IMG/VR virus record: IMGVR_UViG_3300021400_000062 | Span: 1 to 64,000 of that record | Strand: one strand, 5' to 3' | Length of the DNA: 64,000 nt | DNA from: a virus | Lineage: Duplodnaviria; Caudoviricetes | In this document: piece after piece, positions 1-64,000 of the stretch | How the letters are laid out: every line of letters begins with the position of its first letter | Position numbering within the stretch: position 1 is the first letter of the stretch | Notes under the pieces: model-generated | What the model was told of the DNA's origin: nothing | The model's database searches: none | Seen by the model: the letters and a program-made list of their open reading frames with translations, nothing else | Position numbers and translations under genes: made by a program

Positions 1-9
1 GAAAACAAT

Positions 10-531
10 ATGAAAGTAAAGATTAAAACATATAAACAAATGCCCGAAATTATCAAAAAGGGTGATTGGATTGACTTGTATACAGAAGAAGATGTAAATA
101 TGGCTGGACCATTTGCAGAAACTCTTCACAAGAGAAAATCCGGTGATGTTGTTTTAAAATCAAGGGATGTAATATTTGACAACAAAATGATTTCTCTTGG
201 TGTAGCAATGCAACTTCCAAAGGGGTTTGAGGCTGTTGTGCTACCAAGAAGTTCAACATATAAGAAATATGGAATTATTCTTGCAAACTCTCAAGGCGTA
301 ATAGATAATAGTTATTGTGGTAATGAAGATAAGTGGTATTTCTCGGCAATAGCACTTAGAAAAACATCAATACCTGCTGGAACAAGGATAGCACAATTTA
401 GAATACAACTTTCACAAAAGGCAACATTCTGGCAGAAGATTAAATGGTTGTTTTCAAGTAAGATTAAGCTTGTTCAAGTAAATAACCTTTCTGATAAAAA
501 TAGGGGTGGGTTTGGTAGCACGGGAGAGTAG
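10..531 (+). CDS. dut: Trimeric dUTPase
   Basis: Five dUTPase motifs: DWIDL, PRSS, GVIDNSYCG, RIAQ, C-terminal RGGFGSTG. Confidence 0.93.
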   Translation: MKVKIKTYKQMPEIIKKGDWIDLYTEEDVNMAGPFAETLHKRKSGDVVLKSRDVIFDNKMISLGVAMQLPKGFEAVVLPRSSTYKKYGIILANSQGVIDNSYCGNEDKWYFSAIALRKTSIPAGTRIAQFRIQLSQKATFWQKIKWLFSSKIKLVQVNNLSDKNRGGFGSTGE

Positions 532-533
532 AT

Positions 534-1031
534 ATGAGTATTGTTTTAATTATATGTTTGTGTGGGATACTGCTTGTTGGTATCATTTGGATGGTTGTTA
601 ATTATTGGACACATAGAATTAAAACTAAAGTTTCTTTTAAAAACTCTATTGATAAATCCGCGCTTGTAATAATACCACTTACGAACAATGGTAAAAAGCT
701 GAATTTTGTTGTTGATTCAGGAAGTACATGTAATGTGTTGAATCTCAAAGCTCTTGATGGTCTTGATATCGAACACCTGAATTTTGATGTAAGTAAAATT
801 GAAAGTATTTCTGTCAGTGGAAGGATGGACACACAGAAAGTGATTTCAATGAAACTTGAAAATGAGCAAGAAGTTTTCTTTGAGACATTCTTTGTAATGG
901 ATATAACAGATTCTCTTGAATGGAGCAAAGAAGAATATGGTGAAGAAGTTCATGGTATTCTTGGTGTAGATTTCCTTACACATTATGGAAAGGTTCTTGA
1001 TTTTGACAACTGTATAATTTATTCAAGATAA
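534..1031 (+). CDS. Retropepsin-like aspartyl protease with N-terminal TM anchor
   Basis: FVVDSGST catalytic motif, C-terminal HGILGVDFL motif, hydrophobic residues 1-25. Confidence 0.85.
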   Translation: MSIVLIICLCGILLVGIIWMVVNYWTHRIKTKVSFKNSIDKSALVIIPLTNNGKKLNFVVDSGSTCNVLNLKALDGLDIEHLNFDVSKIESISVSGRMDTQKVISMKLENEQEVFFETFFVMDITDSLEWSKEEYGEEVHGILGVDFLTHYGKVLDFDNCIIYSR

Positions 1032-1036
1032 ATAGT

Positions 1037-3064
1037 ATGATTATCAATGGAAAACAGGCTCTTGCCTACGATTTGAAAGTATACAGAAATGCAATAGTTT
1101 GCACATTCCTTGACACAGAGTCTGATGATGTTGAAGTCTACGAAGTTTCTGAAAGAATAAACCAGATAAATGATATAGTCGGGATATTTTTATCTCCCGA
1201 CTATATTTTTGCTGGTTATAACACAATACATTATAGCATACCTGTACTCAATTTCATTATTGACAACTATAGGACAATGCCAGATGATTGGTGGCATATA
1301 TGTGTTGCTGTATATGATATAAGCAGGATTGTAGCAAAGTCAATAACATCAGAAGATTTTGAAGCATGGAAGCAATATAAACACACAAGACATTTTCTTA
1401 CTGTTGACCTATGCACACTTATAGCTCCAAAGAAAAGCAGGGTTGGTTTAAGAGAGGTTCAGATAACATCAAACTTTACTTGGGCTGAAGATTTCTACAA
1501 GTCTTATGATGAAAGGCTCGAACAAGATGATATTGAAAAGCTTAAAGAGTATAGTCTTCATGATGCAAAAAGTGTAAGATATATCCTCTACAAGCTTGAA
1601 GATAAGATTAGATTGAGAGAGCAGGCATCAAAGAGGTATAATATCAACCTGTTGAGCAAGGATGATGTTGGAATGGGGCTTGAAATTCTTAAGAAACTGT
1701 ATCTTGAAAGAGCTTGTCTTGAATGGTCTGATATAAAAGACAAGAAGTCTCCACAAGATGTTATTGCATTAAAAGATTGTGTTCTACCATTTCTTGAGTT
1801 TAAGTCTGGTGTTCTGAATAATCTTCTGAAAGAGATAAAGGAAACAACAGTAAATATAAATGACAAGAAACAATATGAAAAGCACTTCCTACTGAATGAT
1901 GGTTTCCAGAATGATATGGAAGTATCTTTTGGCGTTGGTGGTCTTCATAGCATAGTTGGCAGGGATGTGGTTGTGCCAAAAGATAATGAAAAGCTTATAT
2001 ATGCTGATGTAAGAAGCATGTATCCATCTTTTATATTGTCTTATGGTGTTGTTCCAAAGCATATAAACAAGACTGCATTCTTGTATGTATTCAAGCAGAT
2101 ATGGGATGAAAGATTGAAAGCCAAGGATTCTGGAGATATTATAACAAGTAAAACACTTAAGAATGTGCTCAATTCTGCAATAGGAAACTATCGAGTATAT
2201 CAAAGCTGGTTGTATGGACCACTATATGCTATGCAGGTAAATATTTCGTGTCAGCTATTTATTCTAAAACTCGCAGAAATGCTTATAAGTTCTGGATGTA
2301 AGCTTGTGCAAATAAATACCGATGGTATAATATTCTTGGTGAATAAAGATTTTGATTATAAACATAAGGTGCTGGATGTGTGGGAAGGCTTAACCTGCTT
2401 GTCGCTTGATGTTGAAGAATTCCAGAAGATATACCAGTATGATATAAACAACTATCTTGCAATAAGAAAAGATGGAACATTAAAAGCTATTGGCATATTC
2501 TCTCAAGAACAGAATATTGGCAAGGGTATGAAGCCAAAGATAATAGCAAAAGCTGTAGATGAGTATCTTATCAATGGTGTTGATGTAGAAAAAACAATAA
2601 AAGAATCTAAAGAGCTAACCGACTTTCTTACATATCAAAAGGTTGACAGCCAATATTATGTTGAGTATAACGATAAGACTATTCAAAGAATAAACAGATA
2701 CTATGCTGCGACTGATGGTTGTTATCTATACAAAGGAAAAGTAGATAATATCAATGTTGTTCAAATGGTTATTGTTCACTTCAAAGATAATACATATAAG
2801 CGCGTTCCAAAACCACAGATAGAGCCCGGTGGAGAATATTTTAACAATCCAGAAGTATCCTACTTTGAATATAATGCTGGATGGGATAAAATGAACTCAA
2901 AAGGTAGTAAATATGAACATATGTTCAAGGCTTCTGGTGTTAAAATAGCAAATGATTTGTCAAACTATATAACATTCCCCGGTAATATCAACTATATGTA
3001 TTATATTGGTGAAGCAAAAAAGATTATTTCAGAGCTTGAAAACAGACAGTTAAGTTTATTTTAA
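1037..3064 (+). CDS. polB: Family B DNA polymerase (crAss-type); exonuclease motifs degenerate
   Basis: Motif A YADVRSMYPS, motif B KNVLNSAIG, motif C QINTDG; C-terminal QLSLF clamp-binding-like motif. Confidence 0.9.
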   Translation: MIINGKQALAYDLKVYRNAIVCTFLDTESDDVEVYEVSERINQINDIVGIFLSPDYIFAGYNTIHYSIPVLNFIIDNYRTMPDDWWHICVAVYDISRIVAKSITSEDFEAWKQYKHTRHFLTVDLCTLIAPKKSRVGLREVQITSNFTWAEDFYKSYDERLEQDDIEKLKEYSLHDAKSVRYILYKLEDKIRLREQASKRYNINLLSKDDVGMGLEILKKLYLERACLEWSDIKDKKSPQDVIALKDCVLPFLEFKSGVLNNLLKEIKETTVNINDKKQYEKHFLLNDGFQNDMEVSFGVGGLHSIVGRDVVVPKDNEKLIYADVRSMYPSFILSYGVVPKHINKTAFLYVFKQIWDERLKAKDSGDIITSKTLKNVLNSAIGNYRVYQSWLYGPLYAMQVNISCQLFILKLAEMLISSGCKLVQINTDGIIFLVNKDFDYKHKVLDVWEGLTCLSLDVEEFQKIYQYDINNYLAIRKDGTLKAIGIFSQEQNIGKGMKPKIIAKAVDEYLINGVDVEKTIKESKELTDFLTYQKVDSQYYVEYNDKTIQRINRYYAATDGCYLYKGKVDNINVVQMVIVHFKDNTYKRVPKPQIEPGGEYFNNPEVSYFEYNAGWDKMNSKGSKYEHMFKASGVKIANDLSNYITFPGNINYMYYIGEAKKIISELENRQLSLF

Positions 3065-3065
3065 C

Positions 3066-3073
3066 TATATTTG
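3066..3073 (+). promoter_or_regulatory. Bacteroidota sigma-A -7 element upstream of groEL
   Basis: TATATTTG matches TAnnTTTG, 24 nt before ATG 3098; no clear -33 element. Confidence 0.45.
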
Positions 3074-3097
3074 CAGAAAGGAGAAGAAATAAACAAT

Positions 3098-4594
3098 ATG
3101 ATTCTACAAGGAAAAGAGATAAGGTCGAAACTCAAGGAAGGAGTAGACCTTATTACAGATGCTGTAAAGGTTACACTTGGCCCAAAAGGAAGGAATGTTA
3201 TACTTTACGATGGCTCTGACAATGCCTATCTTACAAAAGATGGTATTTCTGTAGCAAGCAGGGTGTATAGTGAAGACCCCGCAATTAATGCTGCAATAAA
3301 AATTGTAATGGAAGCATCAGAAAAAACAGCAAGAGATGCTGGAGATGGAACCACAACCTCCCTCATACTTGCACAGGCCCTTTTTAATGAGGGGTTGAAG
3401 GCTCTTGATAATGGAGTAAGTATAGTTGATATCAGAAAACACTATTCAGATTTTCTTGAAAAAGCAAACAGCTACCTCAAAAACAATGCAAGAAATCTTG
3501 ACTATACTTATGATAATGCAAAGTATATAGCATATATATCTGCAAACAATGATGAAGATATAGCAAAGATTGTTGCTGAAGCTTACAGCAAGGTTGGAAA
3601 AGAAGGCTCTGTAATAGTGGAGCAATATGATGAACCATATACAAAGGTTGAATATATAGAGGGTTCGAGATATAAGATTGGCATTGCAAGCAAGGACTTT
3701 TATAGTAGCAAGAGAAAGAATGAAGCGCAGTATAGTGATGCTTATGTACTACTGTATAATAATGATATAAAAAGTATTGATGAGATAAAGTATGCTCTTG
3801 TAAAACCGGCTGAACAGAAGAAACCAATTGTTATAATTGCAAATGATTTTAGTGAGATTTGCTTGTCTCAGCTATATACTAACTATATTAAAGGTGTTGT
3901 AAATGTTCTGCCCATAAAATCCATAGGTTCTTCATATCACCGTAGAGACCTGTTCAATGATATTCAGTCAATAACCGGAGGTAAGATTTATGAGTCAAGA
4001 CCAACATCAACAGATGTTGATTTTGGCAAGCTTGACAAGATTAAATCAACGCTTATTGAAACAGTTCTTTACAATGCTACTCCAAGACAAAAGTATATAG
4101 AGTATCTTGATATTCTCAAAGAGAATATGGAAAATGAGAAGGCTGCACCAATAAAAGAGTTGTTGAGGCAAAGAATTTCAAGTCTTAATGGTAATATAGC
4201 AACAATCTATGTCGGTGGTACTACAACGGTAGAGCAGAAGGAAAGATATGATAGAATTGAAGATGCTGTTTGTGCTGTAAAGGTTGCTTTTGAGGAAGGT
4301 GTTATAGATGGTGGTGGCTCTACACTTGTAAGGATGGCAAGAGAAATATGTGATTATGATGAAATCAAGAATGCTCTTTATGCTCCATTTAACCAACTTT
4401 GCACTAACTCTTACGGCAGGATTGAGCTTGTAGATAAAGTAACAGACACTCTTGGATGGAACTTCCTTACTGATACTCAAGAAAATCTTTCAGAATCAAG
4501 TGTAATAGACCCTGTTAAAGTGGTAAGGCTTTCCATTGAAAACTCTATGTCTGTTGCGCTTCAACTATTAACAACGGAGGCTTTGGTATGTTAG
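3098..4594 (+). CDS. groEL: Phage chaperonin GroEL
   Basis: TLGPKGRNV, TKDG, AGDGTTT, EDAV, DPVKVV motifs; ATG 3098 preferred over TTG 3071. Confidence 0.95.
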   Translation: MILQGKEIRSKLKEGVDLITDAVKVTLGPKGRNVILYDGSDNAYLTKDGISVASRVYSEDPAINAAIKIVMEASEKTARDAGDGTTTSLILAQALFNEGLKALDNGVSIVDIRKHYSDFLEKANSYLKNNARNLDYTYDNAKYIAYISANNDEDIAKIVAEAYSKVGKEGSVIVEQYDEPYTKVEYIEGSRYKIGIASKDFYSSKRKNEAQYSDAYVLLYNNDIKSIDEIKYALVKPAEQKKPIVIIANDFSEICLSQLYTNYIKGVVNVLPIKSIGSSYHRRDLFNDIQSITGGKIYESRPTSTDVDFGKLDKIKSTLIETVLYNATPRQKYIEYLDILKENMENEKAAPIKELLRQRISSLNGNIATIYVGGTTTVEQKERYDRIEDAVCAVKVAFEEGVIDGGGSTLVRMAREICDYDEIKNALYAPFNQLCTNSYGRIELVDKVTDTLGWNFLTDTQENLSESSVIDPVKVVRLSIENSMSVALQLLTTEALVC

Positions 4595-4884
4595 GTTCAT
4601 TCAAAGAAACTGATGAAAGAAAATATCTTTCAGAACAAGAAAATCCAGAAGAAGAAGTAAATGTTTGTGTGAGCATCACATTGCATAAGAACTTTAAGGT
4701 TAAGGTAAAGGATTACAGGATAGTTGATGAATGGATAGATGAGGATGGCAACTATAATGTAGAGAGAGACTTTTCTGAATGCAACCTTTATGATTCTACA
4801 TATGACCAGTTTTCTGAAGATGTAAAGAACTTAGAATCAAATGGTTGGTGCAGTGATGAAACAGAAATAATACTTGATAGATAA
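4588..4884 (+). CDS. Acidic hypothetical protein
   Basis: 98-aa ORF overlapping the groEL stop in a tight operon. Confidence 0.65.
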   Translation: MLGSFKETDERKYLSEQENPEEEVNVCVSITLHKNFKVKVKDYRIVDEWIDEDGNYNVERDFSECNLYDSTYDQFSEDVKNLESNGWCSDETEIILDR

Positions 4885-4885
4885 T

Positions 4886-5089
4886 ATGGATGCTATACAA
4901 AATGCAAGTCTGGGCTATATATTTCGTTGGCCAGATTATCAACAGTATGAAGACCTTCCAAATTTTAACGAGCATTCATACTATTCGTGTGATTTAACCA
5001 ACCAAATAGTTGTGATAGAAAAAGATTGGCTTGATGCAGCTATTAAGAGAGAAGAAGATAAGAAATATGCTGGTTTTTGGGATATGTAA
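4886..5089 (+). CDS. Hypothetical protein
   Basis: 67-aa ORF filling the operon gap; ATG 1 nt after the previous stop. Confidence 0.55.
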   Translation: MDAIQNASLGYIFRWPDYQQYEDLPNFNEHSYYSCDLTNQIVVIEKDWLDAAIKREEDKKYAGFWDM

Positions 5090-5091
5090 TT

Positions 5092-5661
5092 ATGCTTGAA
5101 GTAAGTAATGTAAAAGTCTATGACCTCGAAGAGAGTGTTATAGCTTGCAGGAACTCAATGAGGACAGAGCTTCCTGAATATACTGTAGATGAATTTACAG
5201 ATTCTCTTGTAAGGGCCTGCAAGCTAGCCCCTCTTGATGGTGGCCATAACAACTTTCTCTCCGGTATAAGGGTTTCATTTGACCTCAAATATCCAAACTA
5301 TATCTCACCTGAATTACAGAGATACCACTTTCTTGATATTGTAAACTCGGCAAGCAAGATGCATAAGATAATGAAGATGGATTTTGACAAGTGCTGTAAT
5401 AAATATGTTAATGAGTTTACAATATATAATATGAAAGCGCTTATAGCAGATTATAATATAGACCAGTCTTATGAGAACTTTATGAAGGTGATATCAAATT
5501 GCCCGCAGGGTATAGAGTTGTTTATGAGGTGTTCAACAAACTATTTGCAATTAAGGAATATATATAAGCAAAGAAGGTCTCATAAGTTAAAAGAAGATTG
5601 GGGTGCTTTCTGTAAGTTTATAGAAGAACTTCCTTATGCAACCGATTTTATATTGTGTTAA
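5092..5661 (+). CDS. Divergent ThyX-like (flavin-dependent thymidylate synthase fold) protein
   Basis: GHNNFL..I.VSFD, ELQRYHF...SASKMH and TNYLQLRNIYKQRR..KL.EDW resemble phage Thy1/ThyX-like proteins; canonical RHR motif altered. Confidence 0.6.
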   Translation: MLEVSNVKVYDLEESVIACRNSMRTELPEYTVDEFTDSLVRACKLAPLDGGHNNFLSGIRVSFDLKYPNYISPELQRYHFLDIVNSASKMHKIMKMDFDKCCNKYVNEFTIYNMKALIADYNIDQSYENFMKVISNCPQGIELFMRCSTNYLQLRNIYKQRRSHKLKEDWGAFCKFIEELPYATDFILC

Positions 5662-5663
5662 TT

Positions 5664-6218
5664 ATGAACTACATACAGAAATTTTTCGGACACCTATATA
5701 CAATATTCAAACACAAATATTGGGTATTCTATTACTCGGTAAAATGTGGTATTCCTTGGCGTGGGTTAGTTCACGACCTATCAAAGTTCTCTCCTGTCGA
5801 GTTCTTTGAGAGTGTAAAGTATTTCACAGGTAACGGAAGTCCGATAAATGCAGCAAAGAAAGATAAAGGATACTCAAAAGCTTGGTTTCATCATAGGGGG
5901 AGAAACAAACACCATTATGAATATTGGGTGGATTGGCTCGATAGTGGTGGTATTCCAGTAAAGATACCATATAAGTATGTTATAGAAATGGTATGTGATT
6001 ATCTTTCTGCTGGAAGAACTTATAGGAAAGGAGAGTTTTCATACAAGTCTGAATACGAGTGGTGGAAAGTAAGAAGAGATAGTGCTAAAATGCATGATGG
6101 TGTAAAGAAATTGCTTGAACATATATTCTTTTCATTAACATGTATTGATGAGTCTGTCGTGTTTGGCAGAATAAAAGATGGCTGGTATAAAAGATTGTAT
6201 GATATTTTTATGTTATAG
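5664..6218 (+). CDS. HD-superfamily phosphohydrolase (DUF5662-like)
   Basis: HK...HDLSKFSP...AWFHH.GRNKHHYEYW...EMVCD pattern. Confidence 0.75.
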   Translation: MNYIQKFFGHLYTIFKHKYWVFYYSVKCGIPWRGLVHDLSKFSPVEFFESVKYFTGNGSPINAAKKDKGYSKAWFHHRGRNKHHYEYWVDWLDSGGIPVKIPYKYVIEMVCDYLSAGRTYRKGEFSYKSEYEWWKVRRDSAKMHDGVKKLLEHIFFSLTCIDESVVFGRIKDGWYKRLYDIFML

Positions 6219-6257
6219 CTACTACTTTTAGCCAATACTATTTAGTTAACTATTTTT

Positions 6258-6300
6258 TAAGGGGTGATAGACTTTGGTCTATTACCCCTTATTTTTTTTT
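6258..6300 (+). terminator. Intrinsic terminator
   Basis: TAAGGGGTGATAGAC-TTTG-GTCTATTACCCCTTA hairpin followed by T9. Confidence 0.9.
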
Positions 6301-6332
6301 ATAACACAGGACGCTTTAAGATTTATATTTCT

Positions 6333-6340
6333 TATATTTG
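6333..6340 (+). promoter_or_regulatory. Sigma-A -7 element upstream of the virion RNAP gene
   Basis: TATATTTG between the terminator and ATG 6370. Confidence 0.55.
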
Positions 6341-6369
6341 CTTGTTAATTATAAACTTATCTTAATATT

Positions 6370-9300
6370 ATGGCTTGTATAATTAGAGACAAAAGCTTTA
6401 ATCAAATTGTTGATATACTTGATATTCATCCTGATTCTCTTGAAGAAATAATAAAAGAATGGAGAAAGGATATTAAAGCAAGACAAGATGCTTTCCCATC
6501 TATTGATTACATAAGAGAACAGATATCAGCAAAAGATAATTTTGTTGAAGACCACCTTCTTGAAAAAGCCACAAAAATTTGGCAAGAAAAGTTTTCACAG
6601 CCAGCTATATTTGATAGTAGGGAAGATGCTGAAACATATAAAGAAGGTGCTAATAAGTTTTTTGTTCAGGACGCAAGCTATATAAAGAGAACAAAGGATG
6701 GTAAGTATGAGGTTACTGTTTCTGAGCCACAAGAAACCCTTGAATCAATAGAAAAAGAAATGCAGTCCATAAAAGATGCCGCCGAAAAGAACGGTACTTT
6801 TATGAAAGCACCTAATGGCAAAGATACAAATCTTACAGAAAGGCAATGGCTACAGGTTAGAACCAAGAACTTTAAGAATTGGTTTGGTGATTGGGAAAAG
6901 CAATTTGTTGTATATCAGGGAAGGAAATCAAACAAAGATGGTAGAAAATTCAATTACTATACGATAGATAAGAACGAAGCATCAAGATATGGTAATAATT
7001 TAGAATCCAAAACCATTGATACTACTGGTATGCTTAGTTATTTCAGCAATGAATACACTAAGCTAAGTCAAGAGTTTTATGAAAAAACAGGTAAAAGATT
7101 TGATATTCTTGACAATTCAGAAGATGGGTTGCAGACACAAAATGAATTCTTTGAATTTATACAGTCTGAAGGATATACAGGATTTGAATCATTAAGTGAG
7201 CACCCTTATCTTGGTAAGGATTTTATTGAGAATCCATATATTGTTGAGTTTGATAATCACGAAGATTCTAAATCTATCTCTAAAGTAGTTGATGAGAACG
7301 GTGAACCACTGGTTGTTTATCATGGAAGTATGTATGAAAACGATTCTACCAAGTATGGAAACTGGTCAAATAATACTTTGTCATATGCTACATATTTTTC
7401 TCCAAAAAAATATGGTAGAGCCACCAATTATTATGCCGCTTTTTTAAATATAAAAAATCTTCTTGTTACTGATTTAGATTTAATTCAAGAAGGAATACAA
7501 GACGAATCAAATTTTAAAAAATATATAGCTGAAAGAAACTATGATGGCGCTATTTCTGAAGACGGTTCAGAAATAATTGTGACAAATCCAAACCAAATAA
7601 AATCTGCCACAGAAAATAGAGGAACATTCTCTACAGAAGATAATAATATATATAGTGAAGGTGAAATTGTTCCAAGTTCTGGAGAAAGAGATACAAGGCT
7701 ACGGGGACTTTGGGATAAAAACAAGACAGAAGAAACAAAGATGACGGAATTATTGTCTCTGATAGATGAAAATTCAGAATTTTCTGGTATAATTGACCTG
7801 CTGAAAACAAAGAAAGATGGAAGAAAATCTCTTTTGTCAGATGTAAAAGTAAAGGTTGTTGATACAGATGTAATAAAAACAAGAAAGAATGATTTTGGTG
7901 GAAGAAGAGCTTATTATAATGCATCCGAAAAAACAATATATATAGATTCTTCTGCACAATATGCCAACGGGAATGCAGATTCTGTTATTCTGCACGAAGT
8001 AATGCACGCTATTACTGTAAATAGAATACTTGGTAATAGTAAATTTAGAGCAGAGTTTGATAAGATTATAGATGAGTATAACAATAATTTCAGAAACTAT
8101 AGATATAGAAAAACAACTATTGCAGGAAAAGAGAATGCTCATTACATGGAAGAATTTATTGCTGATATTTGGAGCAATAGGAATACAATAGAAAATCTTA
8201 AATCCATAAAGACAAATGATAATCTTACATTGTGGGATAAGATAAAGAATTTCTTTACAAGAATATTTGCTGGTTCAAACGGAACACTTATGGCAAAAGC
8301 ATCTGATGCCATATATAGATTGCTTGATGAACCGGAAATAACAAGGAGCAGGGATAAGTATTATGAAAACGAGCGGTTTAGTGAAAGACAGAATATTGCA
8401 GAGCAAGAAAGGCAATATATAACAGAGAGGATAGAATTCTCCAATGAAGACTATTCAAAACTCCCACAAAATGAAAAGGCGGAATTTTATAACGCTATTG
8501 TTGATTTTGAGAATGGTGATTATAAAGATGTTAATGTTAAATATAGCGAGCTGAAAAAGTACGATAAAGATGGGTTATTATCAAAAGTGTTGAGTTCATT
8601 ATATAACCTTGATGGTATAGATAGATATGACAAGAAAACAAGCTCTGTATCTATGCCAGAACCGATATTTAAGTTATATAAACTTGTATCGAGAAATAAG
8701 GAACTATTTGATTCTTTTGGTAATAAAAATGGTGACATATCTTATATAATTGAAGATTTGCTTTCAGAAAGCTTGGGGGTTATGTACTCCTACGAAGACT
8801 CAAGGCAAGGAAAATTGTTTGATGAAAATGGCAAGCCTGTAAAGTTTGTAGAAAATAGACAAGATGCAGAAGAAAATAATATACCGCAGGCTATAAGAAA
8901 GACAAATGAGGGTTATGTAAAACAGTCTGCAAAGTTTAACAGGGAGGTTGACAATCTTCTTGATGGGACACTTGTGTCTCCACTTGAAGTAAGAGATGTT
9001 GCTGTTCAGGTAGCATATAAGATACATGATATAATAGGAGACCTCATAGATAATCCAGATAAGATTTTCACAGAAGAAAAGTTTGGCAAGCAGGATGAAA
9101 AGAATATAGAAGAAGCAAAGAAGAGAATTGCTGGAATGAGCCATAAAGAGCTTGTTCAATATATAGGTGCAAGAAACCTTCTTAATTACGTGAGAGCTCA
9201 AATGTTTGAATTACCACAAGGTAATTGGACTTTTGATATGTTTGACCAAGCAGACCTCTATGCTGCAAACTTTGATGCTCTTATTAAAATAGGAATGTCA

Positions 9301-12300
9301 ACATTCTCGCAGATAGAGGGATTTGGTATTGTATCTAATCTTGCAACGCAGGAATCAACAAACAAGAATGGTGTTGAAGATTTCTCTGTAATTGATGATA
9401 TAGGTATTGATGCTGATGATTTAACATCTTCAATTGACTATGACGCCATACTTGATGAAATAGGGAATATACAGGAACATTGGCAAATTGAATCAAGAAC
9501 AATAGATGTGCTTAATAGTGCAACAGCCCTTGTAAAAGATGCTCTCGGTAAATGCTACATAGTAAGAGCTATAGATACTGTTGATGAGAATGGCAATAAA
9601 GTAAGAAGCTATGAGAGAATGAGGTCAAAGTGGGGTGTTGAATTGAGAATGACCCCAAGAGATGCTACAAGCTCAATATTGAGATGGGCAAGAGGCTCTA
9701 TGAACATAAATGATATGATTGCCAAGCTCAAAGAAAAGGAAGATGCCAATCCTTGGGTTAATCAGATAATAGAAAAGCTTGAAGATAAGAGTGGTAACCA
9801 AACGCAATTCCAAAGCCAGTTCTTCAAGGTTTTTGAAAAACACTTCCAAGTATATTCTGTTGTTTCTTGGGATAATGAGAAAAAGAAGTATGTATCAAAG
9901 ATTGTAAATGAAAGACCGGCGCTTAAGGAAGCAAGAGACCTTATTAGGAATGGTTACGAATCTGGAAGTTCTCCAATATTTACAGACAAGAAAGTAAATA
10001 CAAGAGCACTGAAAGAGCTTGAAGATATATATAAGGATACACTTAAATACAGAGATGCAAGGTTGGATGATATTGATGATGCAACAAGAGAGGTGTTGTC
10101 AAATGCAATATCTGTATTTGTTAATGAGTTCGGATATTACATATCACCGGAACTAACGCTTTCATCACTCAATGGAAACAACTTTAAGAACATAGTAAAT
10201 ACTATGGGATTTATAGTTGCAAACCTGAAGGAAGGAGCATCACTTGAATCCAGAGGAAAGCAATATAATCCATTCAAGTTTGGTGAAAGCTATTCAATAT
10301 CGGGAAATATAAAGCAACTGCTCACACCGCTTACAGAGGCTCTTGAGGATACTGCAATAACATCATTCTATGATAATGGAAAGATGTATCAATCATATGT
10401 TACTCCATCATTCCTTTCAAAGATGTTTATACAGTTTGGTTCTGATGATGCATCTTTCAAGGAATTTATATCAAAGGAGTATGCTGGAGAGGATTGGTTT
10501 AGAGACCAAAGCAAGGATGAAAGCGTTGCAAGTAGCTGGAGGAATGTTTGGCTTCAGATATTATCTGGAATGAGCGAGCAGGAGAGAAAAGAAATATTCT
10601 CTCACAAGGTTCAGCTCAACTTTAATAAGAAAAGTTATATGAGAGGAATGAGTGATACAGAATATATAATGTCATTCATTTCTGAATATTTCTCTGCTGG
10701 AAAGATATTGGATAGAGATGTTGCTTGGTACAGAATACCAATAATGTCAAATAAACCATCAGCTGAATTCATAAGGTTTATAAGATATTCTGGCCCTGAA
10801 TATAAGTCTGAAATCATTTCTGGAATGAAGAAGATTTTCAATCAGGAAATCTCAAGAATCCAGACCGTAAAAATGATGGAAGAGCAGGGTTCGGAAGTGC
10901 AAATAAGCAATCTAAATGAGAAGGGCAAGGATTTTCAGTTCCTCAGCTTTCTTAATGAAGAAAGAAGTAATGGAACAGAGCTTGGAAAGCTTATTGACAA
11001 GAAGATAAATGGTGAAGCAACAACAGATGATGAAGCAAGAATAGACAGGCTGCTTACAGGATATACAGATGAAAGTGGTAATTTCATTATTGGTTCAATC
11101 CAGAAAGGAATGGATGCCAAAGCAGATGAAATAATAAAAGAGTGGAAGAGAATAGGTATATTCGATAATCTTGATTCAATAGAAGGCATAAATTCTGGAT
11201 TTGCTAATAAGGAAGAAGCTATAAGGAACTTTATATGGAATGATACATTTGCAGCAATGAATATATTGCAACTGACAATCACAGATATGGCATTATATTC
11301 AAGCGCTGAAGATATTCAAAAGAGACTTGCCCAGCTTCACTCACCTGGTCTTATGGCAAATGAATTCGCTACAGACTTTGATGGAAATTTAGTGAGTGGT
11401 GATGGTACAATAAAGAGTATTGTTCTTGATGATTTTGAGGGGGTAAAGAGTAATATAATAGAAAATCTTTCTGTGGTATTTGACAGGAAGATAAAAGCAG
11501 CAAGAGCAAGAGGTAATGAACAGGAAGCAAAAGGCTGGGAAGTAACAAAAGATTCCATAATAAAGCAGTTTGAAGATATAAATGTAACAGATGGTCAGGC
11601 ATTCAAGTCAATATCTGCTGCAAGGAAGAATGCATTTATGTTTGGTACTTGGACAAGGGAAAATGAAGCCTTGTTCAATAAGCTCAAGAATCCTGCAAAA
11701 TATGGAGAGTATACATATCAAGATGTAAAGAATGCATTTACTCAACCAAGAAAGCCATTTGCTTATGGTATGATATCAAAGCAGCTTGATGTTGAGAATG
11801 CTCCACTATCATCAATAAGGAAGGGTGTTCAATATAAGAACTCTGAATACCTTCTGATTCTTGCAGATGCAATACTGAAAGATGAAGATACGGGCATGCC
11901 AAATATGCTAAAGGTTATTGCAGATTTCATGGAAATGACATATGATAGGTTTGGATATGATGGTATTGATACGGTCATGTTCAAGTCGTGTGTCAAGACT
12001 GGTATAGGTAATACCTTGAATCTCAACCAATTTCTTGGAATGAATTCAAAGGAAGGATATGATGCTGCATACAAATATTTGGTTGATAATGTTATAGTAG
12101 ATGGAAAGTATAACGACCTTTATGTCGACAGGCTTAAGATAAGAGATTATAGTGAGCAACAGGATATTCCAGAACACTTTAAAGAACACTTTCAAGCGTT
12201 TGGTTCACAGCTTAGATATATTATTCCATCAGACCTTGAGGTATCTGATGATAACGGAAATCCAGTAAGATACTCATTTAACGATAATGGAGTAACAAAA

Positions 12301-15300
12301 GAACTCGATGCAAAACAATTTAGAAAGGAATATGAAGAAACAATATCTCAAAATATAGAGGAAGACATAGCACATCTTCAGCAAGAGCTTGGCCTTGGAG
12401 ATTATTATATATCAAAAGCAGACAGAAATGTTGCAATATCAAAGATTCTTCAAAGAGAAATTCTGAACAATCCATCAAGATATGGTATTGATATGCTTCA
12501 GGCTTGCTCTGTTGATGAAAACGGTAACTTCAGAATTCCGCTTAATGACCCTATCCAATCAAAGAGGATTGAGCAATTGCTCAACTCTGTTATAAAGAAG
12601 ATGGTTAATAAGCAAGAGATTGCTGGTGGCCCCGTTGTTCAGGTGAGTAACTTTGGAACATCAAGAAGATTGAGTATTGTATTCAAAGATAAGGCTGGGA
12701 ATGAGATAAGGAAGAATGATTATAAACCCGAGGAACATGACGGAAAATCATTTGAAGAGTGGCTTGCTGAAAATCAAGATGGAATAGCATACTATGAAGC
12801 TTTTGCACCAATATATTCAGATGAGCTTTTGAAGTTCTGTGATAAGAGTGGATTCATAAACATAGAGGCAATAGAGAGGGTTAATCCAGACCTTCTCAAG
12901 ATGATTGGATATAGAATTCCATCAGAGGATAAGTATAGTGTAATGCCAATAAAGATTGTTGGTTTTCTGCCAAGAGAAGCTGGAGATGCACTTATGCTTC
13001 CTTATGAAATAACAACAATCACTGGTGCAGACTTTGATATTGATAAGATATATCTTGTAAGAAAACAAATAGAACTTACAAGAGGTCTTGAGCAGGCAAT
13101 AAAGGATGAACTCAAGCCAAACAAGAAGGATGAAGAATCAATAAAAGCATATCTTAAAGAAAGGGGTAAGAGATTAAGAGCTCACTTATCATCTGTCCTT
13201 CCTGAAGATATACTTACACAGGAAGAAAAGGATGAGATAGCAAGAAAGATTGATGAGGAAGATATTATATATAAGGATAAGGATGGTAATGAAGTAAGGA
13301 GAAAATCAATAAACCAAAGACTTCTTGATGTTGGTGAAATACACTCAAAGAATGTTGACAGGATAAATGAAATTTATAACAAGAAGTCTGATGAGAATGA
13401 AAGCAAGAATCAGTCAGAAGAAAAGTATAACAAGAGACAGGATTCTCTTGACAAGCAGCTTGATGAAAAGATTGCAGAAGAGCAAGCTGAATATGAGCAG
13501 AGAATAAAAGATATACAGACAGAGAGAGCAAGAAGATACACAAAAGAGCTCGAAATAGCCAATAAAAACAAGAAATATGAGAGGATTACAGAGTTCTTAA
13601 AGGGTGATATATTTGCAAAATCAGAAGACCCTATACAGAATCTGCTCAGAGATAAATATCTTGAGTTCAGGTATGGAGCAACTGTAAAGAGTGAAGGCAG
13701 AGCATACCGTGATAATAAGATATTTGATATGTCTTGGGCAACACTCACCCATGCAACAACAACAGACAAGATACTTAATCCCGGTGGTTTTGACCCACAG
13801 AAGAGAGTTGGGTATGCAGTGACTGCATATAAACTTGGTGCAAAGAAAGCTGATGGTACACCATACACTCTTGATGAGCTTGAACAAATGTCTTCATCAG
13901 AGCTTAAAAAACTTTGCTATAGGGATAAAAATATAGTATTTATTGATACCCATGCGCAATTCTATAAGCAAAATTCAGCTGCTGGACAGATACTTGGAAT
14001 ATTTGCAGTAGCAAAGACTGCACATACTGCGCTTGAAGGGTATGGCTATGCAATAGATATTGATAACGCTCTTGACTTGCATAGTGGTAAAATATCAATA
14101 TTTGGAAGAACGTTTGGAGGTCTTATTGATATTGATAAAAAGATAAACTTCTCTGGAGAAAGAATAAGCAAGATACTTGGTAGTCTTGTTGCTTCAGCAG
14201 CAGATGCTGTAAAAGACCCGGTTCTCAATCTTATGAACATTAATGCAGATACTGTAAATGTTCTTAACATTGCAATAAGAATGGGTATTCCATTTGAAGA
14301 TATTGCACATATTCTCTCAACAAAGACAATATCTGATGCTCTTGAAGAATACAACAAGAGAAAGCTTAACGATAGTAGTATTACTCTAAATAGTGTAATA
14401 TCTGAAAAAATAAGGAAGTTTGAAAAAGATAATAAGATTAAATATAAGATAAAGGGGCAAACTTATTACTCAAAACTTTACACAGAAGACCTTTCAAAAG
14501 AAGAGGTTGAAAATGCAATAGCGGGAAAAACAACAAGAGAGTCAGAATACAAGATATTAAAGGCATATGAAAGATTCTCAAAAATAGCAAATGAAGCAAG
14601 AGGCCTTGACTTCTGCACAAGATTCAACTCTATAGCAAATGCTATGGGTCCGCTTGTTGTTGATAATATTGCAAAGGAATATAAGTTCAACCATTTCGGA
14701 GATAATGTTTATAAGAAAACCGAAGGATTCTCTTTCAATGGACAACTTGTTGGTATTGGTGATGTTATAAATATTGATGGAAAGGTCATTGTTATTGATG
14801 ATAATACATTACCACAACTTATCAATAGTGAAATTATCTCAAGAACACCAACAAGAACAAGAAAGATAACACAATATGATGTGCTTGGAGACCACCCGAT
14901 ATTAGATTCTTTCAGCAAAACAATTGATTTGGCAAGAGAGCTTATGTCGGATTCTCCATTACATAGTCTGAATTTCAGAACAGCACTTACATTCTTCGGA
15001 GAAAATCTTACAAGAAGATTAATGTCAAAAGATTACAGGAAAGAACTTTCTTCTTTCGGTGATTTCTATCAATCTGCAATGCTTATTGAATCTGGTGCGA
15101 TAAGTATGGATGAGTTAAAATATCTCATTGAACAATTCCCAAAGGATTTCTTTGGCAAGACAAAAGTTAAGGAAAGGTATAAAAATAACACTTTGATACA
15201 AGCAATACAACCAGATGTTATAAATCTTGCTGATGGTAAAACAAGAACCGTGCTTTCAATAAAGACAACAGGTCTTGATGCAACGCAGAAAGAAGCACTT

Positions 15301-16041
15301 ATGATGGGCTGGGCAGAGCTTGAAAAGGTTAATCCAAAACTATCAAGGCTATTGTTTAAGTATGCATTTTTCAAAGGTGGAATAGGATTCAGCCCAAAGA
15401 GCTTTATGAACCTTGCTCCAGTTCCAGTAAAGACAGCATTTAAAGAATATGTAGATACATTTGTAAATGGTCAAGAAGTAGTTCCGGAAGAAGTTGTTGT
15501 TAATTTTATAAGGAATAACGCAAACAACAGAAAGCTTGTTCCAGTGATAAAAGAACCAAAGTTTAAAAAATCTGGAGCATATTATGTAACATCAGACTAT
15601 AGTGCATCAAGACTTGATTTCTTTAAGATTTCAGACAGCCCTTCATCTATGATATTTAGAAAAGTGATGACAGATTTAAATAATAATTCATATTATGAAG
15701 CAATCAAGCCACTTGGAAATAATGGTGAATATTTTGAATATAGCAAGTCGCCAATAAATGAAGATGCTATAAATAGTGAAACAGAGCAAAACAATGGAAT
15801 AGAAAATATAGCTGATGAAACACCGGTTGTTGAGTCTGTTGATAATTCTGATTTTGATGCTGCTTCAGCACTTAGGTTACTGTTTACAGATAAAACGATA
15901 GAAGCTCACAAGAACTATTCTCAAGAAAAGAAGGATGAAACAAGAGAGCAATATATAAAATATATTGATGATAATCTTAAGAAAAAAGGTCTCGAATTAA
16001 ATAGAGAACAGCTTGAAGAAGTTTACAAAATATTCTGCTAA
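6370..16041 (+). CDS. Giant virion-packaged DNA-dependent RNA polymerase (crAss-type) with N-terminal ART-like and zincin domains
   Basis: GADFDIDK catalytic motif (13030-13044), YRIP motif, NVTDGQ; HEVMH at 7993-8007; VVDENGEPLVVYHG...NPNQIKSA ART-like segment; 3223 aa. Confidence 0.9.
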   Translation: MACIIRDKSFNQIVDILDIHPDSLEEIIKEWRKDIKARQDAFPSIDYIREQISAKDNFVEDHLLEKATKIWQEKFSQPAIFDSREDAETYKEGANKFFVQDASYIKRTKDGKYEVTVSEPQETLESIEKEMQSIKDAAEKNGTFMKAPNGKDTNLTERQWLQVRTKNFKNWFGDWEKQFVVYQGRKSNKDGRKFNYYTIDKNEASRYGNNLESKTIDTTGMLSYFSNEYTKLSQEFYEKTGKRFDILDNSEDGLQTQNEFFEFIQSEGYTGFESLSEHPYLGKDFIENPYIVEFDNHEDSKSISKVVDENGEPLVVYHGSMYENDSTKYGNWSNNTLSYATYFSPKKYGRATNYYAAFLNIKNLLVTDLDLIQEGIQDESNFKKYIAERNYDGAISEDGSEIIVTNPNQIKSATENRGTFSTEDNNIYSEGEIVPSSGERDTRLRGLWDKNKTEETKMTELLSLIDENSEFSGIIDLLKTKKDGRKSLLSDVKVKVVDTDVIKTRKNDFGGRRAYYNASEKTIYIDSSAQYANGNADSVILHEVMHAITVNRILGNSKFRAEFDKIIDEYNNNFRNYRYRKTTIAGKENAHYMEEFIADIWSNRNTIENLKSIKTNDNLTLWDKIKNFFTRIFAGSNGTLMAKASDAIYRLLDEPEITRSRDKYYENERFSERQNIAEQERQYITERIEFSNEDYSKLPQNEKAEFYNAIVDFENGDYKDVNVKYSELKKYDKDGLLSKVLSSLYNLDGIDRYDKKTSSVSMPEPIFKLYKLVSRNKELFDSFGNKNGDISYIIEDLLSESLGVMYSYEDSRQGKLFDENGKPVKFVENRQDAEENNIPQAIRKTNEGYVKQSAKFNREVDNLLDGTLVSPLEVRDVAVQVAYKIHDIIGDLIDNPDKIFTEEKFGKQDEKNIEEAKKRIAGMSHKELVQYIGARNLLNYVRAQMFELPQGNWTFDMFDQADLYAANFDALIKIGMSTFSQIEGFGIVSNLATQESTNKNGVEDFSVIDDIGIDADDLTSSIDYDAILDEIGNIQEHWQIESRTIDVLNSATALVKDALGKCYIVRAIDTVDENGNKVRSYERMRSKWGVELRMTPRDATSSILRWARGSMNINDMIAKLKEKEDANPWVNQIIEKLEDKSGNQTQFQSQFFKVFEKHFQVYSVVSWDNEKKKYVSKIVNERPALKEARDLIRNGYESGSSPIFTDKKVNTRALKELEDIYKDTLKYRDARLDDIDDATREVLSNAISVFVNEFGYYISPELTLSSLNGNNFKNIVNTMGFIVANLKEGASLESRGKQYNPFKFGESYSISGNIKQLLTPLTEALEDTAITSFYDNGKMYQSYVTPSFLSKMFIQFGSDDASFKEFISKEYAGEDWFRDQSKDESVASSWRNVWLQILSGMSEQERKEIFSHKVQLNFNKKSYMRGMSDTEYIMSFISEYFSAGKILDRDVAWYRIPIMSNKPSAEFIRFIRYSGPEYKSEIISGMKKIFNQEISRIQTVKMMEEQGSEVQISNLNEKGKDFQFLSFLNEERSNGTELGKLIDKKINGEATTDDEARIDRLLTGYTDESGNFIIGSIQKGMDAKADEIIKEWKRIGIFDNLDSIEGINSGFANKEEAIRNFIWNDTFAAMNILQLTITDMALYSSAEDIQKRLAQLHSPGLMANEFATDFDGNLVSGDGTIKSIVLDDFEGVKSNIIENLSVVFDRKIKAARARGNEQEAKGWEVTKDSIIKQFEDINVTDGQAFKSISAARKNAFMFGTWTRENEALFNKLKNPAKYGEYTYQDVKNAFTQPRKPFAYGMISKQLDVENAPLSSIRKGVQYKNSEYLLILADAILKDEDTGMPNMLKVIADFMEMTYDRFGYDGIDTVMFKSCVKTGIGNTLNLNQFLGMNSKEGYDAAYKYLVDNVIVDGKYNDLYVDRLKIRDYSEQQDIPEHFKEHFQAFGSQLRYIIPSDLEVSDDNGNPVRYSFNDNGVTKELDAKQFRKEYEETISQNIEEDIAHLQQELGLGDYYISKADRNVAISKILQREILNNPSRYGIDMLQACSVDENGNFRIPLNDPIQSKRIEQLLNSVIKKMVNKQEIAGGPVVQVSNFGTSRRLSIVFKDKAGNEIRKNDYKPEEHDGKSFEEWLAENQDGIAYYEAFAPIYSDELLKFCDKSGFINIEAIERVNPDLLKMIGYRIPSEDKYSVMPIKIVGFLPREAGDALMLPYEITTITGADFDIDKIYLVRKQIELTRGLEQAIKDELKPNKKDEESIKAYLKERGKRLRAHLSSVLPEDILTQEEKDEIARKIDEEDIIYKDKDGNEVRRKSINQRLLDVGEIHSKNVDRINEIYNKKSDENESKNQSEEKYNKRQDSLDKQLDEKIAEEQAEYEQRIKDIQTERARRYTKELEIANKNKKYERITEFLKGDIFAKSEDPIQNLLRDKYLEFRYGATVKSEGRAYRDNKIFDMSWATLTHATTTDKILNPGGFDPQKRVGYAVTAYKLGAKKADGTPYTLDELEQMSSSELKKLCYRDKNIVFIDTHAQFYKQNSAAGQILGIFAVAKTAHTALEGYGYAIDIDNALDLHSGKISIFGRTFGGLIDIDKKINFSGERISKILGSLVASAADAVKDPVLNLMNINADTVNVLNIAIRMGIPFEDIAHILSTKTISDALEEYNKRKLNDSSITLNSVISEKIRKFEKDNKIKYKIKGQTYYSKLYTEDLSKEEVENAIAGKTTRESEYKILKAYERFSKIANEARGLDFCTRFNSIANAMGPLVVDNIAKEYKFNHFGDNVYKKTEGFSFNGQLVGIGDVINIDGKVIVIDDNTLPQLINSEIISRTPTRTRKITQYDVLGDHPILDSFSKTIDLARELMSDSPLHSLNFRTALTFFGENLTRRLMSKDYRKELSSFGDFYQSAMLIESGAISMDELKYLIEQFPKDFFGKTKVKERYKNNTLIQAIQPDVINLADGKTRTVLSIKTTGLDATQKEALMMGWAELEKVNPKLSRLLFKYAFFKGGIGFSPKSFMNLAPVPVKTAFKEYVDTFVNGQEVVPEEVVVNFIRNNANNRKLVPVIKEPKFKKSGAYYVTSDYSASRLDFFKISDSPSSMIFRKVMTDLNNNSYYEAIKPLGNNGEYFEYSKSPINEDAINSETEQNNGIENIADETPVVESVDNSDFDAASALRLLFTDKTIEAHKNYSQEKKDETREQYIKYIDDNLKKKGLELNREQLEEVYKIFC

Positions 16042-16052
16042 ATTTGTATATT

Positions 16053-19000
16053 ATGAGCAATAGAGCAAAAAAAGTAATAAGGAGATTCAATCAATGGAAC
16101 AAGGGTTATTGTATAATAGCCCCATCTGTAACAATAATTGATAGCAAGGGAAAAACACACGAAGAACACAGTGTTTTATACAAACACCTTCATGATTTTG
16201 TGCAGGATAAGGGTATTATAAACCTTTTGTATGCATCATATCTACAAAGCGGCGTTGCAGAAAGTATGGATAATGCTGGATTCGAGAGAAACTATCAGGG
16301 AGAGCATGATGCAAAAGATGTTTGGACATATTTTAATATGGACAAATTCATGAAAGACCAAGAACAAGCTGTTTATTCATTGTCAAGAGAAGCTGGTGTA
16401 GTAAACTATAAGGGTGAAAATGTTTTGTTTGAAGATGCTGAAGAAGCATTATCAAAAGCAAAGGCATTCAATGATAAACATGATGGATATGTTGCATCTA
16501 TATATCAACATGAAGATAGATTTGAAATTATTATAGACAAAACAAATTCAAGAACATATAGAAACAAAGGAGAGGTTAATAGATATCTTTCAATATGGGA
16601 TTCTTTAAAAGCTGGTCTTGAATCTCAGGGTGTTGATGTTAATTCTCTTAAAGATGTTGCACCAACACTTGTAACGCCTATGAAAGCAAGTGAATTTCTA
16701 TCCTATATTTATAGGATACAATCTGCATCTGGAAAAACCCTAACACATCAGGACATAAGAGTTCTTATGGAGCTTGGAAAGGACAAACCATATGTTCAAA
16801 GAATGGAACAAAAGTGGGGCAATGATAAGGATGTTATAGCAGATAAAATACTTGAAGTAATCAATGGCACATCGAATGAAACAGAAACAACACAAAGCTT
16901 TGTAAGGGCATCACTATCAAAACTACAAGATAAATCATTGCTAAATGTTACACCAATACAACAGGCTGTTAATGATGCTGGAAGAACAGCATATAATGCT
17001 AAAGAATTTGAGGTATCAAGAACAATGAAAGACCTTAATGCTCAATATGGTATTGGCTCAGATGTTATACAGTCAACAAACTCTAAAATATCTAAACTTT
17101 CAGATGCTGCAACAGAGATAGCAATAGCAAAAAATAGAGAGCTTTCTGTATTGAAATCAAGAAAGGGTGTAAAAGATGATACTATATTAAGTAAAGAAGA
17201 AGAGCTTGAAGAATCGTTGGATAATCTGTCAAATGGTAAATTTGTAAAAAGTTGTAGTAGCTTCTTAAGGGAAGCAAACAACTATATACCAATGATGCAG
17301 ACCGCAATAGAAAGTGTAAAACAAGCACAAACAAATCTTGAATACCAAGCAAATAGGGCAAGGGTGTTGCAGAGGGCTAAAAATTTTGTAAAGCAATATA
17401 AGAGTATAGTAGAATCTTTGTGCTCGACAGATAATCTTAAAATTGATGAAAATGTAAGAAAGTCTGATATAGAACTGTTGACAAGCACGGCATCAGAAGT
17501 TCTAAAGAATCTTACAAGATTTGAAAATGAGCTCAATAATATAATAACAAGCACTGTAACAGACACTTTTATAGACATTCTTGGAGATACTGTTTATAAC
17601 GGAATGTCTGTTGCTGATATTGTTCAGATGTCTATAGCAGATTCAACAATGATGGATTATCTATACTCTTTAAGTAGGGTGTCAAATCCATTGATTGCTG
17701 GACTTAACGGTATTATAAGAGATGCTAATGATAAGAGAGATAAGATGCTTTTGGGCTTTTCTGATGAAATACAAAAAGCAACAAAAAAACTTTTCTCATC
17801 TGGACACAAAGATACATACTTTATGTATGGTGATAATGGAAGAGTTGTCAGCAACTATGACTGGGATGAATATTATCACCAAATGTACATGCATAAAAAA
17901 TTCCTTGCAAAAGAGGGCGGCCTTAGTGGTGTAGCGCTTGAGCTTGCTATGAAGGAGTGGGAGAAAAACAACACGGAGGAGCTTGTTGTTGATAAAATTT
18001 CCGGAAGAACAGAAATGGTTCCAAAACTCAGTATGTATCATATAAAGGGCTATATGGATGTTGGTGGTATACAAATGCCGGTAGATATTGAGTTTGATAG
18101 AAATTGGGATGCTGCACAAAGAGAATATTATAAAACAATGATGGATATAAAGGGTAGAATTGGCACCCTGTTTCCAGAATATGCACAAAAGCAATTCTAT
18201 GCACCACAAGTAAGAATGAACAAGATAAATCTTATGAGAGAGGTGCTTGATGGTAGAAGAAGTATATATTCTGCTGTTAAAACTCTTATCAGTAGAATGA
18301 ATCTAAATATAAAAGAAGATGATACAAGGTATGGAAAGAATGGAATTGTGCTTGATAGTGAAAGGCAGTTTATTAGAAAAGGAGATTATAACGGAGCTCC
18401 GTTAAGACAAATTCCAATATTCTATGTGAATAAACTGAATAATCAAGATGAGCTCCTTCATGATTTCTCTGGAGCATTACAGCATCTTGCATCTACTGCA
18501 TGCAATTATAATACAATAAATGAAATAAAAGACCTCGTTGAGCTTTCGGCAGATTACATAAAATCATCAAAAGTATCTCACGGTGAGGGTTTGAAAGGCT
18601 TGTTTGAAAAGGTTGAAAATGGTGATATTGAAGTATTTAAGCAGCTTGTAAAAAATAATGAAGCAACAAATACTGCCGCGCTACTTAATGGCATGATAGC
18701 CAAGGATATATATGGAGAGAAAATTAAAGACCAAGGAAAGATTGGGAGAATATTACAGGGTGTAATAAATTGGGGAACATTCAAAGCACTTATATTGAAT
18801 GTTCTTGGTGGAACATCAAACAAAATTGTTGGTGATATTCAAAACATAATAGAAGGTGTAACTGGAGAATATTTTGATATTAAAGACTTGATAAAAGCAA
18901 GGGCATATACAGCCGGTTCAAAATTATCTCCTGCAAGAATTTGGGATAATCTTACATATCAAAAGAATACACTCGGGTGTGTTCTCGAAGAATATTTTGA

Positions 19001-20234
19001 CCCGATACAAGAGGTGTATTCAGAAAAATCAAGTGAAAAATATTATGGTAGAATGTTTGACAGGCTTATTGGAAGTTTTAACAGCATGGCATTATATGCT
19101 TCTGGTGAAGCTCTCATACATCTAAACAATATGTATGCAATACTTTTCTCTGAAAAAGTAAGAAATAAAGATGGTAAGATTGTGTCGTTGTTTAATGCAC
19201 TAAAAACAACAAACAATCAAGATGGAACAGCAAAGCTTGGAATAAAAGATGGATACACAAGAATTGATGGAAGTGCTATAGATGATACTTATCTTCAAAA
19301 TATAAAACAAATAATAAGGACTGTAAATCAAAAGTGCCACGGCTCTATGAATACAGAAGATAAAGGTATAATTCATAGAGATATTGCAGGAAGAGCTGTA
19401 CTCAATTTTAAGCAATGGATGGTTGAGCATTATTCAAGAAGATATAGAGCGCTTCATTATGAAGCAGGTGCTGGAAACGTGCTTGATAGAAACTTCTTCT
19501 TAAAAACAAAAGTAATACTTGATGGAGAAAAAATAAGACTTGCTGATGCATTTACAAGATATGACCATTCTGATGGCTCATTCTCTTTAGTTCTTAAAGA
19601 TGGTGTGAAAAACCTGAAAGGACAGGATATTACAAATGAAGATATAGTAAAGATGAGAGAGAAAGCAAATGCTGACCAACACAATCAAATGGGATTCTGG
19701 TCTGATACTATTGATTATCTTGGAAACTTCTTTAAAAGAAGTAATGACATTGAGCAGAAGGCTGGTAGGAATTGGGATAATCTTTCAGATAGACAAAAAT
19801 ATAATATAAAGAGATGTGAAACTGAAATTGCTACAATAGTGTTCTTGTTTGGTCTTGGTGCTGTTATTGGTGATGAGGATGAAACAAGGGGAGATGAATG
19901 GTGGTATAGATTCTTGCAATATCAGCAAAAAAGATTGCTTCTTGATGAGTTTGCAAGCACGCCGATTGGTGCTGTTACAGAGGCAAAGAAATTTGTTGAT
20001 AGACCAACAGCTCTTACTGGAACACTATGGGATGCTGCATATCCTGTAATTGGTGCAGTTTCTGGAGACTTCTTAAAAGAGCAGGGTAGTGGAAGACACG
20101 CAGGAGAGAATAAATATTGGTATAATATAAGAAGGCATACACTACCATTCTGGTGGGATGTTGAGAAGCTGAAATATCTCGGAGAAGATAATAGTGTATT
20201 TGGTGTGTTTGACCTGAATAACTATACAAGATAA
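16053..20234 (+). CDS. Large virion/ejection-associated protein, RNAP companion
   Basis: 1393-aa ORF directly after the RNAP; helical; hydrophobic segment near the C-terminus; crAss synteny. Confidence 0.65.
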   Translation: MSNRAKKVIRRFNQWNKGYCIIAPSVTIIDSKGKTHEEHSVLYKHLHDFVQDKGIINLLYASYLQSGVAESMDNAGFERNYQGEHDAKDVWTYFNMDKFMKDQEQAVYSLSREAGVVNYKGENVLFEDAEEALSKAKAFNDKHDGYVASIYQHEDRFEIIIDKTNSRTYRNKGEVNRYLSIWDSLKAGLESQGVDVNSLKDVAPTLVTPMKASEFLSYIYRIQSASGKTLTHQDIRVLMELGKDKPYVQRMEQKWGNDKDVIADKILEVINGTSNETETTQSFVRASLSKLQDKSLLNVTPIQQAVNDAGRTAYNAKEFEVSRTMKDLNAQYGIGSDVIQSTNSKISKLSDAATEIAIAKNRELSVLKSRKGVKDDTILSKEEELEESLDNLSNGKFVKSCSSFLREANNYIPMMQTAIESVKQAQTNLEYQANRARVLQRAKNFVKQYKSIVESLCSTDNLKIDENVRKSDIELLTSTASEVLKNLTRFENELNNIITSTVTDTFIDILGDTVYNGMSVADIVQMSIADSTMMDYLYSLSRVSNPLIAGLNGIIRDANDKRDKMLLGFSDEIQKATKKLFSSGHKDTYFMYGDNGRVVSNYDWDEYYHQMYMHKKFLAKEGGLSGVALELAMKEWEKNNTEELVVDKISGRTEMVPKLSMYHIKGYMDVGGIQMPVDIEFDRNWDAAQREYYKTMMDIKGRIGTLFPEYAQKQFYAPQVRMNKINLMREVLDGRRSIYSAVKTLISRMNLNIKEDDTRYGKNGIVLDSERQFIRKGDYNGAPLRQIPIFYVNKLNNQDELLHDFSGALQHLASTACNYNTINEIKDLVELSADYIKSSKVSHGEGLKGLFEKVENGDIEVFKQLVKNNEATNTAALLNGMIAKDIYGEKIKDQGKIGRILQGVINWGTFKALILNVLGGTSNKIVGDIQNIIEGVTGEYFDIKDLIKARAYTAGSKLSPARIWDNLTYQKNTLGCVLEEYFDPIQEVYSEKSSEKYYGRMFDRLIGSFNSMALYASGEALIHLNNMYAILFSEKVRNKDGKIVSLFNALKTTNNQDGTAKLGIKDGYTRIDGSAIDDTYLQNIKQIIRTVNQKCHGSMNTEDKGIIHRDIAGRAVLNFKQWMVEHYSRRYRALHYEAGAGNVLDRNFFLKTKVILDGEKIRLADAFTRYDHSDGSFSLVLKDGVKNLKGQDITNEDIVKMREKANADQHNQMGFWSDTIDYLGNFFKRSNDIEQKAGRNWDNLSDRQKYNIKRCETEIATIVFLFGLGAVIGDEDETRGDEWWYRFLQYQQKRLLLDEFASTPIGAVTEAKKFVDRPTALTGTLWDAAYPVIGAVSGDFLKEQGSGRHAGENKYWYNIRRHTLPFWWDVEKLKYLGEDNSVFGVFDLNNYTR

Positions 20235-20237
20235 TAC

Positions 20238-20274
20238 AAATAAAGGGTGGTTGATTCCACCCTTTATTTTTTTT
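20238..20274. terminator. Bidirectional intrinsic terminator between convergent genes
   Basis: AAATAAAGGGTGG-TTGATT-CCACCCTTTATTT hairpin with A/T tracts on both sides. Confidence 0.88.
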
Positions 20275-20286
20275 ATTATCAATTAA

Positions 20287-23200
20287 TTACTTGCAATCTC
20301 TTATATTTTCAAGCCAAGCTTGAGCATCTTTGATATTGGTTGTTTCAATACCATGCGATTGAAGTATGCTTGATATTTCAGCAAGACTCTTACCAGTAAG
20401 TTCTTTACCCCAAGATTTTGCATCAATAACTGTTTTGAACGAATCTCTAAATTCAGCGTTTCTTGAAACACCAACAAATGTACCACTAACCCTTCTAAGT
20501 CTTTCCTGCGTATCCTTTGAACCAATTTCAATCGGAGCTTTATTAGATTGACTGTTTACAGCAACCGGTTCTTGTGATGGTTGTGCTGGCTGTTGTTCAC
20601 CAGTTGGATTCTCTCTATATGCCACAACATCACCAAGCGCCATATTTAAAACCTCTTCTTCTGTTATGCCAAGAATTTCATTTGCTTCAATTCTTTCAGT
20701 GCCCGGCTCAACAGTAGTTGTATCATACTCATTTATAGCCCTTTCTCTTGCAGCCCTTTCTTTTATCTCTCTTATCCTATCAATCATCTGTCTTGATTGC
20801 TCAACAGTTGCAACTGTAACATTGTTCTTTCTGTCAAGCTTTACAACAAGAGGACTATTGTCATCATTGCTTATTATATAGTATCTATTCCTGCTCTTTG
20901 GCTCTGTATATGCTGGTGTAAGACCACTCTCTGTTATAATCTTGTTGTAATAGAAAGATGTTCTTATGGATTCATCTGTAACCAGATTAGACCTTTCATC
21001 AAACAAGCCATTATCAGATTCTCTATAATGCTGTCCGTTGATAACATAGGTATTCTCCCTACCATTTATCTGACTCTGCTGATTTTGTACCGGTTCTGTT
21101 CTAACCTCCTTTTGTTCAATTATTGGTCTACCATCAGAACCAACTGGATATGTATAATATGCTGCATTGGTTGTACCGAGATATGCAATATCTGTTTGGA
21201 AACAACCTGCCTCATCCATCATCTTAAACCTTTCTTGCAGCAACAGGTTATTTCTGCTATAATTTATCTTGAAGTCAGCATTTGTAACCTCTTGGAAGAA
21301 ATCTGTTTGACTAAATTCATTTGAATTCAGATTGAATCTTACAGGTTCACCACCATTAAATCTTACTGTTATTGTATTATTTTTCTCATCACCAATGGTA
21401 ATCCTATTGTTATCATCAAATACAAGAAGCTTTCTAAGTTCACCAAGAGCTGCATTTCTTTCATTAAAGTCTCTTGATGTAATCATAGTAAGAAGGTTGT
21501 CTATATTTCTTCCAAACCTTGTTGTCCTGTCTATTTCATTAAGCCTCTTTGTATTTAATCTTACTGGTACAAGCACATTGTTTGCACCTCTTACCATAAG
21601 AAATACAGCGCCAGAGTTTCTATCTATTGCAGATGGAAGATAATATTTCTCATTTGAAATACCAATTGTAACAGCCTTTGTCTTTTCTTGTATGATAAAC
21701 TTAAGGTCTTCATATTGAAGTCCCATTGGATTTCTTACAGAATCTTCAAGTATCTGACCAATACTTCTCATTTCTGTGGATTGGTCTGTACTTAACCTCT
21801 TTGTAATACTACCGGGCTTTATTGTCTTGACATTTGTATATGCTTGGCTTACATGATACAGTTGATTTTCACCTTCCTTGCTTGAAAAATATTGACCAGA
21901 AGACTGTTTAATCTTATCTTTTATAAGGTTAAAGTTATTAAGTTGGTTGCTATCATATACCCTCTTTCCGGTAGTTGGGTCAATTCTTGAAGAGAATCCA
22001 GTAGTACCAACAATAAGCCATCTTTTACCATTGGCTTCTACAACACCACCAAGGTCTTTATTGTGCAATCTTTCAATCTCCGGAGTAAACTCAACAACAT
22101 TGAAGATATACATTTCATGCTTTTTCCCATCTTTCCCAACATGTTCAGCAACAGGAACACCCTCTTCAATATTTGGATTTGTTACCATGAAATGTATCTT
22201 TGTATCAGGATGTTTATCTATAATCCTGCCAAACTCTCTGTCTATGATATCTTGAACCCTCATTCCGTGGCTTGAAAGGAATTCAAAATACTCATTCATG
22301 CTATCACCTTCTACTGCACCCTTTCTCTTTACTTGCTCTTTGCCAATCTTATCAAATCTTAAAGCATCTGCATCATACTCATACATAGTATTGCCAACAA
22401 GGTCAGATGTTGGGTCTGGTTCAGTATATGCTTGATAATCAGTTTCACCAGAGTCAACATCTACAACACTTGTTGGTTTTGGTGTTGTTGGAACTTCATC
22501 AACAACACTTGGTGTATATGTTGTCAGACCATCATCTGTAACAACAAACGCTGTACCATCTTGTATTGGTCTTGTTTCAGCCTCTGGGTCATAAACAACC
22601 TCTGGACCAACATAATCTTCTATTGTTGGAGCTGGTATAACACCTTCTGTTGAAACATCATCAGCAGAAACTTCTGGTCTTGGTGTTTCAGCATCATCAA
22701 CATCAGCTTGCTTTCTACCAAGGTTCTGTTGAGATGATTTACCATTATCTTTTGGTTCTTCTTTCCTTGTCTCTTTTATCCCTTCTTTGCTACCGGTTTC
22801 CTTTTTTGCTATATCCAGTAATTGTTTCCTCTTTTCCTCTCTCTGCTTTTTACTGTTTTTCATAGATGCTTTAGACTTGGTTGCACCTCTTTGGTAACCA
22901 AGTTCTTGAGCTCTATTGAGTAAAGCATTTATATCTCCTCTTATTACTTGAACATCACTATCGTTAAGGCTTTCATCAGTGAGTATTTCTTCAAGGTTTG
23001 CTACAAGTTCTTTCAAGTTGCTCGATACATCAAACATGTTTTTCACAGTTTGAAGTGCATTTATCCTTCTTTGTTCATTTGGAATAACATCTTTTGCAAC
23101 ACCTGATATATCATCACTGAATTTTGACATTTCAAGAAGCCCTTTAAGATAACCTCCTTTCTTTGGGTGCTGTTCTATGTATTCTTGTAGAATCTCCGTG

Positions 23201-26200
23201 CTAACACCACTACCATTTATACCATTTCTACCACGCAACAATCTTTCTTCATTTGTGCTTGCACTATCAATAAACTCAAATATCTTTTCTTTTTGTCGTT
23301 GCCTGAATGCAGATGTTCTTTTCAACTCATTTTGAGCCTTTTGTTGTCTTATATAGAAAGATGCTTCTGCTGGATTGTTTGCCATATTATCAAAAGCAAC
23401 TCTTACACCATCCATCCTTTCTGATAGTGTTGCAGAATCTTGAACAAGCTGTTCAAAGTCTTCGCTTCTTTCTTTGCCATGAGCTATTGTCTGTTCAATA
23501 ATCCTTTGTTGCCTCTTTGAAAAATCATTCCTATGCATCGGGTCAAGAACCCACGCTCTTTGTTTTGGAGAAAGACCAAGTATTTCATTCTCGGTCATTA
23601 ATCCAGTAAACTCAACTGGCTTACCTTTTTCATTGACAAAAGCATTACCATCATCCTTTATTTTTTCAAGAGTTTCCTTTTCAGCATCAAGTCTGTTTGA
23701 ATATGATTCCTTTCTTATTTCTGCTATCCTCTTTTCATATCTAACCTTAATGACATCTTCCGGTTTTGCGTCAGACATTCCTTTGAGTTTTTCATCCTTC
23801 TCCTTTATTATCTTATCCTGCTCATCAATTCTCTTCTGGATTTCATCAAGGAATTCATTCTGTACCTTTATCCTTCTTTCCCAACCAGACCTACTTCCAT
23901 ATTCAGCTTGAGAGCTAAAGCTTAACTGTGAATCAACGGGAGATGCGTGGCCACTTATGGTTTGTTCTATATCATTTATTCTTTGCTTCCAAGTATCTCC
24001 CATTGTAAGCATATAAGCCAACTCATCTTTCAGGTCATCTGACATTGCCCTGCCATTAGTAGATTTGCTGAACCTGTTTATCTTATCCTTATATGAGTTA
24101 ATCATATCAAGCAAATCCTTTGCATTGCCTTGAATAAGACCAGCTGCAACCTCTCTGCTATTTGGATTGTTTGCTATTGTTTCATTATCTTTATCTGCAA
24201 GAAATTCATCAATAATAGAGCTTGGAATATTACCAGAAGCAAGGTCATTGAGTTCATTTATAGCATTTGTAAGTCTTGAACTCTGGCTTAATACTCTATC
24301 AGACTGCGCATTTGCAAGCATTTTTGCAACAACAAAAGCACGATATGTTTTATCATCTTTCAGTTCCTTCATTCCCTTCTGTGCTCTATCCTTTGGAAAC
24401 ATTGATGCAACATATCCGGACATATCACTCAACACCCTATCATTATCTTTCAGGACTTTATTTGCTGCATCAATCATTGTTTTTGTGTTTGCTTGAGCAG
24501 TCCTTGCCTCTCTAATAGATACTGTTAACGGATTATCAATATGTTGTACTATTGATTCTATTGCTCTACCACCCCGTGTACTCCTATCCCTCGTTGTTGT
24601 TACATCGGTTGTAAAGTTTGGAATAAACCCAAACAATCCACCAATACCACCAATGAATCCATCATACCAAGACTGCTTATCAAGGAGAGCATCACCAGCA
24701 CTTTTGAACCCATAGTTTATTCCATCAAGAAAGTTGATTGTATAGCCATCGTGTACAGTAGCATAATCATCGGGATTATCATATCTATTTACAAAGCCTT
24801 GATATGCCCCCTTACCAACACCAGAACCAAAACCAACAGTAACATCATCCCAGTAGTTAGACCAGAATCCACCAAAGATTTTCTGACCAAGATAATATCC
24901 AGCAAGAGGAAGTTCCGAGTTATATTTCAATGCCATTTTACCGGCAACCTCTTTGAATGGTGCAATACCATCATCAAACATTACTGTGGTGTTATCTTTA
25001 CCAAGAAGCCATTTCTTGTAAGAAAGATTAGCTGCTGTCATTCTCAGCTCCTCTATAAGAGAGTCTGTTACATATGCTGTTCTTGCAGCATTTTCTATTG
25101 CATTTAATCTATTCTGGTCTTGGGTGTATTCATTAAATGCTCTTTGAAATTCCACATTATTTGAGTCGTCTGTTCCAGATGTTCTCTTTGCATATTCAAG
25201 ACCATCTGTAACAAGTTGCTGCCTTAATTCATCAAGCGTTTGGTTATATGTTTGTATACCATATGCCTGAGCAATACCACCAGCATTAAATGCTGCTGTA
25301 AGACCAACACCAACAGCACCTGCAACACCACCAACCTTACCAAGACCAGCAAGCCACTTATTAGCACCACCAGTAAGTTGACCAATAATATAATCACTCC
25401 ACAGGAACTTACCCATCTTAATAGCCTCATCAAGAGTCTGCCTACTCCAAACCCTAAGCTCTTCATCTGGTTTATACACATTATTATATTGTGATACACC
25501 ACCATTGTGATTAGCTCTATCTATCTCAAGAGCATCAAGAGTATTATATTGGTCTACACCATTCCAATATTGTGGATTATCCCAATTGCTTAATAGTTCT
25601 CCATTCTCATCTTTACCATTCAGCCAATCATTAAATTTCTGCTCTCTTAATGCTTTTTCTTCACCGGAAGATGTAAGTATACCAATTTGTTTGCCAACAC
25701 TTTCAGCATATATCACCTTGTTCATAAGGTTGGCAACACCACCAACAAGCACATTGTTCATTACATTACCAGCCCTTTCAATAAATGGCATGTCATCTGC
25801 TATGTGCTTCCTAAACTGCAAGTCAAGATTTTCAAAAGCTTCATTGCCATCAAAGTTACTGTTCATTGCAAAGAATTCTGCAATGTATCTTATCTTGTCA
25901 TCAAGAGTAAGATTTCTTATATGCGGTGTATTTTCAAATGCATTATAGTAATTTGAGCTTGCTGATATATCCCTAAATAGCCAGTCAATCCTGTTTTCCG
26001 GAGTATCCTTAAGATTCTCAACAGTAGATGCCCAGTAATCCTGAATGGCCTTCTGTCTACCTTCTCCATCCAACACTCTTGATGTTGAACCCATTCCACC
26101 GGAAATTATTTTCTCATACTGACCAATATATGGTTTCAGCTCATTTTCTGATGGTGCTTGCTCAAGGGTAGACTTTATCAGCGTATTCTTATACCAATCA

Positions 26201-26853
26201 CTTTCTTCTGGTGTGTATTGTATCCCACCGTTTTGAGTTTCAAGCTTAATACTATTTATTATCTGCTCTATCTCTGGAGAAAGAGCAGAAACTTTTCTCT
26301 CATAATCTCTTGATATTACATCTTGAAGAACTTTATCAGAGTGTTCTTTGGTATTTTCTGGATAATTATTTTCTGCTTGTTCTTCAAAGAATGGAGAATC
26401 AATATATTGATTTGACCTCGACTCTTTTGCAAGGTTGCTACCAATGTTTTCTATTTCCTTAATTTCCGATTCTGTTTTCCAATCGCTATTAAGTAGGTCA
26501 AGCTTGCCTTCTGTTGTAAGCTTCTTATTTAATCTATTATACTCATCAAGATTTAGATTTGGGCCAATTTCATCTATACCAAACTTTTCATCAAACCCAT
26601 CTTGAATCATGGTATCACGATATAATCTTTTTATATCGTCATTATTCTTCACATTTTCCTTAAGATATGATTTATCATACCTATTCAGCAATTCGTCAAG
26701 TTGATAGTTTATATCTATTTCTTCAAGACTTGCGTTTGATTTAAATATACCAGACTTTACTCCATTGTCAATATACTCCTTCCTTTCATTGTCTGAAAGT
26801 CCAGATATACCAACAACCTCATACTTACCACTATTGTCTCTTCTTATTGGCAT
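20287..26853 (-). CDS. Giant virion cargo/ejection protein
   Basis: 2188-aa ORF with Gly/Ala-rich hydrophobic segments and coiled coils; lies downstream of the cargo genes. Confidence 0.65.
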   Translation of the reverse strand: MPIRRDNSGKYEVVGISGLSDNERKEYIDNGVKSGIFKSNASLEEIDINYQLDELLNRYDKSYLKENVKNNDDIKRLYRDTMIQDGFDEKFGIDEIGPNLNLDEYNRLNKKLTTEGKLDLLNSDWKTESEIKEIENIGSNLAKESRSNQYIDSPFFEEQAENNYPENTKEHSDKVLQDVISRDYERKVSALSPEIEQIINSIKLETQNGGIQYTPEESDWYKNTLIKSTLEQAPSENELKPYIGQYEKIISGGMGSTSRVLDGEGRQKAIQDYWASTVENLKDTPENRIDWLFRDISASSNYYNAFENTPHIRNLTLDDKIRYIAEFFAMNSNFDGNEAFENLDLQFRKHIADDMPFIERAGNVMNNVLVGGVANLMNKVIYAESVGKQIGILTSSGEEKALREQKFNDWLNGKDENGELLSNWDNPQYWNGVDQYNTLDALEIDRANHNGGVSQYNNVYKPDEELRVWSRQTLDEAIKMGKFLWSDYIIGQLTGGANKWLAGLGKVGGVAGAVGVGLTAAFNAGGIAQAYGIQTYNQTLDELRQQLVTDGLEYAKRTSGTDDSNNVEFQRAFNEYTQDQNRLNAIENAARTAYVTDSLIEELRMTAANLSYKKWLLGKDNTTVMFDDGIAPFKEVAGKMALKYNSELPLAGYYLGQKIFGGFWSNYWDDVTVGFGSGVGKGAYQGFVNRYDNPDDYATVHDGYTINFLDGINYGFKSAGDALLDKQSWYDGFIGGIGGLFGFIPNFTTDVTTTRDRSTRGGRAIESIVQHIDNPLTVSIREARTAQANTKTMIDAANKVLKDNDRVLSDMSGYVASMFPKDRAQKGMKELKDDKTYRAFVVAKMLANAQSDRVLSQSSRLTNAINELNDLASGNIPSSIIDEFLADKDNETIANNPNSREVAAGLIQGNAKDLLDMINSYKDKINRFSKSTNGRAMSDDLKDELAYMLTMGDTWKQRINDIEQTISGHASPVDSQLSFSSQAEYGSRSGWERRIKVQNEFLDEIQKRIDEQDKIIKEKDEKLKGMSDAKPEDVIKVRYEKRIAEIRKESYSNRLDAEKETLEKIKDDGNAFVNEKGKPVEFTGLMTENEILGLSPKQRAWVLDPMHRNDFSKRQQRIIEQTIAHGKERSEDFEQLVQDSATLSERMDGVRVAFDNMANNPAEASFYIRQQKAQNELKRTSAFRQRQKEKIFEFIDSASTNEERLLRGRNGINGSGVSTEILQEYIEQHPKKGGYLKGLLEMSKFSDDISGVAKDVIPNEQRRINALQTVKNMFDVSSNLKELVANLEEILTDESLNDSDVQVIRGDINALLNRAQELGYQRGATKSKASMKNSKKQREEKRKQLLDIAKKETGSKEGIKETRKEEPKDNGKSSQQNLGRKQADVDDAETPRPEVSADDVSTEGVIPAPTIEDYVGPEVVYDPEAETRPIQDGTAFVVTDDGLTTYTPSVVDEVPTTPKPTSVVDVDSGETDYQAYTEPDPTSDLVGNTMYEYDADALRFDKIGKEQVKRKGAVEGDSMNEYFEFLSSHGMRVQDIIDREFGRIIDKHPDTKIHFMVTNPNIEEGVPVAEHVGKDGKKHEMYIFNVVEFTPEIERLHNKDLGGVVEANGKRWLIVGTTGFSSRIDPTTGKRVYDSNQLNNFNLIKDKIKQSSGQYFSSKEGENQLYHVSQAYTNVKTIKPGSITKRLSTDQSTEMRSIGQILEDSVRNPMGLQYEDLKFIIQEKTKAVTIGISNEKYYLPSAIDRNSGAVFLMVRGANNVLVPVRLNTKRLNEIDRTTRFGRNIDNLLTMITSRDFNERNAALGELRKLLVFDDNNRITIGDEKNNTITVRFNGGEPVRFNLNSNEFSQTDFFQEVTNADFKINYSRNNLLLQERFKMMDEAGCFQTDIAYLGTTNAAYYTYPVGSDGRPIIEQKEVRTEPVQNQQSQINGRENTYVINGQHYRESDNGLFDERSNLVTDESIRTSFYYNKIITESGLTPAYTEPKSRNRYYIISNDDNSPLVVKLDRKNNVTVATVEQSRQMIDRIREIKERAARERAINEYDTTTVEPGTERIEANEILGITEEEVLNMALGDVVAYRENPTGEQQPAQPSQEPVAVNSQSNKAPIEIGSKDTQERLRRVSGTFVGVSRNAEFRDSFKTVIDAKSWGKELTGKSLAEISSILQSHGIETTNIKDAQAWLENIRDCK

Positions 26854-26865
26854 AGGTCAAATTAT

Positions 26866-28398
26866 TTATCTTCCTAATCTATTTGCTGCAACATTTGTTT
26901 CTTGTTGCTCTTGCATATCCTGTTGGGCTTGAACATTATTAGCAGTTTGTACATCACCAATAGCACTGCCTCTTTCTTCTCCACCACTTGTTATAATAGA
27001 TTGTGGAGATGAGCTATCAACAGCAACATTACCCTGAGTTTCCTTTCTATTGCCATCTTTACCAAAACCAATCTTACTTGTTGTATATATTGTCATATTT
27101 GGATTTTCTTCAAGTCTTTCTTCGATATCACTTACAATATCATCAATTGACCTTTCTTTTTCAACACCATACTCAATTGTTTTAGTCTTTATACCAAGGT
27201 CTCTTGCAACCGTCTTTATATCTTGCGTGGTAAGTTGATTCTTGATATCCTCACTTGTTCCATGTTCTCCAACAACTACTTTACTATATCCATTTAATAC
27301 GGTTTGTTTCTTTGTGCCAACACCTACTTCATCAGAAGACTTTCCATGCCTTGAAACATTACCATTCTTATCATATACTCTTAATCCATATTGTGGTGTT
27401 CTCTGTGTGCCTGAACCACTGGTGCCACCACCCTTCTTATCAGCTGTTGCTCTTGCTGCTATATTCCTTGGATTCTCATCGCTCTTTTCCCAAGCAAGTT
27501 CTTGCTGCTTAAGATTAAGCATAGCATTTTGGTATCTTGACATAAAGTCTTCATTCTTCTGTCTTTCCTCTTTATAGTCATAAGATAGACCAGCAAGTAT
27601 TCCATCAAGACCTTTACTTAACACAGTTCTCTTGTCATTTACATTTTGTAATCTGTCAACACCATTTGCGTTTCCTATCCTATTGAGTGCATTGGCTATA
27701 TACCCATATGCCGACCTTATCTCACTAATACCATTAAGTGTTGATTTATCAGAAATGTCTTTGCCTGCAAGGTTTGCAAGTGCTTCACCAATCTGGTCTG
27801 CACTATATCCATATTGATAAGCTTGAACAAAATATTGAGAACCAAGATTTTCATCAATCCCCCAATCTTTCAATACTGTTCTCAATCTTGCAGATTGAGC
27901 CTTTGCATCAGCAAGACCTTCTGCATAAACCTTATCACCACTTACTGTAAATGTATCTGGCGCTTTACCATTCATCCAGCTGCCAAGATTAGTGTTAACT
28001 GGGTCGTTACCAACAAGACTCGGGTCTTTTATCTTTGCATCTCTAAAAGCCTTTGCAGCTTCTGCCCTACTATTAAAGGCCTGTTGTATTGGTATGAGCT
28101 TATTGGCATAATCACTTCTCAGTTCCCTCAAAGCCCTTCTGCTTGAACTTAAATCACCGGTTCTCAAAAGCTCATTAGCTGTATTGACCATCTTGTCATT
28201 ATAATCCTTATATACTCTGGCCAATTCTGGGTCTTGATTTTCATCTATCAACCCACCAATAGTGCTTGCGAGAACATCTTGCTCATCAAGAGCGTCCATT
28301 CTCTTATCATATTCTTCCTTATATTGCTCCAACGGTTGAATCCTCGTTTTATAATCAACAGGATTAAAAGTTGGGGCCACCATTGAATATCTTGGCAT
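26866..28398 (-). CDS. Putative cargo/ejection protein
   Basis: 510-aa helical ORF between cargo genes; N-terminus PTFNPVDY. Confidence 0.6.
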   Translation of the reverse strand: MPRYSMVAPTFNPVDYKTRIQPLEQYKEEYDKRMDALDEQDVLASTIGGLIDENQDPELARVYKDYNDKMVNTANELLRTGDLSSSRRALRELRSDYANKLIPIQQAFNSRAEAAKAFRDAKIKDPSLVGNDPVNTNLGSWMNGKAPDTFTVSGDKVYAEGLADAKAQSARLRTVLKDWGIDENLGSQYFVQAYQYGYSADQIGEALANLAGKDISDKSTLNGISEIRSAYGYIANALNRIGNANGVDRLQNVNDKRTVLSKGLDGILAGLSYDYKEERQKNEDFMSRYQNAMLNLKQQELAWEKSDENPRNIAARATADKKGGGTSGSGTQRTPQYGLRVYDKNGNVSRHGKSSDEVGVGTKKQTVLNGYSKVVVGEHGTSEDIKNQLTTQDIKTVARDLGIKTKTIEYGVEKERSIDDIVSDIEERLEENPNMTIYTTSKIGFGKDGNRKETQGNVAVDSSSPQSIITSGGEERGSAIGDVQTANNVQAQQDMQEQQETNVAANRLGR

Positions 28399-28400
28399 AC

Positions 28401-30638
28401 CTACTTCTTTTTAAATTCCTTTATATTGCTTTTCTTAATCTTTCCACCATTTGCTCCATATCTTCTTCCAAGAATCCAAGAAGCATCTCTTGTTGCATCA
28501 TTATTTGGAGCTATATGTTCAAGATAGTATCTTGCCATATCATTGTACATTATATCATTACCCCACTGACCAGCATTATTGAGAGCGGCTGTTTCTTCTG
28601 TGCTTCTTGCTTGCGATGTATCACTCTGAATACTATCGGCGAGCATTGCTTGTCTAATAATATCATTAACCCTTTTCTCGTCTGCTCTCTGATTGTAGAT
28701 TTGAGAATTCAGTGATTGTCCAGCATTGAACTGGTCTATCCCAGTATTGAATTGCTGAACACCCTTTCTTCTTTCCTCATTTGCTGCTGCTGCACCCCTT
28801 CTTGCTTCACCCATCTGACTTGTTATATTATTATTGAGTGCAAGCATAGCATTTCTTGCAGCAAGAGAATTACCACCAGTAGTATCAAGTAGTGCTCTCT
28901 GTGTTCCAAGACCAACATTTTGTAGTCTATTCATTTCATAGTCTACATCATAAGGATTATATGCCATATAACCACCAATTGGTGTGTTTCTTACATTCCT
29001 TATAGTTCTTGCAGCATTACCAATCCTGTCAGACCAAGTATAGTCTTCTTTGTTTCTCCAACCAGAAGCATCTCCAATAGCATTTATTGCAGAACCAACA
29101 ACCGGTACAGCCCTAAATGCTTGGGCAAGATTGTTTGTTCTGAAGATTGGTCTGTTGGTATTGTTTTTACCACTACCAGCTGTTGTTGGAACAGCACCAT
29201 TTGGGAATAGGTCTACTGGAGCTTGTGGTTCATTAGTTCTTGCATCAAGTATGGCTTTGTTTGCTGCAAATGGATTAGACCAATCAACCACACCGACTTC
29301 TGGAAGATAACCAACAATCTGTGGTACACTAAACTTTGGTTGCTCAACACCCAAGAAATTAGGATACTCCCCATTACCAGCGAACAAATTGCCAATCTTA
29401 CCACCAAAAGCATGCTTCCAGCCAGCTGCATTATGTGCAAAATTTGCTTTACGTACCATTGCGGGAGAATATCTATCCTTATTAGCAAGCACTGTTGATG
29501 CAAACTCTTGAACACCCATTCCGCGTTTCTTTGCAGCTGCTGTGAATGTACCAACCTTTGACTTATTTATATGAATATCACCACCATCAGCAAACGTTTG
29601 TTCAAGATTATCAAAAGCTTGATACTCTTGGTCTCTTTCCCTACTTTGTTCTTGCAGTGTAGTAAGTTTTGCCATAGAATCAATAAGTGTGTTCCTGCTA
29701 ATCTTGTCAAGCGGGTTTAGCTGGGACTCTTTCTGCAAATCCCAAGCTATTTCTGAATATGACTTACCTTCATATCTCTTTGGAAGTCTTACTGATTCAA
29801 GCTGACCACCAGTAGGATAAAGCCTGTTTGAGAACACATAATCATTGAACAGAACCTCACCTTCTTCTACAAGATTTGGTGTGCCTGCTGGGTCTACACC
29901 CATAAGAACACCATCGTATGGATTTGTTTCATGAGAACCACCCTCATTGACTTTTACTACACCATTGGTAAATCCATCTTCTCTACCAAGTGGAGAAAAC
30001 ATATTACCGCCAAAAGCTGCGAGTCTTACTTTTGATTTTGTGAAATTATCTATATTGTTATTCTTAAGCATACCACCAAAAGCAGCAAGATTAAGAGCTG
30101 CCGTATTAAATTTGTTTTGAGAAATCTGTTCCGCATTATTAGAGAAGTTTGCAAGATATCTATTCTTTGCTTCTTCTGCTTCCTCATTAAGTCTTTCAGC
30201 TTCTCTCTTTGCTTTTCTATTTCCGGTAAATGAACCAACAAGACCAGAAACAAGACCAGCAGCACCACCAATAACAGCACCAATAGGTCCACCTATAGTA
30301 GCTCCAGCCATAGCTCCAGAACCAATACCTTTAAGTGTACCAACAGCTCTTTCTCCATCAGACTGCCTTAAATCATATGAGCTAAAATCACTTATCTGCG
30401 GATTGATAAAAGCTGATTGAAGGCTATCATAATCTCCATAACCAAACTGAGTATTGTTTATATCATCAATTTGATTGTCAAGCTCATTTATCTTACCTTC
30501 TTTAAGTCTTGATGTTTCACCAAAGGTAGATGCTATTCCTGTGAGTCCAGAAACACCCGCACCAATAGTGCCACCAAGATTATCTTTGCTCCAAGCTTTG
30601 CTCCAAGCATCTCTTGAGTTGGTTCCCCAATTACTCAT
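28401..30638 (-). CDS. Cargo protein with glycine-zipper TM segments (crAss cargo protein 1-like)
   Basis: GAMAGATIGGPIGAVIGGAAGLVSG zipper; GGSHETNPYDGV...VEEGE domain; follows the muzzle gene. Confidence 0.7.
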   Translation of the reverse strand: MSNWGTNSRDAWSKAWSKDNLGGTIGAGVSGLTGIASTFGETSRLKEGKINELDNQIDDINNTQFGYGDYDSLQSAFINPQISDFSSYDLRQSDGERAVGTLKGIGSGAMAGATIGGPIGAVIGGAAGLVSGLVGSFTGNRKAKREAERLNEEAEEAKNRYLANFSNNAEQISQNKFNTAALNLAAFGGMLKNNNIDNFTKSKVRLAAFGGNMFSPLGREDGFTNGVVKVNEGGSHETNPYDGVLMGVDPAGTPNLVEEGEVLFNDYVFSNRLYPTGGQLESVRLPKRYEGKSYSEIAWDLQKESQLNPLDKISRNTLIDSMAKLTTLQEQSRERDQEYQAFDNLEQTFADGGDIHINKSKVGTFTAAAKKRGMGVQEFASTVLANKDRYSPAMVRKANFAHNAAGWKHAFGGKIGNLFAGNGEYPNFLGVEQPKFSVPQIVGYLPEVGVVDWSNPFAANKAILDARTNEPQAPVDLFPNGAVPTTAGSGKNNTNRPIFRTNNLAQAFRAVPVVGSAINAIGDASGWRNKEDYTWSDRIGNAARTIRNVRNTPIGGYMAYNPYDVDYEMNRLQNVGLGTQRALLDTTGGNSLAARNAMLALNNNITSQMGEARRGAAAANEERRKGVQQFNTGIDQFNAGQSLNSQIYNQRADEKRVNDIIRQAMLADSIQSDTSQARSTEETAALNNAGQWGNDIMYNDMARYYLEHIAPNNDATRDASWILGRRYGANGGKIKKSNIKEFKKK

Positions 30639-30668
30639 AACTAAAATTGTATAACTTACTTAACATAG

Positions 30669-30699
30669 CAAAGATATAAAATATATTCAGCCACAGCAA
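30669..30699 (-). promoter_or_regulatory. Sigma-A promoter for the cargo operon
   Basis: Minus strand TTG-20nt-TATCTTTG. Confidence 0.75.
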
Positions 30700-30709
30700 T
30701 TTATTTAAG

Positions 30710-30746
30710 AAAAAATTAAGGAGATAAACAAGCTGTCTATCTCCTT
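30710..30746 (-). terminator. Intrinsic terminator after the muzzle gene
   Basis: Minus strand AAGGAGATAGACA-GCT-TGTTTATCTCCTT followed by AATTTTTT. Confidence 0.8.
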
Positions 30747-30755
30747 TGAATCATT

Positions 30756-33700
30756 TTATTTAAAGTATCTTACAAGCATTGAGTGGAATGTCATCTTATG
30801 ATTAAACCCACTTGTTCTTGATAGCCTTAAATGTATCCAAGGATTTCTCATTCTATCCATTCCATAGTTGCTATTAGAATCTCTCGGTATATCAACCCTC
30901 CTTATCCTGAATTTTTGCTTGTAGTTATTTGGCATAAACTTGTCTTCTGTTATATCAGAAGAGCCATACTGATATTCATTCCAAGCCTCAATCTTGCTGA
31001 ATGGTATATCACTTTCTATAATCTGCCTTGTATCTACATCATTATCACTATCTGTACAGTCTGCTATATATTCAAGATTTGTAAATACCTTATCAGTAAG
31101 AGGTTCTGGATTAATCCTATAATCAATGCTATAATTGTTAAGATAGCTTCCACCAAACATCTTATAGAATGAATTACCATATAGTGAATATGTTTCTCCA
31201 CCAAAGTTATACATTAATGGAAACTCATACTCATTATCAAAGAAAGATGTAAACGATTGCAATATTTCATTATATACAATACAATTGCTTTCGTTGTTGT
31301 GAACATGTCTCATTATATATATGTCCCCACGGTTGCTATCATATTGTAATACAATAGCATTTCCAAGAGAACCACCTCCCCACAAATTGTTGTATGATTC
31401 AATATTTCTAAACCATACAGACATTCCAGCTGCTGTTGATATATCAGCCAACCCATCTTTACCAATTCTTATGAGAGCCCTATTCTCATCATCAATAAAG
31501 TATATACCTGACTTTGCATTGACTATGCTATACTTGTTATTACAACCATAGTTTCTCGTGATGTATGTGACACCATCAACCTTACCACTATTTGCAAGCT
31601 CAATAGGAAGCCCTTGTTCTGTGCTAATCTGTGTTCTATTGTTGAAGTTTATAGCAAAGATTGCTCTGTCTTGGAAACCTATTAGTGTGTCATTGAGCTT
31701 TTCTATTGCATTTATCGGTCCATAAGAACCATCAACATTCTTTATATTTGAAAGAGTTGCAGAAGTCCAAGTATCTATCTCTGATACACCTTGCTTGTTG
31801 AGAGACCAAGCAAACTGGTTCGGAAAACTTTTATGGTCAAATCTCTCATCAAGAATGTTGTATTTGAATATATTGTTTTGTTGGCTATACACATCATTCA
31901 TAAGACCAAAGTTTGTTGGCCTTGCGTTAAGTTGATTTGTATAACCTTTGTTAATATCACATCTACCATCAAGGTTTATATGTGTTTCAACCATAAATGA
32001 TACTATATCAACAACGGAGTTTTCATCTTCTTCAGTTGTTGGATAAGTTCTTAAGCACTCCCAATTCTTGTAGTATGTATCTCCATTTGTTTTATCTACA
32101 GTATTGTCAACATTAAATATATCACTTATTGGAATCCATTTAATATTTGATAAACTATTTCCATATAGTTCATTTACGGTGAGTTCTCTATAAAGCTCTC
32201 CAATAAAAAGATATGAAGTAGTATTTTGATTTCTTAATCTATCTGTTTGTCTATTACCTCCTTGGTCTGCCACATATATAGAATCATCTGTTATAACATT
32301 TGATACATATGAACTTTCTATATATCTCGTACCATTTGGGTCGTACCAATCATATACATAAGTGTTTGGTACCAACGAGTTGTATATAGAATTCAATCTC
32401 CACCTTTTCTCTAAGTCTAAGAACTGTGAATTCTTATCATCAAGTGGCGTATACCAATATATGCTATTTGATGGTATTGATGGTAATACCATTTTATTTG
32501 TATCTATTATGGCGTGTTTTCCAGTATTGTATTTTATTCTTATAGGATTATATGTAAAACCTCGTAAATTTTTCCGAAGAGATGAATGGTCATAATAATT
32601 AACACTATTTTTTGTTTCATATGCAACAACGGTATCATATTTACCATAATAAGACTTACCGTTATTTAATTTTACCAACTCATTATCATTAAATATAGAA
32701 TACTGTATATTGTTTGTATATTCAAAATAACTTGTATTCTTGAAGTAATAGTTTTTGTCAGATGATATATAGTTTGAAAATACCTTCCTGCTTAATATAT
32801 ACTTATTTTCAAGTGTTGAGTCAGAATTATTTACATAAATCAAACTACCAGACCTTTGCCAAGGATATATTTGTAGTGAATATATGGTATTGTCAAAATC
32901 AATATTATATAAATAATCGCTTATTAGTTGGATTGTATTATTGTTATCAATTATTTTCTCATTAATAGAATATTTGTTTGCTTCAACATTATTTACATCT
33001 ATTCTATAATCAGAGCGAAACCTATCTATATTTATTATACCAACTATTCTAAATTTAAGATTTGAGCTATTGTTTATATAGTCATTATATGTTATTTCCG
33101 GTGAGTTAAAATTAAGTATTGATTCATCTATATAAAAATAGTTTTTCTTCTCATTAACATCTTGCAATATTAACGATTCGTTGCTTGAAATTGGTGCTCT
33201 AATACCATCATCCTCACCAATAGCACCAGAGTCTTTTAGTGAGAACTGTATTTCAGCCCTGCCGTCTGCATATTTTTTATATGTATCTGTTGATGTATAA
33301 CAAGTATCAACATTAACACTCTCCATATGCCTATTAAAAGCTCTCCCGCCTCTCGGTCTTGACACCCAAGAAGCTATAGAAAAAGGGCTATTATTATACC
33401 TGTCGTAAATATTAAATACTGTGGGATTTATTACACCTTGAGCTATAACATTTCTTGTTGATTCAGATGTTTCAGCAATAAGTAATCTATAGTTTACTAT
33501 ATTGTTGTTATCAAATACTTCATTAAGCTCACTAATAGAAGATGGCTCAGTATTTATATATATCGTTGAAACAAATGTTCTCTGAGAGTCATTTATTGGC
33601 GGCATGTCTTCAACCAATAAATTTTTCACAAATATTGGTTCGGACCATTCACCTGTATTATACTGCAACTGAACAGCAATCTTATACCACTCATTGTTCT

Positions 33701-34742
33701 TATATGTTCTATCAACAGATTCTATTGGAACATATTTAATATCTACTATTTGTTGGAAGTAGTGAGCTACAGTATCTTCAAAGTCTTTTTTACTACCGTT
33801 TGTCTGTATGTTACCAAGAAACAGCACACCATCCTTATCTTCAATAGTTGATGCTATAAATGTATCACCACCTATATAATAAAGTAACGATGAATCTATC
33901 GAAGCTTGAGCTATATTGTTATCTATCACTCTAACACTTGTGCCATCAATCTTGTAATCACCAACTATCTGAGCATCGATTGGACCATCAATAGAACTTC
34001 TCTTTGCAGAATACACTCTTACATAATCAAAGCTTGTATCAAGATTGGAAAGCTCAAGAATAAATGACAGGTTGACTATTTCATCAGCCTTTCCACCCCT
34101 ATCTTTAAATGATATATACTGAAGGTCCGTTGCAGCAACAATCTTTGTTTCTTGACCGAGCTTGTTGTAATATGATACAAAATACTGTATTACACCAGCT
34201 GGAAATTTGCCATTTCCACCATATTGTTTTGTTACGCTTATAGATGGAAAATCATTAACGGTTGGTAAGAAATCAAAACTATCTGGCTGTGTTTCAGCCA
34301 TAATATTGATTACCCTATTAGGATTTACACCATCAACCCAGTATACTTTTATGATATCATCACGCTCATAAGAGCCTACGGTTTCTACTGGTTTTGAGAA
34401 ATTGAAATAACCATTAGCAATCTCATTTATTACAAGTTTATTGCCTTCTATATAGCACCTGTAAATCCTATCGTTACCGTCTTGCTTTGTAAATAAGATA
34501 AGATATTTATCTATAATACACTTCCCTATATATGCACCAAGTATTTCAGATTGGCTATTATTCTCATCTACTATTTCTATCTTACTTACACCCTTTTCAT
34601 TAGTAACAGAAAACAGCGTGTTGTCATTAACCGCTGTAATTCTTACATTAATATTCTTGAATGCAAACTCATCCGAGGCCTTGCTAATTGATTCATCTTG
34701 CCTCATTCCTCTGTTTCTGAACTGAACAATCTTCTGTTCCAT
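30756..34742 (-). CDS. Tail muzzle / tail stabilization protein (beta-propeller)
   Basis: N-terminal GMRQD.SISK...FAFKNINVRI; VYWVDGVNPNRVIN; GDTY...LRTYP; C-terminal RMRNPWIHL; crAss synteny. Confidence 0.8.
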   Translation of the reverse strand: MEQKIVQFRNRGMRQDESISKASDEFAFKNINVRITAVNDNTLFSVTNEKGVSKIEIVDENNSQSEILGAYIGKCIIDKYLILFTKQDGNDRIYRCYIEGNKLVINEIANGYFNFSKPVETVGSYERDDIIKVYWVDGVNPNRVINIMAETQPDSFDFLPTVNDFPSISVTKQYGGNGKFPAGVIQYFVSYYNKLGQETKIVAATDLQYISFKDRGGKADEIVNLSFILELSNLDTSFDYVRVYSAKRSSIDGPIDAQIVGDYKIDGTSVRVIDNNIAQASIDSSLLYYIGGDTFIASTIEDKDGVLFLGNIQTNGSKKDFEDTVAHYFQQIVDIKYVPIESVDRTYKNNEWYKIAVQLQYNTGEWSEPIFVKNLLVEDMPPINDSQRTFVSTIYINTEPSSISELNEVFDNNNIVNYRLLIAETSESTRNVIAQGVINPTVFNIYDRYNNSPFSIASWVSRPRGGRAFNRHMESVNVDTCYTSTDTYKKYADGRAEIQFSLKDSGAIGEDDGIRAPISSNESLILQDVNEKKNYFYIDESILNFNSPEITYNDYINNSSNLKFRIVGIINIDRFRSDYRIDVNNVEANKYSINEKIIDNNNTIQLISDYLYNIDFDNTIYSLQIYPWQRSGSLIYVNNSDSTLENKYILSRKVFSNYISSDKNYYFKNTSYFEYTNNIQYSIFNDNELVKLNNGKSYYGKYDTVVAYETKNSVNYYDHSSLRKNLRGFTYNPIRIKYNTGKHAIIDTNKMVLPSIPSNSIYWYTPLDDKNSQFLDLEKRWRLNSIYNSLVPNTYVYDWYDPNGTRYIESSYVSNVITDDSIYVADQGGNRQTDRLRNQNTTSYLFIGELYRELTVNELYGNSLSNIKWIPISDIFNVDNTVDKTNGDTYYKNWECLRTYPTTEEDENSVVDIVSFMVETHINLDGRCDINKGYTNQLNARPTNFGLMNDVYSQQNNIFKYNILDERFDHKSFPNQFAWSLNKQGVSEIDTWTSATLSNIKNVDGSYGPINAIEKLNDTLIGFQDRAIFAINFNNRTQISTEQGLPIELANSGKVDGVTYITRNYGCNNKYSIVNAKSGIYFIDDENRALIRIGKDGLADISTAAGMSVWFRNIESYNNLWGGGSLGNAIVLQYDSNRGDIYIMRHVHNNESNCIVYNEILQSFTSFFDNEYEFPLMYNFGGETYSLYGNSFYKMFGGSYLNNYSIDYRINPEPLTDKVFTNLEYIADCTDSDNDVDTRQIIESDIPFSKIEAWNEYQYGSSDITEDKFMPNNYKQKFRIRRVDIPRDSNSNYGMDRMRNPWIHLRLSRTSGFNHKMTFHSMLVRYFK

Positions 34743-34752
34743 ATCTTAAATA

Positions 34753-35451
34753 TTAATGTTTGTTATAGAATTCCTTACTGCCAGAATCTGCATATCCCCT
34801 ATAATGTGAGAACTTTCTTGGAAGAAGAGAGTTCATTATATTACCGATGCTTTCCATCTCATCAAGTGAAGGCATCTTGAATTCATTACTGCATTGTGCA
34901 ACATTAAAGCAATAATCCCTTTCAGCCCTATCAAGAACATGTTCGTTTATTTCTCCAACATCAAACAAGTCTGTATATCTCTTCCACTTAATATATGATT
35001 CAAGAGCTCTCTTATATTTCTCATTATCAGGTATAAGTGGCATTCCGCAATCATCAAGCTCTATTGCTTTGTAAGCTACCTCTATTGTACCTTGTCTCAT
35101 TGGAGAAAGATAGATAACCTTCCCTCTTATAGTATATGTATATGGTACAGCATTAGTTTTATTTTCACTCTTATAGAACTTGTCTGTCGTGCTTCTAAAA
35201 TATATAGGAGCTTGTTGATTGTTCGAGAATGTTCTAACCTGAATTATATCATAGTAATCTTCCGGAAGAACAGCCCGGTATTCCTTAACCTCAAGAGTTA
35301 CAAGCTTATCTTCAAATGTTTCTGCTATACCAAGAACTCCTTGAAACTCAACTGTCCAATCAACTATTGTTTCATCTGTAAGAGAAGCAAGAAGTTTATG
35401 ATTCTTGATTCTCCCTATCATTTCATTTAAGCTTATTGTATTTGGTTTCAT
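34753..35451 (-). CDS. Tail ring (tube/adaptor) protein
   Basis: RAVLPEDYY, YKAIELDDCGMPLIPDN motifs; position before the muzzle gene. Confidence 0.7.
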   Translation of the reverse strand: MKPNTISLNEMIGRIKNHKLLASLTDETIVDWTVEFQGVLGIAETFEDKLVTLEVKEYRAVLPEDYYDIIQVRTFSNNQQAPIYFRSTTDKFYKSENKTNAVPYTYTIRGKVIYLSPMRQGTIEVAYKAIELDDCGMPLIPDNEKYKRALESYIKWKRYTDLFDVGEINEHVLDRAERDYCFNVAQCSNEFKMPSLDEMESIGNIMNSLLPRKFSHYRGYADSGSKEFYNKH

Positions 35452-35453
35452 AT

Positions 35454-35972
35454 CTAATGTATTTTTATTATTGGTATAGCATCCATCTCTCCAGCCATCT
35501 GATATTGTCTTGTTTTTAGCTTAAGACTTCTTACCGGTTTGAAATCATATATTGACTTATACTTGAACTTTGCATCACTCTTATACCAATATACATAGTA
35601 ATCATATTCTGTTGGCAGCTTTACAAGTATTTTATCTTTATATGCTTGTTCATCTTCTCTCCAAAGTTTTTTGGTTCTGCCCCAATCAACTGAATATGTA
35701 TTTGTTATCTTTCCGTTCTCAAATTCAAGCTTCTTTTTTATTTTTCTTGCACCAAGCGAACCAAATCTACATGGCAATATAACCATTTTTCCTCTTGCGA
35801 GTTGCTCTGCAATAAATTCATTAAGCTCTCTTACTACAGCCCTGTAGTCATGCTTGTTTAACTTGCCACCATCCTTCCTATATGCATTATATGTATCAAT
35901 GGTTTTGAATGCAGTATTATGTAAATGCTTTGTACCTTTCTTCTTTATACCTATACTACTCTGCTGTTCCAT
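35454..35972 (-). CDS. IHF/HU-like DNA-binding protein (crAss)
   Basis: Basic; LARGKMVILPCRFGSL, VDWGRTKKLW, FKPVRSLK. Confidence 0.7.
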   Translation of the reverse strand: MEQQSSIGIKKKGTKHLHNTAFKTIDTYNAYRKDGGKLNKHDYRAVVRELNEFIAEQLARGKMVILPCRFGSLGARKIKKKLEFENGKITNTYSVDWGRTKKLWREDEQAYKDKILVKLPTEYDYYVYWYKSDAKFKYKSIYDFKPVRSLKLKTRQYQMAGEMDAIPIIKIH

Positions 35973-37074
35973 TGCTTGGATTTTGTTGATTTACATATTG
36001 TTGCTTCATATTTCTTCTTACATAAGCAACTATATCACTCAGGTCGTCGGTACTATTGTTGACCGAATCTTTTGGTCTGTAGGCAGCGCCGAGAATATCT
36101 CTCAATACAAGATTAACAAGCTGACTTTGAAGTGCTTCCTCAATAGGAAATTCTCTATCCCAAGGGTCGCATATACCATCACCTTCTGGACAAGTTTTTA
36201 TCTTAGTTTGACCATCTTTTGTATACTTATAAGTACAACCGGATTGCTCATAAGCTTTATCTGGATTTTCAAATATGGAAGTAATAAAAGCTGTTGTGTA
36301 GCTTGTTATATCACTGTTTGATTTTAGGTATAACTTGTTGTCTATACCAATTGTACCAAATACTTGATTCCTTGAATACTTGCTTAATCCAGCATATGGA
36401 AACCTCTCTTTGCCGACCATTTGAACATTTCCAAAAGTTCTCATTGTTGCATCATACATGTCTGGATTGCATTCAGATGTTTCTTGTGATGCAATTTGAT
36501 ATATAGACAAATCAAAATACTTTGGAAGCTTCGAATATATCATACTGATTATATCCTGAACATCCTCTTTGCATTTTGTTGAATAGATATCTTCTATTGT
36601 TTTTGGCAATGTATCTATATCAGATATTTGTAATGCAGTATCACCGACAAGTTTATTCAGATACTCACAGAATTCATTATCTTGTTCTTCTGTTTGTCCA
36701 ATACTATTATATGCATCAACAGATATTGTGAACTCGCCAGCACATCTAACAAGAGTTGCTTTTGTATCACTGAATGTAAGAACTTCAGATAGTTTATTTG
36801 ATGACTTGAGCATATAAGAACTATCTGGATTACATTTACTATTGCAGCAAGGATTTCCAGCAGAACCACTATTTGTTGGCTCAACCTTTGCACATATTGT
36901 TTGATAGTTACTTGATGGTATCTCCTGTGCTTTATTTAGATACTTCTGCTTAAGAAGGTATGCCCTATATATATTAAGAAGGAATGCTATGTGTCTGTAA
37001 GTTAAGGTATCATCATCACTGACCTGTTTCGCAAGGTCTGCAACCATAACTATAAGCTCTCTATATGTGCTCAT
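35956..37074 (-). CDS. Tail ring protein with Cys-rich insertions
   Basis: MSTYRELI...YRAYLLKQKY N-terminus; IFENP...FPIEEAL...PKDSVNN C-terminus. Confidence 0.65.
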   Translation of the reverse strand: MSTYRELIVMVADLAKQVSDDDTLTYRHIAFLLNIYRAYLLKQKYLNKAQEIPSSNYQTICAKVEPTNSGSAGNPCCNSKCNPDSSYMLKSSNKLSEVLTFSDTKATLVRCAGEFTISVDAYNSIGQTEEQDNEFCEYLNKLVGDTALQISDIDTLPKTIEDIYSTKCKEDVQDIISMIYSKLPKYFDLSIYQIASQETSECNPDMYDATMRTFGNVQMVGKERFPYAGLSKYSRNQVFGTIGIDNKLYLKSNSDITSYTTAFITSIFENPDKAYEQSGCTYKYTKDGQTKIKTCPEGDGICDPWDREFPIEEALQSQLVNLVLRDILGAAYRPKDSVNNSTDDLSDIVAYVRRNMKQQYVNQQNPSNGTAE

Positions 37075-37088
37075 AAGATAAAAATATA

Positions 37089-37146
37089 CTTAAAGTCCTT
37101 GATAGCAAAGATATAGAATTTATCTTTAGCCACCAAGGACTTTAAG
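37089..37146. repeat. About 25-bp-arm inverted repeat enclosing a sigma-A promoter
   Basis: CTTAAAGTCCTTGATAGCAAAGATA / TATCTTTAGCCACCAAGGACTTTAAG. Confidence 0.85.
37106..37136 (-). promoter_or_regulatory. Sigma-A promoter for the ring/muzzle operon
   Basis: Minus strand TTG-20nt-TATCTTTG. Confidence 0.75.
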
Positions 37147-37164
37147 AAATTATTAAGATGCTAA

Positions 37165-38082
37165 TTAAGCAATCTTTGGAAGAGCATTAACAGCAGTTGC
37201 AATGGTTGTGAGTGTAGCCTTGCTTGCTTCTGGAGTTACAAAGATAGCATCACGCTCACTCTTCTGAACTTCATCATTGCCACCAACAAATGCATAATGA
37301 ACAGCAAGAACAGCATATCCAGTAGCATCGCTTGCATTTACATAGAGGTCTGGCTTGATGTTGTCTGGCCAACCAGCAAGAGCATTGGAGTTTCCTCTTT
37401 CACCCTTTGCAAAGAGCTCAAGGTCTGCAATCTTGTGGGTGTTAGGAATCGTTGTGTTGCCCTCTGCAAACTGCTTTGTTACAAGCCAATCATTATCCTC
37501 TGCGCCAGAAACGATTATTGGTGTTGTACCAACCTCAATTGTTGCAGTTGTTTCGGGGAAAGAACCAAGCTCCCAAGTAGGAGTAGCCTCAACAAGCTTG
37601 AAGCCAGCAGAGAAATCGGTGGATGCATCCTCAAGTGTAGCCTTGCTTGTTACCTTGCTGCCATCAACATAGATATCAAACAGTGGCTCTACCTCAACAC
37701 CTCTCTGGAGCCAAGCATTGATAGCAAGGGCCCTATAAAGGTCTGTATCGGTTGTACTCTTTGCTTTTGCAGCAATAATCTTTGTGGTAACATCCTCTTG
37801 ACCAAAGCCACGGAATGTGAGACCAATAATATACTCCTGACCAGCAATCACCTTTCCATTTTTAACCGTGATTGTAAGCTCCTTGAGCTTCTTTGTGTCA
37901 TCACCAGCAGCAACAACTGCCGCAGTACCAATTACATTCTTGATAACATCGGTGGTTTCAATCTTACCATCAGCATGAGTGATAGCATACTGAACGGCAC
38001 CAGAAGGAGCAATGTTACTACCAAGAGTAGCACCTGTCTCAAGAACGTAGAGCTGAATTACTTGATTTGTAGAAAAGTTCAT
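37165..38082 (-). CDS. Auxiliary capsid protein
   Basis: MNFSTNQV..LYV start; IADLELFAKGERG; QKSERD; highly-expressed-type codon usage like the MCP. Confidence 0.7.
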   Translation of the reverse strand: MNFSTNQVIQLYVLETGATLGSNIAPSGAVQYAITHADGKIETTDVIKNVIGTAAVVAAGDDTKKLKELTITVKNGKVIAGQEYIIGLTFRGFGQEDVTTKIIAAKAKSTTDTDLYRALAINAWLQRGVEVEPLFDIYVDGSKVTSKATLEDASTDFSAGFKLVEATPTWELGSFPETTATIEVGTTPIIVSGAEDNDWLVTKQFAEGNTTIPNTHKIADLELFAKGERGNSNALAGWPDNIKPDLYVNASDATGYAVLAVHYAFVGGNDEVQKSERDAIFVTPEASKATLTTIATAVNALPKIA

Positions 38083-38117
38083 AATACTTAAGTATTTTTA
38101 TTTGTTATAACTTTGTT

Positions 38118-38807
38118 TTATGCCCAAGCAGCTTTTGCAAGCTGTACGGCTTTGATTAAAATAGTTCTATGTAAAGATTCTGGCAGGTCTGGACAAACAT
38201 TGGTTTTATACTCACTCCAAGTAATAGAATTTGGAAGAACCCACTTATCTGGTACACTACTCTGCGTGAAGTTGTCAAGATAAATCTTTGATGGTTGTGC
38301 AAGATACCTTACAGAATAACCTTGAAGTGCTGTTTTATCATCACAATACAATTGGATTGTATCTCCAATCAATACCCTAAGAACAGTTCTTCTGTCTGGC
38401 TTCCTGAAAGGATTATCCATAGCTTTTGCAAACTCATTATGGGTGATTGCTGTTACTGGAACATAATATGATTTATTACAATCATCTCTTTTAAGCTTTG
38501 CTTGCTCATAGACTATAAACCAGCACTTTGGTTCCATGTCAGACATATCGAAGTTATACTGTTGACCACCTGTTTCAGATGAGTCTATGGTATAGTTTGT
38601 TTGATATGTAAGCTTTTGAAGATATTGCATAACCTCTTCATTAGCTTCATATGGCCCAGAACTACCAGAGTATAAATCTTTTATTACCAGCTCTTTAGCT
38701 TGAGTTAACAATATACTCTTCTCCAAGGAGTTAAGTCCCGGAGCTTGATTTGATTGTATATTGTTATAGAGTATATCGAACTCTACGCTAAATTCATCGG
38801 CTGACAT
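38118..38807 (-). CDS. Tail ring / head-tail adaptor protein
   Basis: EFDILYNNIQSNQAPGL..EKS..LT.A start; CPDLPESLH..I...AV.LAKA end. Confidence 0.7.
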   Translation of the reverse strand: MSADEFSVEFDILYNNIQSNQAPGLNSLEKSILLTQAKELVIKDLYSGSSGPYEANEEVMQYLQKLTYQTNYTIDSSETGGQQYNFDMSDMEPKCWFIVYEQAKLKRDDCNKSYYVPVTAITHNEFAKAMDNPFRKPDRRTVLRVLIGDTIQLYCDDKTALQGYSVRYLAQPSKIYLDNFTQSSVPDKWVLPNSITWSEYKTNVCPDLPESLHRTILIKAVQLAKAAWA

Positions 38808-38813
38808 ATAAAA

Positions 38814-39794
38814 CTACTTTAATCTACCTTGAATAGAAAACAGGATTTCCTGATTCTTTGGATTTGAAACATATCTTGCTGCTACTGTAATGGTAGGATT
38901 TTCATCCTTTCCACACATGGGAGTATTGTTGTAATAGTAGTAATCACCACGAAGTTCAACAACATTTGACTCAACAGCTTCCTTGAGCAAGGCTTTATAC
39001 TGAAGAAGAGGGTCTGTTACTACACTCAAGAATTCTCTTGCATTTGATTCAATCAAATCAGATACTCTATTCTGCAAATACTCAAGTTGTATATCACCAC
39101 CAACTCTTTCTCCGGTCATAGATTCAAGTATAGATTTCAGAACATTGGGTTTGCTTTCAATCTTGAGATATTCCTTCCAGCATTTTGACCTTGTTGTAGC
39201 CTTCTCTGCATTTGCTGTATATTGCTCCTTATCAGATACAAGCACATACTTATAGGTTGCTTTTGGCATCAACTTAAGCTCTTCAAGTGACGGGCAGATA
39301 GTATCTGTATTCATAAGAAGAATCTTATAATTGATATATCCCATTGGTGTTGAAAGGTCAAGCACCGTTCCCTTCTTTTGTACTATAACCTGTCTGTTTG
39401 TCCAGAAATTTTCTTGTGGTCTCTTGTGAATACTCAAAGCATTTGGCTCAAGCCCCATATAATCTTCAAGAAAATCTTTCTCAAGTTTTGTAAGAGGATT
39501 CTTGAGTTCTCCATTCCTGAGCTTTGGTACAACAAATGTGGCTGTAGTCCCATCTGCCATGCCATCAGAAAGAGGGTGATTGCTATCTGTAATCCACTCA
39601 ATTTTCTTCTTTACAAGCACCACATTTACAAGTTCTTTTCTCAGACAATTTACAAGCTCTTCATCATTAACTGTTTCGGTCTTTTTTCTCCTACCAGCTT
39701 TCTGTTTTGTCTCTTCCTTTTCAGTTGTTTGAACCGGCTCGAACTGCATTTCGAGGTCTTCTGGTTCCATAATCAAATTAACTTCTTCTCCCAT
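38814..39794 (-). CDS. Conserved crAss protein downstream of the major capsid gene
   Basis: 326-aa ORF; ENFW...LDLSTP..YI.YK; synteny. Confidence 0.65.
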   Translation of the reverse strand: MGEEVNLIMEPEDLEMQFEPVQTTEKEETKQKAGRRKKTETVNDEELVNCLRKELVNVVLVKKKIEWITDSNHPLSDGMADGTTATFVVPKLRNGELKNPLTKLEKDFLEDYMGLEPNALSIHKRPQENFWTNRQVIVQKKGTVLDLSTPMGYINYKILLMNTDTICPSLEELKLMPKATYKYVLVSDKEQYTANAEKATTRSKCWKEYLKIESKPNVLKSILESMTGERVGGDIQLEYLQNRVSDLIESNAREFLSVVTDPLLQYKALLKEAVESNVVELRGDYYYYNNTPMCGKDENPTITVAARYVSNPKNQEILFSIQGRLK

Positions 39795-39813
39795 TTTCTA
39801 TTCATTTATTGTT

Positions 39814-39843
39814 AAATAAAAGGGGTGAGGGTTACTCACCCCT
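39814..39843 (-). terminator. Intrinsic terminator after the major capsid gene
   Basis: Minus strand AGGGGTGAG-TAACC-CTCACCCCT followed by TTTATTT. Confidence 0.85.
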
Positions 39844-39851
39844 ATATAATA

Positions 39852-41390
39852 TTAGGCTGCAAGAACGGCAGGAATCATAGAGAATACTTTGGTTACATCA
39901 CGAACCACAGCACCAAATGTTCCAAGCACATGCACAGAAGCCTTATCATCAGTGTAGCTCATGTTAGGATTGCCCCACTGACCGGTGAATGGATTGCGAG
40001 GACCCCACATGTAAGAACGAGCATCAACAGGCTGACCTTCAATACCACAACGGTAAACATTAGGCTCATTGTTGTTACCCATATCATACACATCGAAGCG
40101 AGCAGCACTTGCAAGTGTGCCATCTTCCATCAGCATCTTGTTGTTAACAGGGTCATCCTTCTGGGTATCAAGAACAACATCAAGAACAATGCCCATAGGC
40201 CCAGAGTAACGAGTGAACTGATAACCAGCAGAAAGTGCTGTCTCGTGCATAGGAGAAGATGTCTTCTTAACCACGCCAAGACCATCACCATTGAACTGGA
40301 ACTCGGTCCAACCACTCATAGCATTGCGAACAGCATTGCTGAACAGTCTTGCACCAGCCTCACCTGTATGGAGAGCAAAGTGTCTTCCCTGACCAAGCTC
40401 AATCTTTGCAGAGCTGATACGGAGAAGTGCATCCTCAAGAACCTTCAGGGAGAAGTCATTGTAGTAAACAACATTACCTCTCTCAAGCTGTGCAAGAATA
40501 CCATCACCCTGCTTGATAACTTCACCGGAAACACCAAAGTTCATGTACTCACCATTGGACTTGCGGTTGGCAACAGAATAATAGTAAACATTATTCTTAT
40601 ACTCGCTCCAAGTCTGTGAAAATACATAATCCCAGTAGTGCATCCATACGAAGCCACCATTTTCTGGTGTAACCTTTACCTGCTTACCAGAGGCATCCAT
40701 CCTTGCAATGGTAGCACCAATGGCAACCTTCTTGTTATAAACATCACCAGAAGCCTCATCGTGCAAACGAATCATAGTAAACTCGTTGCGAGCCTTCATA
40801 GGTGCAGAGTGTCTTACACCACCAACCTCCTTGGAGAGCCCCCTCTCAACTGGTGCATAAGCATAGCTGAATCTCTCACCGGGCTGGAGCCTATCCCAAG
40901 GCAGACCATCGTTGGAACCGTTAATACTCTCACATTCATAGAGATATTTGGAACCATAAGCCTTTGGGTCATCCTTAATTCTTAATGGATAAATCTGATT
41001 GAGATTACCCATAATAACCTCGCCCTTGAAGAAGTAGGCCTCATCAAACAGAAGGAAGAGCACCTTTCCATTGGCACCAGCATTGCCTCCGTTGCTGGAA
41101 ACTGCTGTTGTGCCATCCTCATAGAAAGCCTTTACAAGAGGAATGTTCCTACGAGCAGAACCATAAACATCCCAAGTAATCTCGCTATCATCAGCAAACA
41201 TCTTGGTAGGGAACTTGGAAAGCTCGGAATCAATGGACTGACCAAAATTCCTTGCCATTACCTGAGTGAAGAACTCAGAAACTACATTTTGGTTCTGGCC
41301 ACCAAGCATACTGATGTGGTTTGCTTTGGTGATAATAGAACTCCAACCTGTAAAGCCTCTGGTCTGAAATTTTGAAAATCTAACTGCCAT
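39852..41390 (-). CDS. Major capsid protein (crAss-type HK97 fold)
   Basis: 512 aa; GEVIKQGDGILAQLE, LHTGEAGA..F, LSAGYQFT.Y motifs; strong codon bias; scaffold gene upstream. Confidence 0.88.
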   Translation of the reverse strand: MAVRFSKFQTRGFTGWSSIITKANHISMLGGQNQNVVSEFFTQVMARNFGQSIDSELSKFPTKMFADDSEITWDVYGSARRNIPLVKAFYEDGTTAVSSNGGNAGANGKVLFLLFDEAYFFKGEVIMGNLNQIYPLRIKDDPKAYGSKYLYECESINGSNDGLPWDRLQPGERFSYAYAPVERGLSKEVGGVRHSAPMKARNEFTMIRLHDEASGDVYNKKVAIGATIARMDASGKQVKVTPENGGFVWMHYWDYVFSQTWSEYKNNVYYYSVANRKSNGEYMNFGVSGEVIKQGDGILAQLERGNVVYYNDFSLKVLEDALLRISSAKIELGQGRHFALHTGEAGARLFSNAVRNAMSGWTEFQFNGDGLGVVKKTSSPMHETALSAGYQFTRYSGPMGIVLDVVLDTQKDDPVNNKMLMEDGTLASAARFDVYDMGNNNEPNVYRCGIEGQPVDARSYMWGPRNPFTGQWGNPNMSYTDDKASVHVLGTFGAVVRDVTKVFSMIPAVLAA

Positions 41391-41420
41391 AACGACTTGA
41401 TTAATTATTAATTATTTTAG

Positions 41421-42599
41421 TTAAAGTATTATCTGCCAAGTCTGTTCTCCTGAACCATAATTACCACCTTTCCCACCAACAAGATTAAGTGTTCCATCAG
41501 TGTTCCTTGCAGTACTGTTCAAGGTTCTCTCAAGAGCAGATATCTCCTTTTTTCTAACCTCTTTACTAACAGATTCCTTTACTTTGTCAAGCGATTTGAA
41601 TCCATCAGTAATAACATAGAAGTATGCCAAATACTTTCTGAAATCTGCCGGATTTTCATCAGCATATTTTTGCAGAGCACTTATTGGTCTGCCTTGCTTA
41701 TCCTTCCCGACAGGTCTGTTGATAGCATCAAAAATCTTTTGTCTGGTTGCCTTGTCAACCTTAATCTCTCCAAATGATTTCTCATCTTCAAGAATAGATT
41801 TCTTCAGCTTTTCAGCATCCTTCTTTCTGTCCTCAACAGCTTTCTCATACTCAGCTTTTCTCGCATTGAACTCTTCGTCATACTTGGCTTTATAAAACTT
41901 TTTGTTTGACTCAAGAGCATCTTTTGCTTCTTCAATATCAGTGCTGTTTTCAAAGATTTTTTGAACCTTTTCCTTTGCTCTGTCTTCCGAGAAACCCCTA
42001 TTAATCAAGTCTGTATAAATCAGATTCTTTCTAAGGTTTTCCCCTTCTTCAGTTTCAGCATTAATATCTTCTTCCTTAATACTGTCGAGATTTTTTAGAC
42101 TGTTTTCAAAGACCTGAATATCCGATGGTTCCATACCATAAGTAAGAGCATCGTTTATTCTCTTTTCTGTTTCTCCCAATCTGTTTGTTACAGTCTCTTC
42201 CAACTTTTCCTTGATGAAATCCTCAAAGTCGTTAGCATTGTCAATCTTTGAAAGTCTTTCATCATCTGCATCTGAAAAAAGGGGAACACCATCTACCTTA
42301 AATGCCGAGGCAATGGAAGAGTAGGTATTGGGAGAAGTACCTTCAGCTTGGCTTCCGGTGCTCCCTGTTTCTTTTTCAGACTTATCGCCACCTACGCTCT
42401 CCAGTTCAAGATTTGCAGCATCAAGAACTTCAGTAGCCTCGTTTTCAATGAACTCTTGTTTTTCTTCTTTCTTTTCTTCCTCTTTGTGCTCCGGCTCCTT
42501 GACTTCTTCTTTTGTTTTTTCTGGCTCTACAACCTTGTTGTCAAGCTCCAAATCGCTGGCATCGAGGACATTTTCCATTGATAAATTAAATTCTTCCAT
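41421..42599 (-). CDS. Putative capsid scaffolding protein
   Basis: Highly acidic N-terminus and coiled coils; immediately upstream of the MCP. Confidence 0.7.
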   Translation of the reverse strand: MEEFNLSMENVLDASDLELDNKVVEPEKTKEEVKEPEHKEEEKKEEKQEFIENEATEVLDAANLELESVGGDKSEKETGSTGSQAEGTSPNTYSSIASAFKVDGVPLFSDADDERLSKIDNANDFEDFIKEKLEETVTNRLGETEKRINDALTYGMEPSDIQVFENSLKNLDSIKEEDINAETEEGENLRKNLIYTDLINRGFSEDRAKEKVQKIFENSTDIEEAKDALESNKKFYKAKYDEEFNARKAEYEKAVEDRKKDAEKLKKSILEDEKSFGEIKVDKATRQKIFDAINRPVGKDKQGRPISALQKYADENPADFRKYLAYFYVITDGFKSLDKVKESVSKEVRKKEISALERTLNSTARNTDGTLNLVGGKGGNYGSGEQTWQIIL

Positions 42600-42624
42600 A
42601 TTGTTTCTCCATTTAATTTTGTAA

Positions 42625-42655
42625 CAAAAGTATCTAAAATAGCAAGAAAGGTCAA
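42625..42655 (-). promoter_or_regulatory. Sigma-A promoter for scaffold/MCP
   Basis: Minus strand TTG-20nt-TACTTTTG. Confidence 0.7.
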
Positions 42656-42712
42656 CAAGATTAAAATAATGTTAATCTTTGTTTAACACAATCTTAATCT
42701 TGAAGACCAAAA

Positions 42713-43153
42713 CTACTCGTTTTCAACAAGCTTGCCTCTCAATCTTAAAGCATCTCTATAACAGTGGTCACATAAGAAATACTTTGCTACTGGATATGTT
42801 TGTTTACCTATTTCACCTGCCAAGTATTGATATTCTTCTCCAATGAAATCAATATCATTAAACAGTGCTATATGTATTGCAAGGTGCCCCTTTTCATGGT
42901 CTATTGTTGATTGGAATTCTTGCGGAGAATCTGTCTTACCTATGACAAGTACAGATGTTCTGTCTTTTGGAGATGAGAATGTAAGACCCGAGTTAATTCC
43001 AGCATCATACAATCTATCTACAGTTTCTTCAGGATTTGTACAACCTATTGCTTCAAGGTCTTGCACTATCATATCATAGTATATGTCATCCACAAAATAA
43101 TATACCCTCACATACCAATTCCAATTCTTAAGCTTAAAATCCTGTATTATCAT
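42713..43153 (-). CDS. Putative zincin metallopeptidase
   Basis: STIDHEKGHL (HExxH) with downstream EEYQYL; ATGA overlap with the upstream stop. Confidence 0.6.
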   Translation of the reverse strand: MIIQDFKLKNWNWYVRVYYFVDDIYYDMIVQDLEAIGCTNPEETVDRLYDAGINSGLTFSSPKDRTSVLVIGKTDSPQEFQSTIDHEKGHLAIHIALFNDIDFIGEEYQYLAGEIGKQTYPVAKYFLCDHCYRDALRLRGKLVENE

Positions 43154-43554
43154 ACCATATCCTCCCAATCAATAGGAGTGCCGCTACCTATACAGTCTGC
43201 ATAGAATCTTGTAAATACCATACCATCATAAGCATCCGGGTCTTTTATTACATCTTTAACATACATTACAAGATGTTGTTCATCCATTATAGATGAGCCA
43301 AGAAAATCAGCTGAACACATATTGGCAACATATAGAGCATCATAGGAGAATGGTATGTTCACACCAAATCTCTGCATAATACTTTCAAGTTGCTCCTTTG
43401 TATATTTCCTTGGTTCAATCTCTCTGCCATTGGCATCTTTCTTGAACATCTTACTTACAGCCCATTCACACATTTTCTTGGAGAAGTGCCACCCATAATA
43501 ACCTATGTATTCTTCCATTCCGGAAGGAAATTTTTCTTTATAATCAAGTCTCAT
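43150..43554 (-). CDS. Hypothetical helical protein (cassette)
   Basis: YYGWHFSKKMCEWAVSKM...YVANM..ADF...D.D.YDG..F.RFYAD, recognisable from Bacteroidota phages. Confidence 0.75.
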   Translation of the reverse strand: MRLDYKEKFPSGMEEYIGYYGWHFSKKMCEWAVSKMFKKDANGREIEPRKYTKEQLESIMQRFGVNIPFSYDALYVANMCSADFLGSSIMDEQHLVMYVKDVIKDPDAYDGMVFTRFYADCIGSGTPIDWEDMV

Positions 43555-43564
43555 ACCTATATAT

Positions 43565-43591
43565 AAATAAAGGGGAGTGTTACCTCCCCTT
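43565..43591 (-). terminator. Intrinsic terminator inside the cassette
   Basis: AAGGGGAG-6nt loop-CTCCCCTT followed by a T/A tract on the minus strand. Confidence 0.7.
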
Positions 43592-43600
43592 GGTTAAACA

Positions 43601-43810
43601 TTACTCCTCACGGTAACTTCCACCCATGCGGGAGCTTCTTTCACCATAATAGCTTTTAGCTTCTTTCATTGCATCCCTGTAGCCATCTTCATAACCACAT
43701 TCATAAGCTTCATCTATATGGTCTTCTTTATATCCTCTCATGCCAGACTTATATCCACGCCTGCCAAATCTTGAGGTTTCGTCTTGTTCTCTTATTTCCC
43801 AAAGTCTCAT
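43601..43810 (-). CDS. Small charged Gly/Arg/Tyr-rich protein (cassette)
   Basis: 69 aa; AYECGYEDGYRDAM. Confidence 0.65.
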   Translation of the reverse strand: MRLWEIREQDETSRFGRRGYKSGMRGYKEDHIDEAYECGYEDGYRDAMKEAKSYYGERSSRMGGSYREE

Positions 43811-43811
43811 A

Positions 43812-44336
43812 TTACATTCCTGTTTTTGATAATCTTTCAAGCAGTAAGGCATTGGTCTTCATTAGTTCAGAAACATTCTTTGACATCTCGTCCATCTTTC
43901 CCTTTAGAGTATTTATTTCCTCTTTTTGGGTTTGCTTTTCAGCATATTCTGGATTAAGCTCAACCAATATCTTATCATATTGTTCAACCAAACCTTCGTG
44001 ATATTCTCTGCTATTGATGATGTCTATACTCTTTTGTTTTGAACTTAGTACCTCAGAATTCATGGCTTCTCTACTATCAGCAACCACTATACTCTCTCCA
44101 TTACTGAATGTATCAGCAATGTCTTGCTGTGAAGGAAGCCCGTTATAATTAGCTGTTATATCACCAATCTTAACAGATATATCTGTAACTAACTCTTGTG
44201 GTTGACCAAAAGTTGTCGGTATAGTGTATTTCGGTTTGGTTATAGGCTGAGAAATAACTTGCCCAATCTCCAAATATGGTTTGTTTGTTTTGTGCAGAAC
44301 ATATATTTGACCATTCTGCCTTACTGATTGAAACAT
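43812..44336 (-). CDS. Hypothetical protein, beta N-domain plus coiled coil (cassette)
   Basis: MFQSVRQN..IYVLHK start; LNPEYAEK..Q..EI..L coiled coil. Confidence 0.75.
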   Translation of the reverse strand: MFQSVRQNGQIYVLHKTNKPYLEIGQVISQPITKPKYTIPTTFGQPQELVTDISVKIGDITANYNGLPSQQDIADTFSNGESIVVADSREAMNSEVLSSKQKSIDIINSREYHEGLVEQYDKILVELNPEYAEKQTQKEEINTLKGKMDEMSKNVSELMKTNALLLERLSKTGM

Positions 44337-44355
44337 ATTATCTTGTGTTTATAAT

Positions 44356-44685
44356 TTAACCTATAAGCTTTAAGATGTTCAAAGCTCTATCGTAATATAC
44401 AAGGTATACATCTGGTCCATCAAAGTCTGCAACAGTCAGGTTTGCACCACCGGATACTGTTACATTCTGTGTATTTCCAGCCATTGAGAATCTTATTGGA
44501 AGGGTTGTTGTTGTACCTTCAGGAATAGCTTCTGAAAGATAGACAAGCAACAAACCGCTAAAAGGGTTTCTATCCCAATCTGGATTGAACTGGAAGTCTA
44601 CAGCAGTATCACTTACTGTTACTCTTGTGGACTTTATTCTTGGAATACCGTTGATATTGGCATATTGATAAGGGAATCTTGCCAT
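44356..44685 (-). CDS. Small beta-sandwich protein (cassette)
   Basis: 109-aa beta-rich ORF; IPEGTTTTLPI, VYLVYYDR. Confidence 0.75.
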   Translation of the reverse strand: MARFPYQYANINGIPRIKSTRVTVSDTAVDFQFNPDWDRNPFSGLLLVYLSEAIPEGTTTTLPIRFSMAGNTQNVTVSGGANLTVADFDGPDVYLVYYDRALNILKLIG

Positions 44686-44704
44686 AGCATAATCCTCCTA
44701 TCAA

Positions 44705-45592
44705 TTATCCCCAATAGCTCTGACCATTCCAGCCATACCCATAGCCATTAAATCCACCGTAGAATGGTGTGTTATTTACAGCTGTAAGGTTTGGCCAAAC
44801 TACAGGAACAGTATTAGGTTGTCTGTTTTCAATCTCATTAACCTTTGCTTGAATAGGTGCAAGAATGGCTGCAATCTGAGCTGTCTGGTTTGCATTGTCT
44901 ATCTGACCACGGAGAGTTGAGATAACCTCATTCTTGGTGTTGATTTCATTCTGCATATCACGCTCTTTAGCATCACAGAACTCCTTAACCATAGTAGTCT
45001 TAAGGTCTGCAATAGCATCAACAGTACGCTGGCCACTCCCACTGATTGCAGTACCAAGAGTGTTGGTCTGATTGAGTGTAGCAATCTGGTTTTCATAACC
45101 TTGAGATGTAACAAGAAGTTTATTCTCGCAGCAGCACTGACACAGCTGGGAAGCAAGACTTGCGTTACCACTCTGGATAGCATTAACAACCTGAAGTGAA
45201 GACATTCCAAGCTGACCGCCAAGAGTAGCAATGCTTGTACTTACAGTACTAAGTGCAGACTTGATAGCATCAAGACTGTAACCAGACATTGTAGAAAGCT
45301 GCCTTACATCAGCATCTGTACCATCAATTGCACGCAGTACAGTTTCTGCATTATTGTTGGCTGTAGCCTGTGCACCAAGAGCTGCTGCTGCACCAGAATT
45401 ACCACCACCAAAATTACTAAAACCTCCCCAACCATTACCAAAGAGGAGACCAAGGATAAAACCAATAGCACCACCAGCAAGACCATTTCCACCAAAGAAT
45501 CCATTGTTGCCATTGTTCATAGCAAGCCAAGCTGGAACAGAACCATAGCCATCACCATTGCCAAATACATAAGTTTTTGTATCTTCTGCCAT
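44705..45592 (-). CDS. Gly/Asn-rich TM protein with CQCCC motif and coiled coil (cassette lead gene)
   Basis: NNGNNGFFGGNG-TM-GNGWGG; SQLCQCCCENK; C-terminal aromatic/Gly tail. Confidence 0.8.
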   Translation of the reverse strand: MAEDTKTYVFGNGDGYGSVPAWLAMNNGNNGFFGGNGLAGGAIGFILGLLFGNGWGGFSNFGGGNSGAAAALGAQATANNNAETVLRAIDGTDADVRQLSTMSGYSLDAIKSALSTVSTSIATLGGQLGMSSLQVVNAIQSGNASLASQLCQCCCENKLLVTSQGYENQIATLNQTNTLGTAISGSGQRTVDAIADLKTTMVKEFCDAKERDMQNEINTKNEVISTLRGQIDNANQTAQIAAILAPIQAKVNEIENRQPNTVPVVWPNLTAVNNTPFYGGFNGYGYGWNGQSYWG

Positions 45593-45646
45593 AATAAATT
45601 TAACTTTAAATTGTTTGTTTAATTTGTTTTTGTAAGCTTACGGCAG

Positions 45647-45678
45647 CAAATATAATGTGTGTTTTTCCGGAAAGACAA
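45647..45678 (-). promoter_or_regulatory. Sigma-A promoter of the cassette
   Basis: Minus strand TTG-21nt-TATATTTG just downstream of a terminator. Confidence 0.7.
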
Positions 45679-45685
45679 CAATACT

Positions 45686-45720
45686 AAAACCCCTCACAGA
45701 TTACTCTGCAAGGGGTTTTT
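45686..45720 (-). terminator. Intrinsic terminator
   Basis: Minus strand CCCCTTGCAGA-GTAA-TCTGTGAGGGG-TTTT with G.U pairs. Confidence 0.8.
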
Positions 45721-45744
45721 ATTTAGTAATGTATTTAGGTTTTA

Positions 45745-45903
45745 TTAGAATGTATCAGCAGCTTTGTTTGCTATATAATTTATCATAAAATCTTTTATTG
45801 GAGAACCGTTTTCTTTCTGTTGTATATACGACACAATCTGCTTTAAGAGAACATTGTTTTCTCTTAAAAGTAACAACATTTCTCTTTCTTCAGCATTTGT
45901 CAT
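45745..45903 (-). CDS. 52-aa small protein (not in ORF track)
   Basis: Hand translation MTNAEEREMLLLLRENNVLLKQIVSYIQQ...AADTF*; fills the gap in the operon. Confidence 0.55.
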   Translation of the reverse strand: MTNAEEREMLLLLRENNVLLKQIVSYIQQKENGSPIKDFMINYIANKAADTF

Positions 45904-45906
45904 ATA

Positions 45907-46095
45907 TTATGATTCACCATCATCAGAATTGCTTGGTTCTTGATTGTCTTGAGTATTTTCTGGCTCTTCCTTTTTATTTGTTGATACCCACGCACCATTT
46001 AATGGAAACAACAGCTCTCCAGTAGATGGTTTCAGCCAGCCAACATTCATTACGGTTGGCTCATATTCCTGAATTAAAATAGAATTAATTTTCAT
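45907..46095 (-). CDS. 62-aa hypothetical protein
   Basis: ORF in operon; EP...VGWLKP motif and acidic tail. Confidence 0.55.
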   Translation of the reverse strand: MKINSILIQEYEPTVMNVGWLKPSTGELLFPLNGAWVSTNKKEEPENTQDNQEPSNSDDGES

Positions 46096-46384
46096 TTTTA
46101 TTTAGTTTTATATATTTATCCAAATCCTGTTTATACCACCTCAACTCTTTAAATCCAGCAACCTTCTTACCTTTTGGCAGTTTACCTTCAGCTACAAGAT
46201 TATCAAACGTTGCTCTACTTATATTAAGGTATGTATATGCTTGATATTTGCTTATACCATTTTCTCTTGCAAACTCATTCAATGCTCTTGCAACACTTAT
46301 TGCATCATCCTCTGATATATTTGTATTACCAGCATCTATATCATCTACAATTCTAATGAGCTGTTGTTTTATCAGGCCTATCAT
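46085..46384 (-). CDS. AlpA/excisionase-like HTH DNA-binding protein
   Basis: SKYQAYTYLNISRATFDNLVAEGKLPKG...LRWYKQDLD. Confidence 0.8.
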   Translation of the reverse strand: MIGLIKQQLIRIVDDIDAGNTNISEDDAISVARALNEFARENGISKYQAYTYLNISRATFDNLVAEGKLPKGKKVAGFKELRWYKQDLDKYIKLNKNEN

Positions 46385-46763
46385 TTTTTGTCTCCTTTTG
46401 ATGCAAATATAGTATTAAAAACAAGAATATAGCAATCACTATACTATTTATTATTGCAAACATTACATCGCTTATTGGTAAATTAAAGTGAAAATCTATA
46501 GCACTTATTATATTTACAACAAGAATATAGTGTAAGAACATTCTATGATATTCACAAAACCTAAAAGCATATGAACATAAATACATAAAAGCCAAAGGCA
46601 ATAATGATACTCCACCGATATATGATAGTGCTGATATATCAATACCAATCAGACATAACACTGTATTTATTGTATATACCAACGCTATTAGCATTGGTAT
46701 AATTTTAAGCGAGATTATTGTTAATTTATATAATCTCTTATTTATGTCTGATTTTTCCGCCAC
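46353..46763 (-). CDS. Four-TM membrane protein
   Basis: Four hydrophobic segments; SYAFRFCEYHRMFLHY; GTG start overlapping the upstream peptide. Confidence 0.7.
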   Translation of the reverse strand: MAEKSDINKRLYKLTIISLKIIPMLIALVYTINTVLCLIGIDISALSYIGGVSLLPLAFMYLCSYAFRFCEYHRMFLHYILVVNIISAIDFHFNLPISDVMFAIINSIVIAIFLFLILYLHQKETKNDRPDKTTAH

Positions 46764-46866
46764 AAGCTTTTAGGTTGCCACCATTACCAAGTCTTCTTTT
46801 TCCTGTTTTAAGACCAGCCCTTGGTGTTCTTGGGTCTGATTTCCTTCTTTTTGTAGCCATTTCCAT
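46738..46866 (-). CDS. 42-aa basic peptide with two xGG motifs (not in ORF track)
   Basis: MEMATKRRKSDPRTPRAGLKTGKRRLGNGGNLKACGGKIRHK*; TAATG stop/start coupling with the upstream gene. Confidence 0.6.
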   Translation of the reverse strand: MEMATKRRKSDPRTPRAGLKTGKRRLGNGGNLKACGGKIRHK

Positions 46867-47315
46867 TATTTCTTATTTTGTTTATCAACCATCATAATCT
46901 TCTTTAATGATTCAAGACTTTCCGGTGTGAGTATATTTTCTTCACCACCATCAGCTCGCTTGATAGCAGAAGCAAGCACAAAGTTTGTGAGGGTCATTAT
47001 CTGTTTTCTACTTTCAGCAACCTCATTCTTCAACTCAACAATCTCTTTCTTAAGCTCTTTCTTTTCCTCTATAAGCTGAAGTTTCTCATCAGATAGATTT
47101 CTGTTTTGAGCGATTACCAAATCATTCTGTTCTTTCATGTTGGCAATCATATCTTCGTACATCTTTTTATAGCTGTCCAAAGACTTGTCAAAGTTATCTA
47201 TCTTTGCACCCTGTACTTCTGTCTTATATTTGTTTCTTGCAAAGATATAAGATGCAAAGCTACCGGCTGTTGCAGAAGCAAAATAGCCTATAATATTCCA
47301 AAGTTCCGCGCTCAT
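46866..47315 (-). CDS. Putative holin-like protein (1 TM plus coiled coil)
   Basis: N-terminal hydrophobic helix followed by a long coiled coil. Confidence 0.5.
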   Translation of the reverse strand: MSAELWNIIGYFASATAGSFASYIFARNKYKTEVQGAKIDNFDKSLDSYKKMYEDMIANMKEQNDLVIAQNRNLSDEKLQLIEEKKELKKEIVELKNEVAESRKQIMTLTNFVLASAIKRADGGEENILTPESLESLKKIMMVDKQNKK

Positions 47316-47920
47316 TTTATTACTTCAATAAATTTTTGTTTTTCATTAATTATAAATGGATTCTTCTCTACAACTTCAACTTCCACTATTTTACTCTTCT
47401 TCTTAAACCAGTCTCTAACTTTACAGTCAGATGGGTTAAGCAATACCTTTTTGTATGAAGCAACTATATATTTTTCACTTGGAACTTTGATATTAAGACC
47501 TACCATTTGTGGATATTCAAGATGTAAACCAATTGTATACCACTTATTATTTACCGTTGTATCAACCTTTGTATTTTTAACAAAGATTGTATCTGTAAGT
47601 CTTATTGTATCTTTTATGTTTGCTATTGATTGAAGATAAGCCAAAGAAGCGAGCTGCTTATCTTTAACTTTTAAATCTCTCTTGAGCGAAACCATCTCTT
47701 TAACAAGAGAATCGTTGCTATGGTTAAGCTCTGCTATTGTATATTTGAACTGTATGGAATTACTCTTTAGTGAATCATTCTCTGCTATATAGGCAAGCTC
47801 GTTTTTCTTTGAAATCTCAAGGGATTTTCTCAATGATTTATTAATAGACATGAAGCAATATACCACTGAAAACAATACAGCGATTGCAACAAGTCCTATA
47901 ATATAATCCCTTAATTTCAT
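47312..47920 (-). CDS. Putative spanin-like membrane-anchored coiled-coil protein
   Basis: N-terminal TM, coiled coil, DTIRLTDTIFV repeats, C-terminal NPF motif. Confidence 0.5.
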   Translation of the reverse strand: MKLRDYIIGLVAIAVLFSVVYCFMSINKSLRKSLEISKKNELAYIAENDSLKSNSIQFKYTIAELNHSNDSLVKEMVSLKRDLKVKDKQLASLAYLQSIANIKDTIRLTDTIFVKNTKVDTTVNNKWYTIGLHLEYPQMVGLNIKVPSEKYIVASYKKVLLNPSDCKVRDWFKKKSKIVEVEVVEKNPFIINEKQKFIEVIK

Positions 47921-47924
47921 GTTG

Positions 47925-47955
47925 CAATTATAGATAAACTTTAAATAATCTACAA
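47925..47955 (-). promoter_or_regulatory. Possible sigma-A promoter, near-leaderless
   Basis: Minus strand TTG-20nt-TATAATTG (one mismatch to the consensus), 4 nt before ATG 47920. Confidence 0.45.
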
Positions 47956-47970
47956 GCGTTTTAATAAATA

Positions 47971-47998
47971 ATTTAGCAGTACGTTTGTGCTGCTAAAT
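47971..47998 (-). terminator. Terminator hairpin after the portal gene
   Basis: ATTTAGCAGTAC-GTTT-GTGCTGCTAAAT inverted repeat. Confidence 0.7.
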
Positions 47999-48017
47999 AA
48001 ATTTGTTTATCAAATGT

Positions 48018-50477
48018 TTATTGTGCTTTACTTTTATTGCTTATCTGTTTTCTTTTCAACTCTGCATCTGTTTTTGCTTTATCTTTATCAAAGTTTAACC
48101 TATCTCTATTAAGTTGGTTGGTAGCATCAAATTGCTTTCTCTTTTCATCAAGATTAGCTCTTTCTCCTTCAGTCATTTGACCATTATTGTTAGCATCATC
48201 TTGAATCCTTGCCTGTGCTTGAATCTCTGCAACAAGTATCTTTGTTTCATTGTTTTCAGTATTCATAGCAGCTTCATGCTCCATTTGCTGTTGCTTTGTC
48301 TGCTGTTCCATTTGAGCTATTTGTTGCTGGCTCTGGAGTTGCTGTTGCTGTGCTTCAGCTTGTCTTTGATATGTTGCCTGCTCATCCTCCTCAATAACCC
48401 TCTGCTTTTCTGCTCTTGATGTAGAATTATACAGTCTAATCAGACCACTCATTGTGAGCTTATCATTCTGTAAGCAAGCTTGGATTATTGTAGGAAGATT
48501 CTTTGTAAACTCTTGTGTATCATAAGAGTTGTCCACAACAAGCCCATAAGAATTCATTGAGAATGTATCTCCATCCACAGTAACAATCTGCTTTGCAAGG
48601 TCTGAAGAAATAACATATTGGAATTTCTTTACAGTACCCTTGAGAGCAGCTCTACACATGTCAATAAATGCCTCAATAAATCTCTTCTTGAGATTATCGT
48701 GAATCATAAATATCCACTCAGTAATATGGCTTGATTGAAGCACGCTTCTTTCAACACCACCAACAGTTTCCCTGTTTTGAATCTGTCCCTCTCTTTGGTC
48801 TGTAATACCAGCGGCCTTGCCCATTATCTGCTCTATCATCACAAGGATATTGATAAGTGCAGAAATGGATTGACTCATATCAAGGTCTATTGTTCTTGAT
48901 GAAGCGTTGTTCATAAGACCAGCAAGCTTTCCTTTTGCAGCACCAGCATTACCCTCTCTAAAACTATCTCTTACAGAAATACCGTGAGCGGTAAGAATCT
49001 TCACATAGTCTGTAATATCCCATTTCTCTGGAACAAGAGAAAGGTCAAGGTCTATAACCTTTCCCCTATTCCTTGAAAGAAGGTCTGTGAGTCTGTGCAT
49101 TGTAGCATCGTAAAGATAGCTGTATGGTTTCATCAAATCAACCATAGACACGGGCTCATCTCCACCTATATTATATATGGAACCTATTATACCAAAGTGA
49201 CACTTTGATGGATGGTCAAGGTCGTTGAATTGTATAGGGCATGGTTTTATATCTACAAATAACTTCTCCCCAATCTTAACTCCCTGCCAAGCCTGATTAA
49301 TCCAATATGGTTGCTCTTCCTCACCCATTTCCTTGTTTGCCTTATAATCTTCTGTGTGAAGACTATACTCAACTTCTCCTGTAATGGGATTGTAAGACTT
49401 AATTCTTTTAATCTTCCTTAAAGACTTCCAGTATACCTGACTAACCTTTATGTTGCCATATACATCATAGGGTAGATACTCCCCAATAGTGTCTGTTGGA
49501 ATATACAAATCATCGGCGGTGAGGTCTTGGTGATTATCCTCCCAAAGACTTATACCATCAGAATATTTTGAACCATCTGGTCTCTCACCAACCCTATATC
49601 CAACAATTGCTTCCGGTGAGCCAAGACCATCACTTCTCATGAATGAATCATAATCAGAACCAGACTTATAGTTTTCTATGTACTCAACCTCCTTGTCTGT
49701 AAGTATATCTCCATAGGTTTCTATAATCTTTCCTTTACTCCAGTAATTGTTGATAACTATCATATCAGCATCTTCTATCTTCGATGAATTGCTGTTGCGA
49801 TAAATATCAACAAGCTGTGGGTCAAGCTTCCTTGCTGCTGGTTCACCATTCTGAAGATAAACCTGATATATTTCTTCACCACATGTTTCAGCATCAATCA
49901 GACCACTGTTAAACATGAACTTAAAATCATATTCTCTCCAGTAATGATTAGACAACTGGTTGGCCACAAGTTCATTGCTATCCTGCCAAGTTGTCGTCAT
50001 ATATTTAAGCTCGGATTGAACCTTTGATTCAAACTCTTCCTGACTTTGTGAGCTTTCAGCAATAGATTGTTCAATCCTGCTGACCATTTCAGCCTGCTTT
50101 GCTTTTTCTATTTCAGATACAGCATTTGGATTGGTTACTATGACACTATAATCAAATGTTCTTCCAGCTTCTTCACCACGAAGAACATTAAGTTTGCTAT
50201 TTATTATAGGGTAATGCTGAATCTTGTCTGGTACAATATCATCACCAAGATTTGAAGCATTAAGCACAATAGCAAGGTCTGACATATGAATCTTGTTGTT
50301 CACAAGGTCATAGTTTATCTTCTTGTGAAGCATAGAATTCCTTACCTTTGTATCAGTGAAGTAGTTCTTGCTTGCACCCCACTCTACGCATTGTGCTCCC
50401 CACATCTTGGTTTTCTTTCTCCATCCAACCTTTTGGCTCGGAAAACCGCCCTGTATATTGACACTATCAAGTAGCAT
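48018..50477 (-). CDS. Portal protein
   Basis: 819 aa; HYPIINSKLNVLRGEE, GITDQREGQIQNRETVGGVERSV; Gln-rich C-terminal barrel; downstream of terminase. Confidence 0.9.
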   Translation of the reverse strand: MLLDSVNIQGGFPSQKVGWRKKTKMWGAQCVEWGASKNYFTDTKVRNSMLHKKINYDLVNNKIHMSDLAIVLNASNLGDDIVPDKIQHYPIINSKLNVLRGEEAGRTFDYSVIVTNPNAVSEIEKAKQAEMVSRIEQSIAESSQSQEEFESKVQSELKYMTTTWQDSNELVANQLSNHYWREYDFKFMFNSGLIDAETCGEEIYQVYLQNGEPAARKLDPQLVDIYRNSNSSKIEDADMIVINNYWSKGKIIETYGDILTDKEVEYIENYKSGSDYDSFMRSDGLGSPEAIVGYRVGERPDGSKYSDGISLWEDNHQDLTADDLYIPTDTIGEYLPYDVYGNIKVSQVYWKSLRKIKRIKSYNPITGEVEYSLHTEDYKANKEMGEEEQPYWINQAWQGVKIGEKLFVDIKPCPIQFNDLDHPSKCHFGIIGSIYNIGGDEPVSMVDLMKPYSYLYDATMHRLTDLLSRNRGKVIDLDLSLVPEKWDITDYVKILTAHGISVRDSFREGNAGAAKGKLAGLMNNASSRTIDLDMSQSISALINILVMIEQIMGKAAGITDQREGQIQNRETVGGVERSVLQSSHITEWIFMIHDNLKKRFIEAFIDMCRAALKGTVKKFQYVISSDLAKQIVTVDGDTFSMNSYGLVVDNSYDTQEFTKNLPTIIQACLQNDKLTMSGLIRLYNSTSRAEKQRVIEEDEQATYQRQAEAQQQQLQSQQQIAQMEQQTKQQQMEHEAAMNTENNETKILVAEIQAQARIQDDANNNGQMTEGERANLDEKRKQFDATNQLNRDRLNFDKDKAKTDAELKRKQISNKSKAQ

Positions 50478-50505
50478 AAATAATTATTTATGATAATATT
50501 ACCAG

Positions 50506-50537
50506 CAAATCTAAACAAAATAAGTTATAAACTCAAA
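50506..50537 (-). promoter_or_regulatory. Sigma-A promoter for portal
   Basis: Minus strand TTTG-20nt-TAGATTTG. Confidence 0.75.
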
Positions 50538-50588
50538 TGCATAAACAAATTATTAAGTGTTGATTTGTTGTAAATTAAATTGTAACTA

Positions 50589-52838
50589 CTACTCTTTTCC
50601 CCTATTAAGAATCCTTGTAAAGAATGGGTCAAAAGCAAGCTGGCTTGATGATGTTTCCTGACTATCTGTAACATCACCACCAGCAGCTATTCTAAATTGT
50701 TCTCTATATAGCATTAAAAGCCCAAAACTTCTCACGCGGTCAAAATTCTCATAATTATTATACCTTATAAGCTCCATTATTAGCGCCCTGTTCCTTAATG
50801 AAAACAGTTTTTTTCTTGTTGTCTCAACTTCTTCACCATTTTCATTTTTCTTTATAATAGTTTCTGGCTGTATGAGCCACTCTCTTGTAAGGTCATCAGC
50901 ATAGTTGTTTACAGCTTTTGTTGCCCTAACACCCTTCATTGTATTACCAATTGTTCCAAGCTTAAGCAACTCTTTATCCTGAAGATATTCTGGTGTATCA
51001 GCAAGAAGATGTAAACAACCCAACTTGCTGAAGTATGAGAATGTTCCTTTCAAGTTGTTCTCATATAAAAGTTTGCAGTTATAGAATATACATAACAGTC
51101 TTGATACTTCATAGTTTTGTTCTGCATATTCTTTTCTGCCAGTATATTCAGCAACAACATTATCAGTAAACAAATCCATTACAAATGTTGAATATAGTGA
51201 TGTTGAATCTGTTGTTGCGTCTTGGTCGATTGGGTCCGAAGAACAAATATATCTACCAGCCGGCACTCTGCCATTACTATCTTTCTGTGGCATACAGAAT
51301 ATCTCAAGAGCACCTTTTGTCATATTGTTTTCTATTGGGTATATCCTTATTGGCTGGTCTGCTGTTGCCCTAAACACAACCTCGCCATCACCGTTTTCTA
51401 CAAGCTCTCCAACATAAACATCATCATACTCACTACTGTTTACATCAAGCTCATTAAGTCTTTGATTGAGCTCATTTACAGGGAACTTGTTACCTTTTGA
51501 TTTAAGCAGAGCTTCCTGTGGTGTAATTGGTCTTTCTGCTATACTTCTTGTAATTGTATTTAGGTCTGTTGTGTTATACTTTATCCTATATCTATCAAGA
51601 AGTATTTCAATAAGAGCCTTAGCCACATTAGAATTACCATTTTCATCATAACAGCCCTTTCTATTTATGTATTCAGGAAAGAAGAATGTTATTTGTTTTC
51701 TACCCTCTCCGGGTTTGTCATATACATTTGGGAGCGCGTACATATAATAACCCTTTGGGTTGTATATTATCTCTGTTGCCTGATTAAAGTCTGACTGTTT
51801 CTCACCAGATGTACCTATCAGATATACTGTTCCGAAAGCATATTTACCCTCCCTTACAGATGGTAGCAATATATTATATATTTCCCTTATGTTACTAAAG
51901 CTTCCAAACTCCTCTCCTATAACAAAGTTTAGTCGCTTACCTCTTATCTTTCCAACATCATCCTTTACTGCAACACCGCTTGCTTCATTAAGGGTTCCCT
52001 CCCTTGCTCCTGTATCAAGATTTTTCCAGCCCATTATCCAATTCATATCCTGAAGACTGTTTTTTAGTAATAGGTGTGGAAATTGTGTATGTGTTGCTAT
52101 AAAGTCAAGCGATGCTTGAAACTTATTGAGTATGCCATCATTTGTAAGGTATTCTTTGCTATAAGCCATAGCCATAACCTTTACTGCCCTGTTGATTTCA
52201 TCACTTTCACCAAGCGTGAAATATTTGGACATTATAGCTGCCATACTCAGTGATTTGGTCTTGCCTCTGGCAGATATTTCAGCACCATTGAGACCACCCT
52301 CCCAGTTGAATAATCCACCATGTTGAGCCTGCTCTATATAGTGATATCTCAGATAATTACCATCCCAAACCTCCGGGAAGTCAATCACCCTTTTTCCTTT
52401 ATTGCTACCAACAACTGTCTTTGTTTGTGCTATTGGGAAGTAGTTGAGAAAATAATACATATTACCAGTCACCCACTCACCATCAGTTTCTCTTACATAA
52501 CCTTCTCTACATCTTCTAACCTCTTCTATAATCCATTTACCATATGCACTATTTGGATTGCCATTTGGTTTAAGGTCTGTAAGCCTACCTGTTTTCTGAA
52601 AGTGTATTGCAACTGGCCTAAAGTAATCCATATCCTCAAGTATATGAGGTTTAGTTACATCAACTATAATCCTGCCCTTGTCATCTCTCTGCAAATCACA
52701 AGCTCTTGGCCTGTCTGGTGATACCAACCACTTAATAAAAGGAATAGAGAGGCACTCATAGAATTCCTCTCTAACCTCATCTGGTAAACTATCTAAATGT
52801 AATGCTTCTTCTGATGTCTGATATTTATTAAACTGCAT
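50589..52838 (-). CDS. terL: Terminase large subunit
   Basis: Walker A ARGKTKS, Walker B VIGEEFG, GTSG coupling motif, nuclease SDPID...LYENN...NFDRV; start at MQFNKYQT. Confidence 0.92.
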   Translation of the reverse strand: MQFNKYQTSEEALHLDSLPDEVREEFYECLSIPFIKWLVSPDRPRACDLQRDDKGRIIVDVTKPHILEDMDYFRPVAIHFQKTGRLTDLKPNGNPNSAYGKWIIEEVRRCREGYVRETDGEWVTGNMYYFLNYFPIAQTKTVVGSNKGKRVIDFPEVWDGNYLRYHYIEQAQHGGLFNWEGGLNGAEISARGKTKSLSMAAIMSKYFTLGESDEINRAVKVMAMAYSKEYLTNDGILNKFQASLDFIATHTQFPHLLLKNSLQDMNWIMGWKNLDTGAREGTLNEASGVAVKDDVGKIRGKRLNFVIGEEFGSFSNIREIYNILLPSVREGKYAFGTVYLIGTSGEKQSDFNQATEIIYNPKGYYMYALPNVYDKPGEGRKQITFFFPEYINRKGCYDENGNSNVAKALIEILLDRYRIKYNTTDLNTITRSIAERPITPQEALLKSKGNKFPVNELNQRLNELDVNSSEYDDVYVGELVENGDGEVVFRATADQPIRIYPIENNMTKGALEIFCMPQKDSNGRVPAGRYICSSDPIDQDATTDSTSLYSTFVMDLFTDNVVAEYTGRKEYAEQNYEVSRLLCIFYNCKLLYENNLKGTFSYFSKLGCLHLLADTPEYLQDKELLKLGTIGNTMKGVRATKAVNNYADDLTREWLIQPETIIKKNENGEEVETTRKKLFSLRNRALIMELIRYNNYENFDRVRSFGLLMLYREQFRIAAGGDVTDSQETSSSQLAFDPFFTRILNRGKE

Positions 52839-53091
52839 TTTTACCAACCTCCATAAAGTATGCAAACATACTATCAAATACCTTATCCCACATATTTTCA
52901 ATATTCTTTCCCGTAACAGATATTGTATTGATTAGTTCTTTATTGTTGTTTGCATCTTTTCTATATATTTCAACTTCTATCTTATGATTACCAGCATATG
53001 TTTTGTACCTTGGTATTACCTCGCAAGTATATTCAGACCTTGCTTTGAGCCAATTGCTGAACAGCCTTTCAAGTTCAAATAAATCAAGCAT
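52828..53091 (-). CDS. Hypothetical protein
   Basis: 87-aa ORF in the operon. Confidence 0.6.
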   Translation of the reverse strand: MLDLFELERLFSNWLKARSEYTCEVIPRYKTYAGNHKIEVEIYRKDANNNKELINTISVTGKNIENMWDKVFDSMFAYFMEVGKNAV

Positions 53092-53093
53092 AA

Positions 53094-53645
53094 CTAAAAT
53101 CCAGCCTCATAAGCATGAGCTTGCTCTTCACCACCCCTAATTCTACCTTGTTCTGTAATTTCCGCGTTGACAATCTTCTCTGTTTCTATAAGCTTCTTTG
53201 CAAGTTGTGGTATCTTATCAGTTGCTTGAACTATCTGTGAAACATTGTATACTTGCCTACCCTTATCATCAACTTCATACAGATTTACATTTTCAAGAAA
53301 TTCACCAATCTTTGCAATAGACTTCCTCATACTATCGAGAAGTTTCTGTGATGTAGTTGTTGTTACTCTTACATATGTATCTATTGCTTTTCGTATCTCT
53401 GGAGTTATTTTAAAGCTATAATCAAGTCCCTCTTGTTTTATAACCTCACTAAGCCTTTCATCCTCATCAAATATATCAGCATATGTACTTCTTGGGTCAT
53501 AACAGAAGTATATTACAGACAAAATCTCCATAAATTTTTCTTTATTTTTTGATTTGTCTGCATTAAACAGCTTTCTGAAATCTTTTAGCAAGAATATTTC
53601 ATCAGCTGGCTGAACTTGATAATTTTCGTACTTTATTAACTTCAT
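53094..53645 (-). CDS. Conserved crAss protein upstream of TerL (possible small terminase)
   Basis: DKSKNKE...IYFCYDPRS; helical; synteny. Confidence 0.5.
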   Translation of the reverse strand: MKLIKYENYQVQPADEIFLLKDFRKLFNADKSKNKEKFMEILSVIYFCYDPRSTYADIFDEDERLSEVIKQEGLDYSFKITPEIRKAIDTYVRVTTTTSQKLLDSMRKSIAKIGEFLENVNLYEVDDKGRQVYNVSQIVQATDKIPQLAKKLIETEKIVNAEITEQGRIRGGEEQAHAYEAGF

Positions 53646-53658
53646 AATAAGAGTATTA

Positions 53659-53678
53659 AGCCCACATTTCTGTGGGCT
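53659..53678 (-). terminator. Hairpin, possible terminator after groES
   Basis: AGCCCACA-GAAA-TGTGGGCT on the minus strand; weak U tract. Confidence 0.5.
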
Positions 53679-53683
53679 ATTTA

Positions 53684-54064
53684 CTATTTTTCATCATCAT
53701 ATGAAACCTTATCAATAATAAGGTCTATATCTCTATCATAAAGGAATAGGCATTGCTTACCATTAATCTCAATCTTTGGCCAAGAAACAACCATATTAAC
53801 CTCATCCTTGCTTTTCTCAAGAACGGAACCTTCCCTTAAAGAATGTTCAGGCCTTGAATAGTTCATTGGGTTAATGAGTACCATATCACCAACATTCAGA
53901 CCATCGAAACAGTTTGGCCCAACTGCAACTATTCTCTGAATATCTTTTATTATGCCCTCTTCTTTTGATGTATCTATAATACCATCCTTAATAACATCAG
54001 ACTCATACTCATCTGCTGTTGTCAATATGTGATTTAGCATTGGTCTTGCTTCTACTATTCGCAT
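53684..54064 (-). CDS. groES: GroES-like co-chaperonin
   Basis: RPMLNHIL...DGIID...IVAVGP...LNVGDMVL...INGKQCLFLYDRDI pattern. Confidence 0.75.
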   Translation of the reverse strand: MRIVEARPMLNHILTTADEYESDVIKDGIIDTSKEEGIIKDIQRIVAVGPNCFDGLNVGDMVLINPMNYSRPEHSLREGSVLEKSKDEVNMVVSWPKIEINGKQCLFLYDRDIDLIIDKVSYDDEK

Positions 54065-54311
54065 ATTCTTTTAAATTTTTCTTGTTATATAATATAGCCC
54101 TATTTACATTTCTTATGTAGAATTTTCCTATTCTTGATATATGTACATCAGGCTTTAATTCTTTTATTTGTTCCTCGCTTAAACCTTGGTCAAACGGAAG
54201 TGATTCTATATATTTTCTGCAATAATTCCAATAATGTTCATATGCAAATCTTACATCACTTTCTGTTAAACCAAGCTTTTCTGCAATCATATTATATGTT
54301 CTTTTGTTCAT
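54009..54311 (-). CDS. HU-like DNA-binding protein
   Basis: IAEKLGLTESDV helix pair; VHISRIGKFY resembles the HU V.I.GFGKF strand. Confidence 0.55.
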   Translation of the reverse strand: MNKRTYNMIAEKLGLTESDVRFAYEHYWNYCRKYIESLPFDQGLSEEQIKELKPDVHISRIGKFYIRNVNRAILYNKKNLKEYANSRSKTNAKSHIDNSR

Positions 54312-54696
54312 CTTTTATCTTGAACATCAATAACATATTAAACGATTCCGGATTATCAATATGTGGTATAAATCTTGGATTAATCATACCATCTTTGAAG
54401 AATCCACCTTTCTTAAGCTTGTTTATAGTAACCCTGTAGGTAGATAATGTAACATCACAATCTTTCATAATCTGCTCCCTTACATCTTTGCCCATGAGTT
54501 CCTTTGTGAGAAATATTTCATCAAGGATTTTTGCACTCAATTCCTGTCTATGTCTAAGGAGCTCTGAAGCAATAAGTATAACCTGCGGAGTAAATCTATG
54601 AACCGGTATAAGAAAGGATAGCCATAACCTGTAAAATGTTTTATTTGTACAGGGTACCTCAAGCCTTTTGTTTACCTCATAATTATTTACTTGCAT
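54292..54696 (-). CDS. Hypothetical protein, possible winged HTH
   Basis: IMKDCDVTLSTYRVTINKLKKGGF; INPRFIP. Confidence 0.55.
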   Translation of the reverse strand: MQVNNYEVNKRLEVPCTNKTFYRLWLSFLIPVHRFTPQVILIASELLRHRQELSAKILDEIFLTKELMGKDVREQIMKDCDVTLSTYRVTINKLKKGGFFKDGMINPRFIPHIDNPESFNMLLMFKIKDEQKNI

Positions 54697-54958
54697 TTTC
54701 TTCACTTATTGTAAGTGCTTCTTCAATTTCCTTTGCACATCTCTCAACAAACTCATCACTGAACTGAACACTATTCTCTACAACCCTGAACAACATAGCC
54801 ATTCTCTTTTCAGAGAGAGCTTCATTCATCTGTCTTGCCTGCTGGAGAAGATTGTTATATGCTATCTCCCTGCTCTTGTTTTCGGTAACAAGCTTTTCAT
54901 ATTCAGCAAATGAGATAGTAATTGTTTTTTCTTCCTGCTTTGTTTTATTCTCTTCCAT
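54683..54958 (-). CDS. Coiled-coil hypothetical protein
   Basis: 91-aa ORF in the operon. Confidence 0.65.
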   Translation of the reverse strand: MEENKTKQEEKTITISFAEYEKLVTENKSREIAYNNLLQQARQMNEALSEKRMAMLFRVVENSVQFSDEFVERCAKEIEEALTISEENASK

Positions 54959-54979
54959 ATTTAAACTGTTTTATATTAA

Positions 54980-55192
54980 TTATTTATAGAATTTCTTCTT
55001 ACCATATTTTGCTTGGTGCAGTTCATCATATTTCTCTATACTTGCATGTGCTATTGATGTTGAACCACAATCAAGACAACAATATCCTATGCCAACATCT
55101 TTGATTGCAAGAGACAAACAGTGTGCACAGAAGTACACCGGTTCCTCATTATATTCCTCACTACCAATTGGTATGCTTTTATCAATATCCAT
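54980..55192 (-). CDS. Zinc-ribbon protein
   Basis: CAHC...CLDCGST; start at MDIDK. Confidence 0.7.
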   Translation of the reverse strand: MDIDKSIPIGSEEYNEEPVYFCAHCLSLAIKDVGIGYCCLDCGSTSIAHASIEKYDELHQAKYGKKKFYK

Positions 55193-55193
55193 A

Positions 55194-55340
55194 TTATTCT
55201 GTATACACAAGAATATATTGCTCGTTATACAATAAAGAAACTATATTGCTTTTCTTTATACCATATTCATTCATAAGGTTTACAAGCTCTCTTACATTGC
55301 TTGCAACCATCCATTTATACCTACTTTTATTCTCTTCCAT
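55194..55340 (-). CDS. 48-aa small protein (not in ORF track)
   Basis: MEENKSRYKWMVASNVRELVNLMNEYGIKKSNIVSLLYNEQYILVYTE*. Confidence 0.55.
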   Translation of the reverse strand: MEENKSRYKWMVASNVRELVNLMNEYGIKKSNIVSLLYNEQYILVYTE

Positions 55341-55356
55341 ATTATTAAAATATTTG

Positions 55357-55429
55357 AGCCACCAATCTGAATCGAACAGACAACCTTTGGGTTACAAAAC
55401 CAACGCTCTACCTATTGAGCTATAGTGGC
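55357..55429 (-). tRNA. tRNA-Thr(UGU)
   Basis: GCCACTA/TGGTGGC acceptor stem, D arm AGCTCAATAGGTAGAGC, loop TT-TGT-AA, GTTCGATTC; CCA not encoded. Confidence 0.88.
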
Positions 55430-55435
55430 TTATTG

Positions 55436-55509
55436 TCGGGATACTCTGACTCGAACAGAGGACCACTGCATCCCAAATGCAGCATTCTAACCAACTGAAC
55501 TACATCCCG
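55436..55509 (-). tRNA. tRNA-Pro(UGG)
   Basis: CGGGATG/TATCCCG acceptor stem, CTGCA-TTTGGGA-TGCAG anticodon arm, GTTCGAGTC. Confidence 0.92.
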
Positions 55510-55517
55510 AACTAATA

Positions 55518-55697
55518 CTATTTTTCTTTAAAGTTAAGTTTATCCCAAGACTTTTTAAACGTAGGGAATGCCATAATTGCAAGAGCTATTGTACTAATCG
55601 CAAATAGTGGCTGATGAAAATAGAATAGATATGCAGTACTGCCTATGCTACACAGAACATATAGACATACAATAATAAAACTTAATAATTCTTTCAT
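55518..55697 (-). CDS. 59-aa two-TM membrane protein (not in ORF track)
   Basis: MKELLSFIIVCLYVLCSIGSTAYLFYFHQPLFAISTIALAIMAFPTFKK...*. Confidence 0.55.
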   Translation of the reverse strand: MKELLSFIIVCLYVLCSIGSTAYLFYFHQPLFAISTIALAIMAFPTFKKSWDKLNFKEK

Positions 55698-55698
55698 A

Positions 55699-55881
55699 TT
55701 ATTTTCTTTTTCTGGTTACGGCCTTCATGTTCCTAAGACTTTTTTCAAGGTCTTTTTCTTTCTTTGCAGCAGCCTTCATAGCTCTATTTCTTCTCTGGGC
55801 ATCATTCATAATTTCTTGATACCGGGCCATTGTGTCAGCATCATAGTCTGCTTGCCACGGGTCTATTTTTACTTTTGGCAT
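55699..55881 (-). CDS. 60-aa basic helical protein
   Basis: MPKVKIDPWQADYDADTMARYQEIM...; start reassigned to ATG 55881. Confidence 0.6.
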   Translation of the reverse strand: MPKVKIDPWQADYDADTMARYQEIMNDAQRRNRAMKAAAKKEKDLEKSLRNMKAVTRKRK

Positions 55882-56141
55882 AATATAAGATAAATTATTA
55901 AAATTTGTAATGCTTGTCCAACTAATCCACCAAGAAAAGTACATAACCAATCAAGCCAATCCCAATTTTTGAAACTCCATTTATATATTGGCTTATTAGC
56001 ATTATCTTGGTCATAATGACAATCCTTTACTTCCATACCAGTACCACAACCGGCTGCAAAGAATATGGTTAATAGCAATCCCTCTGGAATTGCAAGCACA
56101 AAGTGTTTCCACCTATTAGATTCTATAAACCATTTACACAT
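55869..56141 (-). CDS. Small membrane protein
   Basis: ESNRWKH...MEVKD...WDWLDW..T.LGG pattern with hydrophobic segments. Confidence 0.65.
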   Translation of the reverse strand: MCKWFIESNRWKHFVLAIPEGLLLTIFFAAGCGTGMEVKDCHYDQDNANKPIYKWSFKNWDWLDWLCTFLGGLVGQALQILIIYLILCQK

Positions 56142-56437
56142 TATGCAATTGTCCAGCTTTCGTCAAAAATATCTTCCCAAGTTGGTATATAGCTAGTTGC
56201 TTTATATCTTTCAAGCTCACTATCCCAAGTGCAGATTAAAACTTGGTCGTGATATGATATACCACCATATTTACACACATCTTTTGCAGATTCTGGCAAA
56301 CTTGTCATCTTTGGTATTATTTCGCAAGATATTGTTTGTGGTATTTGTTTAACAATAAATTGCCTATTAGTAGACATCCTTGAATTTACCAGTCTTTCGC
56401 CAGACCTTAGCGCTTCTAAAACTTGTTCAAATTTCAT
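56141..56437 (-). CDS. DUF2829 / Tad2-like anti-defence nucleotide sponge candidate
   Basis: MKFEQVLEALRSG start, FIVKQIP..I...IIPKM.SLP.SAK middle, SYIPTWEDIFDESW end. Confidence 0.65.
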   Translation of the reverse strand: MKFEQVLEALRSGERLVNSRMSTNRQFIVKQIPQTISCEIIPKMTSLPESAKDVCKYGGISYHDQVLICTWDSELERYKATSYIPTWEDIFDESWTIA

Positions 56438-56461
56438 ATGTAAACATTTTAGTTTTTTTTG

Positions 56462-56534
56462 CTCCTCATCTTGGGCTCGAACCAAGGACTTTCTGGTTAA
56501 CAGCCAGACGCTCTACCTACTGAGCTAATGAGAA
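56462..56534 (-). tRNA. tRNA-Asn(GUU)
   Basis: TTCTCAT/ATGAGGA acceptor stem, TCTGG-CTGTTAA-CCAGA anticodon arm, GTTCGAGCC. Confidence 0.92.
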
Positions 56535-56620
56535 GTTTTCAGCATTTCTGCTTACACAGCACTAACTAAACAACCAAAACTTAAACCCAACTGAAGCAAC
56601 GCATCACTGCGGTACTTCTG

Positions 56621-56651
56621 CAAATGTATACAAAAAGTTTAACAACACAAA
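56621..56651 (-). promoter_or_regulatory. Sigma-A promoter for the tRNA/small-gene cluster
   Basis: Minus strand TTTG-19nt-TACATTTG. Confidence 0.7.
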
Positions 56652-56659
56652 ACTTTTTA

Positions 56660-56998
56660 TTAATTTTCTTTATTATTTCTCTTTATTCTCCACATAGCAT
56701 ATTGTTTCCTATACTCAAGATACCTGTTTCTCCATTGGTTGTTGTAAGCCTCAACCTCAAAAGATATGCCCATGTAAGCTGTTTTTGTGTGGAATATTAA
56801 CCTGTAAACCCACTCAAAAAAGTAAATAATATAGAATACAATATATCCAAGTTCTTTCATCTGAGCGGTATGGATTTCTTCGTGCTGGATGGTAGAACTT
56901 CTTAATGGCTCGTACTCTTTTCTTGCAAATACAACCCCAAATAGATTGATTGCACAAAACCCTTTAAATGGTAGAATGTTGTTGTAGATTACTTTCAT
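56660..56998 (-). CDS. Small HExxH zincin-like protein
   Basis: IQHEEIHTAQM...ISFEVEAY; ATGA overlap with the upstream stop. Confidence 0.7.
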   Translation of the reverse strand: MKVIYNNILPFKGFCAINLFGVVFARKEYEPLRSSTIQHEEIHTAQMKELGYIVFYIIYFFEWVYRLIFHTKTAYMGISFEVEAYNNQWRNRYLEYRKQYAMWRIKRNNKEN

Positions 56999-57954
56999 TG
57001 TTCCCAAGATTTTAATATATTACTCCAAGATTCAATTTGATATGGTATTCTTTCTTTTTGAGTATTATAGTAGTAATCAGACATTACTCTCCTTCTATTA
57101 AGATTTGGTTTTCCCGGTCTTAAGAAGTTGTTTGTAATAATATCTGATGCCATTCTTGTTGTTTTTGCATTTAGAAAAGCATTTCTTGCATGCCTTGCTC
57201 CATTAAAACCAGACTCTCCCCACTCTCCGGGAGTGTAGTTTTGTATACCTTTATTTATAATATAATCCAGTTGCTGTTGTTCTTCTGGAGATAAACCAGA
57301 GCCAAAAGAATATGGAGTTCTATTATATGCAAGCATGGCTTTCTTTCTTGCTCCTTCTGCTTGCATAAGTCCATAAGCTGGTCCATTTACTTGTTTCATA
57401 TCAGCGTTAAGGTAACTCTCTACTGCAAGATTGCCAAGTAATCCAGAAGCCTGTTCATTGGTTAATCCACTCTCTCTCAAGTAATCATACATTGGATTAA
57501 CTTGTTCTGCATTGTATTTTTGGTGATTTATAGTGTTTTTATCTCCACCTTCATCAAACCTATTAAAGAATTCTGGATAATCTTTCTTGTAATTCTCTGT
57601 ATAATATTTAGCAAATGGAATAGATGTTCTAACAGTATCACCCCTCTCTATTGCACTATCTATTGTACCATATTCAAGATTTCCGTTATTATCTTGAATT
57701 TCTGGATATATTACAGCACTATTTCCTTCTGTAAAATATCCTAATCTATGTGTAGATTTTGAGCCATCCTCATTCTGTATATATCTTGTATCATTGCTCC
57801 TTAACCTCTCAACAAAGTTTGCATCGTTGTCTCTGAAGTTTTCAAGGTCTTTATCAAACCGATTTTTTATTTCTCCAAGATTATATATACCATTAGAGAC
57901 AGACTGCCTTATTATAGCAGCCTTATCTCTAATGGATAAGTCTTTCCAGCCCAT
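56995..57954 (-). CDS. Modular protein with C-terminal phage tail lysozyme (Phage_lysozyme2-like) domain
   Basis: GLTNEQASGLLGNLAVES...AYGLMQ...QQLDYI...FLRPG. Confidence 0.7.
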   Translation of the reverse strand: MGWKDLSIRDKAAIIRQSVSNGIYNLGEIKNRFDKDLENFRDNDANFVERLRSNDTRYIQNEDGSKSTHRLGYFTEGNSAVIYPEIQDNNGNLEYGTIDSAIERGDTVRTSIPFAKYYTENYKKDYPEFFNRFDEGGDKNTINHQKYNAEQVNPMYDYLRESGLTNEQASGLLGNLAVESYLNADMKQVNGPAYGLMQAEGARKKAMLAYNRTPYSFGSGLSPEEQQQLDYIINKGIQNYTPGEWGESGFNGARHARNAFLNAKTTRMASDIITNNFLRPGKPNLNRRRVMSDYYYNTQKERIPYQIESWSNILKSWEQ

Positions 57955-57955
57955 A

Positions 57956-58123
57956 TTAATTACTCAAATCATTAAGTATAACCTGCTTTATTGCGCTTAT
58001 TGTTTCCAAATCTATATTATCATCACATCCAAGCTTGCCAATAGTTTGAATTACATAGTCTTCATAACTACTGTGCATACCCATATCTTTCAATATCTTC
58101 TGTATAGCTTTCTGTTTTGTCAT
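57956..58123 (-). CDS. 55-aa small protein (not in ORF track)
   Basis: MTKQKAIQKILKDMGMHSSYEDYVIQTIGKLG...LSN*; fills the gap. Confidence 0.5.
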   Translation of the reverse strand: MTKQKAIQKILKDMGMHSSYEDYVIQTIGKLGCDDNIDLETISAIKQVILNDLSN

Positions 58124-58125
58124 GG

Positions 58126-58593
58126 CTACTTTATTTCTATTGTTATCTTTTCACCTCTCTTGTGTGCATCGTAAAGCTTTTTATAAAGCTGCTTGAATAC
58201 TTCTTTTGATTGTAAAAGCTTACCTTTTTGTAGGTTTCTACCCACAAGTACACACCCATATGAATCGAGTGCCGTGTTTCCGGGGTGTATAAGTATGCCA
58301 TCAAACCCCGGAACAAACTTAAGCCTTGGCATTCTTCCACCATTACAGTTTTGCTTATACCAAGATATTGATGCATACTTTGGTGATACTGTCTCCATAT
58401 CTATCTCATATACACCAGATGGTATTGCTGTTTCTCCAGTAACTTTTATTGTAGCTATTCTTGCAAGACTATCAGTTTGTTTCAAACCTCTATCTTTATC
58501 TTCAAGAGATTCATAGAATCTAACACCATTTACAAACAATCTTGATATGGTATATGTTTGCTTTTTCCAAGCTCTATCTATCAGTAGTTTCAT
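58126..58593 (-). CDS. DUF5675-family protein, putative endolysin (His/Cys, YkuD-like)
   Basis: YTISRL...LEDKDRGL...ETAIPSG.Y...GILIHPGN...SYGCVLVG. Confidence 0.75.
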   Translation of the reverse strand: MKLLIDRAWKKQTYTISRLFVNGVRFYESLEDKDRGLKQTDSLARIATIKVTGETAIPSGVYEIDMETVSPKYASISWYKQNCNGGRMPRLKFVPGFDGILIHPGNTALDSYGCVLVGRNLQKGKLLQSKEVFKQLYKKLYDAHKRGEKITIEIK

Positions 58594-58601
58594 ATTAATT
58601 C

Positions 58602-59060
58602 TTATTCTTCTGGTTCATCCCAAAGAACGCCTTCAAGCAACTCCTCTATATAGGCATTGATTCTCGAAGCTTTGTTCTCTGTAATTAATGTATGCCAAGC
58701 ATCAAAGGAAATAGGCTTGATGGTAGGTAATGTTACCTCATCATCGTAGAGGGCCTTTACAAGCTCCGTAAACTTGTTGAACTTGTTGTTAAGTTCTGCG
58801 AGTTCTGATTTCTGTTCCTCGGTGGGTTCTGTGATATCAGATAATTCTTTCCTGCGCTTTTCAAAGGCTGGACCATCTTCTATTCCTGCTTCCACAAGTG
58901 CTTCCCTACGGCTATCTTCCAGAGCAATCATAGCAGCCCTTACAGCCTTACGAAACTTGAATACCACATAAGCATCAGCAGAGCTGAGCGTGTTGGTTGT
59001 GAGTGCAAGCACTCCTGCGTTTACGAGGTTTTCAATTTCAAAATTCTTAAGATTCTTCAT
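58602..59060 (-). CDS. Hypothetical helical protein (possible fibre chaperone)
   Basis: 152-aa ORF downstream of the tail-fibre genes. Confidence 0.55.
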   Translation of the reverse strand: MKNLKNFEIENLVNAGVLALTTNTLSSADAYVVFKFRKAVRAAMIALEDSRREALVEAGIEDGPAFEKRRKELSDITEPTEEQKSELAELNNKFNKFTELVKALYDDEVTLPTIKPISFDAWHTLITENKASRINAYIEELLEGVLWDEPEE

Positions 59061-59074
59061 TATGATTTTTTATT

Positions 59075-60589
59075 TTATGATTGATTACTAACAGGATGAC
59101 ACAGCAATGTATAAACGAGACCCTTGCTTGAATCTACTGATTCAAAGTGTATGCGATACTCTCTATCAAGAGGTACGGTTGGGTAGCGCATTGATGTTAT
59201 ATATCCGATTATTGTATTGTCTGCGTTAACATTATTGAGTGTTGGATACCAGTGAATGTCTGGTGTTACTGCTTGTCCATCTTCATCCACCCAGCCGTTA
59301 TCTGCCGCATTTCTATACCAAGCACCATCCCCACTATCATCTCTCCAAGCTATTTGTGTAACCTTCCAAGGTAGATTAGACTTGATTCTTACAGCTGTTT
59401 CGTTCTCCAATGCAGCATTGAATTCTACACTGCTAATCTGGTCGCCAGAACTATCAACCGCATAGATATAATATCCAGCCGAAGGGTTGTATTTACAAGT
59501 TTGTTTTATTCTAAATTCCTTTGTGAAGTCAGCCGGAAGTGATGCATCACCACCAGCAACTATTCTAACCGTGTTGAGATAATATCCATCAGCATTCCCC
59601 GTGTCTGATGCTGGTATTGCAGAAACATTTAATTCAACCTCCTGCCAGCTACTACTCATACTTCCTTGGCTCGGTGTCATAGTGGCGTGCGGATAATCTA
59701 CCCTACCAAGACCGTCTGCTCGCCAATTAAATCCAGAAATAATCATTGAGGAGGAGCCGCCAGTTATTGGGAATTCCAATGTTTGTTCATCAATGCTTAA
59801 ATAGAATAACGCCACCCTTACTTGGAAGTAAGTACCCGGAATAGGACAACCCCAGATTGGGTTGTTTCCGGTTTGTGCATAAGCAATGAATGTGCAATCA
59901 TATGTTATAGTTTCCGCATATGTGCTTGGTGCATTAAAGTACATCTGCGGAATACTTATAATCGGGTTGTTCTCAATAGTCTGTCCTTCAGTGAACTCCA
60001 TATCTACTTTTGTAACAGCAGCAGATGTATTTGTTGCGTCCCTATAAATAAGCGCAAACTTAAAGTCTGATATATTATATCCAGTACTCGTGAGTGCCCC
60101 TTTAAGGTCGGCGACTTTCATGTTTACCTGCTTGTTGTTGAATGTGTCAATGTTTGGAGAAACCGATATAAGAATATACGGTCTGTCACCAGAAGAACCT
60201 TGTGTGCTAGTATTTACAACCTTGTCTGGCATTTGTGGATAAGGTGCTCTTGCCAAATTATAATAACCGTCAAAATCAAGCACGCGGCTCCTAGTTGGCG
60301 TTACTTTATTCCAGTCCACGCCAGTTTTTGCAGCGGTAAGCATTGTTGCATAATTACTTGAAAATAGCCCAGATGTATCTATTCCGCAGTTAAGCATCTT
60401 GCGCTCTTCCTCCGTCAGTTCTCCGACTTTTGTTCCTCCACAAGGTTTGTATTTTGCGTACTTATTAACCTTCTGTGACTTTGCCATGTCGGAATTATCA
60501 CCCAAAACATAGGCAATATCTGCGAGGGATATACCTATGTTCGGAGTGACTGTCCTGTCCACAAAAATATGTGTAGTATCGTGTGCCAT
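59075..60589 (-). CDS. Tail-associated protein with BACON/Ig-like C-terminal domains
   Basis: VNKYAKYKP...VLDFDGY N-domain; LSIDEQTLEF..TGGS and IKSNLPWKV BACON-like motifs. Confidence 0.6.
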   Translation of the reverse strand: MAHDTTHIFVDRTVTPNIGISLADIAYVLGDNSDMAKSQKVNKYAKYKPCGGTKVGELTEEERKMLNCGIDTSGLFSSNYATMLTAAKTGVDWNKVTPTRSRVLDFDGYYNLARAPYPQMPDKVVNTSTQGSSGDRPYILISVSPNIDTFNNKQVNMKVADLKGALTSTGYNISDFKFALIYRDATNTSAAVTKVDMEFTEGQTIENNPIISIPQMYFNAPSTYAETITYDCTFIAYAQTGNNPIWGCPIPGTYFQVRVALFYLSIDEQTLEFPITGGSSSMIISGFNWRADGLGRVDYPHATMTPSQGSMSSSWQEVELNVSAIPASDTGNADGYYLNTVRIVAGGDASLPADFTKEFRIKQTCKYNPSAGYYIYAVDSSGDQISSVEFNAALENETAVRIKSNLPWKVTQIAWRDDSGDGAWYRNAADNGWVDEDGQAVTPDIHWYPTLNNVNADNTIIGYITSMRYPTVPLDREYRIHFESVDSSKGLVYTLLCHPVSNQS

Positions 60590-60592
60590 AAC

Positions 60593-61489
60593 TTAAACTA
60601 TTTCCTGGCATTCATACTCAAGACCACCACGTGCATTTGCTGGATAGAATCTGTATTTGGTGCCGCCCAGTTCCCAGTAAGCAAAGCTCTGCACAAGCGG
60701 ATTCCCCGGTGTCCAACCAAAGATATTATCAGCATCGCCAAGGAAATTTTCTTTAAGGAGAAGGACATTGGCAAACCGTGTCTTTGTACCATCAAGAGGA
60801 GTTATTTCTGCTGGATAAACATCAATATTATTCATAATAAAAGGACTTATAAACAAGTCTTTTGAATCCTGTGCTATTATTTCGCCTTGGGTTGAATACT
60901 CAAAAGGAAAGTAGAATGATATTGCAGGTTCTGCCATGTTATCATACTTCGCAAGATATTGCTCCCTATGTGATTGGCTGGGCCAAGTTGCATTTGTAAA
61001 ACAAGCGTAGAGCTTTATATTGTTTCCAGTGGTCCATTGATAGATGTTATCAGCAGAGGCGATAAGCTGGAATGTAAATGTGGTTCCAACAAATGCAGGG
61101 TCTGTTATGGTATAGGTAACAGTATCAGAGCGTCTTGCTGCTCTTGGCTCTCCCGAATGTCCTTCGCCAGAAAACGAATAAGCGATAATATATACATCAT
61201 GAGTAGAGCCGTATGCATACTCTCCACCTTCCCAATATCCATGCTCTCCTTGGTCCCAAGATTCCGTGACCTCTGCGACCTTACTTCCATCAACAAATAC
61301 CCAGCACTCCGTTGCACCAGCTGGCCAATTCCACGATACACCAAGCATATAGTTTGGTACAACAGATTGTAGATGCTCAACAGACACAACCGGCTTGTCC
61401 AACACTGGCCAGACTGGTGTAGCTCCAAGGGCTATCGACCATACCTCTTTATCGCCTATGTATATCTTTTTTATGTCTGATAAATCCAT
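60593..61489 (-). CDS. Putative tail-fibre accessory/receptor-binding protein (FN3-like domain)
   Basis: N-terminal IKKIYIGDKEV...VWP; VSWNWPAGA...VFVDG...YIIAY. Confidence 0.55.
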   Translation of the reverse strand: MDLSDIKKIYIGDKEVWSIALGATPVWPVLDKPVVSVEHLQSVVPNYMLGVSWNWPAGATECWVFVDGSKVAEVTESWDQGEHGYWEGGEYAYGSTHDVYIIAYSFSGEGHSGEPRAARRSDTVTYTITDPAFVGTTFTFQLIASADNIYQWTTGNNIKLYACFTNATWPSQSHREQYLAKYDNMAEPAISFYFPFEYSTQGEIIAQDSKDLFISPFIMNNIDVYPAEITPLDGTKTRFANVLLLKENFLGDADNIFGWTPGNPLVQSFAYWELGGTKYRFYPANARGGLEYECQEIV

Positions 61490-61490
61490 A

Positions 61491-63812
61491 TTAGTCTTGA
61501 TAAATAATGTAAATGGTATTCAGGTCTGGAGATGCCGGATATTCCTCTAATGTCACAACGGAGATATGCTTTATTCTATCTCCATCAATGAAATCAAGAG
61601 TGCCATGTTTTGCATCAGCTGTGGCTGGAACAGAGATACCACCACGAAGAGTTGCAAGGCCAGATGCATCCAGAGTAGTCACCCCGGTAAGAGCACCACT
61701 TATATCCTCGCTGCCATTGAAGTCCTGCCCCCAAATCTTGTGCGTGTTGAGAAGCCTTCCCGCCGTAGCAGCATACTGGGCATTGCCAGCATCATTGTTC
61801 TCGTTGGCAGAATAGGTCATATCGCAGCAGAAAGGTGCTGAAAGGCCATCAGAGTTGGGAGAGATTCGTGCTTCCGTAGTGCCTGCCTTTATCGTGTAGA
61901 TAAGTGGCTCTACCAGCTCATACTCTTCTGGGGTGGCGAGTTCGTAGTAGAGCATTACACCACTCATTGCGGATTTGAAAGCGGCGTTATCGAAATAAGA
62001 CTCATCCCTTATAGCAATTTTATTCTCGGATTCGTCACTTGCTATTGTTTTGTCAATGCTATTCACTTGTATAGGAGTGTCAGCTTGATATGGCGGAGTG
62101 ATAATGTTTGCTATGGCGTAAGCGCTGGCAGACTTCTTAATGTCGCTAATAGGAGAACGGAACACGTGGCTTGAACCACCCGTATAGGTCAAACTCCCCA
62201 AGTCCACACTTCCCACTCTCTTGATATACTTATTCCCCACAATCTCGTCATAGACACTTCCAGCACCTTTCACTCCTCCTTCTAAAGTCAGTGTCCCAGA
62301 AGGGAAGTAACGGCCATTGAAGGCGGGGTCACTTACATTTATGCAACCAGTGGCCTTATGTGCAAGAAGTCCTGTTGCTCTTATGTAAGCCGCACCAGTC
62401 GGAGGAGTGAGGGTAAACCCTGCGTTATATTCACCAACCAGTCTGCCAGAAAGGAAATTTTTGTTAGCATCATAATAGCAGATACCTTCCATTCCAGAGC
62501 CAACTCCAAAAGTCAAATTGACATAATATTCTGTATTGGCATTGACGGGTATATACGAGGTCACAAAACATGAACTATCATCCGTGAAAGCGCCAGAAGA
62601 AGCAACAAGACCTTTCCCCTCGGCACTTACTTGCTCATCCCACACATTCGGACTAACTACCTTTATGTTCTTGAGACCAAGGTTGATTCTGGACTTCTTG
62701 TAGGGGAAATACTGGCCGTTTATCGCGGGGTTGGATAAGTTGATGCAGATGTTATTCTGGTAGGTGGCGCCATATGCACTGCTCATACAGAAGCGGATAT
62801 AAAAAGTTCCGGTTGGAATAATGAAGGTAGTATTCGATATATCCATACCCCTTCTCCACGCGGGAGAGCCCGTTTGCCCAGTATAAGGAATGAACGTCTT
62901 GTTAGCATCATAACAATAGATAACGGCGTTCCCGCCTGTAAATCGGTAGGTTTCCCCGCCTTGAACCGGATAATAATTCTTCGCACGAATGGAAGTATTG
63001 TCTGCGACAAAAGCACCATTATTATCTATACTTCCCACTTCCCACTCCTCATTCCACTGGTTTACCCCCGTGGTTTCCACCGCTTCAGCATCGTTGGAGA
63101 TGAGAGTGCCGGGGTTGTATGGGTGGTAGTCCGGATAGAGGGTTTCAAATTCTGCCACCGAGGTCGGCTCGTTGCCAGCACCGAACATCAAGGTAAGGTC
63201 AATAACCTCTATATCCCAGAAGGTGGCCGGAACGCCTTGTGTGCCCCAAAGGGATAAAGCCTGAGCACTTGTTGCTTCAAATACTGCGTTCACATATGTT
63301 TTTGTAGGGTGTGTGGAATCGCCCGTAATGTAGGTTCCCCCCATAAAAATACGCATAATACCCGTGCATTGTATGCCAGAACGGACATAATATTTATGCC
63401 CCACGATTGGCACATAAGCATCATATTCCCCGCCGCCCCAATCATCAGCCGGGGTTATGGTGAAAGAGCCGTCGGCGTTATAGGCTGGATTTTGGAGAAG
63501 TGTCCACCCGTGCGCATCTCCCTGCTCTGGCATTTGTACTTGCTGATTCCACGCGAGTGTCTTGCCTTTTATCCTATCCAAAGTCAGGCTCTTTGCCTTA
63601 ATTGTATTGGGGCTCTTGCGATATACAAACTCCTGCCCGGTAAAGGCTTCACTTATGCCTTCTATTGGCATATAGATATCCGCAAGAGCACTAAACTGAT
63701 TCTGAAGGTATGAATTCAATCCCAAGACCGCTTCCATGACCGTGCGAGGGAATCTGTTTTCAGTCCCAGCAGCATTTTGCATCTGATAAATCTTTCCTGT
63801 TATATTTGTCAT
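61491..63812 (-). CDS. Tail fibre / receptor-binding protein with repeated carbohydrate-binding-like domains
   Basis: IKGKTLAWNQ, IDLTLMFGAGNEPT, two YDANK.F...P.G..YIR repeats, YYELATP, AGRLL...IWGQDFNGSEDISG fibre repeat. Confidence 0.75.
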   Translation of the reverse strand: MTNITGKIYQMQNAAGTENRFPRTVMEAVLGLNSYLQNQFSALADIYMPIEGISEAFTGQEFVYRKSPNTIKAKSLTLDRIKGKTLAWNQQVQMPEQGDAHGWTLLQNPAYNADGSFTITPADDWGGGEYDAYVPIVGHKYYVRSGIQCTGIMRIFMGGTYITGDSTHPTKTYVNAVFEATSAQALSLWGTQGVPATFWDIEVIDLTLMFGAGNEPTSVAEFETLYPDYHPYNPGTLISNDAEAVETTGVNQWNEEWEVGSIDNNGAFVADNTSIRAKNYYPVQGGETYRFTGGNAVIYCYDANKTFIPYTGQTGSPAWRRGMDISNTTFIIPTGTFYIRFCMSSAYGATYQNNICINLSNPAINGQYFPYKKSRINLGLKNIKVVSPNVWDEQVSAEGKGLVASSGAFTDDSSCFVTSYIPVNANTEYYVNLTFGVGSGMEGICYYDANKNFLSGRLVGEYNAGFTLTPPTGAAYIRATGLLAHKATGCINVSDPAFNGRYFPSGTLTLEGGVKGAGSVYDEIVGNKYIKRVGSVDLGSLTYTGGSSHVFRSPISDIKKSASAYAIANIITPPYQADTPIQVNSIDKTIASDESENKIAIRDESYFDNAAFKSAMSGVMLYYELATPEEYELVEPLIYTIKAGTTEARISPNSDGLSAPFCCDMTYSANENNDAGNAQYAATAGRLLNTHKIWGQDFNGSEDISGALTGVTTLDASGLATLRGGISVPATADAKHGTLDFIDGDRIKHISVVTLEEYPASPDLNTIYIIYQD

Positions 63813-63819
63813 AACTTAC

Positions 63820-64000
63820 TTAATTAGCGTGTATATAATCTTCTGTATCGTATGTTGCTGATGCTCTAATCAAAGACCAACTCATATCAAGTGCAAGATA
63901 ATCATTGGCTATTTGTGAGCCATTCCACGCCCCTGTAGTAATCGTACCCAGAGTATTAATGTTCTGTGAGCCACCCCAAGTAGAAAGCGCGATGTTCTCA
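63820..64000 (-). CDS. 3' end of an upstream tail protein (partial)
   Basis: Open frame ...LSTWGGSQNINTLGTITTGAWNGSQI...IHAN* entering from the window edge. Confidence 0.6.
   Translation of the reverse strand, partial: ENIALSTWGGSQNINTLGTITTGAWNGSQIANDYLALDMSWSLIRASATYDTEDYIHAN

Follow-up and report, generated by a model that had tools for sequence, protein, structure and literature searches.

We show that six genes (g1 to g6) of a complete 96-kb crAss-like phage, which lie on the minus strand at 45592-42713 of the window (the 64,000-nucleotide stretch of this genome that was analysed), form a self-contained, portable late operon of gut Bacteroidota phages. This cassette is a real and widespread phage module that was previously uncharacterised, and RNA contigs suggest that few late genes are transcribed more strongly. 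As a leading, if tentative, explanation we propose that it encodes an accessory complex associated with the host envelope at the lysis stage; a coat or fibre of the virion is almost equally likely, and the products probably do not belong to the capsid. In the human and animal gut, no viruses are more abundant than Crassvirales and their relatives, and to our knowledge their lysis, particle release and persistence are poorly understood. It is likely that a six-gene module of this kind, conserved, portable, regulated, highly expressed and without a known counterpart, encodes a general step of phage biology in Bacteroidota. Because the cultured model phages all lack it, they offer no view of its role; the Bacteroides uniformis phage C3_41T2LP and isolate genomes with provirus-like cassette regions make the module directly testable.

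Organization of the cassette

An earlier reading of this DNA from its letters alone (the sequence-only reading) had described six genes with terminators and a promoter, and an HTH gene and a gene for a 4-TM protein just upstream, and each of these features is present on the minus strand where it had been placed (Table 1). The cassette is bounded by an upstream terminator and a host-type promoter on one side, and by scaffold/capsid genes on the other. Neither a signal peptide nor a TM segment was found in g2-g6.

Table 1. Positions of the cassette features and upstream genes in the window.
Feature	Position	Strand	Evidence
4-TM membrane protein, 136 aa	46353..46763	-	ORF and four hydrophobic segments
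HTH_17 DNA-binding protein, excisionase/AlpA-like	46085..46384	-	Pfam HTH_17 E 5e-5; PHROG HTH and excisionase families
Upstream intrinsic terminator	45686..45719	-	15-pair hairpin, then T-rich tail
Bacteroidota-type promoter	45647..45679	-	Read from sequence
10-bp palindrome GTAAGCTTAC	45632..45641		Perfect; 5 nt past -7 box
g1, 295 aa	44705..45592	-	PHROG 16490 at 6e-32
g2, 109 aa	44356..44685	-	PHROG 31654
g3, 174 aa	43812..44336	-	PHROG 28898 at 1e-48
g4, 69 aa, low-complexity R/G/Y/E-rich	43601..43810	-	ORF
Internal intrinsic terminator, g4/g5 gap	43570..43591	-	8-pair GC-rich hairpin and T run
g5, 134 aa, DUF7841	43150..43554	-	Pfam PF25223; PHROG 38431
g6, 146 aa, HExxH zinc metallopeptidase	42713..43153	-	HEKGH motif

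Distribution and genomic neighbourhood

The cassette was found in the same order at about 120 fetched loci, and its carriers include three crAss families (Intestiviridae, Steigviridae and Suoliviridae), 60-kb proviruses, the cultured 74-kb Bacteroides uniformis phage C3_41T2LP and 140-170-kb phages. The order g1-g2-g3-(g4)-g5-g6 holds at 80 of 80 viral loci and at nearly all of 39 genome loci, and the gene set is far beyond chance. Some carriers, one of them a provirus, have no crAss-type capsid gene, and conservation both across the three families and in such phages bears out the proposal that the genes travel as a portable unit. The conserved core is g1-g3, while g4, g5 and g6 are sometimes absent. 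Provirus-like cassette regions occur in isolate genomes of Paraprevotella xylaniphila, P. clara and Bacteroides gallinarum, and g3 was found in 2 of the 401 Bacteroidales genomes sampled. The sequence-only reading had placed similar clusters in phages of both Bacteroidota and Bacillota; gut Bacteroidota phages do carry them, but Bacillota phages were not found to, the few contigs labelled Bacillota or Clostridium being from metagenome bins, with at least two of these contigs (L093 and L105) carrying crAss-type genes. Judged from genome content, the cassette is non-essential: ΦcrAss001 does without it and has gp30 directly next to gp31.

In crAss relatives the cassette is on the late strand, immediately 5' of the scaffold and capsid genes. 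A DNA-binding gene (HTH_17, DnaA-C-like or sigma-like) stands directly before g1 in crAss relatives, in proviruses and in cr4_1; it is almost always present across loci, and is retained by cassettes that lack g6 (L012, cr4_1 and cr1_1). Searches with tblastn placed the 4-TM protein beside the HTH gene and the cassette in the crAss-like relatives L001, L005, L006, L009, L010 and L013. Holin, endolysin or spanin-like genes usually adjoin the cassette. Its neighbours in the window are homologues of gp27 ('lysis regulatory') and gp28 ('holin') together with the 4-TM protein, and those in cr116_1 are gp28-like and gp30-like genes; proviruses have the order holin, endolysin, a 150-170-aa lipoprotein- or TM-type protein, HTH and cassette; cr1_1 has a pholin, g1-g3 and a transpeptidase-like gene; and in cr4_1 endolysin and holin are directly followed by g1-g3. 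The genes that adjoin the cassette of C3_41T2LP are recombination genes, not annotated lysis genes.

Promoter, regulatory dyad and transcription

The promoter consists of GTTG (45679-45676), a 21-nt spacer and the -7 box TATATTTG (45654-45647), and among 63 distinct regions upstream of g1, most have a -7-like box (nnnnTTTG) in the same place. The cassette had been credited with a promoter of its own, which is indeed present but is not unique, as TAnnTTTG boxes also stand before the portal, HTH and scaffold genes. The palindrome downstream of the -7 box has its sole exact copy in the window at this site; crAss-type relatives carry the same or compensated palindromes (TGTTAGCTAACA, GTAGCTAC, TGTGATCACA and TGTAATTACA) at the same position, and in provirus-type relatives a covarying 5' hairpin replaces it. 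The palindrome of the window gives no RNA fold (-0.1 kcal/mol). This dyad is a candidate operator at the start of transcription, and the HTH_17 protein may regulate the promoter of the cassette.

The RNA data are assembled sheep- and cattle-gut contigs of relatives that are 90-99% identical, not raw reads of the phage itself, and metatranscriptome contigs of this kind cannot tell lytic from carrier states. RNA contigs from three studies, one of which carries adapter sequence, end at 45611-45632, which is the predicted start, and in four runs there is essentially no cover at 45828-48000, upstream of the cassette terminator. This upstream terminator insulates the cassette from the genes before it. 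At the internal terminator, contigs from two runs stop (positions 43584 and 43603), and past it contig depth falls about 5-6 fold (three runs). Depth over g1-g4 is roughly 5-9 times that of g5-g6 and of the capsid gene; in run X1, for example, it is 41-81 for g1-g4, 12.8 for g5-g6 and 8.8 for the capsid gene. The contigs agree with the earlier expectation of a separate transcript start and of less RNA beyond the internal terminator, as a hint and not as proof, and they suggest that g1-g4 are strongly transcribed and that the internal terminator passes only a fraction of transcripts to g5-g6.

The cassette proteins

The g1 protein begins with an uncharged Gly/Asn/aromatic region that contains a short hydrophobic helix, continues with a helical middle bearing an invariant CCC (within the cluster LCQCCCE), and ends with a roughly 110-residue helix and an aromatic/Gly tail (...GQSYWG); its invariant residues include C153-C155, QGYE and YWG. 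The family comprises more than 4,000 clusters at 90% identity, with no Pfam domain among them, and the AlphaFold2 model is mostly helical at low confidence (pLDDT 52.6). The one TM helix assigned to g1 by the sequence-only reading needs correction: the hydrophobic core, which is preceded by about 38 residues, is just 10-14 residues long and lacks flanking charges, and 8 of 56 family members attain a Kyte-Doolittle mean of 1.6 over 19 residues. Of the membrane association proposed for the cassette there is left a g1 anchoring that is borderline by hydropathy analysis.

For g2 there are 135 representative clusters; its C-terminal half appears to resemble bacterial Ig-like/cadherin-like repeats, the partial matches being to repeats of giant Cadherin_4/Big_9/LapA proteins. 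The best-conserved cassette protein is g3 (mean identity of 98% within the provirus group), for which AlphaFold2 (pLDDT 87.7) predicts a small N-terminal SH3-like beta-barrel and long C-terminal helices; the barrel aligns with EF-P domain I, eIF5A and Tudor folds (VIA-align Z 6-7), and Foldseek returned uncharacterised phage proteins only. In g4, a putatively disordered R/G/Y peptide, the MRLWEIRE start and the motif EAYxxGYxDGY are kept in relatives, both in L006-L013 and in the 104-110-aa provirus versions; the gene is optional in some lineages, and its NCBIfam matches (FliH and sulfur-globule protein) are all sub-threshold.

g5 belongs to DUF7841 (PF25223), which it matches at 96.2 bits (cut-off 25.2) over model positions 3-113 of 114, with 81.9 bits for its provirus homologue. 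It has the conserved motifs YGWHFSKK and FTRFYADCIGSG; a search for fused forms found none, and there was no PDB sequence match. The claim that g5 is translationally coupled to a HEKGH peptidase stands, in that the motif is present and the g6 ATG overlaps the g5 stop as ATGA. In 10 diverse g6 homologues H86, E87, H90, H94, E106 and E107 are invariant, and a C-terminal CxxC is conserved (C128 invariant, C131 nearly so). With its HExxH and a conserved third metal ligand downstream, g6 is an intact HExxH zincin. Membership of Peptidase_M78 / ImmA-IrrE (PF06114) was rejected, since the match of 13.9 bits (E 0.048, residues 62-102 only) is below the Pfam cut-off of 22; an ESM Atlas lead also links g6 to M78 at 0.88, although just 19% of that cluster carries M78. 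C3_41T2LP has a g6 homologue with the annotation PolyVal metallopeptidase, and no PF18818 match was returned for g6.

No cassette protein matches a known virion, lysis or defence family. As had been claimed, there is no detectable relation to ΦcrAss001 virion proteins. The sequence-only reading had proposed a filament or pore, an exclusion or anti-defence system and a processing protease as possible roles. The idea of an anti-defence system found no backing in PADLOC: in PADLOC-DB 2.0 (E <= 0.1) g1, g2 and g4-g6 had no match, and g3 had one, of coiled-coil type, to GajB (E 0.007); a system not yet described would escape this search.

Possible functions of the cassette

The cassette nearly always lies beside or inside a holin/endolysin/spanin-like block, and it occurs in phages whose capsids are unrelated and whose hosts have the same envelope type; action on the envelope is therefore the most likely, albeit tentative, reading. 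In a lysis-stage complex, g1 would oligomerise and sit at or insert into the host cytoplasmic membrane, g2 (Ig-like), g3 (barrel and coiled coil) and g4 (disordered) would bind it in stoichiometric amounts, and g6, at low dose with g5, would trim one of g1-g4 or the adjacent regulator. Acting at the end of infection, the complex would assist lysis or the release of particles without being essential, which is consistent with the conserved order, the portability, the carriers without a crAss-type capsid gene, the absence from ΦcrAss001 and from the gp29-bearing records of cultured crAss phages, the lysis genes adjoining many of the cassettes in different backbones, the architecture of g1, the invariant catalytic residues of g6, the transcription pattern and the regulatory dyad. 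Like the cassette, the genes of i-spanins (lambda Rz) and of PBSX XhlA lie beside holin/endolysin genes, and lambda Rz and XhlA share with g1 a hydrophobic segment, a long coiled coil and conserved cysteines; Rz forms disulfide-linked dimers. However, no homology of the cassette proteins to i-spanins or XhlA was detected, no protein matches a known lysis family, the g1 core is too short and too charge-free for a confident TM helix, and the phages concerned already hold gp27-like or lipoprotein-type spanin candidates. RNA abundance is far above that expected for lysis genes, and its excess over capsid RNA, unusual for lysis proteins, suits a structural product better. The position by recombination genes in C3_41T2LP also speaks against a lysis-stage role, and adjacency is weak evidence in crAss genomes because the proven head fibre gp29 lies between the same 'lysis' genes in ΦcrAss001. 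One specific form, g1 as an i-spanin with a cognate o-spanin, was rejected, as g2-g6 have no lipobox or signal peptide; the lipoprotein-like ORFs of proviruses sit upstream of the HTH gene, outside the cassette.

Nearly as likely as the lysis-stage complex, though still doubtful, is a virion-surface accessory set that stands in place of gp29, with g1 as fibre, g2 as Ig-like decoration and g3 as adaptor; its components, produced in amounts near those of the capsid, would be cross-linked by their cysteines once released, and g5/g6 would mature them. The head fibre proteins of ΦcrAss001 are the dimeric gp29 and the trimeric gp21, both of which may be replaced by uncharacterised proteins in other crassviruses (Bayfield et al. 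2023, PMC10172136), and no homologue of either was detected in the genome of the window's phage. Like the cassette proteins, gp29 and gp21 are small and late, and their genes occupy the variable slot that separates portal from scaffold/capsid genes, next to the gp27/gp28/gp30 'lysis' genes; gp29 ends in an Ig-like beta-sandwich, and g2 resembles Ig-like repeats. The late strand, the site directly upstream of scaffold/capsid genes in crAss relatives and the very high RNA depth fit such a set, as does the finding that gp29 and the cassette occupy the same slot in records (cultured crAss phages for gp29) with zero overlap, although this mutual exclusion may reflect only few lineages. Against it, gp29 shows zero sequence or profile similarity, and by these measures g2 was rejected as a relative of this head fibre protein, HFD (no BLASTP alignment; hhalign probability 0.2% with a 79-sequence g2 profile). 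The cassette further differs from gp29/gp21 in having six genes, a dedicated regulator with an operator/leader element and a zincin, unusual for structural genes, and in occurring where a crAss-type capsid gene is lacking, as in a provirus and in the 74-kb phage with its recombination-gene neighbours. Less probable again is moron-type cargo, independent of the virion and expressed from its own promoter in proviruses or a carrier state, that would alter the host, for example by membrane-level phage exclusion. As in lambda bor/lom and the stx operon of lambdoid phages, a non-essential unit with its own promoter and terminators is inserted between genes adjacent in relatives (gp30/gp31 in ΦcrAss001) and beside lysis genes; the provirus site, at the late-operon end past the lysis genes, is a classic moron site, and cassette RNA above capsid RNA in gut metatranscriptomes and a regulator with an operator-like dyad would also fit. 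Yet known exclusion genes differ from this tightly coupled, co-ordinated set of six, whose products look structural; known defence/exclusion proteins give no match, no toxin-like or exclusion-like domain was found in the cassette, and virulent crAss-like phages commonly carry the module but few bacterial genomes do, as the g3 count indicates. The composition of the proteins (uncharged, prion-like Gly/Asn/aromatic ends on a long coiled coil in g1, an Arg/Gly/Tyr-rich disordered g4, and a Tudor/SH3-like barrel in g3) is the reason to consider, as a long shot, that g1-g4 form a self-assembling matrix or condensate that is very abundant late in infection; the invariant CCC would cross-link this matrix and the zincin would trim it, and after its release at lysis it would coat, clump or protect virions regardless of their capsid type. 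If true, this would give phages a counterpart of an occlusion or coat matrix, and the function would be of a class new to phages. It is also improbable, if slightly less so, that g6 and the upstream HTH gene make up an ImmA/ImmR-like switch, in which the zincin would be regulatory and not a maturation enzyme: a repressor would bind the start-site palindrome, and read-through into g6 would make the protease that removes it. g6 resembles ImmA/IrrE (Peptidase_M78) and PolyVal zincins in its size of about 140 aa and its invariant HExxH with a downstream Glu, and it lies behind an attenuating terminator, with a DNA-binding gene nearby and a palindrome overlapping the transcription start. The similarity to M78 is weak, however, and under the Pfam cut-off, g6 has an extra invariant His (HExxHxxxH) and the CxxC, the regulator is HTH_17, DnaA-C-like or sigma-like and not Xre-type, and L012, cr4_1 and cr1_1 keep it without g6. 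A switch of this kind would concern g6 only and is compatible with any of the other explanations.

Organization and transcription of the cassette

The six-gene cassette (g1 to g6) is a late operon that is regulated, portable and non-essential; g1-g3 form its conserved core, and its RNA is apparently abundant. The phage genome containing the window is complete, with 96,135 bp and direct terminal repeats, and is crAss-like; its 512-aa capsid protein scores 424 bits against Pfam Crass_capsid. The portal, scaffold-like and capsid proteins share 44-46% identity with gp20, gp31 and gp32, respectively, of the reference phage ΦcrAss001, and the closest named relatives by DNA are in the Intestiviridae, subfamily Obtuvirinae.

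The elements described in the sequence-only reading (the terminators, the promoter and six ORFs) are all present. The ORFs are tightly packed: g1/g2 and g2/g3 are each separated by 19 nt, g3/g4 by 1 nt, and g5/g6 share an ATGA overlap. Every gene treated here, inside or outside the cassette, is encoded on the minus strand. The promoter fits the Bacteroidota -33/-7 consensus. Since -7 boxes like that of the cassette are also found upstream of the portal, HTH and scaffold genes, the late region appears to be made up of successive units with host-type promoters of their own, the cassette among them, and not to be a single long operon. A further box of the form TAnnTTTG lies in the gap between ORFs 37165-38082 and 35956-37074.

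Features of the cassette region and related genes in the window
Feature	Position	Strand	Description
Portal gene	48018-50477		gp20-like
gp27 homologue	47312-47920	minus	38% over 178 aa
gp28 homologue	46866-47315	minus	40% over N-terminal 48 aa
4-TM gene	46353-46763		upstream of cassette
HTH_17 gene	46085-46384		upstream of cassette
62-aa ORF	45907-46095	minus	
Upstream terminator	45719-45686	minus	15-pair hairpin
Cassette promoter	45654-45647 (-7 box)	minus	GTTG + 21-nt spacer + TATATTTG; sequence reading
Dyad element	45632-45641		GTAAGCTTAC
g1	44705-45592	minus	
g2	44356-44685	minus	
g3	43812-44336	minus	
g4	43601-43810	minus	
Internal terminator	43591-43570	minus	8-pair, GC-rich
g5	43150-43554	minus	
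g6	42713-43153	minus	
Scaffold-like gene	41421-42599		gp31-like
Capsid gene	39852-41390		gp32-like
gp30 homologue	58126-58593	minus	50% identity
TAnnTTTG box	50506-50513	minus	before portal gene
TAnnTTTG box	46404-46411	minus	before HTH gene
TAnnTTTG box	42632-42639	minus	before scaffold gene
TAnnTTTG box	37106-37113	minus	between two ORFs

RNA contigs assembled from four gut metatranscriptome runs on sheep and cattle, belonging to three studies, were mapped to positions 39800-48000, and those of a population with 97-99% identity to the window span the capsid gene through g1. Contig ends at 45611 (with adapter sequence), 45616, 45625 and 45632 all lie slightly downstream of the predicted start. 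Essentially no contig cover was seen from 45828 to 48000, a gap that does not prove silence and may partly reflect different upstream genes in the sampled relatives. Two contigs stop at the internal terminator (43584 and 43603), and other breaks fall between g6 and the scaffold gene (42601 and 42733). In run X1, contig depth was 41-81 over g1-g4 and 12.8 over g5-g6, compared with 20.7 over the scaffold gene and 8.8 over the capsid gene, a ranking that recurs in runs X2 and X3. Contig depth is a crude measure, and relatives may differ upstream. Taken together, these observations hint consistently at a separate start for the cassette, attenuation past g4 and stronger transcription than that of the capsid gene. 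Depth spikes of 264-670 at 42266-42539, where the scaffold gene is of low complexity and rich in Glu and Lys, most likely come from cross-mapping of unrelated organisms and not from expression.

Distribution and variation among phages of Bacteroidota

ΦcrAss001 does not have the cassette, and carries gp27, gp28, gp29 (a dimeric head fibre), gp30 and gp31 in the same slot. The full cassette is found in Wotdevirus murinus and in the cultured non-crAss Bacteroides uniformis phage C3_41T2LP, and the crAss-like genome cr116_1 (Steigviridae) carries it with no detectable g5. In the Suoliviridae genomes cr4_1 and cr1_1, tblastn gives a match to g1 that is followed by two ORFs sized like g2 and g3; on these grounds we take the three ORFs as a g1-g3 core, although a search for g3 in both genomes gave no match at E <= 1e-3.

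A g3 pattern scan identified 301 viral contigs, and the order g1-g2-g3-(g4)-g5-g6 is kept in all 80 retained loci, while a g5 scan of species-representative genomes returned 39 loci, nearly all with the whole cassette and mostly from Bacteroides, Parabacteroides, Prevotella, Paraprevotella, Alistipes and relatives. The conserved gene order expected of a portable unit was thus borne out. The suggested occurrence in Bacillota phages was not: the few contigs with such a label come from metagenome bins, and at least two of these contigs (L093 and L105) carry crAss-type genes. Carriers that have no crAss-type capsid gene include a 61-kb provirus, classed as such by CheckV, and phages of 66, 74 and 166 kb. 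Bacterial genomes rarely carry the cassette: among 401 Bacteroidales genomes sampled, g3 is present in 2, including the genome from which the query was taken.

Population variation was compared across 54 haplotypes of the provirus group, in which g3 is 98% conserved as opposed to a mean identity of 64% for the N-terminal half of g1. Recombination in g1 occurs near the CCC motif, with N-half and C-half types found in all combinations, and the cassette is far more widely shared than its flanking genes. A correlation between the g1 N-terminus and g6 (r = 0.82) was considered as a protease-substrate signal and rejected, since an upstream flanking gene correlates equally (0.98-0.99); the correlation reflects backbone lineage, recombination having exchanged the central part of the cassette (g1 C-half, g2 and g3). 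A homing endonuclease of the HNH type (211 aa) is located between g1 and g2 in several provirus-type loci (on the minus strand of locus L020, at 5760-6395), and a close relative in sheep-gut run X1 has 745 extra bases at the g1/g2 junction (RNA contig, window 44667/44706).

Proteins encoded by the cassette

g1 belongs to PHROG 16490, where no function is assigned, and its family accounts for more than 4,000 clusters (90% identity) of a large protein collection, in none of which a Pfam domain is found. Alignments reveal TYVF as an N-terminal motif, QGYE behind an invariant CCC, a conserved terminal YWG, and an uncharged stretch of ~70 residues holding a hydrophobic core of 10-14 residues. The one TM helix proposed for g1 is borderline: only 8 of 56 family members reach the standard hydropathy threshold for such a helix. 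An AlphaFold2 model built from 56 sequences is mostly helical but of low confidence (pLDDT 52.6); its ends are disordered, one helix lies at 39-51 and a single helix spans 144-257, which is what an obligate oligomeric coiled coil would be expected to give. Because matches at this pLDDT would be meaningless, the model was kept out of the fold search. Sequence-profile searches of the PDB with g1, g2, g5 and g6 gave chance-level matches only, among which similarity of g1 to influenza HA2 (E 0.3-0.4) was rejected as compositional.

g2 (135 representative clusters) is probably Ig-like, because its C-terminal half resembles repeats of giant Cadherin_4/Big_9/LapA proteins. The confident AlphaFold2 model of g3 (pLDDT 87.7) has a small SH3-like barrel and long helices; Foldseek returned nothing from the PDB at E <= 0.001 and only uncharacterised family members, which are phage proteins, from BFVD. 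Middling VIA-align scores (Z 6-7) to EF-P/eIF5A/Tudor barrels indicate a fold class and not a function. g4 is a low-complexity R/G/Y/E peptide, and g5 is a clear member of DUF7841 (Pfam). A fused longer form of g5 was discounted, the one 310-aa protein found having a tail that looks like out-of-frame junk. g6 is closest to Peptidase_M78, yet under its threshold, and is very likely an active zincin, since HExxH, a further His and Glu-Glu are all invariant and a C-terminal CxxC is conserved.

None of g1-g6 scored above threshold against PADLOC and NCBIfam models, and the ESM Atlas returned just the proteins' own unnamed clusters. Nothing was found in the literature on C3_41T2LP or DUF7841, and discussion of the cassette genes is absent from a paper on epsilon crAss-like phages. 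No homology in these searches reveals the function of the cassette.

Neighbouring genes and possible roles

A DNA-binding gene is nearly always located just before g1. The window and many crAss relatives have one of the HTH_17 type, proviruses and C3_41T2LP a DnaA-C-like gene, and cr4_1 one that is sigma-like. The usual neighbours are lysis-type genes, which in the window are represented by gp27-like ('lysis regulatory protein', 38% identity) and gp28-like ('holin') genes and the 4-TM protein; the former two directly follow the portal gene, not tail-fibre genes. In cr116_1 the neighbours are gp28-like and gp30-like genes, and in proviruses the order is holin, endolysin, a 150-170-aa lipoprotein- or TM-type protein, HTH and cassette. 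The g1-g3 core lies between 'pholin' and a transpeptidase-fold gene in cr1_1, and immediately after endolysin and holin in cr4_1. The gp30 homologue of the window, which is L,D-carboxypeptidase/transpeptidase-like and likely the endolysin, is away from the cassette, and as it lies ~11 kb from the gp27/gp28-like genes, this phage has dispersed lysis genes.

Tentatively, we favour an envelope-directed role for the cassette at the lysis or release stage, because the cassette tracks host envelope type and not capsid type, because it is found repeatedly in or beside the lysis block, and because g1 is in its general build like membrane-active coiled-coil lysis helpers. A role as virion coat or fibre is somewhat unlikely when taken by itself, yet nearly as likely as the envelope or lysis role; it is favoured by the cassette RNA level, by an Ig-like g2, by the slot shared with gp29, and by the lack of overlap between gp29-bearing and cassette-bearing records. 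It is rather improbable that the cassette modifies the host in the manner of a moron, and more doubtful still that g6 is regulatory, which would be compatible with the other readings.

The first 36 residues of the 62-aa ORF upstream of the cassette are vaguely like the N-terminus of a 731-aa fibre-like protein in the same position of locus L009; the ORF may be a remnant of a deleted fibre gene, but this similarity is not significant (E 0.19). Provirus-type cassettes have a conserved 56-59-aa ORF (MWKIVQAILSGK...) after g6 (L120 8845-9024; L091 8829-8999), with no counterpart in the window.

Leader element

In most relatives a dyad element is located 2-5 nt past the -7 box. The crAss-type loci have a perfect palindrome here, with GTAAGCTTAC being the only exact copy within the window, and compensated versions (TGTTAGCTAACA, GTAGCTAC, TGTGATCACA and TGTAATTACA) are seen in other loci. 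The leader of the window has no stable RNA fold (-0.1 kcal/mol), which favours the palindrome as a candidate protein-binding operator. Provirus-type loci and C3_41T2LP have in the same position a hairpin of 5-8 bp whose GAUAUU loop is conserved, with frequent G-U pairs and a predicted stability of -8 to -14 kcal/mol. Changes on both sides occur in 6 of its 7 pairs, where compensatory changes alone carry weight, the paired percentage being inflated by pre-selection of sequences for at least 5 pairs. By its pattern of substitution and pairing, this provirus-type element looks like a 5' mRNA stem-loop.
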